The notes under the pieces were generated by a model, which searched no databases, was not told where the DNA came from, and saw nothing but the letters and a program-made list of their open reading frames with translations. Shown here in pieces: positions 1 to 64,000 of a stretch of 64,000 bases of DNA (the stretch's first letter is position 1; each line of letters begins with the position of its first letter). The DNA comes from Anaerolineae bacterium (GTDB taxonomy: Bacteria > Chloroflexota > Anaerolineae > UBA4142). The stretch is from positions 6,688-70,687 of the forward strand of contig DAOUAL010000065.1 in the NCBI GenBank assembly GCA_034433515.1. The letters run 5' to 3'. Position numbers and translations under genes: made by a program.

Positions 1-1257
1 TCAATGTTCTGGGGCGGCGATGCGTCGTACCTCGATTTTACGAATCCGAAAACCTTCGATTGGTGGAAACACAATGTGCGTGAACAGTTGCTCGAGTACG
101 GCATCATCGGCATCTGGAACGATAACAACGAATACGAAATCTGGGACGATGACGCGCGATGCAACGGTTTTGGCGAAACGGTGCCTGTGGGTCTCGCGCG
201 CCCCTTGCATGCCTTATTGATGGCACGCGCCTCGTACGAAGCGCAACGCGAATTTTATCCGAATGCGCGATTGTATTTGTTGACGCGCTCGGCGTGTCCG
301 GGAACACAACGATACGCGCAAACATGGTCGGGCGACAACTTGTCGTCTTGGGAAACGTTGCAATACAATATTCCGATGGGACTGGGCTTGTCGCTTTCGG
401 GAATGCCTTGCACCGGACACGACATCGGTGGATTCACCGGCTACAAACCATCGCCTGAACTGTTTGTGCGCTGGGTGCAAAATGCCGCGCTGCATCCGCG
501 CTTTGCGATGAACTCGTGGCATCTCGATGGAAGCGTCAACGAACCGTGGATGTATCCCGAGGTCTTGCCGATTATCCGCGAATGGTTCGAGATTCGCTAT
601 CGGTTGATGCCGTACTTGTATGCGCTTTATTTTGAAGCATCGCAAACCGGTCATCCCATCATTCGTCCGCTGGTGTACGAATTTCCGCACGACGAACGCT
701 GTTACATCGAATCGTTCGATTTTATGCTGGGTCCGAATCTGCTCGTTGCTTCGGTATTTGAAGATGGCGTGCGCACACGCCGCGTTTATCTACCCGCAGC
801 GACAGATTGGTACGATTTTTATTCCGGCGAATATCATCGCGGCGGACAAGAAATCGAAATTGATGCGCCGTTGGAACGCATTCCGCTGTTGGTGCGCGCG
901 GGTGGAATGATTCCAATGGGCAAGGCGATGAAATATGTTGGCGCGGAGCCGGATGATTGGCGCCAAGTGTTTGTTTATCCGCACTGCGATGAAGGTCGTG
1001 GCGAATTTACGCTCATCGAAGATGATGGTGTATCGCTCAATTATCGGCACGGCGAGTACGCCCAAGTGCGTTTGAGCGCCGAAGCAACACGTGAAGCGAT
1101 AGCGTTATACGTTGATGTGAGTGGCAATTATCCATTACCGTACGACCATATCGAATTTGTTTTGCCGCGCGGCGAAAATCGGCGCCTTGTGACACGCGGC
1201 AAGGTGTGGACGGATGATCAAGATCGGAAACATATCCAAGTAGATTTGAAGGAGTAG
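1..1257 (+). CDS. Glycoside hydrolase family 31 (alpha-glucosidase/xylosidase-like), C-terminal part; 5' end outside window
   Basis: ORF open to left window edge; GH31 motifs GIWNDNNE, WSGDN..SW, GHDIGGF. Confidence 0.85.
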   Translation, partial: SMFWGGDASYLDFTNPKTFDWWKHNVREQLLEYGIIGIWNDNNEYEIWDDDARCNGFGETVPVGLARPLHALLMARASYEAQREFYPNARLYLLTRSACPGTQRYAQTWSGDNLSSWETLQYNIPMGLGLSLSGMPCTGHDIGGFTGYKPSPELFVRWVQNAALHPRFAMNSWHLDGSVNEPWMYPEVLPIIREWFEIRYRLMPYLYALYFEASQTGHPIIRPLVYEFPHDERCYIESFDFMLGPNLLVASVFEDGVRTRRVYLPAATDWYDFYSGEYHRGGQEIEIDAPLERIPLLVRAGGMIPMGKAMKYVGAEPDDWRQVFVYPHCDEGRGEFTLIEDDGVSLNYRHGEYAQVRLSAEATREAIALYVDVSGNYPLPYDHIEFVLPRGENRRLVTRGKVWTDDQDRKHIQVDLKE

Positions 1258-1263
1258 ATGCCA

Positions 1264-1926
1264 ATGAAATTTTTTCTCGATTCCGCAAAGGTGGACGAAG
1301 TCAAGTACGCGCTGGAAATGTGGAACATTGATGGCGTAACGAGCAATCCGCGCCACGTGCGCCATAGCGGCAAGCCATTTCTCACCGCGATCAATGAAAT
1401 CGGCCGTCTGCTTGCCGGAACGGACAAGACACTTTCGGTCGAAGTGAATCCGCATCACACCGATCCGAAAGCCATGTTCGACGAAGGTGTGAAACTCGCG
1501 GCAATGTGCCCGAACTTTGTCATCAAGCTTCCCGCGACGGAAGCCGGTTTCAAAGCGTTAGCGATGTTGCGCGAAAAAAATATTCGTGTGAATCTCACGC
1601 TGGTTTTTTCGGCGGCGCAAGCACTCCAAGCCGCGCGCCTCGGTGCAATGTACACATCGGTGTTCGTCGGTTGGAAAGAAGCCAACGGCGAAGAGATTTC
1701 GCACCTCGTCGGTGAAATTACGCGCATTTATCGCAACTATGATTTCAAGACCCAGGTTCTGGTGGCCGCGGTTCGCAATGCGCGCCAAATCGTCGAAGCC
1801 GGGATTGCCGGGGCAGACATTGTCACGGCTGGTTTCGACGTGTACAAAGATGCGTTCGATCATCCGTACACGGCGAAAGGTTTGAAATTGTTTAGCGATA
1901 ACTGGGACGCCACCCCGTATCAGTAA
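1264..1926 (+). CDS. Transaldolase / fructose-6-phosphate aldolase family (short type)
   Basis: MKFFLDSAKVDE..GVTSNPRH N-terminus typical of the family; ATG 1264 lies 9 nt after GAAGGAG (ATG 1258 only 3 nt after). Confidence 0.85.
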   Translation: MKFFLDSAKVDEVKYALEMWNIDGVTSNPRHVRHSGKPFLTAINEIGRLLAGTDKTLSVEVNPHHTDPKAMFDEGVKLAAMCPNFVIKLPATEAGFKALAMLREKNIRVNLTLVFSAAQALQAARLGAMYTSVFVGWKEANGEEISHLVGEITRIYRNYDFKTQVLVAAVRNARQIVEAGIAGADIVTAGFDVYKDAFDHPYTAKGLKLFSDNWDATPYQ

Positions 1927-1940
1927 ACGGTGTTCGGCAA

Positions 1941-2037
1941 TCAGTGTTCAGTAAGCAGTGTTCAGTAAGCAGTATTCAGTATTCAGAAACTGTCCCACTG
2001 AATACTGAAAACTGAAAACTACATACTGCATACTGAG
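1941..2037. repeat. Heptamer-periodic tandem array that inverts midway (CAGTGTT/CAGTAAG/CAGTATT then CTGAATA/CTGAAAA); core hairpin 1970-2014
   Basis: Read directly: about 14 units of 7 nt; arms CAGTATTCAGTATTCAG and CTGAATACTGAAAACTG are complementary with 1 mismatch. Confidence 0.8.
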
Positions 2038-2044
2038 GTAACGA

Positions 2045-3406
2045 ATGTCATTCATAAATCCTTCTCCCACTCGCCTCGGTCTGGTTTGTCTGGCTCGTCT
2101 CACATTCGAAGCGCCACTCGCGGAACAATGGTACGCGCAAGCGCGCGCGTTGCTCGGCAAGCTTGACGGCGTGGAATTGTGCGCGATTGAAAAGTTGGTC
2201 ATTGAAACCATTGATGCGGATGCGGCGATTGCAGAGTTGCGCGCGAAACATATTGATGCGCTTGTGATTCTGAGTGGCACGTTTGCGCTCGGTGGACTGG
2301 CGATGCAATTCGCGCAAGCATTCGTGAATATTCCGTTGCTGTTGTGGGCGTGGCAAGAACCCAAAGAGCAAACCGGCAAACTGCGGCTCAACTCGCTCGT
2401 CGGCGTGAATGTCAACGCGAGCAATCTCTACAAACTGGGCCATCGCCCAATGACGCTGTATTCATCACTCGACGATCCGCGTACAGTCGAGACGATTGCC
2501 AAGTTCGCACTCGTCGCCGGCATCGTGCGCGATTTGAAAAATCTGCGTATCGCCTTCATCGGTGGACACGCTACCGGGTTCGATGATCTTGCGGTGGACA
2601 AACTCAACTTGCGGCGCGCAACAGGTGTCCAAGTCGTTGATGTCGGTTTGCAAATTCTCGTCGCAAAAGCCAAGGCGGTGGCGGAAGAGCGTGCGCACGC
2701 CGAGTCGGTGAACTTGCTCAAGCAATTTGATGATGTCGTTGAAATTGGTGCGCGGCAAGGTGATTTGTTCGCCGCGCTCGTCATCGCGCTCACCGAATTT
2801 GCGCACGAAAACAAATTCGGTGCGATGACGCTAAAATGCTGGGGCGACTTGGTCGAAGCGTACGGCATCGCGGGCTGTGGCGTCGTTTCGATTCTGAATG
2901 ATCGCGGCATTTATACCGGCTGCGAAGGCGATATTATGGGCACAATCACAACACTCATCGCGCGCCGAATGACCGGCGTTCATCCATTCCTCACCGATTT
3001 TGTTGCGGTGGATCGTGACACGAACACTGGATTGATGTGGCACGGCGGTTGCGCGCCTATCGGGCTCGCCGACCCGCAACAGCCAAAGCATTTGTTCTCG
3101 CATTTCGCCGGCGGCAAGGGTGTAACGGCGGGGTTCGGACTCAAGCCGGGTCGCGTAACCTTGTTGCGCTTGGGCGATGATGGACGCAACTTGCGGATGC
3201 TCGCGACTACGGCGACTGCACTCGAAACCGAAATGGAAGTGCGCGGCACACTCTCACGCGTCAAGTTCGATAAAGATGGAATGGAATTTCTCAACGAAAT
3301 TCTGAACAATGGCTGGGAACATCATCTCGTGATGGCATACGGCGAAATTCTGCCCGAGTTGGAAATGCTGGCAAGGGCAATGCGAATTCCTTTGACAGTA
3401 AAATAA
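2045..3406 (+). CDS. L-fucose/L-arabinose isomerase family protein
   Basis: 453-aa ORF; C-terminal half (CEGDIMGT, MWHGGC, HHLVMAYG) resembles fucose-isomerase C domain; GAGG 7 nt upstream of ATG. Confidence 0.6.
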   Translation: MSFINPSPTRLGLVCLARLTFEAPLAEQWYAQARALLGKLDGVELCAIEKLVIETIDADAAIAELRAKHIDALVILSGTFALGGLAMQFAQAFVNIPLLLWAWQEPKEQTGKLRLNSLVGVNVNASNLYKLGHRPMTLYSSLDDPRTVETIAKFALVAGIVRDLKNLRIAFIGGHATGFDDLAVDKLNLRRATGVQVVDVGLQILVAKAKAVAEERAHAESVNLLKQFDDVVEIGARQGDLFAALVIALTEFAHENKFGAMTLKCWGDLVEAYGIAGCGVVSILNDRGIYTGCEGDIMGTITTLIARRMTGVHPFLTDFVAVDRDTNTGLMWHGGCAPIGLADPQQPKHLFSHFAGGKGVTAGFGLKPGRVTLLRLGDDGRNLRMLATTATALETEMEVRGTLSRVKFDKDGMEFLNEILNNGWEHHLVMAYGEILPELEMLARAMRIPLTVK

Positions 3407-3410
3407 AAAT

Positions 3411-3435
3411 GCCGTCAGTGGTTGCCACGGACGGC
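3411..3435. other. GC-rich hairpin just after isomerase stop; possible bidirectional terminator
   Basis: GCCGTCAGTGG-TTG-CCACGGACGGC, 10 bp with one A.G mismatch; A/T-rich run on the 5' side (U-tract if read on minus strand), none on plus strand. Confidence 0.4.
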
Positions 3436-3632
3436 AGAGCATCGTTTCACCAAAGGTCTTTGAACTCTTCGTTTATGCAAACTGGCGATATAGCCACGAA
3501 TAGCATCCGCAATCATTTCTGGGCTTCCTCGAAGGTTTGTCCTTCGGCGTTGCACCCAGGTAATGCGGGAACCGAAACGACGTAACTGCCGTCGGGTGGC
3601 TTTTCATAGACAACGGTAAAATTATACGCCAT
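3415..3632 (-). pseudogene. HicB-family antitoxin-like gene, apparently frameshifted in an A-run
   Basis: MAYNFTVVYEKPPDGSYVVSVPALPGCNAEGQTFEEAQK stops at 3513-3515. The adjacent frame continues MIADAIRGYIASLHK.. to TGA 3415-3417. One extra A in AAA 3516-3518 would fuse them. Confidence 0.55.
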
Positions 3633-3717
3633 TGAGACTTTCGTCTGGACATAGTAGGCCTTCTTGCCTCCCGCTTGTGAACTGCAATTATTATAACCGA
3701 GTTTGAAAACAAACGCG

Positions 3718-6700
3718 ATGATAAACCCAAGTTGGCTCTTTCTCGCCCTCTGCGCGTTCCAAACCGCGCTCATCTACTATCAACATTTCACGCCATTCGA
3801 GCGAGAAAACAATTTCCTTTCGATTGGATGGGGCGCCAAAAGTACGCCGCGCTTTTGGGCAATCGTCCTATTCGATATTTGCCTCGGCTTGCTTTTTTAT
3901 TTGCTCGTGCTCAGTGTGCTCCCAGCCGCACTGAACGATTCGGCAACCGCGCGCTTTTGGCGTGTCCTGCCCGTGTGGATTTTTGCGTCGCTCCTTATCT
4001 CGCTTTGGCATTATCATTTCAATCGCACCGTCATCCTCTTTCCGCGTTACGGCGTCATTGCACGACGACTCGTGTGGCTCTTTGGATTTGGTCTGGTCAT
4101 TGTTGCGGTGTTGCTTTACATCGTCGCGCTGGCGGCGATGCCGAACGTGTCGCTTGCCTTGACAGCATGGCGCATATCGTTCGTCCAAATTTTTCCGATG
4201 GCATTGCTCATTGCGCTTGTCATCTTTTTTGTGCGCGCATTCGCGTTTCTCTTACGTGTCATTCCTGGCATTGGCTCCTTCCTACACGCAGCCGTGTCAA
4301 CTTTTGCCGTTGTGTGGACAATGCAACAGTACGGTTGGTTGATGAGCCACACTGCACCGATGGGGTTCGCAGATAGCGAAAGAATGATTACACCGATTAT
4401 TGTTGTCGCCGTGATTGCAATGTGGTTCGTGTGGCGCGCGCCTAGCGCAGAGAAAAACGATGATGCCGTTGAGCCGCCGTCGCTGGTGCTTGACTGCCGA
4501 CCGCCGACCGCCGACCGTGAGGTTCGCGCAACGTTGACTGATAATGGCGCAATACTCGCATCGCCCAACGTCCGTGTTGAAGTAACACGCGCGCCGTTTG
4601 GCGTCATTGTGAAAAACGCGCAAGGCGAAAAGTTGTGGCAACTCGCGGAGAAGGGATTATCGCGCGCTTGGATCATCCAGAAAATCATTTCGATCCCACT
4701 GCTCTACACCGGCAACACGATCAAGATGAACCTGGGAGCGCTCGGGCGACCCATCCATCAAGTCGAAAAAATCAAAGCGGACGCTCAGGCACTATGCCTC
4801 ACGTTTCGCGGCGGATTGCTACGCTTGTCGTTTTACGATTCAAATATTCTCCGCATCGAATTCAAACATTCGTCATCCGTCCTTCGTCATTCGGCGATTT
4901 CATTCAGTATTCCCGACGATTCCCACATCCTGGGTCTCGGTCAACGCTTCAACAAAGTTGACCAACGCGGCGAACAATCGTATTTCTTTGTCGAAGAAGG
5001 TGGCGTGGGGTACGAGTGGATGAAAAATCGTTTACCGATTCTTTATCCAATCTTCAGGCGTTGGTTCGGCGCGCGCGGCTCGTTTCCGAATGGTGAACAA
5101 TGCACCGGCTTTCCGGTTCCGTTTGCACTCGTCGCGCGCGAGTGTGGCGCGAGCGTTGGTTTGTTTTGGAACACGTACAAGCCCTCTTGGTTCCAATCCG
5201 ACCGCCGACCGCAGACAGCCGACGGCGGTCAGCGGTCAGCCGTCAGCCGTCTCACAATTTTAGACAACCAATTTGATTTGTTCTTGTGTGCTGGCCCCCA
5301 ACCCATTGACGTGATTCAACAATACACGGCACTCACCGGTCGCAGTAACACGCCGCCGGCGTGGGCGTTCCTGCCATGGAAGACAAACACGGGCGCGGTC
5401 GTGCAAGACGATGTGCTGACGGACATTCGCAAATTCCGCGAACTCGAAATTCCGCTGGCGCAAGTGGGCATTGAACATTGGCAAGCGGTGCGCGGCTCGT
5501 ACGAATTTGCCAAACAATGGTGGCACGACATTGACGGGCTGATCAAGACGGCGCGCGACAACGGCTACAAGGTTCACATCTGGCATTTTCCGTATATGAA
5601 TGCCGGGTCAGCCACACACGACGAGGGTCTGCAAAAAGGATATTTTGTGCGCAATCGCCTAGGCTTGCCCTATCATCAACGTATCTTTCACGGTATCGCC
5701 GCTGTGATTGATTACACCAATCCGCGCGCGTCGGCGTGGCACGAAAAAATCGTTGCGCAAACTTTTCACGCGCGCGGCATTCACGCAGTAATGACCGATT
5801 ACGCCGAATCCATTCCTCCCGATGCTGTGTTCTATAACGGCGCGTCCGGTCTCGCCATGCGCAATGCCTATCCGGTGATGTACGTGCGTGCGATGCAACG
5901 CGCCGCGAGAAGCATATTGGGCGATAATCATTTGCTTTATCCGCGCGCGGGTTATGCGGGTTCGCAACGCTTCGTTGCCGCGCAATGGCCCGGCGATCAA
6001 GATACGGATTGGGACGAGGGCGATGGTTTACCCGCCGCCGTACGCGCGATGATCAACGCTTCGATCTGTGGCTTTCCGGTTCACGGTTCCGACATCGGCG
6101 GGTGGTACGATTGGTTCGCGCCGATCACGACGAAAGAATTGTACATTCGTTGGGCCGAAGTGGGATGCTATTCGCCGTTGATGCGCGCGCACGGCGGACC
6201 GATCGGGCGCAATCGCGAGCCGTGGAAATTCGATGACGAAACGGTGGAGATTTATCGCGCCTTGTCGCAAGAGCACGTCAAATTGTTTCCGTACTTTTAT
6301 TCGCTGTCGAAACAAGCAACGCGCGACGGCACACCAATCATTCGTCATCCTGCGTTGATCTGGAGCGATTGTGCCGAGTTGTATGCCATCGAAGATTCGT
6401 GGCTGATTGGGGATGCGCTCTACGTCGCGCCGGTGATTCGGCACGGACAGACCCAGCGCGAGGTGATTTTGCCGCCCGGCGATTGGTGGGCGCTGAACGA
6501 AAACAAACCCGTGCGCGGATTATCGCGTCTCGTTGTCAACGCACCGCTGGGCAAAACGCCGATCTTTTTACGACGCGGCTTTATCGTTCCGCGATTCGTG
6601 AAATCGTTCGACACGTTTGACAGGGTGCCAACCGCAAAAGTCGGCTCACTTGACGACGCCATCGAAGCGTGGATTTATCCGAGCGAGACCCAAGCATCGT

Positions 6701-6783
6701 TTGAATTGTTTGATGGAACAAAAATCGTAGAAGGAGAACAACCCAGGAATCGAAAAATAGAGTGGAAGGTTTTCAAATCATAA
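3718..6783 (+). CDS. Membrane-anchored GH31 glycoside hydrolase (N-terminal ~7-TM domain + GH31 catalytic domain)
   Basis: ORF 3703..6783 (ATG at 3718); about 250 aa of hydrophobic helices, then GH31 motifs [26 protein letters not shown]. Confidence 0.8.
4491..4518. repeat. In-frame heptamer array (TGACTGC CGACCGC CGACCGC CGACCGT) inside GH31 gene
   Basis: Read directly; encodes [10 protein letters not shown] at the junction of membrane and GH31 domains. Confidence 0.75.
5198..5253. repeat. In-frame heptamer array with inverted halves (CCGACCG x2.. then CGGTCAG x2..) inside GH31 gene
   Basis: 8 units of 7 nt; arms 5198-5211 and 5226-5239 pair at 12/14; encodes [17 protein letters not shown]. 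Confidence 0.75.
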
Positions 6784-6829
6784 ATCATAAATCTGAAATC
6801 TGAAATCTGAAATCTGAAATCTCAAATTC
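6773..6829. repeat. Tandem heptamer array (TCAAATC, ATAAATC x2, TGAAATC x4, TCAAATT)
   Basis: Read directly; spans the GH31 stop codon and ends 5 nt before RBS AAGGAGG of the next gene. Confidence 0.9.
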
Positions 6830-6842
6830 TATAAGGAGGACT

Positions 6843-7127
6843 ATGGCTCACGCCATTCTCTTGCACGAACCGAACGACGATGTAGGGGTGGCTGTTCGGG
6901 ACCTGAAGAAAGGCGAATCCGTTGGCGCGGTGACGCTCGAAGGGAAATTCGTCGCCGATGTGAAACTCGTTGACGATGTGCCGCTTGGGCACAAGGTCGC
7001 AATGAAAGATATGGCGCCCGGCAAGGATGTGATCGAGTACAATCGGGTCATTGGTGTGGCTACGCAAGCTGTGCTGCGTGGCTCGCACGTGCACACGCAC
7101 AATCTTAGAACCAAGAGGTGGAAATAA
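6843..7127 (+). CDS. UxaA-family sugar-acid dehydratase, small N-terminal (SAF-domain) subunit
   Basis: 94 aa; [14 protein letters not shown]...PLGHKVA...HVHTHN pattern of altronate/galactarate dehydratase N-domain; RBS AAGGAGG. Confidence 0.8.
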
Positions 7128-8293
7128 TGATCAAGCCCCAAGACCTTAAACTGACCGGCTATCGGCGTCCTGATGGACGCTTTGGCGCACGCAATCATGT
7201 CCTCATCATCCCGGTAGATGACATTTCGAACGCCGCTGCGGAAGGCGTGGCGCGTCTCATCAAGGGGACGATGGCGCTGCCGCATCCGTACGGTCGCTTG
7301 CAATTCGGCGCAGATTTGGAGTTGACGTTCCGCACGCTCGCGGGCCAAGGTCGCAATCCGAACTGTGCGGCAGCAATCGTCATCGGCATCGAGCCGAATT
7401 GGACCGAACGCATCGTCAAAGAAATTGCCAAGACCGGCAAGCCGGTCGCAGGATTCAGCATTGAACGTGCCGGCGATCTGAAAACAATCGAAGCCGCGGC
7501 ACGCAAGGCAAAAGACTTGGTTCAGTATGCTACGGAACTCCAGCGCGAACCGTTCACGGTCAAGGACCTGGTAATGTCCACCAAGTGTGGTGAATCGGAC
7601 ACGACTTCGGGACTCGCCTCGAACCCGACGGTGGGGCGTGTGTTTGAACGACTGGCGGACGCAGGCGCTAAATTGATCTTTGGCGAGACGACCGAGGTGA
7701 CCGGCGGCGAAGACATCATTATGGAAAAATGTGTCACGCCAGAAATCGCCGCGCAGTTCAAAGCCGCGTTCGACGATTATCAACATCTCATCGAAAGTCA
7801 AGGCGTGTCATTGTTGGGGTCGCAACCCACCGAAGGAAATATTCGTGGGGGACTCACCACCATCGAAGAAAAAGCGTTGGGCAACATCCAAAAAGCCGGG
7901 CGCTGCACGATTGTGGATTTTTTGAAACCGGCAGAAGAACCGCGCAAACCGGGGTTGTCGTTTATGGACTCGTCGTCTGCCGCCGCTGAAATGGTGACGC
8001 TGTGTGCCGCCGCCGGTTCCATCGTCCACTTTTTTACAACCGGGCAAGGTAATGTCATCGGCAATCCGGTGATTCCGGTGATCAAGTTGTCCGCGAACCC
8101 ACTCACCGTTGCGACGATGTCGGAGCACATTGATGTTGATTTGACCGCGATGCTCCGCATTGAAATGACTCTCGATCAAGCGGCAGACGCCGCACTGTTG
8201 ATGCTCGAAAAAACGATCAACGGTCGCCTGACGGCGGCTGAAGTGTTGCGGCACGACGAGTTTGTGTTGACCAAACTGTATCGCAGCGCATAG
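7127..8293 (+). CDS. UxaA-family sugar-acid dehydratase, large subunit
   Basis: ORF 7118..8293; ATG 7127 overlaps stop of small subunit (TAATG); [31 protein letters not shown] typical of UxaA C domain. Confidence 0.8.
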
Positions 8294-8303
8294 TGCGAAC
8301 CAA

Positions 8304-8341
8304 GACCGAGGACGGATGACCGCATAAATCTGTCCTCGGTC
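8304..8341. other. Intergenic hairpin (10-bp perfect stem GACCGAGGAC/GTCCTCGGTC, 18-nt loop)
   Basis: Read directly between uxaA-like and larA-like genes. Confidence 0.5.
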
Positions 8342-8353
8342 AAGATTCTTCAA

Positions 8354-9601
8354 ATGACCGTATATCAAATTCCGTACGGCAAAACCCAAATCGAATGTGC
8401 GATTCCCGATTCGTTTGAGGTTCAAGTTCTGAAACCAGCGCCAATTCCGCCGGCAACCGATCCGATGCGCGCGGTGTACGATGCCATTGATGCGTCGGAC
8501 TTGGCCGATTTCAAACAGGCAAACGCGGTGGCGATTGCAATCAACGACAAGACGCGCCCGGTGCCGCTGGAAATTTTGGTGCCGCCGCTCTTGCGACGCC
8601 TCCGCGAAATCGGCATTGCCGACAACGCGATCACGTTTATCGTTGCCGTTGGCACGCACGCACCGATGGCAGAAAAAGAATTTGCTGATTTGCTTCCGCC
8701 GGAAATTCTTGCACGCTATCACGTCGTCACGCATGATGGCGATGATAGTGCAAATCTGATGTATTTGGGCAACACATCGCGCGGGACGCCAGTGTGGTGC
8801 AATAAAATCTTTGCTCAAGCCGATTTGCGAATTTCAATCGGCAATCTGGAGCCGCATCAGTTCGTTGGATTTTCCGGCGGTGTCAAAACGGCGGCAATCG
8901 GGTTGGCGGGACGCGAAACAGTGACGCACAATCATTCGATGATGCTTGACCCGCGTGCGAATATCGCACGCTATGACGATAACCCGGTGCGGCAGGACAT
9001 CGAAGAGATCGGCAAGATGATGGGCGTGCATTTCGCGTTGAACGCGGTCATCAACGAGAACAAGCAAATCGTCGCGGTGCTGGCGGGCGATCCGCGCGGG
9101 GTGATGCAGCGCGGGATTCCAATCGTTCTCGATTTGTATCAAGTGAAGGTTGATGCGCCATTCGATTTGGTGATCACGTCGCCGGGCGGACATCCCAAAG
9201 ACATCAATCTATATCAAGCGCAAAAAGCGTTAGCGCACGCAACGTTCGTTACAAAAGAAAATGGCACGGTGATTTTGTGCGCCGCGTGTCCCGAGGGCAC
9301 GGGCAGTAAACATTATGAAGACTGGATCGCCGATAAAACCTCGCACGCGCAAGTGCTCGAAACGTTCAAACGCGAAGGGTATCGTCTTGGCGCGCACAAG
9401 GCGTTTCAAATTTCGCGCGATGCCTCACGCGAGCGCGTGTTGTTCGTAACAACGATGAAGCCGGATTTGGTGCGGCAATTGTTGTTAACGCTGTTGGCCA
9501 GTCTTGATGATGCACTATCGGTTGCGCTGCGCGATTTGCCGGCGAATGCACGCATCGGCATTCTGCCATACGCGAATACGACGATTCCGATGTTGAGGTA
9601 A
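8354..9601 (+). CDS. larA: LarA-family nickel-pincer-dependent 2-hydroxyacid racemase/epimerase (DUF2088)
   Basis: 415 aa; INDKTRPVP, AVGTHAPM, SPGGHPKDINLYQAQKAL motifs characteristic of LarA. Confidence 0.8.
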   Translation: MTVYQIPYGKTQIECAIPDSFEVQVLKPAPIPPATDPMRAVYDAIDASDLADFKQANAVAIAINDKTRPVPLEILVPPLLRRLREIGIADNAITFIVAVGTHAPMAEKEFADLLPPEILARYHVVTHDGDDSANLMYLGNTSRGTPVWCNKIFAQADLRISIGNLEPHQFVGFSGGVKTAAIGLAGRETVTHNHSMMLDPRANIARYDDNPVRQDIEEIGKMMGVHFALNAVINENKQIVAVLAGDPRGVMQRGIPIVLDLYQVKVDAPFDLVITSPGGHPKDINLYQAQKALAHATFVTKENGTVILCAACPEGTGSKHYEDWIADKTSHAQVLETFKREGYRLGAHKAFQISRDASRERVLFVTTMKPDLVRQLLLTLLASLDDALSVALRDLPANARIGILPYANTTIPMLR

Positions 9602-9616
9602 ATGAACTGAGATGTG

Positions 9617-9650
9617 AAAAAAAGAGCGGAGAGAAGATTTCTCTCCGCTC
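9617..9650 (-). terminator. Rho-independent terminator after hdrA-like gene (possibly bidirectional with larA)
   Basis: GAGCGGAGAGAA-GAT-TTCTCTCCGCTC, 12-bp stem; followed on minus strand by a 7-U tract (plus-strand A7 at 9617-9623). Confidence 0.75.
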
Positions 9651-9660
9651 AAATGTTAAG

Positions 9661-11685
9661 TTATGCTGGCACCGGCTCGGCGGCTTCTGCCTCGATATGT
9701 TCGGCGCCATTGCCCCACGTGCCCAAAATGCCTTCGATCTGCGCCAAGATTTGTGTGTTGGTAAAGTGAGAGCCGGTGATCGCGCCCGCCGGACACGCCG
9801 CGACGCACGTCCCGCAACCTTGACACAATGCCGGGTTGACCTCGCTCACCTTGCGATCTTCGATGAAGGTGATCGCGTTGAACGGGCACAGACTGTTGCA
9901 AATGCGACAACCCGAGCATTTCGCTTGATCGACACTGGCGCGGACCGGTTCCAACGTAACTTGCTTTTGACCGATCAGACCCAACACCCGCGCCGCCGCC
10001 GCCGCTCCTTGGGCGACGGAAGAGGGAATATCCTTGGGACCCTGACACACACCCGCGATGAAAATGCCTTCGGTCATCGTAGCGACTGGATCGAGTTTGG
10101 GGTGGCGTTCGATAAACCAACCATTCGCGCTACACGAGATACCAAATTTCTTGGCGACCTCCTTGGAATCGGCGCGTGGTTGCATCGCGGCAGACAGAAT
10201 GACCATATCTACCGGCACCCGCAACTGTCTGCCGGCTAAGGTGTCTTCAACCTGAATGATCAACTTGCCTTCTTCGCCGGGAAAGCGCGGCGCATCGGTT
10301 ACCTCCGCGACTTTGCCACGAATGAAATGCACGCCTTCGTCGAGAACGCGGCGATAAAATTCATCATAGGTTTTGCCCGGCGTACGAATGTCAATGTAAA
10401 AGTTGTACACCTTGGCGCCGGTCTTTTCCTTGACCAAGTGAGCAAATTTTAGACTTTGCATACAACAAATCGCCGAGCAATCTACATTGTATTTAATATC
10501 GCGGCTGCCAACGCAATGGATGATGCCAACGGTCTGTGGCACGGTTACACCATCGCGCAAAACGATTTTGCCACCGGTGGGTCCCGCCGTGTTCGATAAT
10601 CGCTCGAATTCCAAATTCGTGATCACGTTTGCGAGGCGTCCATAGCCGTAATGCGGAATGCGGCGCGCGTCAAAGAGTTCATAGCCGGTCGCTAGAATCA
10701 CATTGCCCACTTGAACGGTGAGCATTTCGTCTTGTTGATTGAAATCAATCGCGCCGGTCGGACAGAATTTTTCGCACGCTTTGCACGTACCACGTTGAAA
10801 GTAAATACAGTTGGCGACATCAATCACCGGATATTTGGGGACGGCTTGCGGGAACGGGGTATAAATGGCTTTGCGTGTGCCCATGCCAACTTCGAACACG
10901 GTATCAATTACTTTTTTGGGGCATTTTTCTTCGCAGACGCCGCAACCGGTGCATTTCTCGGTGTTCACCTTGCGCGCCTTTTTGCGAATCTGCACGGTGA
11001 AATTGCCGACACAACCATCCACCTTTTCAACTTCGCTCCACGTGAGCAAGGTGATGTTGGGATGGGTGCCTGCGGTGAACATCTTGGGCGTGAGAATACA
11101 CGCGGCGCAATCGAGCGTGGGAAATGTTTTATCGAACTGCGCCATATGTCCGCCAATCGAAGGTTCGCGTTCGACGAGATAGACATGACTGCCTTGATCC
11201 GCGATTTCCAACGCGGCTTGAATCCCGGCGATGCCACCCCCCACGATCAGTACGTTGGGATTGATGTCCACGATGATCGGCTCGAGGGGTTGATGATGCA
11301 CCACGCGGCGCACGCCGCCGGCGATCAAGGCTTTGGCTTTTTCGGTGGCAAGGGCTTTGTCTTTGGTGACCCAGGAGACTTGCTCGCGAATCGAAACCAT
11401 TTCGAACAAGTACGGGTTTAGCCCGGCGCGTTTGCACGCATTGCGGAACGTCAATTCGTGCAGGTGCGGTGAGCACGCCGCGACGACGATGCGCGTCAAT
11501 CCCAAATCCTTGATGTCTTTTTCGATGATCTCTTGACCGGGGCTGGAGCACATAAACTTGTACTCGCGGGCTACGCGCACATCGGGCAAATTGTCCTCTG
11601 CCCATTTGGCAACGTCAACAACATCAACCACGCCGGCAATGTTGCTCCCACAATGACAAACATAGACGCCAACTTTTTCTGCCAT
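9661..11685 (-). CDS. hdrA: HdrA-like FAD/FeS flavoprotein (heterodisulfide reductase subunit A paralog 1)
   Basis: MAEKVGVYVCHCGSNIAG, GGGIAGIQAALE, HCVGSRD, C-terminal 2x CX2CX2CX3CP; ATG 11685 preceded by GGAGGA. The longer ORF to 11769 only translates a repeat array. Confidence 0.85.
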   Translation of the reverse strand: MAEKVGVYVCHCGSNIAGVVDVVDVAKWAEDNLPDVRVAREYKFMCSSPGQEIIEKDIKDLGLTRIVVAACSPHLHELTFRNACKRAGLNPYLFEMVSIREQVSWVTKDKALATEKAKALIAGGVRRVVHHQPLEPIIVDINPNVLIVGGGIAGIQAALEIADQGSHVYLVEREPSIGGHMAQFDKTFPTLDCAACILTPKMFTAGTHPNITLLTWSEVEKVDGCVGNFTVQIRKKARKVNTEKCTGCGVCEEKCPKKVIDTVFEVGMGTRKAIYTPFPQAVPKYPVIDVANCIYFQRGTCKACEKFCPTGAIDFNQQDEMLTVQVGNVILATGYELFDARRIPHYGYGRLANVITNLEFERLSNTAGPTGGKIVLRDGVTVPQTVGIIHCVGSRDIKYNVDCSAICCMQSLKFAHLVKEKTGAKVYNFYIDIRTPGKTYDEFYRRVLDEGVHFIRGKVAEVTDAPRFPGEEGKLIIQVEDTLAGRQLRVPVDMVILSAAMQPRADSKEVAKKFGISCSANGWFIERHPKLDPVATMTEGIFIAGVCQGPKDIPSSVAQGAAAAARVLGLIGQKQVTLEPVRASVDQAKCSGCRICNSLCPFNAITFIEDRKVSEVNPALCQGCGTCVAACPAGAITGSHFTNTQILAQIEGILGTWGNGAEHIEAEAAEPVPA

Positions 11686-11696
11686 ATTTCCTCCAA

Positions 11697-11768
11697 GACA
11701 GTGGTCAGTAGTCGGTGGACAGTGGTCAGTTTCCTGTTCACTGACCACTATCCACTGTCCCCTGTCCA
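11697..11768. repeat. Heptamer-periodic array with inverted halves (CAGTGGT.. then CACTGAC..); core hairpin 11717-11753
   Basis: GGACAGTGGTCAG / CTGACCACTATCC pair with 1 mismatch; fills the spacer between the membrane FeS gene and hdrA. Confidence 0.8.
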
Positions 11769-13718
11769 CTACAATGCTTCATTCACCAACTCGATTAAAT
11801 CTTTCACGACCAACCGCGCTTCGCTGCCGGTCGTTTTGACCGCATCGCGGAACAGGGTTACATCTTTGGGGCACGCGGTCACAAAAACCGATACCGTATC
11901 TAGGGTGAGCGCCTCACGAATGCGCGCTTCGCTGGGCCGTTCTTTGACCGTGCCTTCCTCCATCCAAATACGTCCGCCGCCGGCTCCGCAACACAGCGCG
12001 CGATCACCGTGCCGTGGCATCTCGACGAGCCGACAACCGGTCGCTTCGATCACGCGGCGCGGCGCATCGTAGATTCCGTTGTACCGACCGAGATAGCAGG
12101 GATCGTGATAGGTAACGGTGTAAGGGAGTTTCTTGCTGAATTTCAATTTGCCTGAAGTAATCAGCGTGTCCAACAACTCGGCGTAATGCCAGACCTCATT
12201 TGTTATGCGTGGATATTCATGTCTCAACGTGTTGTACGTGTGTGGATCGGTGGTAACAATCGTTTTGAAATTTGCCTTGCTCATCGCCTCCATATTTTTC
12301 TCGACGAGCATTTCAAAGAGACCTTCTTCGCCCACGCGGCGCACATCGTTGCCGGCATTGCGCTCGCCTTCGTACAAAATTCCAAAATCGAGTCCGGCTT
12401 TTTGGAACACGTGCGCAGTCTGGCGCGTGATTTCGATGACGCTGGGACTGTACGATGCATAATCGCCAACGAACCACAGGTACTCGACCGGCTCTTTGCG
12501 TGCATCTTTAATCTTGGGCAGCACCGGTTGTGCCCACTTGGCGCGATTGCGTTCCGATTGTCCAAACGAGTTGCCATAGCGTCCCAGTTTGGCGAGCGCG
12601 TCTTGGAGCATTTCGTCCATTCGCCCTTCGCTGACCAAATAGCGGCGCATATCCACAATCGCTTTGACGCGCTGGATAAACAGTGGGCATTCCTGATCGC
12701 AGGCGTAACACGTGGTACACGACCACAATACTTGCTCCGAGACTACCTCCGGAATTAAGGTTTGCGTTTGGGGTGCTGTGAGATGTTCGCGCAGATTCAT
12801 CATCAATAATTTAGGCGAGAGTGGCAGACCACTGTTGTACGCCGGGCAGACATCTTGACACCGACCGCATTCGGTACACGTGTAGAAATCGAGCATCTGC
12901 CGCCAACGAAATTGATTGACCGTACTCACGCCCACTTTGCCATCAAACTCTGGTGATTTGGGTAAACGACCCGGCGGCGTGAGATCGCGCAGAAAAACGG
13001 CAGGCACCGAGGTAACGATATGAAAATGTTTGCCTGCCGGTAATTCGGTGAGGAAAAAGAGGACAACCCCCAAATGAATCCAGTACGCGATTTCGCCGAC
13101 GATGAATTGCGCGTTGATGTCCAGTGTTGCAAATGGCAAACCGACCAACATCGAAATGGGCCGCCATGCCGCTAATGTATCCTTGCCTAGATTGATGTTG
13201 ATGCCGTTGAATACGAGCAGACTTAGCATAATTGTCATGATGAACGACAAGACCATAATGCCCTGGTTTTTGTGACTGCCCCTGTAGCGTTCGGGATTGA
13301 CGATGATGCGTAGATACAAGGCATAGGTTACGGCGATGATGACAAACAGCGCAAAGAAATCTTGAATTAGTGCGAGCAGACCCCACTCGCCGATGATCGG
13401 TAACTTGAAATGCGGATCAATGAATGCCAACAACCCTTCGGCGATGGCTTGCAGGATAGTGAGCGAGAGCAGGATGAATCCCCAAAAGATGAAAAAGTGT
13501 GCGATGCCGGGAATGCGGACTCGAAACAAGCGGAGTTGACCGGCGACATAGGCGATTACACCTTTGATGCGCTCGCCCCATTGACCAAATGCTTCTGGGC
13601 TGGGTTGTCCACGTCGTAGATTGATCCACAACAAGCGATAGACGCGCCAACCAAACACGCCGCCAGCGAGTAACAATCCGATCAAGACAAGCAGACTTTT
13701 GATCATCTCATAGTTCAT
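11769..13718 (-). CDS. Membrane-bound FeS oxidoreductase: 5-6 TM His-containing domain fused to HdrD/DsrK-like module (2x[4Fe-4S] + 2 CCG)
   Basis: 649 aa; CTECGRCQDVCP, CTTCYACDQECP, HDPCYLGR, CCGAGGG; hydrophobic N-terminal third; RBS GGAGAG. Confidence 0.8.
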   Translation of the reverse strand: MNYEMIKSLLVLIGLLLAGGVFGWRVYRLLWINLRRGQPSPEAFGQWGERIKGVIAYVAGQLRLFRVRIPGIAHFFIFWGFILLSLTILQAIAEGLLAFIDPHFKLPIIGEWGLLALIQDFFALFVIIAVTYALYLRIIVNPERYRGSHKNQGIMVLSFIMTIMLSLLVFNGININLGKDTLAAWRPISMLVGLPFATLDINAQFIVGEIAYWIHLGVVLFFLTELPAGKHFHIVTSVPAVFLRDLTPPGRLPKSPEFDGKVGVSTVNQFRWRQMLDFYTCTECGRCQDVCPAYNSGLPLSPKLLMMNLREHLTAPQTQTLIPEVVSEQVLWSCTTCYACDQECPLFIQRVKAIVDMRRYLVSEGRMDEMLQDALAKLGRYGNSFGQSERNRAKWAQPVLPKIKDARKEPVEYLWFVGDYASYSPSVIEITRQTAHVFQKAGLDFGILYEGERNAGNDVRRVGEEGLFEMLVEKNMEAMSKANFKTIVTTDPHTYNTLRHEYPRITNEVWHYAELLDTLITSGKLKFSKKLPYTVTYHDPCYLGRYNGIYDAPRRVIEATGCRLVEMPRHGDRALCCGAGGGRIWMEEGTVKERPSEARIREALTLDTVSVFVTACPKDVTLFRDAVKTTGSEARLVVKDLIELVNEAL

Positions 13719-13738
13719 CGGAACTCTCCGTTCGTATC

Positions 13739-13801
13739 GGGGGCGAAGGACAGGTGCACGCTTTGCCCGACCACTCTAGCGAAGAAAGTTCCTTCGCCCC
13801 C
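13739..13801. other. Intercistronic hairpin, 12-bp perfect GC-rich arms (GGGGGCGAAGGA/TCCTTCGCCCCC), 39-nt loop
   Basis: Read directly between etfA stop and membrane FeS gene start. Confidence 0.6.
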
Positions 13802-13810
13802 ATGCCCTCG

Positions 13811-14782
13811 TCATCCCTTCGCTTGTTGCACCTTCTCTGTCAGCACGGGTAACAAATCCAGCATATCAATAGACGCGCCGAACTTGGCGAGATCGAAAAT
13901 GGGTGCGCTGGTGTCGGTGTTGACCGCGATGATCAGTTCGCTATCGCCGATGGCTTCGGTATGTTCGGGTGCGCCGCTGATGCCCAGCGCGAGATACAAT
14001 TTGGGTTTGACCGCTTTGCCGGACTTGCCAACCAGCCGCGTCGGCGCGAGCCAACCTTGATCAATCACCGGGCGCGAGGCGCAAACGACGCCACCCAACG
14101 CACGCGCTAATTCTTCCGCTAGTTCGATATTGTCTTGATTCTGAATACCACGCCCAATCGAAACCAAGATGGGTTCGCGCGCAATATCCACATCGCCTAC
14201 CGCCGGCTCGATATACTCTGTGACCGAGACGTGCAAATCGTCGAGTGTGGGTGCATCGAGGCGGACAAGTTCCGGCGATTGTGCGGCACGCCCTTGTTCC
14301 GGTTTGTAGCCGCCCGGTACCATCATCACCAGTGCCGATGGTGCGGGCAGATCGCCTTCTGCCAACAGTTTGCCACCGCAAATTTGGCTGACGAATTTGA
14401 GTGCTGTACCTTCGGCGCGTACGGTGCGGCACGCGCTAACCAACGGCAGACCCAAACGCGTCGAGAGCCACGCCGCCACATCGCCGCCAATGGTTGTATC
14501 GCCGAACAAGACCGCGCGCGGCGCGTGTTCTTTGAGCACGGTTTCCAAGGTGCGTTGGTACGCGTCCGACGAAAAATCGGCGAATGCGGGATGCTCGATG
14601 TACCACACCTGGTCTGCGGCGAGATCGGATGCCAATGGTTCAACATCGTGTCCCAACAACAGGGCGATGACCTTGCCGCCGGTCACGTTTGCCATCGCTC
14701 GTGCCGCCGCCAGCATCACGTACGAAATATCCATCACTTGTCTGCGCAAGTGTTCGATGACAACGCAAATATCTGGGTTCAT
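13811..14782 (-). CDS. etfA: Electron transfer flavoprotein alpha subunit
   Basis: C-terminal LYLALGISGAPEHTEAI..AVNTD..APIF FAD-binding motif; ATG 14782 preceded by AGGAG. Confidence 0.9.
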   Translation of the reverse strand: MNPDICVVIEHLRRQVMDISYVMLAAARAMANVTGGKVIALLLGHDVEPLASDLAADQVWYIEHPAFADFSSDAYQRTLETVLKEHAPRAVLFGDTTIGGDVAAWLSTRLGLPLVSACRTVRAEGTALKFVSQICGGKLLAEGDLPAPSALVMMVPGGYKPEQGRAAQSPELVRLDAPTLDDLHVSVTEYIEPAVGDVDIAREPILVSIGRGIQNQDNIELAEELARALGGVVCASRPVIDQGWLAPTRLVGKSGKAVKPKLYLALGISGAPEHTEAIGDSELIIAVNTDTSAPIFDLAKFGASIDMLDLLPVLTEKVQQAKG

Positions 14783-14815
14783 TGTTTCTCCTCTCAAAGT
14801 ATGAAAATTCCAACT

Positions 14816-15580
14816 TTACAGCACGCCGTGTTCCTTGAAAATTTCTACCAACCGCGTTGCCACCGTGTCGGCGTCGCCTTCGATCATCGTGGCGCGCGTG
14901 CTGACTTGAGGCTGGAACAATCGCACCGCGAGTGGCGCACCGGCAGTTTCCAATTCCATCGCCGGGAATTTTTCAAGGGTGGCACTTTTCATGGTCGCAC
15001 GGATTTTGCTGATGGGAACATAGCGCGGTGGTTTTTCGGCGGCTTGGATGCCCAGGACGGCTGGCAACATCACTTGCATTTCCGCGATCAAGCCGCCGGG
15101 AAATTCTTTGCGAATCTGGACGCTACCATCACAGACTATCACGCCGGAAACGTATCCGACATACGGCAGACCCAGATGCTCTGCCAGTTGCGGACCGACT
15201 GCGCCATCCAGATCGTTGTGGGCTTGGACGCCGGTGAGAATGAGTTCAGGGCGCAGGGTTTTGATAAAGTTGGCAAAGACACGTGCCAAGGCATGATTGT
15301 TCACTCCACGTTGCCAATTCCCAGTGAGTTTGACCAGCCGATCCGCACCTTTGGCAGCAGCGGTGAACAACACCTCATCAATACCTTCGATGTCTGGTGC
15401 AACAACCGTTACCGTGCCTGTGCCTTTCTCTTTGAGCAGAATCGCTTGTTCGATAGCGTGATCATCAAACTCGTTGAGTTTCAAGCGTAATGCGTCAGAG
15501 TCGAGTTTGGTGCCGCTGGCATCAATGACCAGTTCTTCAACGAGATCGGGAACCATCTTGATGGGGACGACTAGATTCAT
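14816..15580 (-). CDS. etfB: Electron transfer flavoprotein beta subunit
   Basis: MNLVVPIKMVPD.. typical EtfB N-terminus. ATG 15580 follows GAAGAGG. The upstream ORF extension only translates the octamer array. Confidence 0.9.
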   Translation of the reverse strand: MNLVVPIKMVPDLVEELVIDASGTKLDSDALRLKLNEFDDHAIEQAILLKEKGTGTVTVVAPDIEGIDEVLFTAAAKGADRLVKLTGNWQRGVNNHALARVFANFIKTLRPELILTGVQAHNDLDGAVGPQLAEHLGLPYVGYVSGVIVCDGSVQIRKEFPGGLIAEMQVMLPAVLGIQAAEKPPRYVPISKIRATMKSATLEKFPAMELETAGAPLAVRLFQPQVSTRATMIEGDADTVATRLVEIFKEHGVL

Positions 15581-15597
15581 CGTTATACCTCTTCGAG

Positions 15598-15725
15598 TTT
15601 CATCGTTGGGTCGTTGCATCGTTAGATCGTTGGGTCGTTGTATCGTTGCATCGTTAGATTGTTGCCTCCTTTGCCACGAGGTTGAACGAATCAACGCTGT
15701 AACGAACCGACGATGCAACGATTCG
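15598..15725. repeat. Octamer-periodic array (nnnTCGTT x8) followed by its inverse (nnCAACGn x5)
   Basis: Read directly; TCGTTGCATCGT (15611-15622 and 15643-15654) is the exact complement of ACGATGCAACGA (15710-15721). Confidence 0.85.
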
Positions 15726-15726
15726 C

Positions 15727-16926
15727 TTATCCGATAGACTCGGCTAACAATTCAACAATGTCGCGCACTTCCATCCCGCTTGCTTCGCGCACGGTCTTGA
15801 CCGCATCTTCAAAACGAGGTGGCTCGTACGGACACGCGACCACGAGGGTGGTTGCTTCTACGGCAATTGCTTCGCGGACGCGCCACTCTGAAGTTCGCGT
15901 GTGCGCCTTTTCCCAATGGAAACCTTCCAGCCACATACCGCCACCACCGCCGCCACAACACAAACTGGTTTCGCGCGTGTGCGACATTTCAACAAGGGTA
16001 ATGCCAGGAATGGCTTGCAACAGACGGCGGGGCTCGTCGTAAACCTTGTTGGCGCGACCCAAGTAACACGGATCGTGAAAAGTAATTTTGCCAGTCTCGA
16101 CCGGCTTGAGCATGGGCTGGAGTTGATCGAGGCGTTCGACTAGAAACTGGGTCACGTGGCGGACGGGATAAGTGATGTCGAGTGTGGGATAGACGTTTTT
16201 GAACGCGTTGAACGCGTGTGGATCCGTAGTGATGATTTCGTTGAAACTGTACTTGCGGAAGGCTTGCCCATTCTTGGTGGCGAGCATTTCAAATAAACCG
16301 CGTTCACCGGCAAGTCGTTGCGAATCACCGTCACCGACTTCTTCTGGACCCAGAATGGCAAAATCTACCTTGAGCGCGTTAAGAATCTTTGCCAAGGCAC
16401 GGCTGGTGGCTTGAACGCGTGGATGGTACGAAGCATAATCACCAACATACCACAACACGTCTGCCGATTTCTTGTCCTTGCCGAAAATGGGGACGGTGGC
16501 TTGGAGGCCCTTGGTCCAGTCCGCACGTTTGCGGGGCGATTGACCCAGGACATTGCCATAGCGTTGCGAGTTTTCGAGCGCGAGTTGGAGTTCGGCGGGG
16601 ACTTGGGCGGCGAGGAGCATTTCTTCTTTGGCGCGCGTCATTAATTTCTCGGTGAGCGGAATGCCGGACGGGCAGACTTCGGTGCAGGCGTAACACGCGA
16701 CGCACATCCAAACGGTGTCCGTTTTCATCACGCGATCAAAAATTTCGGAACGCAAGGCGGCGATCATGCGCCCCGGCGGATAATCCATCACATAACCAAA
16801 GGGACACACCCCGCTACACATACCGCATTGCAAACACATGCGGATGCGTTCGCCGGTGGGCGGGGTTTGCAGACTGGTGTAGAACGCCTCGTTGAACGAA
16901 GGATTGGTTAGCGTAGGAATCGTCAT
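15727..16926 (-). CDS. Soluble HdrD/GlcF/DsrK-like FeS protein (2x[4Fe-4S] + 2 CCG domains)
   Basis: CLQCGMCSGVCP, CVACYACTEVCP, HDPCYLGR, CCGGGGG; clear paralog of residues ~270-649 of the 11769-13718 product; RBS GAGGAGG. Confidence 0.8.
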   Translation of the reverse strand: MTIPTLTNPSFNEAFYTSLQTPPTGERIRMCLQCGMCSGVCPFGYVMDYPPGRMIAALRSEIFDRVMKTDTVWMCVACYACTEVCPSGIPLTEKLMTRAKEEMLLAAQVPAELQLALENSQRYGNVLGQSPRKRADWTKGLQATVPIFGKDKKSADVLWYVGDYASYHPRVQATSRALAKILNALKVDFAILGPEEVGDGDSQRLAGERGLFEMLATKNGQAFRKYSFNEIITTDPHAFNAFKNVYPTLDITYPVRHVTQFLVERLDQLQPMLKPVETGKITFHDPCYLGRANKVYDEPRRLLQAIPGITLVEMSHTRETSLCCGGGGGGMWLEGFHWEKAHTRTSEWRVREAIAVEATTLVVACPYEPPRFEDAVKTVREASGMEVRDIVELLAESIG

Positions 16927-16938
16927 CTAAAAACCTCC

Positions 16939-17148
16939 TCAATTGCGCTCGAGCGAATCGGTTGAGTTACTTGAGCAAAGGTAGATAGAACTACGGCCGC
17001 CGGCAGTGTGGCGGTAGGGATGGGGTGGGGGCAAAACGATGGCAAGGGTTGGCGTGGGGGTTGGTGTGGCAACGGGAGCGCAGGCAACGCCAATGCAGGC
17101 GATCAGTACAGCACAGCCCAAAACGCACAGGCGCAGGGTGTTGCGCAT
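16939..17148 (-). CDS. Small putative lipoprotein (69 aa)
   Basis: MRNTLRLCVLGCAVLIAC: signal peptide with lipobox-like LIAC, then TPTPTP linker. RBS GGAGGTG is 7 nt upstream. Its stop overlaps the RBS of the next gene. No recognised family. Confidence 0.35.
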   Translation of the reverse strand: MRNTLRLCVLGCAVLIACIGVACAPVATPTPTPTLAIVLPPPHPYRHTAGGRSSIYLCSSNSTDSLERN

Positions 17149-17294
17149 ATATCCCACCTCCCTTGGGAAAAACCATTTCCCATCTATAGTTTACAATGTT
17201 TGGTGTGGCACGACCATACGGGACGGAGGGTATTTTTGAAATACTCTGCGCATGGTAGGGGGAAACTAGGAGGAAACAATAAGCGGGGTGACGG

Positions 17295-17942
17295 TTAGGC
17301 TTTGACAATGCCCGCGCGAATGGCGTACTTGATTAATTCAGCGGTGTTGTGCACGCCAAGTTTTTCCATAATGTTGCTGCGATGCGTGTCCACCGTTTTG
17401 ACGCTGATTCCCAGACGGTCGGCAATCTCGCGGTTGATCAACCCTTCGGCGATGAGTTGCACGATTTGAATCTCGCGGTCCGTCAGCATGGGTGAGGGTT
17501 GGCTGGCTTTGGCGGATTCGGCGAGTGCGTTGACGAGCGCAGAGGTAATACTGGGTTGCAGATAAGCACCGTGTTCATACACGGTGCGAATCGCGGTGGT
17601 CAGTTCGTTGGCGCGTGCATCCTTGGTAATGTAGCCGACCGCGCCGGCATGCAAGAGCGGCAAGATATATTCCTTGTTCTCGTGTTGGGTCAAGACCAGA
17701 ATGCGCGTCAAAGGGGATCGGGCGTGAATCTCGCGCGTTGCGTCCAAGCCATTCATTCCCGGCATCGCAATATCCATCAACACAACGTCTGGCTTGAGCC
17801 GAAGGACCGCCTCAATGGCATGCTTGCCATCTGCCGCTTCGCCGACCACTTGCATATCTTCGCGGCGCGCGAGCAAGGCGCAAATCCCTTCGCGTACAAT
17901 GGCGTGATCATCCACCACGAGAACACGAATCGGTTGTGCCAT
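17295..17942 (-). CDS. NarL/LuxR-family response regulator (REC + HTH)
   Basis: VLVVDDH..DVVLMDIAMPGMNG receiver; C-terminal LTDREIQIV..GL.NREIA..L.IS.KTV.THR LuxR HTH. Confidence 0.9.
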   Translation of the reverse strand: MAQPIRVLVVDDHAIVREGICALLARREDMQVVGEAADGKHAIEAVLRLKPDVVLMDIAMPGMNGLDATREIHARSPLTRILVLTQHENKEYILPLLHAGAVGYITKDARANELTTAIRTVYEHGAYLQPSITSALVNALAESAKASQPSPMLTDREIQIVQLIAEGLINREIADRLGISVKTVDTHRSNIMEKLGVHNTAELIKYAIRAGIVKA

Positions 17943-17943
17943 C

Positions 17944-19860
17944 TCATCCTCCTCCGCGATCTGGTGTTGGGATAGGTACGCTCAAATGAACGGTGGTGCC
18001 TTCGCGCAGAATCGAAGAAATATTCACAGTGCCACCGATGGCGCTCATCCGCTCTTTCATACCAACGATTCCCAAACCGCGTTGGCTATCGGTCAAGACG
18101 AGGTTTGGATCAAATCCTTTACCATTGTCCTTGATCCAAACTTGAACCTGGGTGGGTTCAAACGCAATGGTGAGTTCGGCGCGCGTTGCCCGTGAGTGTT
18201 GTGCAATATTGTTGATGGCTTCTTGCACCACACGAAACAGGGCTGTCTCGATGGGAGGCGGCAAACGGCGCGGTTCACCAATTTGATGAATCGTGGGACG
18301 AATGCCTAATCCATTCAAGCGTCTGTCGGCATACCAACCGATTGCCGGGATCAAACCTAGGTGATCAAGCATCGTGGGGCGCAGATCCAGAATCATCCGC
18401 CGAATTTCTTTGAGTGCGGTTGTGGTGAGTTCGTGCATGCGCTCCAACTGCGGTTTGAGATTAGCCGAGGGCGGTGCTTCGGCGGCATTGTCGAGAGCGT
18501 ATGCCAAACCGGTCAGGATCTGGCACGTTTCATCGTGGAGTTCGCGTGAGATCCGTTTGCGTTCTTCCTCTTGCGCCGTGAACACCCGATTCAGCAATTC
18601 GCGCCGGATTTGTTCCTTGCTTTGCAGTTCCTCGTACAGTTGCCGGATTTCGGCGGTGGCGCGTTCGCAGGCGGCGGTCCGCTCACGGACGCGCGCATCG
18701 AGTTCGCGATTCCAATTTTGGATTTCGGAGATGGATGCTTTGAGACGCACCCGCATGGCATCGAAGGATTGCGCCAATTTGCCAATTTCATCTTTGCCTT
18801 GGATCCCCAAGGGGGTGTCCAGATCACCGGCGGTAATCCGTTGCGTGGCGGCGGTCAATGCTTGAACGGGCGTGATGACACTCCGCGTGGTCAAATAGAC
18901 CAACCCGAGCGCGCCGGCAAGCATAATGATCATCAAGCCAAAGATGCGCATCTGTAATTGATGGATCGAGGCGAACACCTCATCTTCGCTTTGATGAACG
19001 GTAACCCCCCACTGCGCCCGTTCGAGCGGTGCCAAGGCGATGATTTCCCGAGTGCGCTGTGGGGAGGCAGAGTAGTGACAACGGTGGCAGGTGGATACGG
19101 TTTGGCGTTGCTCGCGAATCAGCGTGGCAAGATTGCCGTTGTGATCATTGTGCGTGCCGATACGTTCACTCTGCGTGCTCGCCAGGATGATGCCATCCAA
19201 ATCAACCAAATCAATGTAACCGGTTGCGCCTAGTCCGATGGGTTGCGTGAAGGTTCGCAAGTTGGGCTTGTTCAGATCAATGCTGATGACCAGCACACCG
19301 GTCACCTGCCCGTCTGCAGCGCGAATCGGTGCGGCGGCAAGGACAGCAGTGGTATTGGCATCAAGCGTGTGCAGATAGGGCGAGACGGCAAAATTGCGCC
19401 CATTGAGGACGGCTTGGATTGTGGGGCATTCAGCAAAGGAGAGCGAAGCGGGCAGGGGAGGATAAGTGGCGATGAGTTGTCCGGTCGGATCGAGCAGAAA
19501 AAGGTGGGTGGCATAGAGGCGCAGGCGTTGGAAAGCATCGGCAAGTTTTTCCATCGTGTGCGGCTGATCGAGTGCGTTGAACTGGGCAGCCGTGTACAGC
19601 ATCACATCCTCGACACTGCCGAGGATGTAATCAATGTGACGCGCCGTGCTTTGTGCCAAGACCAAGCGTTCTTGCAGAGTGCGTTGATTATTTTCGTCGA
19701 GTGCGGTGGTGCCCAGGTACGCAAACAAGCCCACGAGGGAAAGCGTGCCAATCACAACCAGCGTTGCCATCTTGGCACCCAGTCCCACGCTGGACCACAA
19801 TTGCGAGAGCGGGCGCATCAAGAAGGCTTCCCACTCTTGTGCGATGATCCGCCAGCGCAT
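17944..19860 (-). CDS. Sensor histidine kinase (2 TM, ~250-aa extracytoplasmic domain with CXXCH, HAMP, HisKA_3, HATPase)
   Basis: TM at ~31-50 and ~305-325; H-box RISRELHDETCQ; N/G boxes EAINNIAQH, DNGKGF, GLGIVGM; RBS GGAGGG. Confidence 0.9.
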   Translation of the reverse strand: MRWRIIAQEWEAFLMRPLSQLWSSVGLGAKMATLVVIGTLSLVGLFAYLGTTALDENNQRTLQERLVLAQSTARHIDYILGSVEDVMLYTAAQFNALDQPHTMEKLADAFQRLRLYATHLFLLDPTGQLIATYPPLPASLSFAECPTIQAVLNGRNFAVSPYLHTLDANTTAVLAAAPIRAADGQVTGVLVISIDLNKPNLRTFTQPIGLGATGYIDLVDLDGIILASTQSERIGTHNDHNGNLATLIREQRQTVSTCHRCHYSASPQRTREIIALAPLERAQWGVTVHQSEDEVFASIHQLQMRIFGLMIIMLAGALGLVYLTTRSVITPVQALTAATQRITAGDLDTPLGIQGKDEIGKLAQSFDAMRVRLKASISEIQNWNRELDARVRERTAACERATAEIRQLYEELQSKEQIRRELLNRVFTAQEEERKRISRELHDETCQILTGLAYALDNAAEAPPSANLKPQLERMHELTTTALKEIRRMILDLRPTMLDHLGLIPAIGWYADRRLNGLGIRPTIHQIGEPRRLPPPIETALFRVVQEAINNIAQHSRATRAELTIAFEPTQVQVWIKDNGKGFDPNLVLTDSQRGLGIVGMKERMSAIGGTVNISSILREGTTVHLSVPIPTPDRGGG

Positions 19861-19887
19861 TCAGAACCCTCCGGATGCGCGAATCAG

Positions 19888-20721
19888 TCAGCGAGAGGGT
19901 AAGTTGTGATGAGGCAAGGGCTGACCGAACAGATTCTGGGTCAACATGAGGTTGCGTTCAACGACCAGCAAGCGTTCAAGTTGATATTGGTCCAAGGTCC
20001 AAAGGTGTTTGCCGCACACCGTGCATTGACAGAGCAGATAACCTGGCATGTCAGTCGCCAAATAGGTCAATTGGTCTGGTTCGTCTGTGCCGCAAAACGA
20101 ACAGGTCAATCGCCAATAACTCCATTCCAAGTCGCACCGCGAGCACAAGAGTTTGCGTTCGCCGGTTTTCTTCTCGAGCGCGGCAAAATCGGGCGCGCCG
20201 CCGCACAGAGGGCAAAAGGGATGATACCACATACTATTGTCCACATAGCCGCCGAGCAGTCGGGCATATTTGCGGAGGGTGGGATGGAGGGCTTGATTGA
20301 AAACAAAGGCGAGGAGCGCGCGTGGCAGACCGGCTTGCTCCCCTTGCGGGACCACCCCCTTGTCCCAATAACTCTTGACGCAAGTGATCAAGTGTTGGTG
20401 TTCTTGGCATAGCCAATCTCGGATGGCTTCGAGCGTGGAGGCATAATGAGGAAAATGTTTGGCGGTAATGATGCAGACCTGATGACACAAGATCGTAAAG
20501 GTCAAGGGGTAGAGTGTGAATTCATTCCACTGTAAAATAGGTTGACCGGCTCTCAAGCGTGCCGCCGCATCTTGGGCTTGGCGCTCATAATCACAGTAGC
20601 GGGGCGCGGTGCGGGCTTGGATGTTTAGCAGGGCTAACCAGTACGCAACCAGATGACCAAGGTGCGGTTGCAGCACAGCTTGGTTCTGCAATGCCTCCCG
20701 GATTCTGTCATAGCCCACCAT
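19888..20721 (-). CDS. FdhE-like protein (four CXXC motifs)
   Basis: CPLCGG, CSRCDLEW, CSFCGT, CTVCGK in the spacing typical of FdhE C-terminal half. Confidence 0.65.
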   Translation of the reverse strand: MVGYDRIREALQNQAVLQPHLGHLVAYWLALLNIQARTAPRYCDYERQAQDAAARLRAGQPILQWNEFTLYPLTFTILCHQVCIITAKHFPHYASTLEAIRDWLCQEHQHLITCVKSYWDKGVVPQGEQAGLPRALLAFVFNQALHPTLRKYARLLGGYVDNSMWYHPFCPLCGGAPDFAALEKKTGERKLLCSRCDLEWSYWRLTCSFCGTDEPDQLTYLATDMPGYLLCQCTVCGKHLWTLDQYQLERLLVVERNLMLTQNLFGQPLPHHNLPSR

Positions 20722-20729
20722 CGGACCCC

Positions 20730-21191
20730 TTAGGCAGTTTGGCGTGCGGCGGCTAACTCCACGCGTGCAAAATGCAGACGTTCCAAAGCGATGGATGCGA
20801 CTTGGCGCATCAAGTTATAGCCCATTTTGGAGTCAATCTCGCAGAGGGCGCGCAAGGCAGGCGCGTCCACTTTGAGAATGCGACTAGGGCTTGCCACGCG
20901 TGCGGTCGCCGTCAGGGTGTAAGGTTCAATCAACGCCGAGATGCTAAAGGCTTCCCCTACATTGACTTCACCCACCAGGAACTCTTCACGCGCATCGCCG
21001 CTGGCGGCATAATAGAGGTCAATGTTCCCGTCCATCAACAAGTACAACGCTTCAACCGGTTGACCTTCGCGGAAGAGGACGGTGCCGGTATCGGCAAAAA
21101 TTTCTTCCGACACCATTGCAATCGCTTTTTGCTGATCCTCGTTGAGACAGCAAAAAAAGGGATAGCGGCGCAGTACTTCGGGGGAGATCAT
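20730..21191 (-). CDS. Stand-alone CAP/cNMP-binding-like effector domain protein (no HTH)
   Basis: 153 aa; LRRYPFF...LFREGQPVEALYLLMDG...GEAFSISALI beta-barrel pattern; ATGA overlap with protease gene. Confidence 0.75.
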   Translation of the reverse strand: MISPEVLRRYPFFCCLNEDQQKAIAMVSEEIFADTGTVLFREGQPVEALYLLMDGNIDLYYAASGDAREEFLVGEVNVGEAFSISALIEPYTLTATARVASPSRILKVDAPALRALCEIDSKMGYNLMRQVASIALERLHFARVELAAARQTA

Positions 21192-21667
21192 TTTCCGGCT
21201 CCTTCCTTGTGATCGAGTTGTTGTAGAACGAGTTGAACGGCATGCGGGACGGCAGCGGCAATGGCTGGCGACAACGTTTCCGAAAAATCGTACACGGCTT
21301 GCGCTTCGATGGCAACGATTTCGATTTGGTGTGGCAAAACCGCACCCATCCGGCGTCCCACCTGGATCGCTGTTTGCAAGGTGGTCTCGTGCGCCGAAGC
21401 GAGATGACTCGTGGCATCGTTGGGCAAATCTTCTAAGCGAAAATAACTCACGGTGCCCGGCGGCGCGCGCCCGGTCTTGATCGCATCTATGATGATGGTG
21501 CGATCATAGCCGATGAGACGTTCCATCAAACTCAAGCCGCCGCCGGCATGAAAATCTATTTCGATGGTTGGGTCGGCGATTTGATCGCGGACGCGCTCAG
21601 CAACCCGCCAGCCCACGCCATCATCGCCGAGTAGTGGATTACCTAGACCCAGTACGAGTGTACGCAT
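21188..21667 (-). CDS. [NiFe]-hydrogenase maturation endopeptidase (HycI/HoxW/FrhD family)
   Basis: MRTLVLGLGNPLLGDDGVG..; GGLSLME..; alternative upstream start at 21688. Confidence 0.8.
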   Translation of the reverse strand: MRTLVLGLGNPLLGDDGVGWRVAERVRDQIADPTIEIDFHAGGGLSLMERLIGYDRTIIIDAIKTGRAPPGTVSYFRLEDLPNDATSHLASAHETTLQTAIQVGRRMGAVLPHQIEIVAIEAQAVYDFSETLSPAIAAAVPHAVQLVLQQLDHKEGAGK

Positions 21668-21668
21668 C

Positions 21669-22124
21669 TTAGGTGCGTGCGGCGGCAAGTTGGATGCGCG
21701 TAAAATAAAGTCGTTCCATGGCGGCGGCAGCGACTTGGCGCATCAGAATATAACCCAGTTTGCAATCGTTTTCGCAAAGCGCACGCAACCCTGCTGCGTG
21801 AATGCGAATCATTTGACACGCCGTCGTGGCACGGGCAGTGTGAGTTAGGGTGTGCGGCGGAATGAGCGCGGAAATGGCAAAGGGTTCGCCCGGGTTCACC
21901 TCGTCAACGTGAATCTGCGCGTGCGGATCGAGCGGCGAATTGAAAGACAACGCCACGCTTCCTTCGAGCAAGAGATAAAAAGCGTCTGCGGTTTGACCTT
22001 CTTCAAAGAGGATTGTCCCCGCCGGTGCTTGCACATGTTCCGCAATGATCGCGATGGATTTCAATTCGCGTTCATCGAGCCCGGCGAAAAAAGGATAGCG
22101 GCGTAATAGTTCCAGCGAAATCAT
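21669..22124 (-). CDS. Stand-alone CAP/cNMP-binding-like effector domain protein (paralog)
   Basis: 151 aa; roughly half the residues identical by eye to the 20730-21191 product; RBS GGGGAG. Confidence 0.75.
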   Translation of the reverse strand: MISLELLRRYPFFAGLDERELKSIAIIAEHVQAPAGTILFEEGQTADAFYLLLEGSVALSFNSPLDPHAQIHVDEVNPGEPFAISALIPPHTLTHTARATTACQMIRIHAAGLRALCENDCKLGYILMRQVAAAAMERLYFTRIQLAAART

Positions 22125-22149
22125 TTTTCAACTCCCCAAGCCAAGCGCG

Positions 22150-22184
22150 GAGGAACAGATGAACGCGACATTCATCTGTCCCTC
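22150..22184. other. Intercistronic hairpin after mvhA (14-bp stem, 1 mismatch, 7-nt loop)
   Basis: GAGGAACAGATGAA-CGCGACA-TTCATCTGTCCCTC read directly; no U-tract. Confidence 0.55.
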
Positions 22185-22195
22185 CTCGCCTTTGC

Positions 22196-23662
22196 TCAAC
22201 AATGTTGTCTGAGCACTTGGACCACACTTCCTTGGGCATCTCGAATGGTGATTTGCAGTGGCATCTGCCCCGGTAAGGAATGCGTGGCGCAACCAAAACA
22301 AGGATCGTATGCGCGGAATGCCATCTCCACACGATTCAGGATACCTTCGCTGATGACCACGCCTTGTTTGATGAAACTCTGTGCCGCCTTTTTGATGCTC
22401 ATACTGATTGGTGCATAGTTGTTCGTCGTACCCACGATGAGATTCACTTTGGTGAGAATGCCACGCTCATCCGTCCAGTAGTGATGGGTCAACGTGCCGC
22501 GTGGCGCTTCGACAATGCCCACTCCTTCGGTTGGCGTCGCCGTCGGAATCGTGCGGAAATTATCCGAGGTGATTTCCGGATCGCTTGCCAATTCGACCCA
22601 GCGCTCCGCCGCGTACAGTAGTTCGATGAGGCGCGCCCAATGCGTGGCAAGGCGTTGATGCACCGGCTTGCCGCCGAGCGTCGCGTAGAATTTTTCGTAC
22701 TCGGCTTGCGCCAACGGGGTTGCCATCCCGTCCGCCGCATTCAAGCGCGATAGTGGTGTGGCGCAGTACACGCCGGACTCTTTGCCGTCCACAAAACCTT
22801 TCCAACCGATTTTCTTGAGGTACGGGAATTTCAGGTACGTCCACGGCTCCACGTGTTCGGCGATCCAATCGGTGTACTCGTTGGGCGCGTACTTGCCGAT
22901 CCGTTTGCCTTCCGGATCCACCACGCTGATGTTGCCCTCGTAAAAGTTCACGCGATTTCGATCGTCCACCATCCCGATGCTGTACGTCCGGTGAGTGTAG
23001 GCATCGCCCAGGATGAGATCCACGTATGCCTTGTTGCCCAACACAATATCGCTGAACAGTTTGAGCGAGAATTGTCCAAACTCGACTGCCCAATGACCCA
23101 TCTTGAGGATTTCGTCGCGTTGTTCGGCCGTGATGCCTTTGCTCAAGCCACCGGGAATCGAGGTGCAAGGATGCACTTTGCGCCCACCAATCATTTCGAT
23201 GACGGTGTGCCCGGCTTTACGCGCTTGAATCACCTTGCCACCAATTTCCAGTCCGACTTTGTGTATCACGCCCAGAATGTTGCGCTCGGCGACCGGCGCA
23301 TCGGGTCCCATCACAAAATCGGGGCCGCCCAGGGCGTAGAAATGAGTGGCGTGATCGGTAACGTAGAACGCGCTGTACAACAATTCACGCAAAAGTTTGG
23401 CAGGGCGCGGTGGGTCAACGTGATAAACGGCATCGCATGCTTTTGCCGCCGCCATATGATGGGCTTCCGGACAAACACCGCAGATGCGTCCGGTCAGCAC
23501 CGGCATTTCTTCCACCGGTCTGCCCACGCAAAATTGTTCAAAGCCACGCAGTTCTGGAATTTGAAAGTACGTGTTGGCGACGTTGCCATTGTCATCCAAA
23601 AAAATTTCGATCTTGCCATGACCTTCCAGCCGTGTAATCGGATCTATGGTGATGCGTTGCAT
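22196..23662 (-). CDS. mvhA: [NiFe]-hydrogenase large subunit, MvhA-like (group 3c type)
   Basis: N-terminal RICGVCPEAHH and C-terminal DPCFGCATH Ni-binding motifs; sits with mvhD/mvhG/hdrABC. Confidence 0.9.
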   Translation of the reverse strand: MQRITIDPITRLEGHGKIEIFLDDNGNVANTYFQIPELRGFEQFCVGRPVEEMPVLTGRICGVCPEAHHMAAAKACDAVYHVDPPRPAKLLRELLYSAFYVTDHATHFYALGGPDFVMGPDAPVAERNILGVIHKVGLEIGGKVIQARKAGHTVIEMIGGRKVHPCTSIPGGLSKGITAEQRDEILKMGHWAVEFGQFSLKLFSDIVLGNKAYVDLILGDAYTHRTYSIGMVDDRNRVNFYEGNISVVDPEGKRIGKYAPNEYTDWIAEHVEPWTYLKFPYLKKIGWKGFVDGKESGVYCATPLSRLNAADGMATPLAQAEYEKFYATLGGKPVHQRLATHWARLIELLYAAERWVELASDPEITSDNFRTIPTATPTEGVGIVEAPRGTLTHHYWTDERGILTKVNLIVGTTNNYAPISMSIKKAAQSFIKQGVVISEGILNRVEMAFRAYDPCFGCATHSLPGQMPLQITIRDAQGSVVQVLRQHC

Positions 23663-23664
23663 AA

Positions 23665-24660
23665 CTATTCTCCTTCAACCTTGCCATTCCAGGCACTTTT
23701 GCTGGCGCGCAGCAGGGAACCCGCCATTCCAAAACGATAAAACATGCCGGCCGGGTCAGGGATGCCATCCAAAATCTTTTCGATCTCTTTGGGATCGCGT
23801 GAGTCTATGACCGAGGCAACCGCGCTCAACAAGCGTGCCCCTTGATCAAGCGTGCCTTCGGTGGGACCGTAGCAACCCACACAGGGCATCCCGGCAGTAG
23901 GGCAAGCCGCTCCACACCCACTGCGCGTGGCAGAGCCATTGCACAAGATACCTTGCTCCAACAAACAGACTTCTGGATCAGGTTTGAAATCTTGAATGCG
24001 AAGGAATTGTTTGATCTTTTTCTCACTGCGCGTTCGTTTGCATTCTTCGCACACGCTCGATTGTCCTGCACCGATCACAGCCCCTTTGGGGGGTAATTCG
24101 GCTTTGCCTTGCAACACTTGGATCACCAGATCAATCACCGCCGCAATCTGATGCGATTCCGGCGGACAGCCCGGCATATAGTAATCTACCGGCACTACTT
24201 GATTGAGCGACTTGACGACCGGGTACATTTCCGGAATCGTGACTTGACCCTCGGGCGCATTCCAACTCGAGTGTGGCAAGACGTGATTGGGATTGTCAGT
24301 CGAAAGGGTGTTGTACACGGTGTCGAAGATGGCTTGCTTGGAGGAAAGATTGCCGAGCGCCGGAATGCCACCCTCGGTGGCGCAGGCACCAAACGCCACC
24401 AGGATTTGCGATTTACGTCGGAGCAAGCGTGCGAGGTGGGCGTTCTCGTCATTGCGAATCGCGCCATTGAACAAGGTCAGCAAGATGGACTTGTCTTCCA
24501 TCGCTTCCACGTCTTTGTATTTGGCGTCCATAGCGACGGGCCAAAAGACCACCTCAAAGTTGGCATCTACATCCAAGATTTTTTCGTGGATGTTGAGGAC
24601 GGCGATCTCGCAACCGCCACACGATGCTGACCAATACATTGCGAACTTGGGCTTGCTCAT
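23665..24660 (-). CDS. mvhG: [NiFe]-hydrogenase small subunit, MvhG-like (no Tat signal)
   Basis: MSKPKFAMYWSASCGGCEIA..; ATG 24660 after GGAGG, ATGA overlap with mvhD stop. The longer ORF to 24819 is an Arg-rich spurious extension. Confidence 0.85.
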   Translation of the reverse strand: MSKPKFAMYWSASCGGCEIAVLNIHEKILDVDANFEVVFWPVAMDAKYKDVEAMEDKSILLTLFNGAIRNDENAHLARLLRRKSQILVAFGACATEGGIPALGNLSSKQAIFDTVYNTLSTDNPNHVLPHSSWNAPEGQVTIPEMYPVVKSLNQVVPVDYYMPGCPPESHQIAAVIDLVIQVLQGKAELPPKGAVIGAGQSSVCEECKRTRSEKKIKQFLRIQDFKPDPEVCLLEQGILCNGSATRSGCGAACPTAGMPCVGCYGPTEGTLDQGARLLSAVASVIDSRDPKEIEKILDGIPDPAGMFYRFGMAGSLLRASKSAWNGKVEGE

Positions 24661-25148
24661 ACGTGCGCCTCCTTCCCGACAGGTTGCGGGTGTTTTTCCT
24701 CTGCGCCGTGCGGCCGTTTTCCGTCGGCTTTCCAGTTCAACGGACCCAAGGCGCGTACATCCTCCACCATCTTGGTCGCCTGTTCGGCAAAGTAGGCGCC
24801 TTCGGCGGCACTCGCCCAAATCAGTTTCAGCCGTTCGGGCTCAATGCCGAGTTGGGTGATCAGACGTTTGAGCAACAGATAGCGGCTTTGAGTTTTATAG
24901 TTCTGCTCTAAATAGTGACAATCGCCGGGATGACAACCGCTAATCAGGACCCCATCGGCGCCGGAGGCAAATGCTTTCAGTACGAAGGTGGGGTCTAGCC
25001 GCCCGGAACACATCAAACGAATCAGGCGGAGATTGGGCGGGTATTTCATCCGCCCCAATCCTGCCATATCTGCCGCGCGATAACTGCACCAGTTGCAGGT
25101 AAAACCGATGATTAAGGGTTCAAATTTTTCAGCCATAGTTCTCTCCAT
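24657..25148 (-). CDS. mvhD: MvhD (methyl-viologen-reducing hydrogenase delta subunit) family protein
   Basis: IIGFTCNWCSY..AG....YP.N...IR..CSGR......L.AF..GADGVL..GCH.GDCHY signature. Confidence 0.9.
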   Translation of the reverse strand: MERTMAEKFEPLIIGFTCNWCSYRAADMAGLGRMKYPPNLRLIRLMCSGRLDPTFVLKAFASGADGVLISGCHPGDCHYLEQNYKTQSRYLLLKRLITQLGIEPERLKLIWASAAEGAYFAEQATKMVEDVRALGPLNWKADGKRPHGAEEKHPQPVGKEAHV

Positions 25149-25186
25149 TTTTCCCTCGTTTGTTCAGATGGAAGAGGGCAAGTCGT

Positions 25187-25246
25187 GACGCGGGAGCAGT
25201 CTGGGAGATGCGGACCCTCGTCAGTAGCGCATGCTACTCCCGCGTC
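25187..25246. other. Intercistronic hairpin (10-bp perfect arms GACGCGGGAG/CTCCCGCGTC, nested AGTAGC/GCTACT stem)
   Basis: Read directly between hdrA stop and mvhD start. Confidence 0.55.
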
Positions 25247-25251
25247 CTCCT

Positions 25252-27279
25252 TCACACCGGGATGGGTTCCAATGCAGTGATGGGAACACCGTTGGGGAGC
25301 AACAGACCCGTTAATTGCGCCATCACTTGTTGATTGCTAAAGACGGTGCCGCGAATGGCGCCGGCCGGGCACGCGGCAACACACGTGCCACATCCCTGAC
25401 ACAATGCTGGGTTCACCTCCGAGTAAGCACGCGAGCCGTTCTGTTTTTCAACAAATGTAATTGCATTGAACGGACAGAGATTATTACAGATGCGACAGCC
25501 GGAACATTTCTCTTTATCAATCTCTGCCCGCACCGGTTCCAGCGCGATTTCTCTTTGTTGAATCTTGCCGATGACCCGGGCTGCTGCGGCTGCGCCTTGG
25601 GCAACCGCCGCTGGAATATCTTTGGGTCCCTGCGCACAGCCGGCGATATAGATGCCTTCCGTCATCGTCGCCACCGGATCGAGTTTGGGATGCTTTTCGA
25701 TAAACCAGCCGTTCATACTGCACGAGATCCCAAACAGTTGTGCAACTTGCTTGGCATCGCGGCGTGGCTCTAGCGCGACGGACAGGATGACCATATCTAC
25801 CGGGATACGCCGCTGTTTGCCGATGAGGGTATCTTCGACTTGGATGATCAGTTTGCCTTCCTCGCCCGGCAAACGGGCGGCATCGGTTACTTCGGCAACG
25901 CGCCCCCGTACGAACAAGGTACCTTCTTCCAGCACCCGTTGATAAAACTCGTCATAGTCTTTGAACGCCGTGCGAATATCCATATAAAAGTTGTACACGG
26001 TGGCGCCGGTTTTTTCCTTGACCAGATGCGCAAATTTCAAACTCTGCATACAACAAATGTTGGAGCAGTAATTGTTGTACCGCTTGTCCCGGCTACCGAC
26101 GCAATGAATGATGCCCACCGTTTTGGGTACAGTTACGCCATCGCGCAAAACCACTTTGCCGCCGGTGGGTCCCGCCGCATTCGTCAAGCGTTCAAACTCG
26201 AGACTGGTGAACACGTTGGCAAGCCGACCATAGCCGTACTGCGGAATGCGGCGCGGATCAAAGAGATCGTACCCGGTTGCCAAGATGATGTTGCCCACTT
26301 GGAGCGTGATCGTTTCATCGCGTTGTTTGAAATCAATCGCGCCGGTTGGACAGAATTTTTCGCACGCCTTGCAGGTGCCTTTTTGGAAATAGGTGCAGTT
26401 TTCGCGATCAATCACCGGATATTTGGGGACGGCTTGCGGGAAGGGTTTATAAACCGCCTTGCGATAACCCAGCCCGGCTTCGAAAACTTGGTCCACGACT
26501 TTTTTGGGACACTTGTCTTGACACACGCCGCACCCGTTGCACAAATCGGTGTTGATGTAGCGGGCTTTCTTTTTCACCGTCACGGTGAAATTGCCGACAT
26601 AGCCATCTACATTGGTTACTTCGCTGTAACTGAGCAACGTGATGTTGGGATGATTACCCACCGAGACCATCTTGGGGGTGAGAATACACGCGGAACAGTC
26701 GAGCGTGGGGAAGGTTTTATCGAACTGCGCCATATGTCCGCCGATCGAAGGTTCACGCTCGACGAGGTACACCGGCGTGCCGCTGTCTGCGATTTCCAGG
26801 GCGGCTTGAATGCCGGCAACGCCTCCGCCAACGATCAGGGTAGCCGGATGAATAGGGACGCGCAATGGTTCCAAGGGTTCGTGATATTGAACACGTTCCA
26901 CGGCGCCGGCAATCAACGCCATGGCTTTTTCGGTGGCGGCGAGGGGATCGGTATGCACCCAGGAGACTTGTTCGCGAATCGAAACCAGTTCGCACAAATA
27001 GCCATTCAAGCCGGCGCGCGCGCACGCATTGCGAAAGGTTTGTTCGTGCAGGTGGGGCGAACAGGCGGCAACGACGACGCGCGTCAACCCTAGTTCTTTA
27101 ATGTCCTTTTGAATCATCTCTTGGCCCGGGCTGGAGCACATGAATTTGTAATCGCGTGCCACGACTACACCGCGATCTTTCAGACGTTCGCCAGCCCAGC
27201 GGGCGGTATTTTCGCAATCAACCATTCCATTGATATTACTGCCACAATGGCAAACGTACACACCAATGCGTTGAGTCAT
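25252..27279 (-). CDS. hdrA: Heterodisulfide reductase subunit A (paralog 2)
   Basis: MTQRIGVYVCHCGSNING, HCVGSRD, C-terminal ferredoxin motifs; highly similar to the 9661-11685 product along its full length. Confidence 0.9.
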   Translation of the reverse strand: MTQRIGVYVCHCGSNINGMVDCENTARWAGERLKDRGVVVARDYKFMCSSPGQEMIQKDIKELGLTRVVVAACSPHLHEQTFRNACARAGLNGYLCELVSIREQVSWVHTDPLAATEKAMALIAGAVERVQYHEPLEPLRVPIHPATLIVGGGVAGIQAALEIADSGTPVYLVEREPSIGGHMAQFDKTFPTLDCSACILTPKMVSVGNHPNITLLSYSEVTNVDGYVGNFTVTVKKKARYINTDLCNGCGVCQDKCPKKVVDQVFEAGLGYRKAVYKPFPQAVPKYPVIDRENCTYFQKGTCKACEKFCPTGAIDFKQRDETITLQVGNIILATGYDLFDPRRIPQYGYGRLANVFTSLEFERLTNAAGPTGGKVVLRDGVTVPKTVGIIHCVGSRDKRYNNYCSNICCMQSLKFAHLVKEKTGATVYNFYMDIRTAFKDYDEFYQRVLEEGTLFVRGRVAEVTDAARLPGEEGKLIIQVEDTLIGKQRRIPVDMVILSVALEPRRDAKQVAQLFGISCSMNGWFIEKHPKLDPVATMTEGIYIAGCAQGPKDIPAAVAQGAAAAARVIGKIQQREIALEPVRAEIDKEKCSGCRICNNLCPFNAITFVEKQNGSRAYSEVNPALCQGCGTCVAACPAGAIRGTVFSNQQVMAQLTGLLLPNGVPITALEPIPV

Positions 27280-27280
27280 T

Positions 27281-28261
27281 TTATTTCTCCTCCGGCATCA
27301 CTGGCATCGGGAGTGCTTCTTTCGATTTGTGGGATTTGCGGGCGAGCGGCTCTTCCGCCGGCGGCGGGACTTGGACGCCGATGCGTGATAACGCCGGGCG
27401 CGCATCCACCACTTCGGCGCCAATCCCCAACGTTGCCGCATCCAACCCGAATGCCAAGCCCATCATCTGGGTAAAGTACAGCACCGGCATCTGATAATTG
27501 GTTTTGTAGTACCGATTCATCGCGCCTTGAAAACCATCGAGGTTCAATTGACACATCGGGCAAACGGTGGCGATGAGATCGGCGTTGTAATCGGCGGCAC
27601 CCTTGACCAATTGATGAATCAAATCAAAGGCCACCGATTCGCTGATCTGGGTCATATGCCCGCCGCAACAATGCGCCTTCATGGGATAATCCACCACTTC
27701 GGCACCCAGGGTCTTGAGCAGTTTATCGAGCGCGGTGGGATATTCCGGATCATCAATCTGCCCATAAAATGCCGGGCGCCCAATCAAGCAGCCATAGTAC
27801 GGCGCAATGCGCAGTCCTTTGAGGGGCTTGGTCACGCGTTGGGCAATGGCGGCATAGCCCACATCGTTGACAAGTACATCCAACAAATGGCGTGTCTTGA
27901 TGGTGCCGGGTTGGTAACTCAATCCGCCTTCAGCGAGCGCGGTGTTTACTTTGGCGGCAAGCGATGCATCTTCGCCGAGATACTTGTCGGCTTTGCTCAA
28001 ATTGAGATAGCACGCACTACACGGTGCAATCATTTCGCGATAGCCATTCATCTTGGACGCCAACGCCAGACTGCGGGCGATCAGGGCGTACGCCGCCATC
28101 CGGTTGAGCGCGATATATTCGGTGGCACCGCAACAGTTCCAATCATCTACCTCAACAAGTTCAATGTCGAGGGCTTGCGCGGCGGCGAGCGTAGATTGCC
28201 AGTAAGGATAACCCGCCGCGCCTTTTTCCAATGAACAGCCGGGATAGATCAGATACTTCAT
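27281..28261 (-). CDS. hdrB: Heterodisulfide reductase subunit B
   Basis: MKYLIYPGCS, DDWNCCGA, AHCCGGH (two CCG domains). Confidence 0.9.
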   Translation of the reverse strand: MKYLIYPGCSLEKGAAGYPYWQSTLAAAQALDIELVEVDDWNCCGATEYIALNRMAAYALIARSLALASKMNGYREMIAPCSACYLNLSKADKYLGEDASLAAKVNTALAEGGLSYQPGTIKTRHLLDVLVNDVGYAAIAQRVTKPLKGLRIAPYYGCLIGRPAFYGQIDDPEYPTALDKLLKTLGAEVVDYPMKAHCCGGHMTQISESVAFDLIHQLVKGAADYNADLIATVCPMCQLNLDGFQGAMNRYYKTNYQMPVLYFTQMMGLAFGLDAATLGIGAEVVDARPALSRIGVQVPPPAEEPLARKSHKSKEALPMPVMPEEK

Positions 28262-28857
28262 GCGTTACCTCCCAGGATGTGCGCGTCGTCTTGTGCTTCC
28301 AATTCTTTGGCTTTGGCAAGAATCGCTTTCAAACCGTCTATCCCTTTGATGCGTTTGGGGGTGAAACTTAAACGCCCTTTGGTGACCATACTGATGCCCA
28401 TATCGGCGATTTTGAACACGCCAAACGGATTGTGCTTGAGCATATGCCGCGACATCAAGCCGAGTTCAAACGCGCGTCCGTAACTCTCGACGGTGGAGAC
28501 AAAGGTCTTGGAGAAATCGGGGGCGATGGATTCGTCAAACAATTGAGTTTTGACCGAGAGACGTTTCAGGGTGTACATCAAATCGGTAACATGGACTTGT
28601 TGGGGACACCGCACCATGCAATAGTAACACGAGACACAGAACCATGGGGTGTTGCTACGCAGGACGGCTTCTTTCATCCCGGCGCGCACCATCGCAAAGA
28701 TTTCGCGAGGGGTATGTTCCATATCTGAGCCAGAGGGACATGAGCCACCGCACGTACCACATTGAATACACATGACGAGGTGTGGTTCGCCGGGTGTGGC
28801 GGCAACAACTTGATCCAAAAAGGTAGTTGGCGGTGCATTGGGCGCAATCGCGTGCAT
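28258..28857 (-). CDS. hdrC: Heterodisulfide reductase subunit C
   Basis: CIQCGTCGGSCP and CVSCYYCMVRCP; ATG 28857 is 8 nt after GGAGG (ORF track start 28875 overlaps that RBS). Confidence 0.85.
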   Translation of the reverse strand: MHAIAPNAPPTTFLDQVVAATPGEPHLVMCIQCGTCGGSCPSGSDMEHTPREIFAMVRAGMKEAVLRSNTPWFCVSCYYCMVRCPQQVHVTDLMYTLKRLSVKTQLFDESIAPDFSKTFVSTVESYGRAFELGLMSRHMLKHNPFGVFKIADMGISMVTKGRLSFTPKRIKGIDGLKAILAKAKELEAQDDAHILGGNA

Positions 28858-29032
28858 AACGTTTTCCTCCATCAAAATCTATAGACCAGTGACTTGCGGG
28901 ATTAATCGGAAACCCAAAGAGGGACGTAACTTCGTTGTTTCGTCCCGCCGCTTGTCTCTAGTGTATGCTATCTTGGCGCGACTGACTATCGGTAAAATTC
29001 TGTATTTTGGAATTACAGAGTTTCTGTATCCA

Positions 29033-29072
29033 TGAAAGAAACAAAACCTGCCAGACGATTGTCTGACAGGTT
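29033..29072 (-). terminator. Rho-independent terminator after response regulator 2
   Basis: AACCTGTCAGAC-AATC-GTCTGGCAGGTT on minus strand (12 bp, 1 mismatch), followed by UUUUGUUUCUUUC. Confidence 0.7.
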
Positions 29073-29095
29073 AAGCCGGCTGGCGCTGCTCTTTA

Positions 29096-29746
29096 TTACA
29101 CGTCCAAGATGCCTTCGCGAATCGCATACTTGATGAGTTCCGCGCTGTTGCGCACCCCCAATTTTTCCATAATGTTGGAACGATGCGTATCCACCGTTTT
29201 GACGCTGATGGACAACTGTTCCGCAATTTGCCGGCTACTCAATCCTTCGGCGATGAGACGCACAATTTGAATTTCGCGTTCGGTGAGGAGGATGGAGTGG
29301 GTGGCATTGGCATCCTGCGATTCGGCGAGGGCGGTAACCACGCGACTGGCGATTTCCGGCGGAAGATATGCCCCGGTGGTATGCACGGCGCGAATGGCTT
29401 GCAGGACCTCTTGCGCGCGGGCGCGTTTGCTGATGTAACCCACCGCACCGGCTTGAAGCAAGGGCATGATATATTCCTTGTTCTCGTGCTGCGTCAACAC
29501 CAACACACGTGTGGCGGGAAATTGTTTGTGAATTTCGCGCGTGGCTTCCAACCCATTCATCACCGGCATCGTAATATCCATCAGCACCACGTCAGGACGC
29601 AATCGCGCGACCGCCTCAATCGCTTGTTTGCCATCCACGACCTGGCCCACAATTTCGATATCTTTGCAACGCGCGACTACCGCGCTAATCCCATCGCGCA
29701 CAATGGCATGATCATCAGCTAACAACACTCGAATTACTTTGGACAT
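29096..29746 (-). CDS. NarL/LuxR-family response regulator (paralog 2)
   Basis: Collinear with 17295-17942 product; same REC and LuxR HTH motifs. Confidence 0.9.
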   Translation of the reverse strand: MSKVIRVLLADDHAIVRDGISAVVARCKDIEIVGQVVDGKQAIEAVARLRPDVVLMDITMPVMNGLEATREIHKQFPATRVLVLTQHENKEYIMPLLQAGAVGYISKRARAQEVLQAIRAVHTTGAYLPPEIASRVVTALAESQDANATHSILLTEREIQIVRLIAEGLSSRQIAEQLSISVKTVDTHRSNIMEKLGVRNSAELIKYAIREGILDV

Positions 29747-31679
29747 GATCTGGTTCCTTTGGTTCGTCTTCTGACCCCATCGCGTTCAAGGGCACGGTGA
29801 TTTGAACGAGCGTTCCCACGCCGGGCGCCGAACGCAAAGTCAATTGACCGCCGATGGCATCAATGCGTTCTTGCATCCCCAGCAAGCCCAAACCCCGGCG
29901 GCTACTCGTCGGCTCAAGCACCGGATTGAGTTCAAAACCGCGTCCATCATCTGCAACGGTGACTTGGAGATGATCGGGGTAAAAATTGAAAACGATTTCC
30001 GCCCGGAGGGCGTCCGAATGCCGCGCGATGTTGTTGATCGCTTCTTGCACCACGCGAAAGAGCGCGGTCTCGATGGCGGGGGGCAAACGACGCGATGTGC
30101 CAGTCTCACGCAGGACAAAACGAATATCCTTTTCGCTCAAGCGCGATTCGGCGTACCAGCGAAGCGCGGGAATCAAGCCCAGATGATCGAGCATCGTGGG
30201 ACGCAAGTCTAAAATGATGCGATGCAATTCTTCCAATGCCGTGTTTGCCAAGGTGTGCATGCGTTCCAATTGCGATTTGATTTCCGGTTCGGTCGTCATT
30301 TCGGCGACATCGTCCAAGGCATACGTCAAACCGGTCAAGACCTGACAGGTTTCGTCGTGTAGTTCACGCGAGATGCGTTTGCGTTCTTCTTCTTGCGCCG
30401 AAAAAACGCGGCGGACCAGTTCGCCACGCATCTGCTCTTTGTGTTGCAACTCGGTATATAACTGGCTGATCTTTTCTTTGGCTTGTTCAATGGCTTCGGT
30501 TCGTTCGCGGACGCGCGCATCCAGTTCCCGATTCCACATTTGGATTTCGGAGATGGACGCTTTGAGGCGTTCGCGCATGGCATCAAACGATTGCGCGAGT
30601 GTGCCAATCTCATCCTGACCTTGAATTTTCAACGGTGTGTCCAAATCGCCGGCAGCGATGCGGCGCGTTGCCGCCGTGAGGGCTTGGACGGGAATGATCA
30701 CGCTTTGGGTGGTCAAGTAAACCAATGCAAGTGCGCCGGCAAGCATAATGATCATCAAGCCAAAGATGCGCATCTGCAATTGACGAATAGACGCAAATAC
30801 TTCATCTTCGCTTTGCCGGACCATCACGCCCCACGGGGCATGTTCAAGGGGCGCAAATGCCATAACCTGGCGTGTGGGCAAAGAATAGGCGTCGGACGGG
30901 GTGTGGCAGTCGTGGCATTGGCTTACGCGAACGCGCCGCTCTTGAATCATCGTGGCAAGACTGGCTTGGTGATCGCTCTGCATACCCACACGATCTTTTT
31001 TTGTACTCGCCAGAATCGTACCGCCGAGATCAATCAAATCAATCTGCCCGGTCTCGCCCAGTCCCACCGGGTCGCTGAACGTGTGAACTGTCGGATTCAG
31101 CAGATCAATGCTGATAACCAGCGCGCCGGTTACACGCCCTTCGGCGTCACGAAGCGGTGCGGCGGCAAGCGTGGCAGAGCCCGCTTCATCGAGGGAGCGC
31201 AGATACCGCGAGGTTGCAAAGGGGCGTCCGTTTAATGCGGCTTGGACGGAGGCGAATTGACTAAAGGTGACCTTGGGGTTGAGGGGAGGATAGGCGGCAA
31301 CCAGATTGCCGGCTTGATCGAGCAGAAAGACGCGCGTGGCGTAGAAACTCAATCGCTGATAGGCAGCGGCAAGGTTCTCCGGATTGTGTTGTGGATCGCG
31401 CCAACCCGGTTGTGCTACGATATCGGTTAGGACATTTTCGATGGCGCTGAGAATATAGTCAATGTGGCGCGCGGTGGTCTGTGCTAGGATCGTACGTTCT
31501 TGGAGGGTGCGTTGGATATTTTCGTTCAGTGCCGTTGTCCCCAGATATGCAAACAAACCCAACAATGACAGCGTGCCCACGACGACAATCACTGCCATCT
31601 TCATCCCTAGCCCGACACTGAACCAGAGGCGTAAGATGGCGTGTTGGATGACACGGACAAGTGATGGCCTGGAGCGCAT
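29715..31679 (-). CDS. Sensor histidine kinase (paralog 2; CXXCH-containing extracytoplasmic domain)
   Basis: Collinear with 17944-19860 product. ATG 31679 is 8 nt after GGAGG (ORF track start 31697). The 3' end overlaps the RR start by 32 nt. Confidence 0.9.
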   Translation of the reverse strand: MRSRPSLVRVIQHAILRLWFSVGLGMKMAVIVVVGTLSLLGLFAYLGTTALNENIQRTLQERTILAQTTARHIDYILSAIENVLTDIVAQPGWRDPQHNPENLAAAYQRLSFYATRVFLLDQAGNLVAAYPPLNPKVTFSQFASVQAALNGRPFATSRYLRSLDEAGSATLAAAPLRDAEGRVTGALVISIDLLNPTVHTFSDPVGLGETGQIDLIDLGGTILASTKKDRVGMQSDHQASLATMIQERRVRVSQCHDCHTPSDAYSLPTRQVMAFAPLEHAPWGVMVRQSEDEVFASIRQLQMRIFGLMIIMLAGALALVYLTTQSVIIPVQALTAATRRIAAGDLDTPLKIQGQDEIGTLAQSFDAMRERLKASISEIQMWNRELDARVRERTEAIEQAKEKISQLYTELQHKEQMRGELVRRVFSAQEEERKRISRELHDETCQVLTGLTYALDDVAEMTTEPEIKSQLERMHTLANTALEELHRIILDLRPTMLDHLGLIPALRWYAESRLSEKDIRFVLRETGTSRRLPPAIETALFRVVQEAINNIARHSDALRAEIVFNFYPDHLQVTVADDGRGFELNPVLEPTSSRRGLGLLGMQERIDAIGGQLTLRSAPGVGTLVQITVPLNAMGSEDEPKEPDHVQSNSSVVS

Positions 31680-31787
31680 GCGACAACCTCCAGCCATGCG
31701 CCAAATGGCGAAACGCGCAATGGACTGTTAATTCTATTCTATCCCATCTAGGGGCTAGCGTCAAAGAGGAGGAACGTTTGTGTAACG

Positions 31788-34334
31788 TTAGCGGGTGAAT
31801 CCGATGTTCGGCTCAAGGATACGGGCTGGATCCCATCGCGCTTTCAGTCCTCGCATCAAGTCGAAACATTCTGGATGATAGCCCCACCGATCAATTTCGG
31901 TGATCCATGGGTCTGGCATCGTCATGAGTATGCCGTAGCCATTCATCGAGAGGGCAGATTGGCGCAAATGCTCAATCCAGGTTTTTGCTTCGCTGAATTG
32001 CTCGTGCTGAATCGTTGTGTAAATTAGACTGCTCGCGATGTCAATCAAGAATGAACTGGTTTCGAGTACATCAGATTGTTCGTGCACGAATTGTTGCACA
32101 CGTTGGGGAGGAATGCCTATTCGCATTTGCCAAGTATCGGATTCAACCCGACTCAAAAGATTCGCCCATCGGTCGGTGCCGGTCAACTCGTTGGTCTGCG
32201 AATACCTTGCACCGGCTTTTTCGATGGTATCGCGCACCTGTGCTAGTTCAGCATCTACCTCCTCTGCCAGACCTTCAGCGGTGTATGCCAACACATAGCG
32301 CGATGCCGGTGAACTTGGAATGCCTTGGGTCAACACAATTGCCGATGCCACTAGGGCGTGGGCTAGCAATTGTTTGCCTAATGCCAACCCGGCTTGCAAT
32401 GCGTCAACCGATATGAGCAGTGTTCGCTGGCAACGTGGACGCGGAAAAAGTTTGAGCGTAACGTCTGTGAGCAGTCCCAGCGTGCCAAACGAACCGACAA
32501 AAATTTTTGGCAAATCATATCCCGCAACATTTTTCACGACCGGTCGCCCAGCGCGGATGATACGTCCATCTGCGAGTACGACCGTCGCCGCCAAAAGTTG
32601 ATCGCGAATCGAACCGTAGAGCAAGCGTTGAGGTGAATTGATGTTCGCGGCGATGAGTCCGCCGACAGTGGCATTGTGCCAAGGTGCGACCAAAGCCACT
32701 TGGCGATGATGCTTGCCTAGAAACGCTTGAACGTGAGCGAGCGGGGTGCCAGCACCAACTTGGATATACAAATCGTCGGGCGCATATTTTTTTATGCCGG
32801 TCAATGCGCTTGTTTCGAGTGTGACTGCATCTTTGACGCGACGGTTGATGTACACGGGTTGTTTGTGCGTAGATAACGCCGTCAAACCGCGCGCGGCTTC
32901 TTCGGCAGTGGTCGGAATGAACACATCACCCAGCATCTCACCCGATGGTGCCGGCTTGTTGTAAGCCGGCATTTTCGATGGAAAAATTTTTCCCGGGTTC
33001 ATCAAGTTCGTCGGATCAAAAACTTGCTTGATGTCCCCCAGCGCGCTCAACTCGGCATCGTTGAACATCAATGGCATATATTCGCGCTTTTCGATGCCAA
33101 TGCCATGTTCGCCGCTAATCGCGCCATCGTGCAGAACCACTTGCTCTAAAATTTCGCCGGCGGCTTGCATCACGCGCGCGATTTCTTCATGGTTCGAGGT
33201 ATCAACTAAAATGGATGGATGCAAGTTGCCATCGCCGGCGTGAAAGACGTGCCCCACGCGCAGTCCGTTCCGTTCGCAAATTTCGTTCGCCGCTTCCAAC
33301 GTCTCAGCAATGCGGCTGCGCGGCACGGTACAGTCAACAGTGAAATGCGGATAAGCGCCGCCGGCACTTTTGCGGCCGTACCAAATCGCGTTACGTTCTT
33401 CTGCGGTGTGCGCAATGCGCAGAGCGAACGCGCCGTGCTGTTCCAGAATCTTGGCGATCTCGTTGATCTGCGGCGATAAACTTGCCGGGTAGCCATCCAC
33501 TTCGACGATGAGCATTGCCCCGGCGTTCACCGGCAATCCCGGATGCACAAATTCTTCGACGAGGCGCATGATGCGTTGATCCATCATCTCCAACGTCGCT
33601 GGCACCAAGCCCGCGGCGATGACTGCCGAAACCGCATCGCCAGCGGTGCGAATCGAGTCGAACGCCGCCATCATCGTTTGCACGCCGATCGGTTGGCGCA
33701 ACAAGCGCGCTTGAATTTTTGTGATGAGGCAGAGCGTCCCTTCGCTGCCAGTGACGATTCCGCAAAAATCATATTCGGGTGCGTCGAGCGCATCGCTGCC
33801 GATGTTTACGATGCGTCCGTCCGCCAAAACGATTTCCAACGCGGTGATGTACTTGGTTGTAACGCCGTACTTGAAGCAATGCGGTCCGCCGGCATTTTCA
33901 GCAACGTTCCCGCCAAGGGTCGCCACGCGCCCGCTGGATGGATCGGGCGGATAGTACAAGCCCTTTGCCTTGACGATGTTATCGAGCGTGAGATTGACCA
34001 TCCCCGGTTCAACGACAACGATACGCGCCGCCGGATCAAATTCGATCAAGCGATCCATCTGCGCAAACTCGACGATGATGCCGCCGTGTTCGGCAACCGC
34101 GCCGCCGGAGCGTCCAGTGCCAGCGCCGCGTCCGATGAGCGGCACCTTGTTTTGAAACGCCCAACGCGCAAGCCGGCTCACTTCTTCGGCTGTGCGTGGA
34201 AAGACGACCGCGTCCGGCGTGCCGCGTTCCAACGCCGAATCCATTTCGTAGGGAATCATTTCGGCCGGATCGGTGAGGATTTGCTCCGGCTTGAAGATGG
34301 TTCGGAGAAACTGTTCGAGGGTTGTTTTCAACAT
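31788..34334 (-). CDS. Fused FAD-linked oxidase: GlcD-like (FAD_binding_4 + C-terminal oxidase domain) + GlcE-like second FAD-binding domain
   Basis: 848 aa; N-terminal half PLIGRGAGTGRSGG.., GEHGIGIEK typical of GlcD/D-lactate dehydrogenase; second half repeats a PCMH-type FAD domain (VGAGT.., NVAGYDL). Confidence 0.8.
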   Translation of the reverse strand: MLKTTLEQFLRTIFKPEQILTDPAEMIPYEMDSALERGTPDAVVFPRTAEEVSRLARWAFQNKVPLIGRGAGTGRSGGAVAEHGGIIVEFAQMDRLIEFDPAARIVVVEPGMVNLTLDNIVKAKGLYYPPDPSSGRVATLGGNVAENAGGPHCFKYGVTTKYITALEIVLADGRIVNIGSDALDAPEYDFCGIVTGSEGTLCLITKIQARLLRQPIGVQTMMAAFDSIRTAGDAVSAVIAAGLVPATLEMMDQRIMRLVEEFVHPGLPVNAGAMLIVEVDGYPASLSPQINEIAKILEQHGAFALRIAHTAEERNAIWYGRKSAGGAYPHFTVDCTVPRSRIAETLEAANEICERNGLRVGHVFHAGDGNLHPSILVDTSNHEEIARVMQAAGEILEQVVLHDGAISGEHGIGIEKREYMPLMFNDAELSALGDIKQVFDPTNLMNPGKIFPSKMPAYNKPAPSGEMLGDVFIPTTAEEAARGLTALSTHKQPVYINRRVKDAVTLETSALTGIKKYAPDDLYIQVGAGTPLAHVQAFLGKHHRQVALVAPWHNATVGGLIAANINSPQRLLYGSIRDQLLAATVVLADGRIIRAGRPVVKNVAGYDLPKIFVGSFGTLGLLTDVTLKLFPRPRCQRTLLISVDALQAGLALGKQLLAHALVASAIVLTQGIPSSPASRYVLAYTAEGLAEEVDAELAQVRDTIEKAGARYSQTNELTGTDRWANLLSRVESDTWQMRIGIPPQRVQQFVHEQSDVLETSSFLIDIASSLIYTTIQHEQFSEAKTWIEHLRQSALSMNGYGILMTMPDPWITEIDRWGYHPECFDLMRGLKARWDPARILEPNIGFTR

Positions 34335-34335
34335 T

Positions 34336-34974
34336 TTACAATGGTTCGCCGGGATGAATCGAACCGGCTAACCACGCTTTACCTTCGGCGTACAATTTTT
34401 CGATGGCGGGTCCGCGCAAGCCGGGCAGATGTTCTTTCACTATGAATCCATTCTTCACTTGCACGTACGCCAGATGGCGATAACCTTCCGGAAATCGCGC
34501 AAGCAATTCGGCATCGAGTTTCAAGGTTGCCGCTGGGTCAACGGGGTCAAGGCGATCTTTTTCGTAAATGGGCTGACGTCGAATGATACCCCACCGACCG
34601 GCGCGCTTTTCCAAGAAATCGTAAAAGCGTCCCCAGCATACCACATCTACCAGAACGCCGTCAACCGGCGCACGTTGATTGATCGTCATCTTGACTTGGG
34701 AGACGGCACGATTGCCCACCATGTCGCACGTCCAACCGCCAAGGGTATGCAAGATGTTGACGCCCTTGTTGAAACCCTCACGACTTGCTTCGATAAATTT
34801 CTGCGCGGGTCCCTGAAACCATGTTGCCGTCATCCAACCATCCGAATGCCAGACGGTCGCAAAGCGCTCCCAATCGCCGGCGTCGCGCCACAAGACCCAG
34901 TTCTCAATGATCTCGCGGATAGCAAGTTTATCAAAGGTTAGATCGTTCACTCTCCTCCTTCGAGAATGATCCAT
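34336..34974 (-). CDS. SnoaL-like / NTF2-fold protein
   Basis: 212 aa; IENWVLWRDAGDWERFATVWH..DG pattern of SnoaL_4-type proteins; 1-nt gap to downstream gene. Confidence 0.55.
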   Translation of the reverse strand: MDHSRRRRVNDLTFDKLAIREIIENWVLWRDAGDWERFATVWHSDGWMTATWFQGPAQKFIEASREGFNKGVNILHTLGGWTCDMVGNRAVSQVKMTINQRAPVDGVLVDVVCWGRFYDFLEKRAGRWGIIRRQPIYEKDRLDPVDPAATLKLDAELLARFPEGYRHLAYVQVKNGFIVKEHLPGLRGPAIEKLYAEGKAWLAGSIHPGEPL

Positions 34975-34990
34975 GAATGGACATGAATTG

Positions 34991-35036
34991 TTTGAAAACT
35001 ACTCCCGACAGATTTGTTAACTCTATCGGGAGTAGT
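34991..35036 (-). terminator. Terminator after esterase gene
   Basis: ACTACTCCCGA / TCGGGAGTAGT 11-bp perfect stem, 17-nt loop; UUUUC follows on minus strand. Confidence 0.6.
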
Positions 35037-35076
35037 CCCTTTCTTCCTTTTATCACTGCTGCGAGGAATCTGTCAA

Positions 35077-36654
35077 CTATTTTGGATTCGCACACGTAAA
35101 GTTTGCCGCGTCGTTGATGTCGCCGCTACCCTTGTACGTTTCAACTTGCGGATACGCGCAGAGTGGGCGGGTCAAATCTACCTTACCAGCCGTCGTATGT
35201 GATGCGGGAATAGATTCAGGCGCCTGACCTTTTTCCACCCAGTTCGAGATGGCAGTAAGCAGGTCGGCTGTGCTAGGCGTACCGCCATCTCCACCACCGC
35301 AGTGTCCCATCCCGGGTGACATAAAGAGGCGCACGAAGGTTTGGGCGTTGGCGGCGCCACCTTGCATGGCGACCACGCTCTCATAATAGTTGACGGTGTT
35401 GCGTGGCGCGATGTTCTGATCGTTCCAACCGTGGTACAAGATCAACTTGCCGCCGGCATTCTTGAAACTGCCAATGTCCGGGTCGGTTGAGTTCAGCACG
35501 GCGCGCAATTTGGCATCGGCATCGTACAAAAGTTGGAAGGTCTTGGGATCGGCAAAGTCAAATGTTTTCCAATCCCAGTTCATATCGGCAAAGTAAAAGT
35601 ACTTGAAGTACGCCAGCGGCGGTCCCCCGGCGTTGTAAATGCGATTCGCCCACAGCAACTCACTGCCGACTTCGTAGGGGAACCAAAACTGTTTGCCCGT
35701 CGTTGGGTCTTTGAGTCCGCCGTAGATGGCTTTGACGGTGGCGACTTGGGCTGGTGTTAGACATTCGTTGTTGTCAGCACCGGTGCACTGAATCTTGGCG
35801 GGATCAAAGTTGCATTTGCGCGGGTCTTGGATAATTCCATCCTTGACATTATCCAATTCATCACAAGCGGCGAGTGCCGCTTTATGGAGCGCCGGTAATT
35901 TTTCCGACGGGAGGCGGCTGGCAGCATCGCGATTGTTCAGCCACTGCGCCCATTGTTCGCCGGGCCACATGTGGGTCACATTGTTCGCTGGCGCGCCAGC
36001 CACAACACCATTGTAATCCATCGGATAGCGTTGAACTTCGGACAGGGCTTGCCCACCGCCGCCCGAACAACCGGTAAAGTACGAATACTTGGGTGCTTGA
36101 CCATAGTATGCTTGGATGATCATCTTGGCATTCAGCGTCATCACATGAATGCCGCGCGAGGCAAAGTCCACGAGCAATTCCGGGCGCCCCATCGCCCAAC
36201 TGCCATTGCCGCCGACATGCCCGGTGTCCGTACTGGCTGTGGCATAGTTGAGGCGGAGTGCGGTGTTCATTGCATTGTAGTTGATCGAACCTGCCAAGCC
36301 GCCATTGCCAACCCCGTTGAACTTGCCGTTCCAGTTTGCCGACATCGGCATCCAGACCTCAAACCGGACTTCGGGTTCCACCACACCGGCGACGCGGCAG
36401 AATGCCTGGGTCGGTGTAATCGGCGCGGTCATATAGGGTGGAACAAAAGCTTTACCCGCCTCGCGCGTTTCTGCCAATGTGATCGTCGTCTGCGGCAAAT
36501 CGAGATACTTGAGACTCTCGCACAGACCAGCAACTTGGACATTCGGAGCGGGTTGAATTGGCGTAGCTGACAGTGCCGGTGTTGCCAACAGTCCCGTCAA
36601 AGCAACGAGTGACAAACCGAGTGCGCTGGAAGCGAACCACATCGTACGTTTCAT
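35077..36654 (-). CDS. Tannase/feruloyl esterase family hydrolase, secreted
   Basis: FTGCSGGGGQAL nucleophile motif, PGMGHCGGG; signal peptide MKRTMWFASSALGLSLVALTGLLATPALSA; ATG 36654 after GGAGGAG. Confidence 0.8.
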   Translation of the reverse strand: MKRTMWFASSALGLSLVALTGLLATPALSATPIQPAPNVQVAGLCESLKYLDLPQTTITLAETREAGKAFVPPYMTAPITPTQAFCRVAGVVEPEVRFEVWMPMSANWNGKFNGVGNGGLAGSINYNAMNTALRLNYATASTDTGHVGGNGSWAMGRPELLVDFASRGIHVMTLNAKMIIQAYYGQAPKYSYFTGCSGGGGQALSEVQRYPMDYNGVVAGAPANNVTHMWPGEQWAQWLNNRDAASRLPSEKLPALHKAALAACDELDNVKDGIIQDPRKCNFDPAKIQCTGADNNECLTPAQVATVKAIYGGLKDPTTGKQFWFPYEVGSELLWANRIYNAGGPPLAYFKYFYFADMNWDWKTFDFADPKTFQLLYDADAKLRAVLNSTDPDIGSFKNAGGKLILYHGWNDQNIAPRNTVNYYESVVAMQGGAANAQTFVRLFMSPGMGHCGGGDGGTPSTADLLTAISNWVEKGQAPESIPASHTTAGKVDLTRPLCAYPQVETYKGSGDINDAANFTCANPK

Positions 36655-36794
36655 TTTGATCTCCTCCAGTTTGTTCATCTGAAAACATTTAGCTAAACGA
36701 TGTGTCCTGCCGGGCACGGCACCGAATTGCTTGGCTGTTCACCTCCTTGGACGACTCGCCGATGGATCGCAGTCGTCGCGGCTTTACAAACCCG

Positions 36795-36823
36795 TTGACT
36801 TGCTTGACCGCACGTGCTAAAAT
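36795..36823 (+). promoter_or_regulatory. Sigma70-like promoter for iclR-family gene
   Basis: TTGACT (36795-36800), 17-nt spacer, TAAAAT (36818-36823). Confidence 0.5.
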
Positions 36824-37625
36824 GACATCCAGAAACCAAAGGGAGGCATCTCAATTGCCGCAACCACCTACGCGTGCCGTAGATCGAGCGCTTGAAATTC
36901 TCTTGTGTTTTAATCAAGATGAACCGGAACTGACGCTGACGCAGATTTCCGAGCGGGTTGGTGTGCACAAGAGTACGGTCTATCGTTTGCTGACCACGCT
37001 TGAGAATAAACGTTTCATTCAACGGGTTGAGGCGAACGGTACGTATCGTCTCGGACTGGGTTTGGTCAGACTAGGCGCGCTCGTTCTCAAAAGTAACAAC
37101 ATTCATCGTCAAGCCACGCCGTACATGCATCGTCTCTCCGCCGAGTACCGGGAAACCGTTGATTTGGCGATCTTGGACGGCGCCGAAGTGGTTTATCTCC
37201 AGGTTGTCGAAAGTCCGCAACGCGTGAAACTGGCAACCGCGCCGGGCGAACGGCTGCCGGCTTTTTGCACGGCGACAGGGAAAGCCTTTCTTGCCTTTTT
37301 GCCGGAAGCGCAAGTTCGAACGATTCTCAAGCGTGGAATGTCCAAGTACACCGAACACACGATCACCTCAATACCCCGGCTCCTCGAAGAGTTGCGTAAA
37401 ACTCGCGAGCGCGGGTTTGCCATCTCGGAACAAGAATTTGAAGCCGGGATCAATGCCGTCGCCGCACCGATCCTCGATGCCAACGCATACCCCTTGGCGG
37501 CGATGGCAATCGTCGGTCCAGCATTTCGATTGCCGTTGGAACGATTGATGCAAGTGGGCAAAACTTTGCGCGAAACCACTGATGCGATTGCGCGGGACAT
37601 TGGCCTAGCCCTGCAATTTTCATAG
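36822..37625 (+). CDS. IclR-family transcriptional regulator
   Basis: AVDRALEILLCF...LTLTQISERVGVHKSTVYRLL wHTH + C-terminal IclR effector domain. In-frame TTG 36855 (8 nt after GGGAGG) is a likely true start, because ATG 36822 overlaps the -10 box. Confidence 0.85.
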   Translation: MTSRNQREASQLPQPPTRAVDRALEILLCFNQDEPELTLTQISERVGVHKSTVYRLLTTLENKRFIQRVEANGTYRLGLGLVRLGALVLKSNNIHRQATPYMHRLSAEYRETVDLAILDGAEVVYLQVVESPQRVKLATAPGERLPAFCTATGKAFLAFLPEAQVRTILKRGMSKYTEHTITSIPRLLEELRKTRERGFAISEQEFEAGINAVAAPILDANAYPLAAMAIVGPAFRLPLERLMQVGKTLRETTDAIARDIGLALQFS

Positions 37626-37643
37626 ATCGTTCATTGACCAACT

Positions 37644-37678
37644 AAAAAAGCCAACAGGTAGCCACCTGTTGGCTTTTT
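37644..37678. terminator. Bidirectional rho-independent terminator
   Basis: AAAAAA-GCCAACAGG-TAGCCA-CCTGTTGGC-TTTTT between convergent iclR and yezD-like genes. Confidence 0.85.
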
Positions 37679-37721
37679 CAGCCAGAGAGGAGGGTTGAAA
37701 TTGGTCAGGATTAAAGAATCG

Positions 37722-37919
37722 CTATTTGTCTTCCTGGTTCTTGAGCGTGATAGGCGAAATTTGTGAACGCGTTGAAAGTCGGAGAGTCTCGGTGGTGGTG
37801 ATTTCAACGATATGACCCTGATGCACTCGAAAAATAATCTCGCCATGATCCAATCCATTGAGCGTCGTGCGGTTGATCTGCACGAGGCGGATGATTTCAT
37901 CGGCAAGCGTCTGACTCAT
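37722..37919 (-). CDS. YezD/DUF2292-like small protein
   Basis: 65 aa; ..GLDHGEIIFRVHQGHIVEITTTETLRL resembles the YezD family core. Confidence 0.5.
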   Translation of the reverse strand: MSQTLADEIIRLVQINRTTLNGLDHGEIIFRVHQGHIVEITTTETLRLSTRSQISPITLKNQEDK

Positions 37920-37949
37920 CGCATCCTCCCTAACTGGCTCCGTACGCTT

Positions 37950-39038
37950 TCAAACGACAACTTGAGCAGGATTTAATGCTTTGTACTTGCCCTTGTTGGC
38001 AGTGATTTCAAACGCCTCCGGTAATTTGTCGAGTCCTTGCAACACGTGCGTGATCGTTGGCTTGAGCGTAACCTGCCCAGTCGCAACAAGATGCACGGTG
38101 TACTCCATCAACTGGCGATTCGTCGGCGCGGGGAACAAGTACTTGATCGCTTGTGCGCGCAGTTGATTTAAATCCAAATCCACCGCACCATCGAACATTG
38201 CCACTTGGACCACTTTGCCCACATCGCGTACGACTTTGAACGCTTGCTTGAGCGTTGCCGCGCCGGCGAGTCCTTGTTTCGTGCTTCCCCCCGCCGCTTC
38301 AAACACGACATCCGCGCCTTTACCCCGGGTCAATTCCAGAATGCGCTTGACCGGGTCATCGGTGCGTGCGTTGATCGTTACATCCGCGCCAAACTTTTTT
38401 GAAAGTTCCAAAATGTCATCGCGGACATCAACGGTGATTGCCATCCCAGCACCCGACGCTTTGGCAATTTGCAAAACGGCGAGTCCCATCGTGCCTTGAC
38501 CAAAGATGACGATGGTGTCGCCCATTTGGAGTTCAGCGGTGTGTACAGCATCGGTTGAGCCGGTGAGCGCTTGGATGCACGCGCCTTCATTGTCCGATAC
38601 GTTCGCCGGCAGTTTGACAAAAATTTCCGCCGGTGCGCTGACGTACTCGGCAAAACAGCCCGGGATCTGCCGACCAACGGCGGGACCTTTGCGGCAATAA
38701 TCCGATTGCCCCGATAAACACAACGCGCATTGGTAGCACGGCATCCGCGAACGTCCACTTGCCACGCGATCACCCACTTGAAGACTTGTTACGCCTTCGC
38801 CCACTTGGACAACCACGCCGGCAAATTCGTGTCCCAGCAATTGGACCGGCGCGTGTTGGGCAATTGCCTCGCGCACGTAATCGGCACCAAGCGTTTCTTC
38901 GCCACGCGCACGAATGACTTCGGTTACACTCGGTTGTGTTACGGTTACCTTGACAACAACTCCGCCCGGTTGCACTTGAGGGTCGGGTACCTCGTCCAAA
39001 CGCATGTCATTGATTGCATAGAATCGCCACGCTTTCAT
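37950..39038 (-). CDS. Zinc-dependent alcohol dehydrogenase (MDR family)
   Basis: GHEFAG catalytic Zn motif, CYQCALCLSGQSDYC structural Zn motif, GQGTMG NAD motif; ATG 39038 after AGGAG. Confidence 0.8.
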   Translation of the reverse strand: MKAWRFYAINDMRLDEVPDPQVQPGGVVVKVTVTQPSVTEVIRARGEETLGADYVREAIAQHAPVQLLGHEFAGVVVQVGEGVTSLQVGDRVASGRSRMPCYQCALCLSGQSDYCRKGPAVGRQIPGCFAEYVSAPAEIFVKLPANVSDNEGACIQALTGSTDAVHTAELQMGDTIVIFGQGTMGLAVLQIAKASGAGMAITVDVRDDILELSKKFGADVTINARTDDPVKRILELTRGKGADVVFEAAGGSTKQGLAGAATLKQAFKVVRDVGKVVQVAMFDGAVDLDLNQLRAQAIKYLFPAPTNRQLMEYTVHLVATGQVTLKPTITHVLQGLDKLPEAFEITANKGKYKALNPAQVVV

Positions 39039-39109
39039 TTCGTTGATTGCTCCTATCTTAATTTGGTCTTGCGCACAAAATTTTATCTCTGTGCTCTCTG
39101 TGGCGCACA

Positions 39110-39481
39110 CTAGTTCTTCGCCGGAATGTTGTGTTCGGTCAACGCAATGCCTTCGCGCATTTCTTTGATGTCAACCGACAATGACAAATAGCCGTCCTTG
39201 AACCGATGACCGAAAAATTCTTTGAGCACCGCCATCACACGGCGCGCCGCGTCTTGCTGTACTTCTACCGGGCGTCCTTCGCGAATCAACAAACCGACGT
39301 GAACGAACGCATACGCCGGATCGCCGTCCGCAATTCGATAATCGGTGAGACGTACCGCGCGACTTTTGATGCCTTTCAAGTTCACCGCGCCGGTTGCCAC
39401 GAGTTCATCGTGCAAACGTGCTAGAACCGGTTGCACGTCAAAGTTGAGATTGTCAGTATATTCGAGCGTGAGATGTGGCAT
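39110..39481 (-). CDS. 5-carboxymethyl-2-hydroxymuconate isomerase (CHMI) family tautomerase/isomerase
   Basis: MPHLTLEYTDNL.. N-terminal Pro start and length (~123 aa) typical of CHMI; RBS GAGGAAG. Confidence 0.75.
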   Translation of the reverse strand: MPHLTLEYTDNLNFDVQPVLARLHDELVATGAVNLKGIKSRAVRLTDYRIADGDPAYAFVHVGLLIREGRPVEVQQDAARRVMAVLKEFFGHRFKDGYLSLSVDIKEMREGIALTEHNIPAKN

Positions 39482-39512
39482 ACTCTTCTTCCTCACTGAT
39501 GTTAGCAGTTTC

Positions 39513-39584
39513 ACCGCCGAGTACGCCGAGTTCGCCGAGAAAATTATTTTTTAAAAACCCCGCGTTCTCTGCGCGCTCGGCGGT
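39513..39584. repeat. 9-mer tandem array (CGCCGAGnn x3) with distal inverted copy
   Basis: CGCCGAG at 39515, 39524, 39533; ACCGCCGAG (39513-39521) complementary to CTCGGCGGT (39576-39584). Confidence 0.75.
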
Positions 39585-39587
39585 AAA

Positions 39588-40547
39588 TCATTCCTCAATC
39601 GGCGGTGTGCCGCGTTTGTGGAATGCTTCAATCGTTTTCAAGCCCCACGCCTGTCCCTTTTTGCGTTCGGCTTCGCTCCACACAATCGGTTTCCAATCGG
39701 GCGCAAGAATCAAACGCGCACCCGCCGTTGCAATTTCAAAACGATTGCCGCCCGGCTCGTACACGTACAGAAAGAACGTTTGCTGAATCGCGTGCTTATG
39801 CGGACCACTTTCGATGAACACGCCGTGCTCAAGACAAATATCCGCCGCACGCAAAATATCCTCGCGATTGTCCACCGCGTATGTAATGTGATGCAAGCGT
39901 CCGTGTGCGCCGTAATAGTCTTCCGAAATCGCCACCTCGTACGATTTGTTGCACACCGTGACCCACGCCGCCTTTTCCGAACCATCGTCAAAAATGATTT
40001 GTTCGGTCAGGCGACAGCCCAACACATCTTGCATAAATTGCCGATTGGCGCGCACATCGGCGGCGAGCAAGTTAATGTGATCAATCCGACGCAAACCGAC
40101 GCCGTGGTGCGGAAATCGCGACGCTTGATTCTTGAGCGCGGGACGCCGTTCGGGTGTCGGCGTATACCATTCAGTCTCGTAATAAATTTCGATGTTGTGT
40201 CCGTCCGGATCGGTGAATTGGTACGTTGCGCCATGTCCCAGATCACCATCGCTCCAGCCCTTGCCCAAGCCGGATTTTTCGATTGCCGCTACACGGCGTT
40301 GCAATGCTTGTGGACTCGACGCGCGAAACGCATAATGGCCCAAGCCGGGTTTCGCGGAGGCGGTCAATTTCAAACTGTGATGTTCGTAATCATCCCAGCC
40401 GCGCAGATACACTGAATCCCCTTGCCGCGCGGTCTCGTACATTCCCATCACATCCACGAAAAAGTGGCGGCTCTCTTCTAACTTGGGCGTTAGCAATTCG
40501 ACGTGCGCCAGATGCGCTAAATCGTAAATCGGTTCTGGTGGTTCCAT
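39588..40547 (-). CDS. Type I extradiol ring-cleavage dioxygenase (VOC superfamily; catechol/homoprotocatechuate 2,3-dioxygenase-like)
   Basis: Two VOC modules; LAHVELLTP..S..FF..V.G, HHSL.L, HINL, HHITY, metal-ligand pattern of catechol 2,3-dioxygenases. Confidence 0.8.
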   Translation of the reverse strand: MEPPEPIYDLAHLAHVELLTPKLEESRHFFVDVMGMYETARQGDSVYLRGWDDYEHHSLKLTASAKPGLGHYAFRASSPQALQRRVAAIEKSGLGKGWSDGDLGHGATYQFTDPDGHNIEIYYETEWYTPTPERRPALKNQASRFPHHGVGLRRIDHINLLAADVRANRQFMQDVLGCRLTEQIIFDDGSEKAAWVTVCNKSYEVAISEDYYGAHGRLHHITYAVDNREDILRAADICLEHGVFIESGPHKHAIQQTFFLYVYEPGGNRFEIATAGARLILAPDWKPIVWSEAERKKGQAWGLKTIEAFHKRGTPPIEE

Positions 40548-40548
40548 A

Positions 40549-41181
40549 TTACTGCTTCCGATTTCGTTCCACGTACTCGCGCAAGCCGTGAAGATCGTAC
40601 GAGGTTTGACCGGCGACAAGTTTCTCGCGCAAGCGTGCCTCGCGTTCAAAACGATCCTGAGATGCTTTAAGCACCTGTGCTATCCGTTCGCGCTTGACGC
40701 ACACGGCGCCATCCGTATCTAGGATGACAATATCGTTCGGCGCGATGGTGGTACCCCCCACTGTAACTGGCACATTCAGTTCGCCGATTTTCGTTTTACT
40801 CGCGCCCTTGACGCGGATAAAGCGCGTCCAAATCGGCAGGCCCAGTTTCACGAGTTCTTCGACATCGCGCACCGCCGCATCCACCAGAATCGCCGCCGCA
40901 CCGTGCACCTTAACTTGCGTTGCCAACAATTCACCAACCAGTGCGACCGGGGCTGGTTCCGGCATTGTCAGTACCAACACATCGCCGGGTTGAATGTGTT
41001 CAATGACCGCGTGCACCATCAAATTATCATCTTGACCACACAGCACGGTGCGCGCAGGCCCCGCCGTGCGACTGCCGGGGATGATTTGAATCAGTGGCAC
41101 ATCAATTAAACCTTCGCGCCCGGCCGCTTCGTAAACCGTGGCGACCCCCAGTTCGCTCAAGCGTTTCATTTCATCGCTCAT
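40549..41181 (-). CDS. RraA-family protein, probable HMG/CHA-type pyruvate aldolase
   Basis: ATVYEA..R.G......I.P......GPA.TV, GD.LV......A..GEL......GAA...VD...RD motif order of RraA/LigK/GalC family; ATGA coupling. Confidence 0.75.
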   Translation of the reverse strand: MSDEMKRLSELGVATVYEAAGREGLIDVPLIQIIPGSRTAGPARTVLCGQDDNLMVHAVIEHIQPGDVLVLTMPEPAPVALVGELLATQVKVHGAAAILVDAAVRDVEELVKLGLPIWTRFIRVKGASKTKIGELNVPVTVGGTTIAPNDIVILDTDGAVCVKRERIAQVLKASQDRFEREARLREKLVAGQTSYDLHGLREYVERNRKQ

Positions 41182-41894
41182 AAACTTTTCACCACCCACG
41201 GCAGCGTGCGTTGCAATGCTTCGGCATATTTGATTTCTTCCCTTCCGGAAATTCGGCGGGCGTGATTGCCACGCCGTGCGGCGAGTTCGGTATAGTACGT
41301 TTGCAAATAACTTTGCGCTTGCATTGCTTGCATCGCCTTGATTTTCTTGTCCATCACCGGCGTGATGTCAACAAAAGTATTCGGTACAAATTCGCACAAC
41401 TCCGGTTGATGTGGCTCGAACAGATACAAGTCTGGGGGAACGATTCGCTTGAACGCGCTTGCTACACCCGCACCCGATGCGAGCAAGCGCGCTTTGTGCA
41501 CGGCTTGATAGGCAACCGGATGATCGGGGTTGAAGGGATCCACCGGTGTGTGCGTGAGCACAATGTCCGGCTGTAGTTCGCGGAAGAGTTCGATCAACTG
41601 CTCCATCGCCGCATCGGTGAGGGTGAGTGGATAATCGCCCACGTCGAGGGCGCGAAATGTTGCGCCGACGGCTTCGGCAGCGGCGGTGGCTTCCGCGTGA
41701 CGAATGCGCTTGACGTTTTCGATGGTTTGTCCCGGCTCTTTCCACAATTCGCCGGACTCGCCGCGTTCGCCGTACGATAAGGCGACGACGGTGGCGGTGC
41801 CGCCTTGTGACGTAATCACCGCAATCGTTCCCGCCGCGCGCCACACAAAATCGGCGGAATGCGCGCCGACGACGAGGAGATTCTTTTTGCTCAT
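41178..41894 (-). CDS. PIG-L/LmbE-family hydrolase (GalB-like candidate 4-oxalomesaconate hydratase)
   Basis: LLVVGAHSADFVW...ALSYGERGES...THTPVDPFNPDH; ATGA overlaps at both ends. Confidence 0.7.
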   Translation of the reverse strand: MSKKNLLVVGAHSADFVWRAAGTIAVITSQGGTATVVALSYGERGESGELWKEPGQTIENVKRIRHAEATAAAEAVGATFRALDVGDYPLTLTDAAMEQLIELFRELQPDIVLTHTPVDPFNPDHPVAYQAVHKARLLASGAGVASAFKRIVPPDLYLFEPHQPELCEFVPNTFVDITPVMDKKIKAMQAMQAQSYLQTYYTELAARRGNHARRISGREEIKYAEALQRTLPWVVKSL

Positions 41895-43030
41895 TCGGAC
41901 ACCCTTTTGATTTCGTCGTTCACATATTCCATATCGAACCACCATTTGTTCTGCGGATGGGCTTGACCCGGCTTGAGCAGACCAGCGGCTCTAATCGCAA
42001 TAGTTTGAGCCAGCCGCGAATGCATCACCGCGTGGCGTACCAAATTATGAGGCAGGGTGGTGGGATTGCTCCACGGACAACTCTTGACGCACCGATTACA
42101 CATCGTTCCTTTTTTATTGGTGAAATTGAAACTGGCACAGCGTCGTACATCCAACTTCCATGTTTCGTAACCGTTGTACATCACTTTATCGCCGGACGAG
42201 ATCGCATGGCTGGGACAATTCTCTGCACAAATTTTGCATTTCTGACAAAAACTCTGCAAGCCGAAATCAATCGGTTTGTCCGGCACCAGCGGCATATTCG
42301 TCAAGATGGCGGCGGCTTTGAACGCGAGACCCCAAAATGGATTCAGAATAATTCCAACGCGGCTTACTTCACCGATGCCTGCCGCAAGCAACAAGGGTGG
42401 GAATAATACGGAATAACGATTGACGAACGAAGGTCCGTACTGCGCTGATGCATCCCAGCCTAACCGTCGAATATAATTTGCCATCGTTTCGACAACCATG
42501 CCAAGGTGTTGGTACGCTTGGAAACTAATCGGATCACCGACCCAATCCGATCCTTGCGAAGCGTGCATCGTGTTCCAATCTTTGCGCATGACGATGATGA
42601 TGGCATTCTCGTACTGGGGTTCAATCGGATTACCTTGTTTGTCGTGGCTCTAGTAGGCGGACAGCGGTACTTGGCAGGTGCCAACGATGTCGGCTTTCAA
42701 GAAATAGCCGGTCGCTTTGATGTGGCGTGTCAGAACTTGTGGGATTGGTGCGTGTTCCGGTGCGCCCGGCTTGGCTGGCATCAAGGCGATGTGATCAATA
42801 ACATCTTTTTGTGCCGCCGAGAGTGGATATTTGCCGGGCAAGATTTTCTGCACACCTTTTTGAACGACAGGCCCATATTCACCGCGTGCGGCCAGACCAT
42901 ACGCCGTGTTGCGCAGATCAATGCGTTGGACATTATCGGTGATAAGGTTGGTGGGCTTGTCCACGCGCTTGAGGCGATCCATTGGAAAAGGTCCCAATTG
43001 TTCTTGACTGTGCAAAATATCTGATTTCAT
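41891..43030 (-). pseudogene. Reductive dehalogenase (RdhA)-like gene, cytoplasmic type, interrupted by one in-frame TAG at 42650-42652
   Basis: ORFs 42650-43030 and 41891-42589 share a frame (1140 nt). FCQKCKICAENCPSHAI and CNRCVKSCPWSNP are RdhA-type FeS motifs. No twin-arginine signal. Confidence 0.65.
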
Positions 43031-43041
43031 TGCTTGCTTAG

Positions 43042-43096
43042 GGAATGTGGCGATGACGGATAAGGTCGGCGTTGATGTTAGTCATCGCCACATTCC
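43042..43096. other. 16-bp perfect inverted repeat GGAATGTGGCGATGAC / GTCATCGCCACATTCC, 23-nt spacer
   Basis: Read directly between SBP stop and rdhA-like start. Confidence 0.6.
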
Positions 43097-43118
43097 AGTT
43101 ACTCGTTGAAAGGATTAG

Positions 43119-44483
43119 TTAGCGTTTGTCAAACGCGGGAGCCGGGTAAGCCAGTTTGGCAGTGGCGTGTTCCAGAGGCCAAACGATTTCGAGTTTGCCC
43201 TTCTGCCATTGCACCATCGGGTTCAGCACTTTGCCTGTGCCATCCGCGTTGAAGGTGACTGGCCCGATCACTGTCGTCATATTGGTAGCGGCAATGGCAT
43301 CACGAATTTTATCGCGATCCAATGTGCCGGCTTTTTCGATCGCGGCGGCGAGAATTTGGACGCAGGCATACGCAGGACCGGTCAACAAATCGGCGGGGCG
43401 CTTGAATTCTGCTTGGTACGCCGCGTTGAGTTTATCCACCCCCGGGAATTTCATTGCATTGTGCCAACCCGGGAAGATCGCCACATAGTCACCGTTCTTG
43501 CCGAGGTTGGTGCTCCACGTCACATTTTCCGGTGCGCGGATGATCAAACTAAACTTGGGCGTCCAAGCATTTTCGACCATTTGCTTGAACAGAGCTTCGC
43601 CGCTGGGTTGATTGGGCAACGCCAGAAGCAGCTCTGCCCCAGCCGACTTGGCTTTGAGAATCATGGCGGTAAAGTCGAGATTGCCAACGGCGTACTGCTC
43701 GTCCACCACCACGGTATATCCGTTCTTGGCGGCATTTTCTTTCCACAACGCTTGTTGCTCAAGCCCCCAATCCGATTTTTCTGCAAAGATCGCAACTTTG
43801 AGTGGTCGTTGACCTTCGGGGATCAGCGCGTTGAGAATTGTGAAGGTATCCGGTCCTTGTTGCACCGATTTGGGGAACGGTGAGAAGACATACTTGTAGC
43901 CCTTTTGGTGAATCGCGTTCAGCGCGAAAGCGATACCGAGGTACGGAACCTTGTTCTTTTCGGCGATGGCGGTTGTCGCGACATGCATATCACTGGCGGC
44001 ACCTCCTAGGTACGCTACCACTTTTTGATCGGAGAACAGGGTCTCTAACTTGCTCACCGCTTTGGTGGGGTCAGATTCATCATCGTACACGGTCAGGCGT
44101 AACGGAATCTTTTTATCGTATTCCTTGACATAGATTCCGCCCGTTGCATTGATGTCATTCACTGCATAGGTGTACCCTGGCTTGACTTGTTGACCCAGAG
44201 AACCAAATTTGCCCGTGAGTGGGATGGACGCGCCGATCTCGATGTAAGCAGGTGCCGGCTTGGGCGTGGGTGCCGCAGTGGGGGGAACCGTTGGGGGCTT
44301 GGTGGCTGGCACCGGCGTGGGCGCAACGCTAGAAGCAGAACTCGAGGCTGGCGGTTGAGTCGGTGCCGCTGTTGGCGGAACTGGCGTGGGGGCTGGCGTT
44401 GGCGTGGCACACGCAGCGATAACGACCACAAGAGCCACGAGGCAAACGATCCGTACGACCCAATTCAAATGACGCTTGTTCAC
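43119..44483 (-). CDS. ABC transporter substrate-binding lipoprotein (LivJ/HAAT-type, family 4 SBP)
   Basis: GTG 44483 is 7 nt after GAGGAGGAAAG; signal + lipobox VIAAC; long P/T/A linker; then Peripla_BP_6-like body (IGASIPLTGKF..). Confidence 0.85.
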   Translation of the reverse strand: MNKRHLNWVVRIVCLVALVVVIAACATPTPAPTPVPPTAAPTQPPASSSASSVAPTPVPATKPPTVPPTAAPTPKPAPAYIEIGASIPLTGKFGSLGQQVKPGYTYAVNDINATGGIYVKEYDKKIPLRLTVYDDESDPTKAVSKLETLFSDQKVVAYLGGAASDMHVATTAIAEKNKVPYLGIAFALNAIHQKGYKYVFSPFPKSVQQGPDTFTILNALIPEGQRPLKVAIFAEKSDWGLEQQALWKENAAKNGYTVVVDEQYAVGNLDFTAMILKAKSAGAELLLALPNQPSGEALFKQMVENAWTPKFSLIIRAPENVTWSTNLGKNGDYVAIFPGWHNAMKFPGVDKLNAAYQAEFKRPADLLTGPAYACVQILAAAIEKAGTLDRDKIRDAIAATNMTTVIGPVTFNADGTGKVLNPMVQWQKGKLEIVWPLEHATAKLAYPAPAFDKR

Positions 44484-44617
44484 AGTTCTTTCCTCCTCTT
44501 CGTTAAGAATGGTAGACTGACATTGTCCACTGGTGTTCGACAAACGAGTGTTTTGTGATCTTCTATCCCCCCTTTCCCTTTTGGATGGCATTGCAGAGAT
44601 GCCATCACGTTCGGGTT

Positions 44618-45562
44618 TCAAGCCAGTTGCACTTGTTTTTTGACTGCGCCCCGGCTCAATCGTTTTTGAATCTTGCTCCAGATGCTCACAAAGCCGCCGG
44701 GCAAGAACAAGACCACGAGAATAAAGAGTGTGCCGAAGATAATCACGTGGAATTCCGCAAAGTTCAGTGCCAAGAGTTCTCGCAGGATGACGAAAAACAC
44801 CGCACCGATGACGGGACCTACAATCGTGCCCACGCCACCGATGTATGCCATCATCATCGAATCAAACGTCCATTCCGGACCAAAGGTCAATTGCGGATAG
44901 TAACCGACGTGATAAAAAGCAAAGGCACCGCCGGTCAGCCCGCCAAAGAACGCGCTAATGCTCAACGCAAGTAGTTTGTGCTTTAACGCGCTGACCCCCA
45001 GCGATTCCGCCGCATCTTCTTCTTCGCGGACGGCCATAATTCCCAGCCCAAGCCAGGAATTCACCAGGACATAGGCGGTTCCAACCGTGAATAGCGCTAC
45101 GCCCAAGAACAAATAGTATCGCGGAACAAGCGAATACACTGCCAAGTCTTGGACGGGGATCGAGGAGATGGTCGAGAAGGTGTTTCCTACTGTGATGTAG
45201 AGAATCTGCGAAAGGGCGAGCGTGCCGATGGCAAAGTACACCCCTCTCAGGCGGAAGGCAGGCACACCGATGATGAGCGCCAATGCGACTGCAACCAAGG
45301 CACCGACCAACATGGTGGGAAGGATATGCCATCCCGCAAACCACAGCATTCGTGTAACGAGCGTTCCCGAGCCAAAAAATGCGGCATGACCCAGGTTCGT
45401 TTGTCCGCTAAAGCCGCCCAAGATGTTCCAACTCGAAGCGATGGACACATACAAAAGGACATAGACGGCGAGGTTGAGTATGCTCTCTGCTGTGATGAAC
45501 ATTGGCACGCTGGCGAGAAGTACAATGAGAAGGATGACTAGAATGGCTTGGATTTTATTCAT
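44618..45562 (-). CDS. HAAT-family ABC permease (LivM-type)
   Basis: 314 aa polytopic; GQTNLGHAAFFG.G motif. Confidence 0.85.
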   Translation of the reverse strand: MNKIQAILVILLIVLLASVPMFITAESILNLAVYVLLYVSIASSWNILGGFSGQTNLGHAAFFGSGTLVTRMLWFAGWHILPTMLVGALVAVALALIIGVPAFRLRGVYFAIGTLALSQILYITVGNTFSTISSIPVQDLAVYSLVPRYYLFLGVALFTVGTAYVLVNSWLGLGIMAVREEEDAAESLGVSALKHKLLALSISAFFGGLTGGAFAFYHVGYYPQLTFGPEWTFDSMMMAYIGGVGTIVGPVIGAVFFVILRELLALNFAEFHVIIFGTLFILVVLFLPGGFVSIWSKIQKRLSRGAVKKQVQLA

Positions 45563-45565
45563 GGG

Positions 45566-46450
45566 TTATCCTTCCTTTGTACCGAACAAACCTTGCGGTC
45601 TAAAAATCAAAACCAGGAGAAACAGAACGAGTCCGATGACCTCCTTGTATGTGAGACTGAGAAAATGACCTGTTGCCGATTCGGTCAAGCCCAGGATGAT
45701 GCCACCCACAAAAGTTCCCGTAATGCTGCCCAAACCGCCCAGCACCATCACGACCAAACTTTTGAGCGTCCAACTCATCCCCATCCCCGGATCAATCGAA
45801 TAGCCCACGCTGACTAGCGTGCCGGCTATCCCCGCCAAAGCGGCGCCCATCACAAACGACAAGAGAGAGACCTGTTGAATGTCAATCCCCATCAACGTGG
45901 CGGCTTCCCAGTTTTCAACGGTGGCACGCAACGCTTTGCCGGTGTAGGTTCGGCGCAAGAACAGTTGCAAGCCAACGATCAGTACGAACGCGATGACCAT
46001 GCTGGCAACCCGGACGAGCGGGAAACGCACCTCCGCCAAAGTGAATACAGCGCCAGAATACGATGCTGTGATGCTCCGCGTGTCTGCCGTCCAAAGCCGA
46101 AGGGCGATATTCTGCAAAATCAGCGATAGCCCAAAGCCGACCAGGAGGGTGTTTTGTATCTTGACTCCTTCGGTGAGTTTGACCATCCGACTAAAGAGCA
46201 ATCTGTAGAAAATCGCTCCGATCACGAACAACGAGACAATCGCCATGGGCAGAGAAACAAAGGGGTCAATTTTCCAAAGTGTAAAGAGCCAGAAACTGAC
46301 ATAGCCCCCTAACATCAAGAATTCGCCGTGGGCAACATTGAGAAATTTGGTAACGCCAAACACCAGGGATAGGCCGACTGCCGCCAAGCCGTACAACGCG
46401 CCCATTAGAATTCCGTAAACCAAGTTTTGAGCGAGACCTTCAAACATCAT
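45566..46450 (-). CDS. HAAT-family ABC permease (LivH-type)
   Basis: 294 aa polytopic; FLNVAHGEFLMLG motif. Confidence 0.85.
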   Translation of the reverse strand: MMFEGLAQNLVYGILMGALYGLAAVGLSLVFGVTKFLNVAHGEFLMLGGYVSFWLFTLWKIDPFVSLPMAIVSLFVIGAIFYRLLFSRMVKLTEGVKIQNTLLVGFGLSLILQNIALRLWTADTRSITASYSGAVFTLAEVRFPLVRVASMVIAFVLIVGLQLFLRRTYTGKALRATVENWEAATLMGIDIQQVSLLSFVMGAALAGIAGTLVSVGYSIDPGMGMSWTLKSLVVMVLGGLGSITGTFVGGIILGLTESATGHFLSLTYKEVIGLVLFLLVLIFRPQGLFGTKEG

Positions 46451-47157
46451 TGGGAATCTCCTAGGTACGCACTGCGGACAGATTCGAAGGACAACAGGTC
46501 ATCGCCAGTCCCTTGCCCAACGATCCGACCGTTCTCGATCACGTACGCCCGGTTCGTTAATTCCAAAGCCGCCCGGACGTTTTGTTCGATCAATAAGACG
46601 GTTACGCCTTGCCGATTGATTTCCTTGATCATCTGAAACATTTGCTCGACCAGAATCGGCGCGAGACCGAACGAAGGTTCATCCAGCATCAAGAGTCTGG
46701 GCTTGGACATTAACGCTCTGCCGATGGCGAGCATTTGGCGTTCGCCGCCGCTCAGTGTGCCCGCGCGTTGATGTTTGCGTTCTTCCAGTCGTGGAAAGAT
46801 GCTGTACACCCACTTGAGGGTTTCGTCTTTCGCCTTCCGAGCTTGTGCAACGAATGCCCCCAATTCCAGATTTTCCAAGACACTCATCGCGGTAAAGATC
46901 TTGCCGCCTTCAAGCACCTGAGAGATGCCCAGTTCTACAATTTTGTGCGCTGGCATTTTGCCCAGATCGTTTCCATCGAAAATAACACTGCCTGCGGCGG
47001 GCTTGAGCAATCCGCTGATGATGCGCAACGTCGTGGTCTTGCCAGCGCCGTTGGGTCCTACCAAGGCAACCAGTTCTCCGTCGTTGACTTGCATCGAAAT
47101 GCCCCATAGCGCTTGGAGGTCTTCGTAATAGGCGTCAATGGCTTCGAGTTTAAGCAT
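46447..47157 (-). CDS. ABC ATP-binding protein (LivF-type)
   Basis: Walker A GPNGAGKTT, signature LSGGERQ, Walker B LLMLDEPS. Confidence 0.9.
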   Translation of the reverse strand: MLKLEAIDAYYEDLQALWGISMQVNDGELVALVGPNGAGKTTTLRIISGLLKPAAGSVIFDGNDLGKMPAHKIVELGISQVLEGGKIFTAMSVLENLELGAFVAQARKAKDETLKWVYSIFPRLEERKHQRAGTLSGGERQMLAIGRALMSKPRLLMLDEPSFGLAPILVEQMFQMIKEINRQGVTVLLIEQNVRAALELTNRAYVIENGRIVGQGTGDDLLSFESVRSAYLGDSQ

Positions 47158-47878
47158 GCGCCCTCCCTAGATAAACATCAATGACTTGGGGGTTATGGAT
47201 GATCTCGTTGGGCGAACCTTCCGCAATCTTCGCGCCCATGTTCAGCACGACGACACGATCCGATAATCCGCAAATCACCTTGACAATGTGTTCTACCATC
47301 AAGATGGTTATCCCAGCATCCCGGATCTGCCGGATCAAGGCACACGCGTCATCGGCTTCTTTGGGATTCAGCCCTGCCATCAACTCATCCAACAAAAGCA
47401 GTTTCGGTTTGGCTGCCAACGCGCGCGCTAATTCCAAACGCTTGCGTTGCATCAGCGTGAGGTCTTTGGCAAGCATTTTGGCTTTATCTGCCAACCCCAC
47501 GCGTTCCAAACTTGCCATGGCTTGTTGGGACGCCGCTTTCAGACTGCGGTTCGCTTCTCTGCCGTACACACTGCCGACCATCACATTTTGCAGCGCGGTG
47601 AAATCGAGGAAGGGTTTGACCAACTGAAATGTCCGCGCAATCCCCTTGGCACACATCTGACTGCGCGGCTTGCCAGTAATGTTTTCTCCGCCATACAGCA
47701 CCGTTCCAGAATCCGGTTTCAGAAAACCGGTCAACAGGTTCAACAGTGTGGTCTTGCCCGATCCATTGGGTCCAATGAGACCAACAATCTCGCCTTCACT
47801 AACATCAAACGTTACGTCGTTGACGGCTTTCAGTCCCCCGAAGGATTTGCTCAACCCTTCGATTTTCAACAAGTGCAT
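47150..47878 (-). CDS. ABC ATP-binding protein (LivG-type)
   Basis: Walker A GPNGSGKTT, Walker B LLLLDE, C-terminal LivG-type tail. Confidence 0.9.
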   Translation of the reverse strand: MHLLKIEGLSKSFGGLKAVNDVTFDVSEGEIVGLIGPNGSGKTTLLNLLTGFLKPDSGTVLYGGENITGKPRSQMCAKGIARTFQLVKPFLDFTALQNVMVGSVYGREANRSLKAASQQAMASLERVGLADKAKMLAKDLTLMQRKRLELARALAAKPKLLLLDELMAGLNPKEADDACALIRQIRDAGITILMVEHIVKVICGLSDRVVVLNMGAKIAEGSPNEIIHNPQVIDVYLGRAHA

Positions 47879-47937
47879 TTTTCCTCCCCATTGAGAAGTT
47901 ACGTTTGGATCTTTTGGCAGAGCCGAACAGGATGTCT

Positions 47938-48186
47938 CTATGATTCTTTGGGTTGCTTTTCTTCACCGGAGGGTGTTGGCTGGGCGGCCCCAGCTTGCGC
48001 TTTAAATTCCGATTCTTCAACGTAGATGATCGCTTGTACCGGGCAGTTGGCTTCGCAGGTTCCGCACTCGACACAAAGTGTTACGTTGATATGGGATTGT
48101 GTTTCACCTTCGGTGATGGCGTTACTCTGGCAACCAGCGACACACGCTCCGCACAAGATACATTCCGCTGTAACTACATATGGCAT
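47938..48186 (-). CDS. 2x[4Fe-4S] ferredoxin
   Basis: CILCGACVAGC and CVECGTCEANCP; 82 aa. Confidence 0.8.
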   Translation of the reverse strand: MPYVVTAECILCGACVAGCQSNAITEGETQSHINVTLCVECGTCEANCPVQAIIYVEESEFKAQAGAAQPTPSGEEKQPKES

Positions 48187-48222
48187 TTGCTTACTCCCAT
48201 CTATTTTTAGCAGGTTGCCATG

Positions 48223-48987
48223 CTATCCCATATAAACGCCCTGCCGATCAATGACCTCGCGGATCAAGCGTAATTGCTCCGCGGTCGGCGGCTCGGTAAA
48301 CGGAATATGCGCCGGCACCTGTGGTGTAAATCCCATTGTCTTCAAAACATCGTCTAACGTATTCCCAGGATGGATCGAAATAATCGTCATTTGTTTTGTC
48401 AAGGGGTCGAAACCGAAAATTGCCTTGTCGGTGATCACACGGCTGGGACCACCGGACAGACCCACGCGTATGCGACTATCTCCGCCCTCCAGATAACCCG
48501 GGCTTGTGATGAACGCGATGGTTTGCCTGAGTTTGCGTGCTTCGTGGCGTATGATAATGACCGTCTTTTTTGCCAACGATGCAATATCGTTCGCGCCACC
48601 ACTTCCAATCATATGCCGGAATTTTCCGCGCGGGTCACCAACCAGGGTCGTGTTCAGGTTTCCGTACTGATCAACTTCCAACCCACCGAGAAAGCCAACA
48701 TCCACGCGACCTTTGTGGAGCACCGTGCCCAGAATGTCCGTGAAACTGCTCAACACTTTGGCGCGATACCACACTCGCGGGTCTGCCAGCCCCACGCCGG
48801 TTTCAATCGGTTCGGCATCAATCACACCCAGTTCGAACAACATGGTCATATGGGGTGCGTGCGTCTGTTTTGCGAGAAATGTTGCCACGACGGGCAAGCC
48901 CAACCCCACGGCGACGATTTGGTGATCCTGCAATTCACGCGCGCCGGCAACTGCCATCAATTCAGAATGTGTATATTCAAGACCCAT
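48223..48987 (-). CDS. CoA-transferase subunit B (glutaconate/3-oxoacid CoA-transferase family)
   Basis: ..MLFELGV.., GSGGANDIA motif; follows subunit A gene. Confidence 0.8.
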   Translation of the reverse strand: MGLEYTHSELMAVAGARELQDHQIVAVGLGLPVVATFLAKQTHAPHMTMLFELGVIDAEPIETGVGLADPRVWYRAKVLSSFTDILGTVLHKGRVDVGFLGGLEVDQYGNLNTTLVGDPRGKFRHMIGSGGANDIASLAKKTVIIIRHEARKLRQTIAFITSPGYLEGGDSRIRVGLSGGPSRVITDKAIFGFDPLTKQMTIISIHPGNTLDDVLKTMGFTPQVPAHIPFTEPPTAEQLRLIREVIDRQGVYMG

Positions 48988-48999
48988 AGGTGACCTCCA

Positions 49000-49899
49000 T
49001 CAATAACCCAGGATCGGATCGGCGCGTAAACCATTCAAGTGCTTCATTCCACCCACCAGTTCAAGATACTCCCAATGATCCTTTGTGCCGTACACATATT
49101 TGTCGAGGTATGCCTTGAGATTTTCCGGCGTGCTAGTGCCTTCGACATACTTGACGATTTCCTCGGTATCATAGTCATAGCAACGATACACCGACGTGGG
49201 ATGCGCCGCGAAAGGCAATTGCACAACATGCGAAACAAGAAAACCCGGAATCGCTACTTGTTCTGGTGTGCGACGGGTCATCTCGACCGAAACCAATTCT
49301 TCGGTAAGGATAATCGTACGCTGGGCGGCTCTGGCTTGTTCCACGTTATCCCAGCGTGGACCCAGGATGATCGCATTGCCTTCCTCATCGGCTTGTTGCA
49401 CCTGGACGATGGCAACATCCGGTATCAACGGCTTGAGCGCGAGCCATTGCTCGCCGGTGAACGGATCGTCAATCATCGCGACGTGCGACGCGTCTTGTTC
49501 TTGCAATCGTTTGAGCAGGTCTGATCCCTTGAGCGAGCGAATTGGAATGAAGGGCAAGCCCAGCGACCCGGCGAGATAACGAAAAGTAATCGAAAGACTG
49601 CTGTATTCTTCCGCGATGAGCGTACCATTTTCAATCGCGCGATTTACACAAGCCAATCGTCCAAAACGATCTAGTGAGCCGCCACCGTAGATGAGACGTT
49701 CCACCGCCCCCGCACCTACCAAGAGATCGCCATCCATCGCGCCAACACAGTGCGAGATCGTCAATCCTTTGATGCCTTGACGAATGACCTCGCGCGCAAA
49801 TGCCATATTGCAGCGCGTGATGGCAAATCCAGACAAGGCAATGTGTGAGCCGGACGGGATTGATGCGACTGCTTCAGCAAGCGTTGTAACTTTGGACAC
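49000..49899 (-). CDS. CoA-transferase subunit A
   Basis: LAEAVASIPSGSHIALSGF.., GctA-like N-terminus. Confidence 0.8.
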   Translation of the reverse strand: MSKVTTLAEAVASIPSGSHIALSGFAITRCNMAFAREVIRQGIKGLTISHCVGAMDGDLLVGAGAVERLIYGGGSLDRFGRLACVNRAIENGTLIAEEYSSLSITFRYLAGSLGLPFIPIRSLKGSDLLKRLQEQDASHVAMIDDPFTGEQWLALKPLIPDVAIVQVQQADEEGNAIILGPRWDNVEQARAAQRTIILTEELVSVEMTRRTPEQVAIPGFLVSHVVQLPFAAHPTSVYRCYDYDTEEIVKYVEGTSTPENLKAYLDKYVYGTKDHWEYLELVGGMKHLNGLRADPILGY

Positions 49900-49908
49900 G
49901 CACGCCTC

Positions 49909-50373
49909 CTATCTCAACACGGGTCGTTGTTCAAAGGTAACCAGCAACAAATGGCAGCCGTCTGCTTCCACTTTGATTTCGGCGGGTTCCACTGGACGAT
50001 CTAATTTTTCCTCGATCGCAAAAGCGATGAGATTGGCTGGCACACACGTGAATGGCGGGATGTCATATTGCGCCAAACGCTCCTCGACGGCGCGGTGAAT
50101 ACACCCTTCCACTTGGACACGCAGGAGACGCCCCTCTTCGACGAAAGAAATTTTGGCGACAATGCCCTCATCCTTCAACGCTTTTTCGATGGCGCGAATA
50201 AAATCGCTGATCTCGTTCGTTGTGAGTTGGGGCAACACTTGGGATTTGAAATGTTCACGCCCAACCGAGACGGTGCGAAAGCGTGCGCCCAAGCCGCGTT
50301 CGTCCCAGAACGCTTTTTGGAGATCGAACATCAAATCGTTTGCATAATTTTGGGGAATGGATGGGTTACTCAT
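49909..50373 (-). CDS. Hypothetical protein (weak V4R/hydrocarbon-binding-like resemblance)
   Basis: 154-aa ORF tightly packed in operon (4-nt overlap upstream); function not recognised. Confidence 0.5.
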   Translation of the reverse strand: MSNPSIPQNYANDLMFDLQKAFWDERGLGARFRTVSVGREHFKSQVLPQLTTNEISDFIRAIEKALKDEGIVAKISFVEEGRLLRVQVEGCIHRAVEERLAQYDIPPFTCVPANLIAFAIEEKLDRPVEPAEIKVEADGCHLLLVTFEQRPVLR

Positions 50374-51056
50374 GCTTGCCCCTCTTCTGGTTTTTTGTAA
50401 TACGGCACACTGAACTTTTCCCTAAAGACCAACTCGTGAATTGGCAAGCGTGGACGCGGGCGATGCGGTCGCACCGGATGACCCAGTGCAATGATGCTGA
50501 CGGCTTTGTATCCTTCCGGGATGTCGAACAAGGCTTTGACGCGCTCTTCATCGCGGACATCAATACACGGGGCAATGACCCAGCATGCGCCCAAGCCCAA
50601 CGCCGCGATCATCAACAACATATTTTCGATGGCGGCGGAAACATCGTAGGGCATGTCCCAGACATGCTTTTTGCCGCAGACAATGATATTGACCGGCGCG
50701 TCTGCCAAGAATGCCGACACCGAACCCGACGTCAGTTTTTCGAACGCCGCCTTTTTCTTTGCTTCGTCTTTCAGGTTGGCAAAACGTTCCTGCATCTTTT
50801 GCGTCACAAACTCGGCGGTGAAACGACGCCCGCTTCCGCCGCCGGCAATCGCCCCCAGTTTCTTGCGTGCTTCCGGGTCTTTGACGATGATGAACCGCCA
50901 CGGTTGTGCGTCTTCGCCGGAGGGGGCTTGGCGACCCATTTCCAAAATCAGATCCAAGTCTTGGTCCGAAACCGGCTCTTGGGTATAATCGCGAATACTG
51001 CGACGATCCAAAATGATTTTCTTCGCCGCTTCGACTAGATTAAACGTCTCAGTCAT
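50370..51056 (-). CDS. Nitroreductase-family flavoprotein
   Basis: RRSIRDYT..PVS...L..IL...R.APSG...QPWRFI.V motif. Confidence 0.85.
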   Translation of the reverse strand: MTETFNLVEAAKKIILDRRSIRDYTQEPVSDQDLDLILEMGRQAPSGEDAQPWRFIIVKDPEARKKLGAIAGGGSGRRFTAEFVTQKMQERFANLKDEAKKKAAFEKLTSGSVSAFLADAPVNIIVCGKKHVWDMPYDVSAAIENMLLMIAALGLGACWVIAPCIDVRDEERVKALFDIPEGYKAVSIIALGHPVRPHRPRPRLPIHELVFREKFSVPYYKKPEEGQA

Positions 51057-51308
51057 TTATTCCTCCTTGAATGTTATTTCGATTGACCCGCCCGACACCG
51101 GTGGGAAAAAGCATAAACGACACGTTGTCGGCACGAGATCGTCTAATTCCTTTTGCACACCATTGATCACAATCAGTCCAACCGCGTCGGGATTCAAACC
51201 GAGTTGGGCGATCACTTGACGGGCCGGCGTCGCCTGCTCGAGTATGAGCGTTTGTCTTCGGGGCAGATCGGGCAATAATCCACCGAATAATTCGATCTCG
51301 ACAGCCAA
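51057..51308 (-). CDS. MoaD/ThiS-family ubiquitin-fold protein with 9-aa extension beyond the Gly-Gly
   Basis: ..VINGV....D.V......L.FFPPVSGG followed by SIEITFKEE; tail codons carry the RBS of the next gene. Confidence 0.65.
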   Translation of the reverse strand: MAVEIELFGGLLPDLPRRQTLILEQATPARQVIAQLGLNPDAVGLIVINGVQKELDDLVPTTCRLCFFPPVSGGSIEITFKEE

Positions 51309-51316
51309 GCGATCAC

Positions 51317-53026
51317 CTAAAGCGCAGCAAACACCGCATCCAATTCTGCATCGGGCACGTCAAAGACCGCATTGTGCGGCGGCAGTGGTTCTTCGCGCAT
51401 ATATTCGGGAATGCGATAATCTGCCGATGTGAAACCCGCGCGGCGATTGAATTCCAATTCTGTTCGCAACACATCGCGATGTGCGCGATCCGCATCCTCT
51501 TTTGTCCAACCCCAACCGTAAATGCCGTTGATCATATCAACCAACAATTGCGGATCGGCGAGGATGGGCGGGCGCGCGAACAGACACAAGCCGGTGCTAT
51601 CGAGCATGGCGGCGGTGATTTGCAACTTGAGCGATAATTCTTTTTGTCCTTGCACCGCGAGTGGATTGACTTCTTTGCGAGCCCCGAACGCGTTCCCGGC
51701 GGTGTGATCCGCCCCTTGCGGCGAGGTGGCGTACGTTACGCCGTTGCCTTTGAGACTACGCGGATCGTACCCTGGTATCGCTTGACCTAGCACCGCGGGC
51801 ACGCGCCGGATTCCCAGAATGCGCCCGGTAACAACGGCACCATTACCGAGCATACGACCCACGATGGTACCTTCGCCAACTTGTTTCAACAACGCAAAGA
51901 TGCTTGCTGGATCCCCAAACTTGGCAAGCCCAGCTTCGATCGCCACGCCGATGGCCGCACCCGTTTCAATTGTGTCCAAACCGAAATCGTTGCACAGGTA
52001 ATTCAGTCTGGCAATGTCATCCAGATTATCCAAGCCAAGGTTTGAGCCGAGCAACGCAATCGTTTCGTACTGCAACGTGCCAACAATCGGCTGTCCTTGT
52101 TCATCCACGTATTGATTGCGGCACGCAATCACGCAACCCGGCATACAATGTGTTCCGATTTTGCCTTCGCGCGCCAGAATCAATTCGCGCAGTTTCTCGC
52201 CGCGCAAATTGGCGGATGCTTCGAAATTTCCGCTCGAAAAATTGCGCGTGGGCAGTGAGCCGATTTCGTTGACCGCCGCGACGATGGAAGCAGTGCCATA
52301 CAAATGTTGTGAACCTTTTTGACCGGTCTTGGGATCGTTAATCAACTCAGTCGCAAAGCGTTTTGAGGCGGTGCGAAAAAGTTCTGCATTGGCGAGTGGC
52401 ACAGAGCCGCGTGCGCGGTCAATGACGATAGCTTTCAAACCTTTACTGCCCATCACAGCACCCAGTCCGCCGCGCGCGGCGTGATTACTGCGTTGATCAC
52501 GTTCGCCGGTGGACGCGATGCTTGCGCCGGTCATCAGATACTCGCCGGCTTGCCCAATCGAAATGACGGTGCTGTCCGCGCCAAATCGTTCTTGCAATTT
52601 ATCCGCGGTTGCGTACGTGCCGAGTCCGTGCAGATCGTCGGCGGGCAAAATTTCTGCCGTGTCGCTACCGATATGCAACAAGTACCACGCGCCGCGCTTG
52701 GCTTGCCCTTCGACAACAATCGCTTTGATTCCGAGTTTTGCCAGCGTATCACCACCGGTGCCGCCGGCATTCGCTTCCTTGATCCCGCCGGTCAGTGGGC
52801 TTTTGGCGCCGACAGACAAGCGTCCCGCCGTCGTTACATTGACTCCTGCGAGCAAGCCGGGCGCAAAAATCAGTTTGTTATGCGGACCCAACGCATCGCA
52901 CGTGGGCGGAACTTCTTCCAGGATTATTTTCGATGTGAGCGCACGACCGCCGAGTCGTTCGTACTTTGCTAGCACCGGCTCAAATTGAGTTTTGAGTTGC
53001 GTCATATGAACGCGAACAAGTTTCAT
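51317..53026 (-). CDS. Aldehyde:ferredoxin oxidoreductase (AOR family, tungsto/molybdopterin)
   Basis: LGGRALTSKI, N.L.FA.G.L.G....GR..V.AKSPLTG, GG.G N-terminal domain; 569 aa. Confidence 0.9.
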   Translation of the reverse strand: MKLVRVHMTQLKTQFEPVLAKYERLGGRALTSKIILEEVPPTCDALGPHNKLIFAPGLLAGVNVTTAGRLSVGAKSPLTGGIKEANAGGTGGDTLAKLGIKAIVVEGQAKRGAWYLLHIGSDTAEILPADDLHGLGTYATADKLQERFGADSTVISIGQAGEYLMTGASIASTGERDQRSNHAARGGLGAVMGSKGLKAIVIDRARGSVPLANAELFRTASKRFATELINDPKTGQKGSQHLYGTASIVAAVNEIGSLPTRNFSSGNFEASANLRGEKLRELILAREGKIGTHCMPGCVIACRNQYVDEQGQPIVGTLQYETIALLGSNLGLDNLDDIARLNYLCNDFGLDTIETGAAIGVAIEAGLAKFGDPASIFALLKQVGEGTIVGRMLGNGAVVTGRILGIRRVPAVLGQAIPGYDPRSLKGNGVTYATSPQGADHTAGNAFGARKEVNPLAVQGQKELSLKLQITAAMLDSTGLCLFARPPILADPQLLVDMINGIYGWGWTKEDADRAHRDVLRTELEFNRRAGFTSADYRIPEYMREEPLPPHNAVFDVPDAELDAVFAAL

Positions 53027-53195
53027 CAATCCTCCGATATAGAACGACGCGGAACATCCGCCGCGATGAGTCTATCGCGCGGTTCCGCGCCCTTGTTTCA
53101 GATTCTGTGAGTTGACATCCTTGTCATTAAACCACTTTCCGCAATCTTGATTTGTGATTGAACAAGTTGTGAATCAACACTCGCAACGATTGGGT

Positions 53196-54161
53196 TTACG
53201 GCGGATACGCCACGGTGTAGATATGTTTGCCGCCGTTGAGCGGACCTTTGAGGAGTTCGTCAATTTCTTTGGGATCGCGTTGCGTAACTTTTTCGGTGGG
53301 CGGCAGACAGCCCGGCGGGAATCGGGTCATGATGTCATTAATCAGCCGGCACATGTAATCCATCAGCGCATTCAGTCCCGGCTTAGCTTTTTCGGCATTC
53401 GCCAACGTCGGTCGTCCGATGACGCCTTCGGGATACACTTGCACTTCGGTTCCGCCCAAGCCAACGTGTTCATGTCCTTTGATTGGAAGGTGATACACTT
53501 CGCCACCTTTATCAACGTGACCTGGCGGCAAGAATCCTTCCGGCTTGGTGTCCACCGCAAGATTCATTTGCATGAATTCAGGGAACAGCGCCAGCGAGTA
53601 CGAGGCTTCGACTTCGCAGGCGTGTTGGAACGGTGTCTCGAAGGGTCCGCCGTGCGCCTTGTCCTTGAGGTAATCGTGAATCACGGTGGGCCAATGGAGC
53701 GAAATCAAAATGCACGGCACTTGATATTTCTTTGCCCATTGATGAAGCGCGAGCGGAATCACTTCTTCTTGCCCGTGACCGTTGAGGAAAATTTGTTTGC
53801 GAAAACCCATGTTCCATAACCCGGCGATGATCGCACGCAATTGTCCCAGAAAAATGTCTTCTGGCACAACGATTGTGCCGGGCATCCCCAGATGGTTGTA
53901 CGGGTGCGAACCGTACCACACGGGCTCGGCAATGGTGCACCCCATTTTGAGTGCCACTTGCTCCGCCATGCGCGTGACCAAGAACGTGTCTTCGCCCAGC
54001 GGTTGCGCCGCGCCGTGACATTCCGTACTGCCGACCGGGATGATGATCAAATCGTTTTTCTTGAGTCGTTCATTGATCTCGGTCATGTTCATGGTTTGCA
54101 AATACAAACCGCTAGGCCGTTCCATATGACCGCCGGCGGGGGGAATTTGCCAATCACTCAT
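53196..54161 (-). CDS. Creatininase-family amidohydrolase
   Basis: IIIPVGSTECHG..PLGED motif; ATG 54161 after AAGGAGGG. The ORF-track extension to 54371 overlaps the upstream gene. Confidence 0.8.
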   Translation of the reverse strand: MSDWQIPPAGGHMERPSGLYLQTMNMTEINERLKKNDLIIIPVGSTECHGAAQPLGEDTFLVTRMAEQVALKMGCTIAEPVWYGSHPYNHLGMPGTIVVPEDIFLGQLRAIIAGLWNMGFRKQIFLNGHGQEEVIPLALHQWAKKYQVPCILISLHWPTVIHDYLKDKAHGGPFETPFQHACEVEASYSLALFPEFMQMNLAVDTKPEGFLPPGHVDKGGEVYHLPIKGHEHVGLGGTEVQVYPEGVIGRPTLANAEKAKPGLNALMDYMCRLINDIMTRFPPGCLPPTEKVTQRDPKEIDELLKGPLNGGKHIYTVAYPP

Positions 54162-54255
54162 TGTGCCCTCCTTAGCACATCCTCGAACATTGGGTTTTGC
54201 GCCGTGTCCATTTTGTCCGCCCTGAACGATGGACACGGTGCCGATGTTACTTAAA

Positions 54256-55170
54256 TCAAGCCACCGGGATGCGCATATCGCTGGCGCGCTTGCCGGATTG
54301 TTTGGCTTCGGGATAATACGTGCTGACCATCTCGACGACGATGGCGGCTTGTTCTGCCATGCGCTTACCATCGTTCGCCGAAGTCATTTCGCCGTGACCA
54401 CCGACGACCGAATTGCCGGTCTTGCAGTGCACGGGCGCCGCCACGCGCACGATTTCTGGTGCTTCGTACACGCGAATGAACCCACCCGAGCCGGGAGGAT
54501 TATCGGTGTGAACGTCAATGGGAACTTGGACGGCGGCGCGCAACGCCGCGATCATTGGGATCTGTAGATCGCGCACCGGATTGATGCTATCTGCGCCTAG
54601 ATTCTCCAACAGTTTGAACGAGGCGGGATTACAATGTCCTAGATGGGCTGAACATTTGAAGACGATTTCCTTCGGCAATGCGCCGTCTTTGCGCATCTCA
54701 TTAACGACCCACAACATTCCTTCGTCGTAGATCAAAAAGCCACGCACGCCTAAATCATAGCCGCGCTTGATGTCCTCGATGCCGCGCAACACCTGCTCCA
54801 TCCCGCGCAGACGATAACTGATGCGGACACCCTGTGGCGAGAGAACTGTGGCACCAGTGTCGTACGTGGCACGCGGACCAACCGACATCAGCAACTCGGC
54901 ACCGTACTGATTGCACAGCCGGCAGTACTCTTTGATTTCCTGACGGGTGTGGCGGAACATGCCGTACGTTTCGGTTACACGGTTGATGGTGATGTCCATT
55001 TTGGTCGCGGTGTCCAACAGAGCCGCTACCGCATCGGCGGAATTCACGGTGGGACATTCGATGCGATACGCCGCGCCATCGGGAAAACGTGCCTTGGACG
55101 TGGGCATATCGAACAAATCACCCGGCGGCAGTCCTAACTTTTGAACGTACTTGCGAGTCTCTTCAAACAT
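54256..55170 (-). CDS. Hypothetical protein, family not recognised
   Basis: 304-aa ORF with normal composition, between cupin and creatininase-family genes. Confidence 0.55.
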   Translation of the reverse strand: MFEETRKYVQKLGLPPGDLFDMPTSKARFPDGAAYRIECPTVNSADAVAALLDTATKMDITINRVTETYGMFRHTRQEIKEYCRLCNQYGAELLMSVGPRATYDTGATVLSPQGVRISYRLRGMEQVLRGIEDIKRGYDLGVRGFLIYDEGMLWVVNEMRKDGALPKEIVFKCSAHLGHCNPASFKLLENLGADSINPVRDLQIPMIAALRAAVQVPIDVHTDNPPGSGGFIRVYEAPEIVRVAAPVHCKTGNSVVGGHGEMTSANDGKRMAEQAAIVVEMVSTYYPEAKQSGKRASDMRIPVA

Positions 55171-55194
55171 GGTTTACTCCTTCAAGATTTTGAT

Positions 55195-55557
55195 TCAACC
55201 CATGTGTTGTGGCAACGGCGGGCAATACACCCAGACAATTCTGAGGGGCTCATCGCCGATGTTTTCCACACGATGTTTTTTCCCGATGGGCGAATAAAAG
55301 GCCGTCTCCGGTCCGATCTCCCACTCGCCTTCGCCCTCGATGACGATTTTGGCGCGTCCGCTGATGAGGAACAATACTTCTTCCGATTCGGTATGCACAT
55401 GATCGGGAATCATGCTACCCACTTCGGTGATGTTCATTCCCATCGAAACATTCTTCACGCCGCCGAACTTGGGGGCGAGTAAAAGTTTAGATGTGCGCGG
55501 CGGTATTCGATATTCACCTTCGACGTCCGCGGCTTTGACAAAGGGTACTTGGCTCAT
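55195..55557 (-). CDS. Cupin-domain protein
   Basis: G..IPDHVHTESEEVLFLISG...I....E......A.Y.P.G..H.V.N two-motif cupin signature. Confidence 0.8.
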   Translation of the reverse strand: MSQVPFVKAADVEGEYRIPPRTSKLLLAPKFGGVKNVSMGMNITEVGSMIPDHVHTESEEVLFLISGRAKIVIEGEGEWEIGPETAFYSPIGKKHRVENIGDEPLRIVWVYCPPLPQHMG

Positions 55558-55739
55558 ACATCATCCTTTCGAATCAAGGTATCCGGCGATGCCGGTCAAT
55601 CGAATCAGCAAATTCTCTGTCTGAAACAAAAAAGCACCTCCCCAAACATTATACGAATTGGTTAGTGCCCTAGTCCTGATCGGTGCAGCTGGTACGATTG
55701 GCTTGGGACATCGTCTCGCGCTCCGTTGAAATAAGTTTC

Positions 55740-55795
55740 ATCAGATAAAACTGTATTTTATCTGATAGTATAGCATAATTGTTTGAGTTTGTCAA
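55740..55795 (-). promoter_or_regulatory. Near-consensus sigma70 promoter plus abutting palindromic operator
   Basis: Minus strand: TTGACA (55795-55790), 17 nt, TATACT (55772-55767), then ATCAGATAAAA-TACAG-TTTTATCTGAT (55766-55740). Confidence 0.65.
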
Positions 55796-56378
55796 GCATT
55801 TTGCGGCTCAAGTCTTGATGTCATTGCGCAAAGCCGCGTTTTGCCGACGAAGCACTCTCATCCTACTTTGAAAGATTGCTTTGCTCCCCACGTGGCCAGT
55901 CGCTCGCAATGACAAGATGGTGCGTCTTAGGCAAGGGTGATGGTGTGAGACGCTTTACTAGATGTGGATAGCAAGGCAATGACGTCGTCGCGCCGACACG
56001 TATGGAGCGAGTCCTTGTCCCTTTTAGGACAAAAGGTTGTCCCTTTCTTCCCTTGCTTTCAATAGTCTTTTCGGACAATAATAAAGTGCTAGTTTTGTCC
56101 ATTTGTTTTGCTCCGGTTCGCCACAATGCCGTGGAGGAATGTTCTCTTGGAGTTCTTTAGCCACGATCCAATTTGGACTCATTACCACACTAGCACTCGA
56201 GCGCGTTGGTAGTCTCTGGCTCGCCGTAACACCTACGCACGCGGGCGTGTTTCGGTGCGTCTCTTTCAATTCATCTAAAAAAGGCAGACGGCTAGTGCCA
56301 AAACAATTTAATCTTGTGGGGTTGGGGAGTACTTGGCAAAGACGCGGTGCGCATCTTCCTTGGCGAACTTCCAACGAA

Positions 56379-57370
56379 ACGTTTGATGTGAAATGACCTC
56401 TGGACATCTCTGCCCAAGCGGCGTAAACGATTACCATCTTAGGCGGGAGGGGTCTCGTGTACATTTCGATCGCAGACTTGATGCTGGTTACCTTTGTGCT
56501 GGTCGATAACTGGTATCAACGCAAAGGCGCACGTTGGCTCGGCCGCACCATCGGGTCAAAGCCGGAATTCAGTGACAGCGAGATGCTGACCTTGATGTTG
56601 GCGATTGACTTTTTCGGGTTACCAGCGAACGGCGTTTTGTGGAATTCGTCCGCGCCAACTATTTGGCCTTGTTTCCCAAGTTACTCGATCAGAGCCAGTA
56701 CAATCGGTGCGCGCGTAGTTTGCGATACTTGCTGGACGCGCTCCGGAAAGAGTGGGCTGCCGAGTTGGGCCTCCAGTTTGAACGACCCTTTCTGCTTGAT
56801 ACGACGCCCGTCATCGCTGTCGGCTCTCGGCGGGACAAGCGCCACAGTAACTTTCGTGGTTCAGCCAACGGCGGCTATTGTGCGGCGCGGCGGCTGAAAT
56901 ACTTTGGCTACAAGTTGGTCATGCTGACGACGCTGGCTGGCACGCCGTATGCGTTTGAACTCGTGCCCGCCAATACTGACGAGCGCGACGCCGCAGACGA
57001 GATTCTGGAGACCCTTCCGCCCGACAGCAATGCTTGGTCGGACAAGGGTTTCATCGGCGAAGAATGGCAAGCCGCCTGGTCTCGGCAAGGGGGCCGCGTC
57101 TGGACGACCAAACGCGAGAATCAAAAGGTTCAGAATCCCCTCGAGTTTGACCGTCTGCTGAACCGCGTCCGCGAGCGCATCGAAGGCGCGTTTGATATTT
57201 TGAAAGAAGGCGGTCGCTTGGTGGAACATACCTTGGCCCACACGGTCGGGGGACTCTACGCGAATTATCGCCAAGATTGCCAGTGTGATCTTCCGCCTAT
57301 TCTTCCGCCGATTCTTCAGCATCGACGTCTTGACCTACACGGTCAGCACGTGACATTTCACATCAAACGT
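56379..57370 (+). mobile_element. IS982-family insertion sequence, transposase inactivated by at least 2 frameshifts
   Basis: Perfect 17-bp terminal IRs ACGTTTGATGTGAAATG (56379-56395) / CATTTCACATCAAACGT (57354-57370). Tnp pieces in 3 frames (FVLVDNWY, LLDTTP, YFGYKL, SDKGF, RERIEGAF, then ARIIAKIASV..IDVLTY). Confidence 0.8.
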
Positions 57371-57408
57371 ATGATACTCCGTAAATCCCCAAGATTTCGG
57401 AGGTCTCC

Positions 57409-58597
57409 ATGAACAAACGCCACATCAAGCATACCAAACCTGTCGATTCTGCACAAGTTCGCTCGGCATTGATCAGTCTCCTCATAGACACCCTCCCATT
57501 GGACTTGAAGGTGCGTGATCTGGATGAAGAGACACGGGGACATTCTGTTGTATGCCTCGTTTCATCAAACGACGATTCAGCCTGTTTGGAACTGAGGGTC
57601 TCCTCGGGTACAACCACGCGCCATCATCTCACCGCTAACTTGGGCGATAGCCCGTGACCTGCGGCGATTGGAACAGCAACTGAATCAAGCGCTGCGCACT
57701 CCACTACCGCGTTCCTTTCGCCGACACTTGATAGTCGTCCGTTATGATGTAGCGCTTGGTCGAACTGTCGTATTACGGCAAACCGCACCGCCACCCGCAA
57801 GAGGTGCGCCGGGGTCCTGCCAAGGCAGGCACGACCTATTTTCATTCGTATGCTACGATTGCCGTCGTCCATGACGATCAACGCGATGAACGCGCCTTGA
57901 CGTTCATCTGGGCCAAAGAATCGCTGACGGCAGTCGTGCTCCGCTGGCTGAAATACGTGCGTTTATTGGGTCTGCAGGTGCGCGGGGTGTATTTGGACAA
58001 GGGTTTCGCACGGGTCGAGCTCTTTCGGCTCTTGCGACGACATTGCATCCCCTATGTCATTCCGGTGCCGCTATGCGGGCAAGGACTCAAAGTGCTCTGC
58101 CAGGGGCGACGCAGCGATCAGCGCCGCTACACCTTCAAGGCGGGCACGGCGGAAGCGTATATCACCGAGATTGTCCTGGTGCGGCGGTATCGTGCCGGGC
58201 GGTGCGGGTGGCATGGTGTAGATGGGTTGGTGTATGCGGGGTCTATCGCATCGAGCGGTGCGACCCTCATCAGGTGCATCAACTCTATAGTTGGCGGTTT
58301 GGCATTGAGAGTGGCTATCGGCAGAGGCACCACGTGCGTGCGCGCACCACGTCGCGTCATCCCGGATTGCACCTCCTCTTCGTTGGGTTGGCGTGGCTAA
58401 TCCTGAATTGCTATATGGCATTCCGCCAAGTCTGGTTGACGATACGGCACGCGGAGCGTGGGCATCGGGTTTACAAGGTCTGGCTGACGTTGCAACGCCT
58501 GGCGCGGCTATTGGTGCGCGTGATTGAGCAGTTATTGGGAACGCCACCGATGCACCAAGTTGCACATAGCAAAATCGAACTTGATCCAATTTCGTGA
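57409..58597 (+). mobile_element. Decayed IS4/ISH3-like DDE transposase gene (fragments in 4 frames)
   Basis: Fragments 57409-57657, 57668-57874, 57756-58400, 58043-58597; KAGTTYFHSYATIAVV, YLDKGF, YSWRFGIESGYR (YREK-type signature); element ends not identified. Confidence 0.65.
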
Positions 58598-58795
58598 TCT
58601 ACTGAGGCTGGATTCTAGCCGACGCAGGTCGGCTTCGGGTAGTGGTCGCAAGCGTTCACGCGGAAAACGCGACCATTCATCGAAATCGAAAGAGCGTGAA
58701 TGCTTGCGATTGCAGTGGTTTTAACCGCCTGTCAAGGGACTTGGCAACAGCCATGCTAGTGAGGTAGGGGTAAACACCAACCGCGCGCGAATAAT

Positions 58796-58824
58796 TTGAC
58801 ACCCTTTTGGGAACAGGGTAGAAT
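58796..58824 (+). promoter_or_regulatory. Sigma70-like promoter for acd-etfBA operon
   Basis: TTGACA (58796-58801), 17 nt, TAGAAT (58819-58824); RBS AGAGGAGG before ATG 58858. Confidence 0.6.
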
Positions 58825-58857
58825 GACATTGACCCCACCCAGAGGAGGCATTCAAAG

Positions 58858-60000
58858 ATGATTGATTTCTCCCTAACCGACGAACAAAAAGCACTCCAAG
58901 AACTTGCACGCGATTTTGCCCAAAAGGAGGTTGCCCCCGTTGCTACGGAACTCGATCGCACCGGCACTTTTCCACACGATCTTCTCCAAAAAGCCCACAA
59001 ACTTGGTCTTTTGAACCTCACCATCGAAGAAGCGTATGGGGGAGGCGGGCAAGGTTGGCTCGAAGCATGCCTGGTGGGGGAAGAATTCGCGGCGGCGTGT
59101 GCCGGCTTTACCACCGCTGCCAATGCGAACGAACTTGCCTTGACCCCTTTGCATCTTGCAGCGACGGACGAACAAAAGCGTAAATTCATTCCCCCAATCG
59201 CCAAGGATGGTGGGTATGCTGCCTTTTGTGTGACGGAACCGGGAGCGGGAAGTGATGTAGTCGCTATGCGGACGCGCGCGGTGAAAAAGGGTGACGAGTA
59301 CATCCTCAATGGCACCAAACATTTCATCACGAATGGTGATGTGGCGCAATTACTGACCGTCTTTGCCGTAACCGACCCGGAGAAAAAGCATCGTGGACTG
59401 TCGCTCTTTGCGGTTCCCGCCGATTTGCCCGGCATCACCCGTCGCCATATGGGCGAAAAAATGGGACATCGCGCGTCGGATACGGCAGAAATTGTTTTCG
59501 AAGAGGTGCACGTCCCGGCAGAGAACCTGATCGGCAAAGAAGGCGAAGGTTTCAAGATCGCGATGGAAACGTTTGACCGGACGCGCATTGGCATCGGCGC
59601 GGCAGGGGTGGGTGTGGCGCGCGCGGCGTTGGAAGCGTCCATCAAATTTGTCAAAGAGCGTCAGCAATTTGGTCAACCGGTCGCCAACTTTCAGGGTTTG
59701 CAATTTATGCTCGCCGATATGGCGATGAAAATTGAAACTGCGCGCTTGGCGGTGTACTATGCGGCGTGGCAAGTGGATCACAAAATGCCGTACGCGTACC
59801 AATCAGCCATTGCCAAAGCGTACGGGTCGGACGTGGCGATGCAAGTCACCACCGATGCCGTGCAGTTGCATGGCGGGTACGGTTATTACGCCGAATACAA
59901 AGTGGAAAAATATATGCGGGATGCCAAGTTGCTCCAGATTTACGAAGGTACGAATCAAATTCAACGCGTCATCATTGCGAGGACGTTGTTGAAAGATTAG
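58858..60000 (+). CDS. Acyl-CoA dehydrogenase (short/medium-chain, butyryl-CoA dehydrogenase-like)
   Basis: FCVTEPGAGSD, G.K.FITNG, QIYEGTNQIQR signatures. Confidence 0.9.
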   Translation: MIDFSLTDEQKALQELARDFAQKEVAPVATELDRTGTFPHDLLQKAHKLGLLNLTIEEAYGGGGQGWLEACLVGEEFAAACAGFTTAANANELALTPLHLAATDEQKRKFIPPIAKDGGYAAFCVTEPGAGSDVVAMRTRAVKKGDEYILNGTKHFITNGDVAQLLTVFAVTDPEKKHRGLSLFAVPADLPGITRRHMGEKMGHRASDTAEIVFEEVHVPAENLIGKEGEGFKIAMETFDRTRIGIGAAGVGVARAALEASIKFVKERQQFGQPVANFQGLQFMLADMAMKIETARLAVYYAAWQVDHKMPYAYQSAIAKAYGSDVAMQVTTDAVQLHGGYGYYAEYKVEKYMRDAKLLQIYEGTNQIQRVIIARTLLKD

Positions 60001-60010
60001 GCGAGGAATT

Positions 60011-60259
60011 ATGAGTCGTGATTTCATTCTGATCTTTAGCGGCGGAATGGTGTCGCTCATCACTACATTGGTGGTGTTGTTTGTCATGGATTATTTTTAT
60101 CGGCGGGAACAACTCAAAGCCGCCAAGCCGGAATCGGTGCATCCCGTCGAAGCGTTGATGACGCCAGCCACACCCTCCGTCGCGACCAAACCTGAACCAT
60201 TGCAACCGCCAGAATCGAAAGTGGTGTTGGTGCAAGAAGAAACACCGACATCGCATTGA
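60011..60259 (+). CDS. Small single-pass membrane protein, unknown function
   Basis: 82 aa; one TM (ILIFSGGMVSLITTLVVLFVM), P/E-rich tail; weak RBS GAGGA; fills the acd-etfB gap. Confidence 0.4.
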   Translation: MSRDFILIFSGGMVSLITTLVVLFVMDYFYRREQLKAAKPESVHPVEALMTPATPSVATKPEPLQPPESKVVLVQEETPTSH

Positions 60260-60281
60260 TCTTGCATAAGGAGAATCGGGA

Positions 60282-61058
60282 ATGAACATTGTGGTGCTCA
60301 TCAAACGTGTGCCCGACACCGAAACGCGTATCCAGTTGAAAGATGGCAAGGTCGTAACCGAAGGCATCTCCTGGATCATCAGCCCGTACGATGAGTACGG
60401 AATCGAAGAAGCGTTGCGGATTGTCGAAAAGCACGGAGGCAAAGTTACGCTTGTGTGTCTGGGACCCGAAGAAGCCAAGGAAACCATTCGCAAAGGGTTG
60501 GCACTGGGCGCAGACGAGGCGATTCACATCAATGACCCGGCATTGCTGAATGGCGATGCCTCAACCACTGCCAAGGTGCTGGCGGCAGCCCTCAAGACGT
60601 TGCAGTACGATTTGGTACTTGCCGGCAAGCAAGCCGTGGATGAAGACAATGCCCAAGTCGCTGTGCGCGTCGCCGAATTGTTGGGCTTGCCGCATGTGAA
60701 TTCGGTCATCAAATTGGAATTTAGCGACGACAAGAAATCGGCAAAATGTTTGCGCGAGGTGGACGGCGATCGCGATTTGGCGGAGACCAGTTTGCCCGCG
60801 ATCATCACCGCGCAACAAGGTTTGAATGAACCACGCTACCCGTCGCTCAAAGGCATTATGGGCGCGAAAAAGAAACCGATCAAGGATGTCAAAGCGGCTG
60901 ATCTGGGACTTGACCCAGCATCGTTGGCATCCAAATTGGAGACGGTGAAACTCGATCCGCCGCCTGCACGACCGCCGGGCAAGATTATCCCGGGTGATCC
61001 AACCACCGCGGCAAAAGAGTTGGTGCGCTTACTTCATGAAGAAGCGAAGGTGATTTAA
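60282..61058 (+). CDS. etfB: Electron transfer flavoprotein beta subunit (copy 2)
   Basis: MNIVVLIKRVPDTE.., NEPRYPSLKGIM; RBS AAGGAGA. Confidence 0.9.
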   Translation: MNIVVLIKRVPDTETRIQLKDGKVVTEGISWIISPYDEYGIEEALRIVEKHGGKVTLVCLGPEEAKETIRKGLALGADEAIHINDPALLNGDASTTAKVLAAALKTLQYDLVLAGKQAVDEDNAQVAVRVAELLGLPHVNSVIKLEFSDDKKSAKCLREVDGDRDLAETSLPAIITAQQGLNEPRYPSLKGIMGAKKKPIKDVKAADLGLDPASLASKLETVKLDPPPARPPGKIIPGDPTTAAKELVRLLHEEAKVI

Positions 61059-61059
61059 G

Positions 61060-62040
61060 ATGAGCAACACTATTCTCATTGTCGCAGAAGAACGCGACGG
61101 CGCTCTGCGCAAAGTTTCGTACGAACTTGTGACTGTCGCCAATGACATTGCCAAAGGATTGGGTGGCGCGGTAGAAGCGGTGGTAATGGGGAACAACGTT
61201 GGCGCGTGTGCGGAATCGCTTGCCAAGACTGGGATTGCCAAAGTGTACCATGCCGATGGTGCCGCGCTGGCGAATTTTGCGCCGGAAGTTTTCTCGACAA
61301 CGCTCGCCAATATCATCACCCAAGCACAACCGGCGCTCGTGTTGACGCCGGCGACCGGCTGGGGCAAGGAATTGGGTGCGCAAGTTGCCGCCAAACTCGA
61401 TTGGGGTTTGGTTACCGATTGCACCGGCTATCAGGTTGAGAATGGCACACTCATCTTCAAGCGGCCGGTGTATGCTGGCAAAGCGATTGCCACTGTCAAA
61501 GCCAAATCGTTGCCGGTGATGGCGAGTATTCGTCCAAACATTTTTCCGCCGGTCGAACCCGGCTCATCTGCCGCGCCCATCGAAAAAATCGAGCCGGCAA
61601 ATGTCGCCGCGCGTTCCAAGGTGATCGAAAAAGTCAAGAAGGAAGCGGCGGTTGTTGATCTCAACGAAGCCAAGATCGTGGTGTCGGGCGGACGCGGCGC
61701 CAAGAGCGCGGAAGGTTTTGTGCCGATTCACGAACTTGCCAAGGTGCTGGGCGCGGCGGTGGGTGCCTCGCGTGCGGCGGTGGATGCGGGCTGGATTGAT
61801 TACAGCACGCAAGTGGGGCAGACCGGAAAGACGGTTGCACCACAGTTGTACATCGCGCTGGGAATTTCGGGCGCCATTCAACACTTGGCAGGGATGTCAT
61901 CGTCCAAGGTAATTGTTGCGGTGAACAAAGACCCGGACGCGCCGATTTTCAAAGTGGCGGATTACGGCATCGTGGCGGATATGTTCGAAGTGTTGCCGGT
62001 TATGACCGAAGAGTTCAAGAAATTGATGGCGCAGAAATAG
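61060..62040 (+). CDS. etfA: Electron transfer flavoprotein alpha subunit (copy 2)
   Basis: GRGAKS.E, LYIALGISGAIQHLAGM, AVNKDPDAPIF. Confidence 0.9.
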   Translation: MSNTILIVAEERDGALRKVSYELVTVANDIAKGLGGAVEAVVMGNNVGACAESLAKTGIAKVYHADGAALANFAPEVFSTTLANIITQAQPALVLTPATGWGKELGAQVAAKLDWGLVTDCTGYQVENGTLIFKRPVYAGKAIATVKAKSLPVMASIRPNIFPPVEPGSSAAPIEKIEPANVAARSKVIEKVKKEAAVVDLNEAKIVVSGGRGAKSAEGFVPIHELAKVLGAAVGASRAAVDAGWIDYSTQVGQTGKTVAPQLYIALGISGAIQHLAGMSSSKVIVAVNKDPDAPIFKVADYGIVADMFEVLPVMTEEFKKLMAQK

Positions 62041-62050
62041 GTCTGGACAT

Positions 62051-62096
62051 ACGCCCGTCTCGGTAGAACACCGGGGCGGGCGTGTGCGTTTATTTG
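62051..62096 (+). terminator. Probable rho-independent terminator after etfA copy 2
   Basis: ACGCCCG...CGGGCGT stem with inner pairing, followed by TTTATTTG. Confidence 0.5.
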
Positions 62097-62111
62097 TAAC
62101 GCTGTTTGAGT

Positions 62112-62642
62112 ATGCCTCTCGATTCACCGTTCGACTGTTTGCACGCACTCTGCATCTTTGAAATCCTGCGCGATTATCATCCTGTTCTTGTCGGTACGTT
62201 TCCTCTTGGCATTGATGTCCCCGGGAGCGACCTTGACCTAATTTGCGAGGTTCACGATTTCACTGAGTTTGAGCAGGTGGTGCGTGCCGCATTCGATCAA
62301 CAGAGCGGTTTTCAGGTTACGTCGGAAATCGTGCGCGGCATTCCATCGTTGATCGTCAATTTCAATTATGCTGGCTTTCCCATTGAGATTTTTGCGCAAC
62401 CCAAACCGGTGACTGAACAATACGCCTATCGTCATCTGTTGGTGGAAGCGCGCTTGTTAGCCATCGGTGGAGCGGCGGCGCGCGCGGCGATTCGGGCGAT
62501 GAAACTGGCTGGCATCAAAACCGAACCGGCATTTGCACAGTATTTCAAACTGGAGGGCGATCCGTACGCGGTACTGGCGCAGTTGTCGTATGTGAGTGAT
62601 GATGAATTGCGTGATATGGTTAGGAATGTCGAAAATAGATAA
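62112..62642 (+). CDS. DUF4269-like (nucleotidyltransferase-fold) protein
   Basis: LVGTFPLGIDVPGSDLDLIC pattern; ATG 62112 (ORF track begins at TTG 62106). Confidence 0.55.
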   Translation: MPLDSPFDCLHALCIFEILRDYHPVLVGTFPLGIDVPGSDLDLICEVHDFTEFEQVVRAAFDQQSGFQVTSEIVRGIPSLIVNFNYAGFPIEIFAQPKPVTEQYAYRHLLVEARLLAIGGAAARAAIRAMKLAGIKTEPAFAQYFKLEGDPYAVLAQLSYVSDDELRDMVRNVENR

Positions 62643-62666
62643 AGACGTTACTCAAGTTTCTATCAT

Positions 62667-63470
62667 CTATTCTCCGCTCTTTAACGCTCGTTCGATTTCC
62701 TCGCGGTACACGCCCCACATTCGCTTCGGCAACAATTTGCCAATTTGCACCATCACCTGTTTTGCCGCTTCGCGGTCGCGTTCGGCACGGGACAATGTGT
62801 TAGGGACATTGAGCATAAACGGCGCACCAAAATTCACGGTCAAATGATTGTCGTCATCTTCAAAACCCCCGACGGGCAAAAAGGGAATTCGATTGTGGCT
62901 CAGCAAAAGGAGGAACAAGCCCGTTCCTTTCGGCGGGTTACACAAGGCAAGATTTTCGCCGGTGTGACCCTCTGGCGCCATCCCCACCAGTTGCGGTGTT
63001 TCACCACGCGTGAGTGCTAGCACACGACGGACCGCAATCGCGCCGGTACCTTTGTATTCGTCAATCACCGGTGGCAACGTCAGAATCCCATACGCCTTGG
63101 CAAGTTGTCCAAATGCCCAACGCGTGAGCGGTTGTTTGATGCGTCGTTGCCAACCCTTGGGATACCACCATTCGCGTACCATCACACCACGGATCTCGCG
63201 CAGATCGGTTCGATGTTGGGCGATAGCAGACACCGCCAGCGCACCGATCCACCACGCACCCAAGCCGGGGCGGTCGTAATGATTCATCACCAAAATAAAA
63301 TTACCGGTGGGGGGAATGTGATGCGCATTCAAGATACGCGGAGGCACCGGGGCATCTCGTATCATCAGCGTGCACGTTCGACTCAACGAGGCGGGACGCC
63401 CCAGCAAGGCGCGCAGAAAGGGCAAGACCATTCGCCATGAATGGCGATAGAGAGGTCGAGGTTGATTCAT
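62667..63470 (-). CDS. PlsC-like acyltransferase family protein (atypical motif I)
   Basis: VMNHYDRPG, MAPEGHTG (block III-like), IPFLPVG; ATG 63470 forms an ATGA overlap with the upstream paralog stop. Confidence 0.65.
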   Translation of the reverse strand: MNQPRPLYRHSWRMVLPFLRALLGRPASLSRTCTLMIRDAPVPPRILNAHHIPPTGNFILVMNHYDRPGLGAWWIGALAVSAIAQHRTDLREIRGVMVREWWYPKGWQRRIKQPLTRWAFGQLAKAYGILTLPPVIDEYKGTGAIAVRRVLALTRGETPQLVGMAPEGHTGENLALCNPPKGTGLFLLLLSHNRIPFLPVGGFEDDDNHLTVNFGAPFMLNVPNTLSRAERDREAAKQVMVQIGKLLPKRMWGVYREEIERALKSGE

Positions 63471-64000
63471 TGGGATATGCCCGTATGTAGCGTTTGTTGA
63501 ATATCTTGGCGATAGACTCCCCACATTCGTTCGGGTAGCAGTTTGCCGATCTGAACCATTACTTGCTGTGTACTTGCAGTATCCCGTGCGAGTTTCGCTA
63601 AGTGGGGTGAGACCTCCAGCGTAAATGGTTTCCCAAAGTTCACGGTGAGCACTTGATCGTCGTCTTCAAAAATTCCGACTGGTAAAAGGGGAATTGTGTT
63701 TCGGGTGAGCAATAATAACATTTGTCCTGTCCCGCGCGGTGGTTGGCACAGTCCTAGATTCTCGCCGGTGTTGCCTTCGGGTGCCACGCCGATCAACTCG
63801 GGTGGATTACGGCGGGTGAGTCCCAAAGCACGGCGCAGCGCAGCGGCTCCTTGCCCACGATACGCATCCGAATCTAATAACGCCGGCGGCAAGCCGATGC
63901 AGTCGTACGTTTTAGCGAACTGTCCAAAGAACCAGCGCGTGAGTGGTTGAATGATCCAATGTCCGATCCCGTGGGCATAATGCCATTCGCGCGCCATCAT
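63467..64000 (-). CDS. PlsC-like acyltransferase family protein, paralog; 5' end outside window
   Basis: Collinear with 62667-63470 product (VAPEGNTG, IPLLPVG, KLLPERMWGVYR); ORF open to right window edge. Confidence 0.65.
   Translation of the reverse strand: MMAREWHYAHGIGHWIIQPLTRWFFGQFAKTYDCIGLPPALLDSDAYRGQGAAALRRALGLTRRNPPELIGVAPEGNTGENLGLCQPPRGTGQMLLLLTRNTIPLLPVGIFEDDDQVLTVNFGKPFTLEVSPHLAKLARDTASTQQVMVQIGKLLPERMWGVYRQDIQQTLHTGISQ

Follow-up and report, generated by a model that had tools for sequence, protein, structure and literature searches.

In the 64-kb stretch of DNA analyzed here (the window), it was found that an rdhA-like gene is interrupted by an in-frame amber codon, and this gene is very probably a young loss-of-function allele, or an incipient pseudogene, rather than a case of stop-codon recoding. 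A preliminary description of the same DNA had offered three explanations for the amber codon, namely that it arose recently by nonsense mutation, that it is a sequencing error, or that it is read through. The recent nonsense mutation is favored by the independent assemblies, by the use of TAG as a normal stop codon, and by a dN/dS value like those of the neighboring genes.

The interrupted reading frame

The reading frame lies on the minus strand of the window and has a single internal TAG in its 380 codons. Its translation runs from IVGTCQVPLSAY through the stop into SHDKQGNPIEPQYENAIIIVMRKDW, and the DNA around the stop is GCC TAC TAG AGC CAC, with the TAG at 42652-42650. Thus, translation bore out the 380-codon frame split by one in-frame TAG in the preliminary description, which did not state the strand. 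The features of the locus are as follows.

41891..43030, minus strand: rdhA-like gene, 379 sense codons and a terminal TGA, with one TAG inside
42650..42652, minus strand: amber codon TAG (codon 127), ancestrally TAT (Tyr), changed by a T-to-G substitution on the coding strand
42736..42744, minus strand: junction of a 9-nt in-frame deletion (D-P-Q lost), an alignment gap relative to the nearest genome, L001
42212..42247, minus strand: first [4Fe-4S] motif CQKCKICAENCP, C262-x2-C265-x2-C268-x3-C272-P273, located 3′ of the TAG, with invariant Cys columns
42074..42139, minus strand: second Fe-S motif, C298 ... C311-x2-C314-x3-C318-P319, located 3′ of the TAG
41891..41894, minus strand: ATGA overlap of the rdhA TGA with the ATG of a PIG-L/LmbE-family gene (41178-41894)
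43042..43096, minus strand: perfect 16-bp inverted repeat with conserved arms (43042-43057 and 43081-43096) and a 23-nt spacer

When Tyr is restored at codon 127, residues 1-379 of the protein are recovered in one tblastn HSP, and the family comprises more than 1200 homologues at E<=1e-20. Thus, the frame is no chance ORF. Both FeS motifs, C262-C272-P and C311-C318-P, were located downstream of the TAG as had been described. The lack of a Tat signal also held true, since the N-terminus (MKSDILHSQEQLGPFPMDRLKRVDKPTN) has neither a twin-arginine motif nor a hydrophobic h-region.

In this uncultured Anaerolineae bacterium, a gene for a conserved RdhA-like enzyme, cytoplasmic and stand-alone with cobalamin and two [4Fe-4S] clusters, would have been inactivated recently. 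One T-to-G transversion changed the Tyr127 codon from TAT to TAG, so that translation should end after 126 residues. No active enzyme is expected, because the 126-residue peptide would contain neither the Fe-S motifs nor the equivalents of NpRdhA S422, Y426, and K488, and would also lack the cofactor-binding core. Basal near-cognate readthrough might still yield traces of the full-length protein. About 760 nt of mRNA would be left untranslated before the translationally coupled PIG-L gene, and this may have some polar effect on the ring-cleavage genes downstream.

The ancestral codon and the stop codon in assemblies

Is the stop codon shared with other members of the family? The rdhA-like family comprises more than 1200 clusters (90% identity) at E<=1e-20. 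The best 120 of these are single proteins of 365-413 aa with a query coverage of 94-100%, mostly from Anaerolineae and other Chloroflexota. Family members in JGI records are variously named 'reductive dehalogenase', 'epoxyqueuosine reductase', or 'ferredoxin'. The stop column is occupied by Tyr in all of the 29 aligned homologues (S-A-Y-Y-S-H-D-K-Q-G) and in 78 of 78 genome loci from Chloroflexota, Alphaproteobacteria, and other lineages, whose identity ranges from 35 to 95%. No in-frame stop was found in any of these 78 loci. The residue aligns with Y379 of NpRdhA. In the nearest genome, L001 (DAOTXS010000045, 95% amino acid identity), the sequence is TAC TAT AGC, versus TAC TAG AGC in the window. 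A degenerate pattern specific for TAG had no matches among JGI metagenome contigs, and the TAN version of the pattern matched 40 of them (25 with TAC and 15 with TAT). From these alignments, the TAG arose from an invariant Tyr codon by one T-to-G substitution specific to this lineage. The preliminary description had aligned the TAG with a Tyr codon that differs by one substitution, and the universal Tyr, the correspondence to NpRdhA Y379, and the TAT codon in L001 all agree with this. The proposed check of orthologues for a natural gene boundary revealed none; the orthologues are single proteins, and a boundary at the TAG was rejected as no relative is split there. The sole broken copy among the 78 loci is L027 (10001-11126 of CAWGGJ010000011.1), in which tblastn gave two overlapping HSPs in different frames near residues 315-326. 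That copy thus seems to have a frameshift, or else an indel error from long reads.

The window is 100% identical to a MAG contig, JBBIMV010000015.1 (NCBI GCA_037444225.1). The gene calls of both NCBI and Logan split the gene into two fragments, one of 110 aa ending at the TAG and one of 225 aa. Exactly these two fragments are on record from three contigs, each of which carries both.

NCBI contig JBBIMV010000015.1, 70,779 nt
Logan contig SRR11582170_9961, 27,888 nt
Logan contig of 71,082 nt

Searches for exact copies of the 232-aa and 126-aa fragments, taken as the longest ORFs, gave no match; the gene callers had used internal ATGs. Throughout the N-terminal fragment, the SRR11582170 contig matches the window in every base, and it has both the 9-nt deletion and the TAG. 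Logan uses a pipeline of its own and builds each assembly from one run; the TAG thus stands as the consensus of two or more assemblies, probably from two separate runs, although the NCBI and Logan assemblies may derive from the same libraries. No mention of the assembly, contig, or run accessions was found in the literature.

The consensus may conceal a mixed population. It is conceivable, albeit rather improbable, that TAT and TAG alleles coexist and that the assemblies report the TAG; this would be a sub-case of the nonsense mutation in which the allele is not yet fixed. The mutation is very young, and MAG consensus sequences hide minor alleles. On the other hand, two or three assemblies all have TAG, which is thus at least the majority allele where sampled, and a TAT allele with the 9-nt deletion of this lineage was not found in any collection searched.

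It is much less likely that the organism truly has TAT or TAC and that the G is a consensus artefact of sequencing or assembly. The source is a metagenome-assembled genome, the change concerns one base, and the gene otherwise looks fully constrained. However, the identical TAG and 9-nt deletion are present in the SRR11582170 Logan assembly made with a different pipeline, and the same truncated products come from the third contig of 71,082 nt. In addition, the contig is not generally error-prone, since the 16 neighboring genes have no stop or frameshift. The same TAG was assembled independently by Logan at least once (SRR11582170), probably twice, which makes a random assembly error unlikely. 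A systematic error or a majority-allele artefact is also unlikely.

Age of the lesions and decoding of the TAG codon

The nonsense mutation seems to be accompanied by hardly any decay. Between the window and L001, the rdhA-like gene has a dN/dS of 0.060 with a dS of 0.287, and the dN/dS values of the 16 neighboring genes range from 0.013 to 0.114. Changes were polarized with L082 as a second sister and L085/86 as the outgroup. On the window branch, rdhA has 18 synonymous and 7 non-synonymous changes, versus 233 and 78 for the twelve non-transporter neighbors pooled (Fisher p=0.81). Given a dS of about 0.07 for the branch, neutral evolution may cover at most about 18% of it, as a rough bound. 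The window protein has 12 near-unique residues, and intact controls have 7-18; L233W is the only one at a 98%-conserved site. Thus, neither dN/dS, branch-polarized changes, nor family-unique residues gave a decay signature beyond the stop codon and the 9-nt deletion, and a long-standing pseudogene was rejected. The inactivation is probably recent, because the dN/dS of 0.06 is like those of the neighboring genes; judging from these substitution patterns, rdhA was under normal purifying selection until very recently.

The second lesion is the 9-nt deletion, which corresponds to the loss of one copy of a tandem 9-nt unit (CCCACAAGA/CCCACAAGT) found in relatives. It may have arisen by slippage, with the loss of a mostly conserved Asp-Pro. 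The three residues D-P-Q are kept in 74 of the 78 loci, including every relative of more than 40% identity, and the Asp-Pro is also present in NpRdhA (SDPGRN). The deletion is private to the lineage of the TAG allele. Two private lesions in rdhA and none in the 16 neighbors fit a real, incipient gene loss.

May the TAG be decoded as a sense codon? Pyrrolysine insertion, an amber-suppressor tRNA, or efficient programmed readthrough would yield the full-length enzyme, but such recoding is highly unlikely. The frame is open for another 252 codons past the TAG with all motifs intact, and Tyr could in principle be restored if UAG were read by a near-cognate tRNA. However, TAG is an ordinary stop codon in this DNA. 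It terminates 14 of the 58 non-overlapping ORFs of the window (about 24%), including four genes of the same cluster (CHMI, CoA-transferase B, AFOR, and a 154-aa ORF) whose orthologues are equal or nearly equal to them in length. While UAG codons of pyrrolysine genes are conserved in orthologues and go with a pylTSBCD set in the genome, no TAG alleles were found in the relatives, and no other family member has a TAG at codon 127. An invariant Tyr hardly suggests a special amino acid. A search for pyl genes or a suppressor tRNA had been suggested; within the 64-kb window it came out negative, with no tRNA by ARAGORN and no Rfam family at the gathering threshold, and with nothing similar to pyl genes in Pfam scans of about 55 ORFs. 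Nor was a stable RNA structure found around or 3′ of the TAG, where 131 nt fold less stably than shuffled sequences (z=+1.21). Literature searches found no report of amber codons in rdhA genes. It is similarly improbable that UAG is read through at a useful rate by a near-cognate tRNA-Tyr or tRNA-Gln, or by an unrecognized suppressor or pyrrolysine system elsewhere in the genome. If so, full-length cytoplasmic RdhA, possibly of the wild type (Tyr), would still be made, and a cobalamin enzyme of Chloroflexota would be attenuated naturally by a leaky stop.

The least likely reading, a functional split in which a 126-aa N-terminal chain and a C-terminal chain of about 225-232 aa assemble into an active enzyme, was rejected: gene callers do predict two ORFs and the first in-frame start past the TAG is an ATG 20 codons downstream, but the split is confined to one young lineage, none of the 78 genome loci is split (only L027 is frameshifted), neither candidate ATG is preceded by a Shine-Dalgarno-like sequence, and a restart would lose residues 128-147 with the invariant D130-K131-Q132-G133 of the nearly invariant SHDKQGNPI segment.

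The gene cluster, the encoded protein, and known systems

The rdhA-like gene, probably lost by nonsense mutation, belongs to a long co-directional cluster of about 20 genes of catabolic character. The cluster starts with genes for AFOR, a nitroreductase-family protein, a 154-aa ORF, CoA-transferase A and B, and a ferredoxin (82 aa, separate from the rdhA-like gene, as is AFOR). A five-gene Liv-type ABC transporter follows in the middle and precedes the rdhA-like gene. After rdhA come PIG-L/LmbE, an RraA-like aldolase, an extradiol dioxygenase, CHMI isomerase, and Zn-ADH, and the cluster ends with a divergent IclR regulator, tannase, a SnoaL-like protein, and an FAD oxidase. With the overlap at 41891-41894 and the ring-cleavage-type neighbors, the earlier wording of an ATGA overlap within an aromatic-catabolism operon is a fair description. 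The gene order is common to the relatives L001, L082, and L085/86; in all of them, as in the window, the rdhA-like gene is located between the ABC transporter and the PIG-L, RraA, extradiol-dioxygenase, and CHMI genes. All of the 16 neighboring genes are intact and syntenic with those of L001, L082, and L085/86, and their lengths equal or nearly equal those of the orthologues. No second rdhA copy was found within the window by tblastn. With the rest of the cluster intact, the lesions may represent the incipient loss of a single accessory, dehalogenase-like step.

The inverted repeat lies in the intergenic region between the end of the binding-protein gene (43119) and the rdhA ATG (43030), ending 12 nt upstream of the latter. 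L001, L082, and L085 have kept its arms (GGAATGTGGCGATGAC ... GTCATCGCCACATTCC) but differ in the spacer, and L085 has one paired double change. The repeat could be an mRNA hairpin for processing or stability after the binding-protein gene or for translational control, or else a palindromic operator, for example for IclR. Next to it, the region 43119-47157 (ABC2, two permeases, and a substrate-binding protein) has a dS of 0.8-1.8 versus L001 and many replacements on the window branch, while the other cluster genes, including rdhA and ABC1, which flank the region, have a dS of 0.24-0.51. This comparison points to recombination as the way in which a divergent transporter cassette entered the operon, which is collinear elsewhere.

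Some observations were made elsewhere in the window. Two HdrA-like flavoprotein/polyferredoxin genes with HdrB/C-like CCG-domain partners are found at 9661-16926 and 22196-28875. One set adjoins ETF alpha/beta genes, and the other adjoins genes for the large and small subunits of a [NiFe]-hydrogenase and a HycI-type maturation protease. These sets look like electron-bifurcation modules typical of an anaerobe, in contrast to the O2-dependent extradiol dioxygenase of the catabolic cluster. A DDE-family transposase gene (DDE_Tnp_1_3) is present at 56639-57412 on the plus strand, about 3.6 kb past the AFOR end of the cluster. The TAG stop codon of a GH31 glycosidase gene (1255-1257) is immediately followed in the same frame by the ATG of a transaldolase-family gene at 1258; this junction (1255-1260) was rejected as a split gene, because two unrelated families lie end to end.

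What did the gene encode? With X at the stop position, the protein narrowly passes the NCBIfam model TIGR02486 'reductive dehalogenase' (165.4 bits versus a cutoff of 160.35). Residues 11-371 match residues 257-621 of NpRdhA, its catalytic domain (PDB 4RAS/6ZXU), with E=5e-83, and residues 142-343 match PceA (PDB 4UQU, 8Q4H) at about 1e-23. Pfam detects 4Fe-4S domains only (Fer4_7/Fer4_16). In an alignment of 30 sequences, all of the Fe-S Cys columns are invariant. S169, Y173, and K238 are equivalent to S422, Y426, and K488 of NpRdhA and are invariant in the rdhA-like family, so that the Tyr proton donor, which is Y246 in PceA, and its Lys partner are in place (Y173 and K238); the position of NpRdhA R552 is taken by a nearly invariant Asn (N302). 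In NpRdhA, S422, Y426, and K488 have been assigned to substrate-hydroxyl binding or to a proton-donor dyad (PMC7565698).

The protein is predicted to be a stand-alone, cytoplasmic RdhA core, since it has no Tat or hydrophobic segment and ends where the reductase module of NpRdhA would start. By descent it is a member of the RdhA superfamily (TIGR02486), though not as a functional gene, the ORF being interrupted by the TAG at codon 127. Cobalamin binding and halide removal from an organohalide are putative activities based on homology, and literature searches found no biochemical data on this stand-alone clade. A respiratory RdhA was ruled out: the Tat signal is missing, as is an adjacent rdhB, and the neighbors are an ABC-transporter binding-protein gene and a PIG-L-family gene. 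The self-sufficient NpRdhA/BhbA architecture was also ruled out, as the protein ends at about residue 621 of the 704 of NpRdhA and has only Fer4 domains in Pfam.

As a pseudogene, the nonsense-mutated copy is an ordinary one and of little consequence, since it is one lineage-specific loss of an accessory gene in one MAG. Tat-less, rdhB-less RdhA homologues have already been described in Chloroflexota. The 110-aa and 225-aa 'genes' annotated in GCA_037444225.1 should be regarded as fragments of a single gene. The stand-alone Tat-less RdhA-like family, rather than the stop codon, is the worthwhile biochemical target; it is large (>1200 clusters), strongly constrained (dN/dS about 0.06), and located in Anaerolineae within a conserved cluster for transport and ring cleavage.

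Among known systems, the rdhA-like gene appears to be closest to the catabolic NpRdhA type, with a simpler architecture. It shares homology over the whole NpRdhA catalytic domain, both Fe-S motifs, the lack of a Tat signal and of an adjacent rdhB, and the S169, Y173, and K238 equivalents of S422, Y426, and K488. In contrast, the protein has 379-385 aa versus 704 aa for NpRdhA, lacking both the N-terminal duplicated, degenerate domain and the C-terminal NAD(P)H-oxidoreductase module; the substrate-hydroxyl ligand R552 is replaced with N302 in the family, and the window copy is interrupted by a stop codon. Thus, of the 'NpRdhA/BhbA type' proposed in the preliminary description, the catalytic-domain homology and the Tat-less character stand, while the reductase module and the N-terminal duplication are missing. 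PceA-type respiratory RdhAs have the same cobalamin/Fe-S core; however, the window gene has no Tat leader and no gene for an RdhB membrane anchor, and it is found in an uptake and ring-cleavage operon, not in an rdhAB(C/K) respiration locus. From marine Dehalococcoidia and Desulfobacula, RdhA homologues of the Tat-less, rdhB-less kind are known, e.g., DEH-C11 (PMC4959651). Going by their description, these resemble the rdhA-like gene in having two Fe-S motifs and neither Tat signal nor rdhB, and Dehalococcoidia relatives of 44-58% identity are among the genome loci; unlike them, the window copy is a pseudogene.
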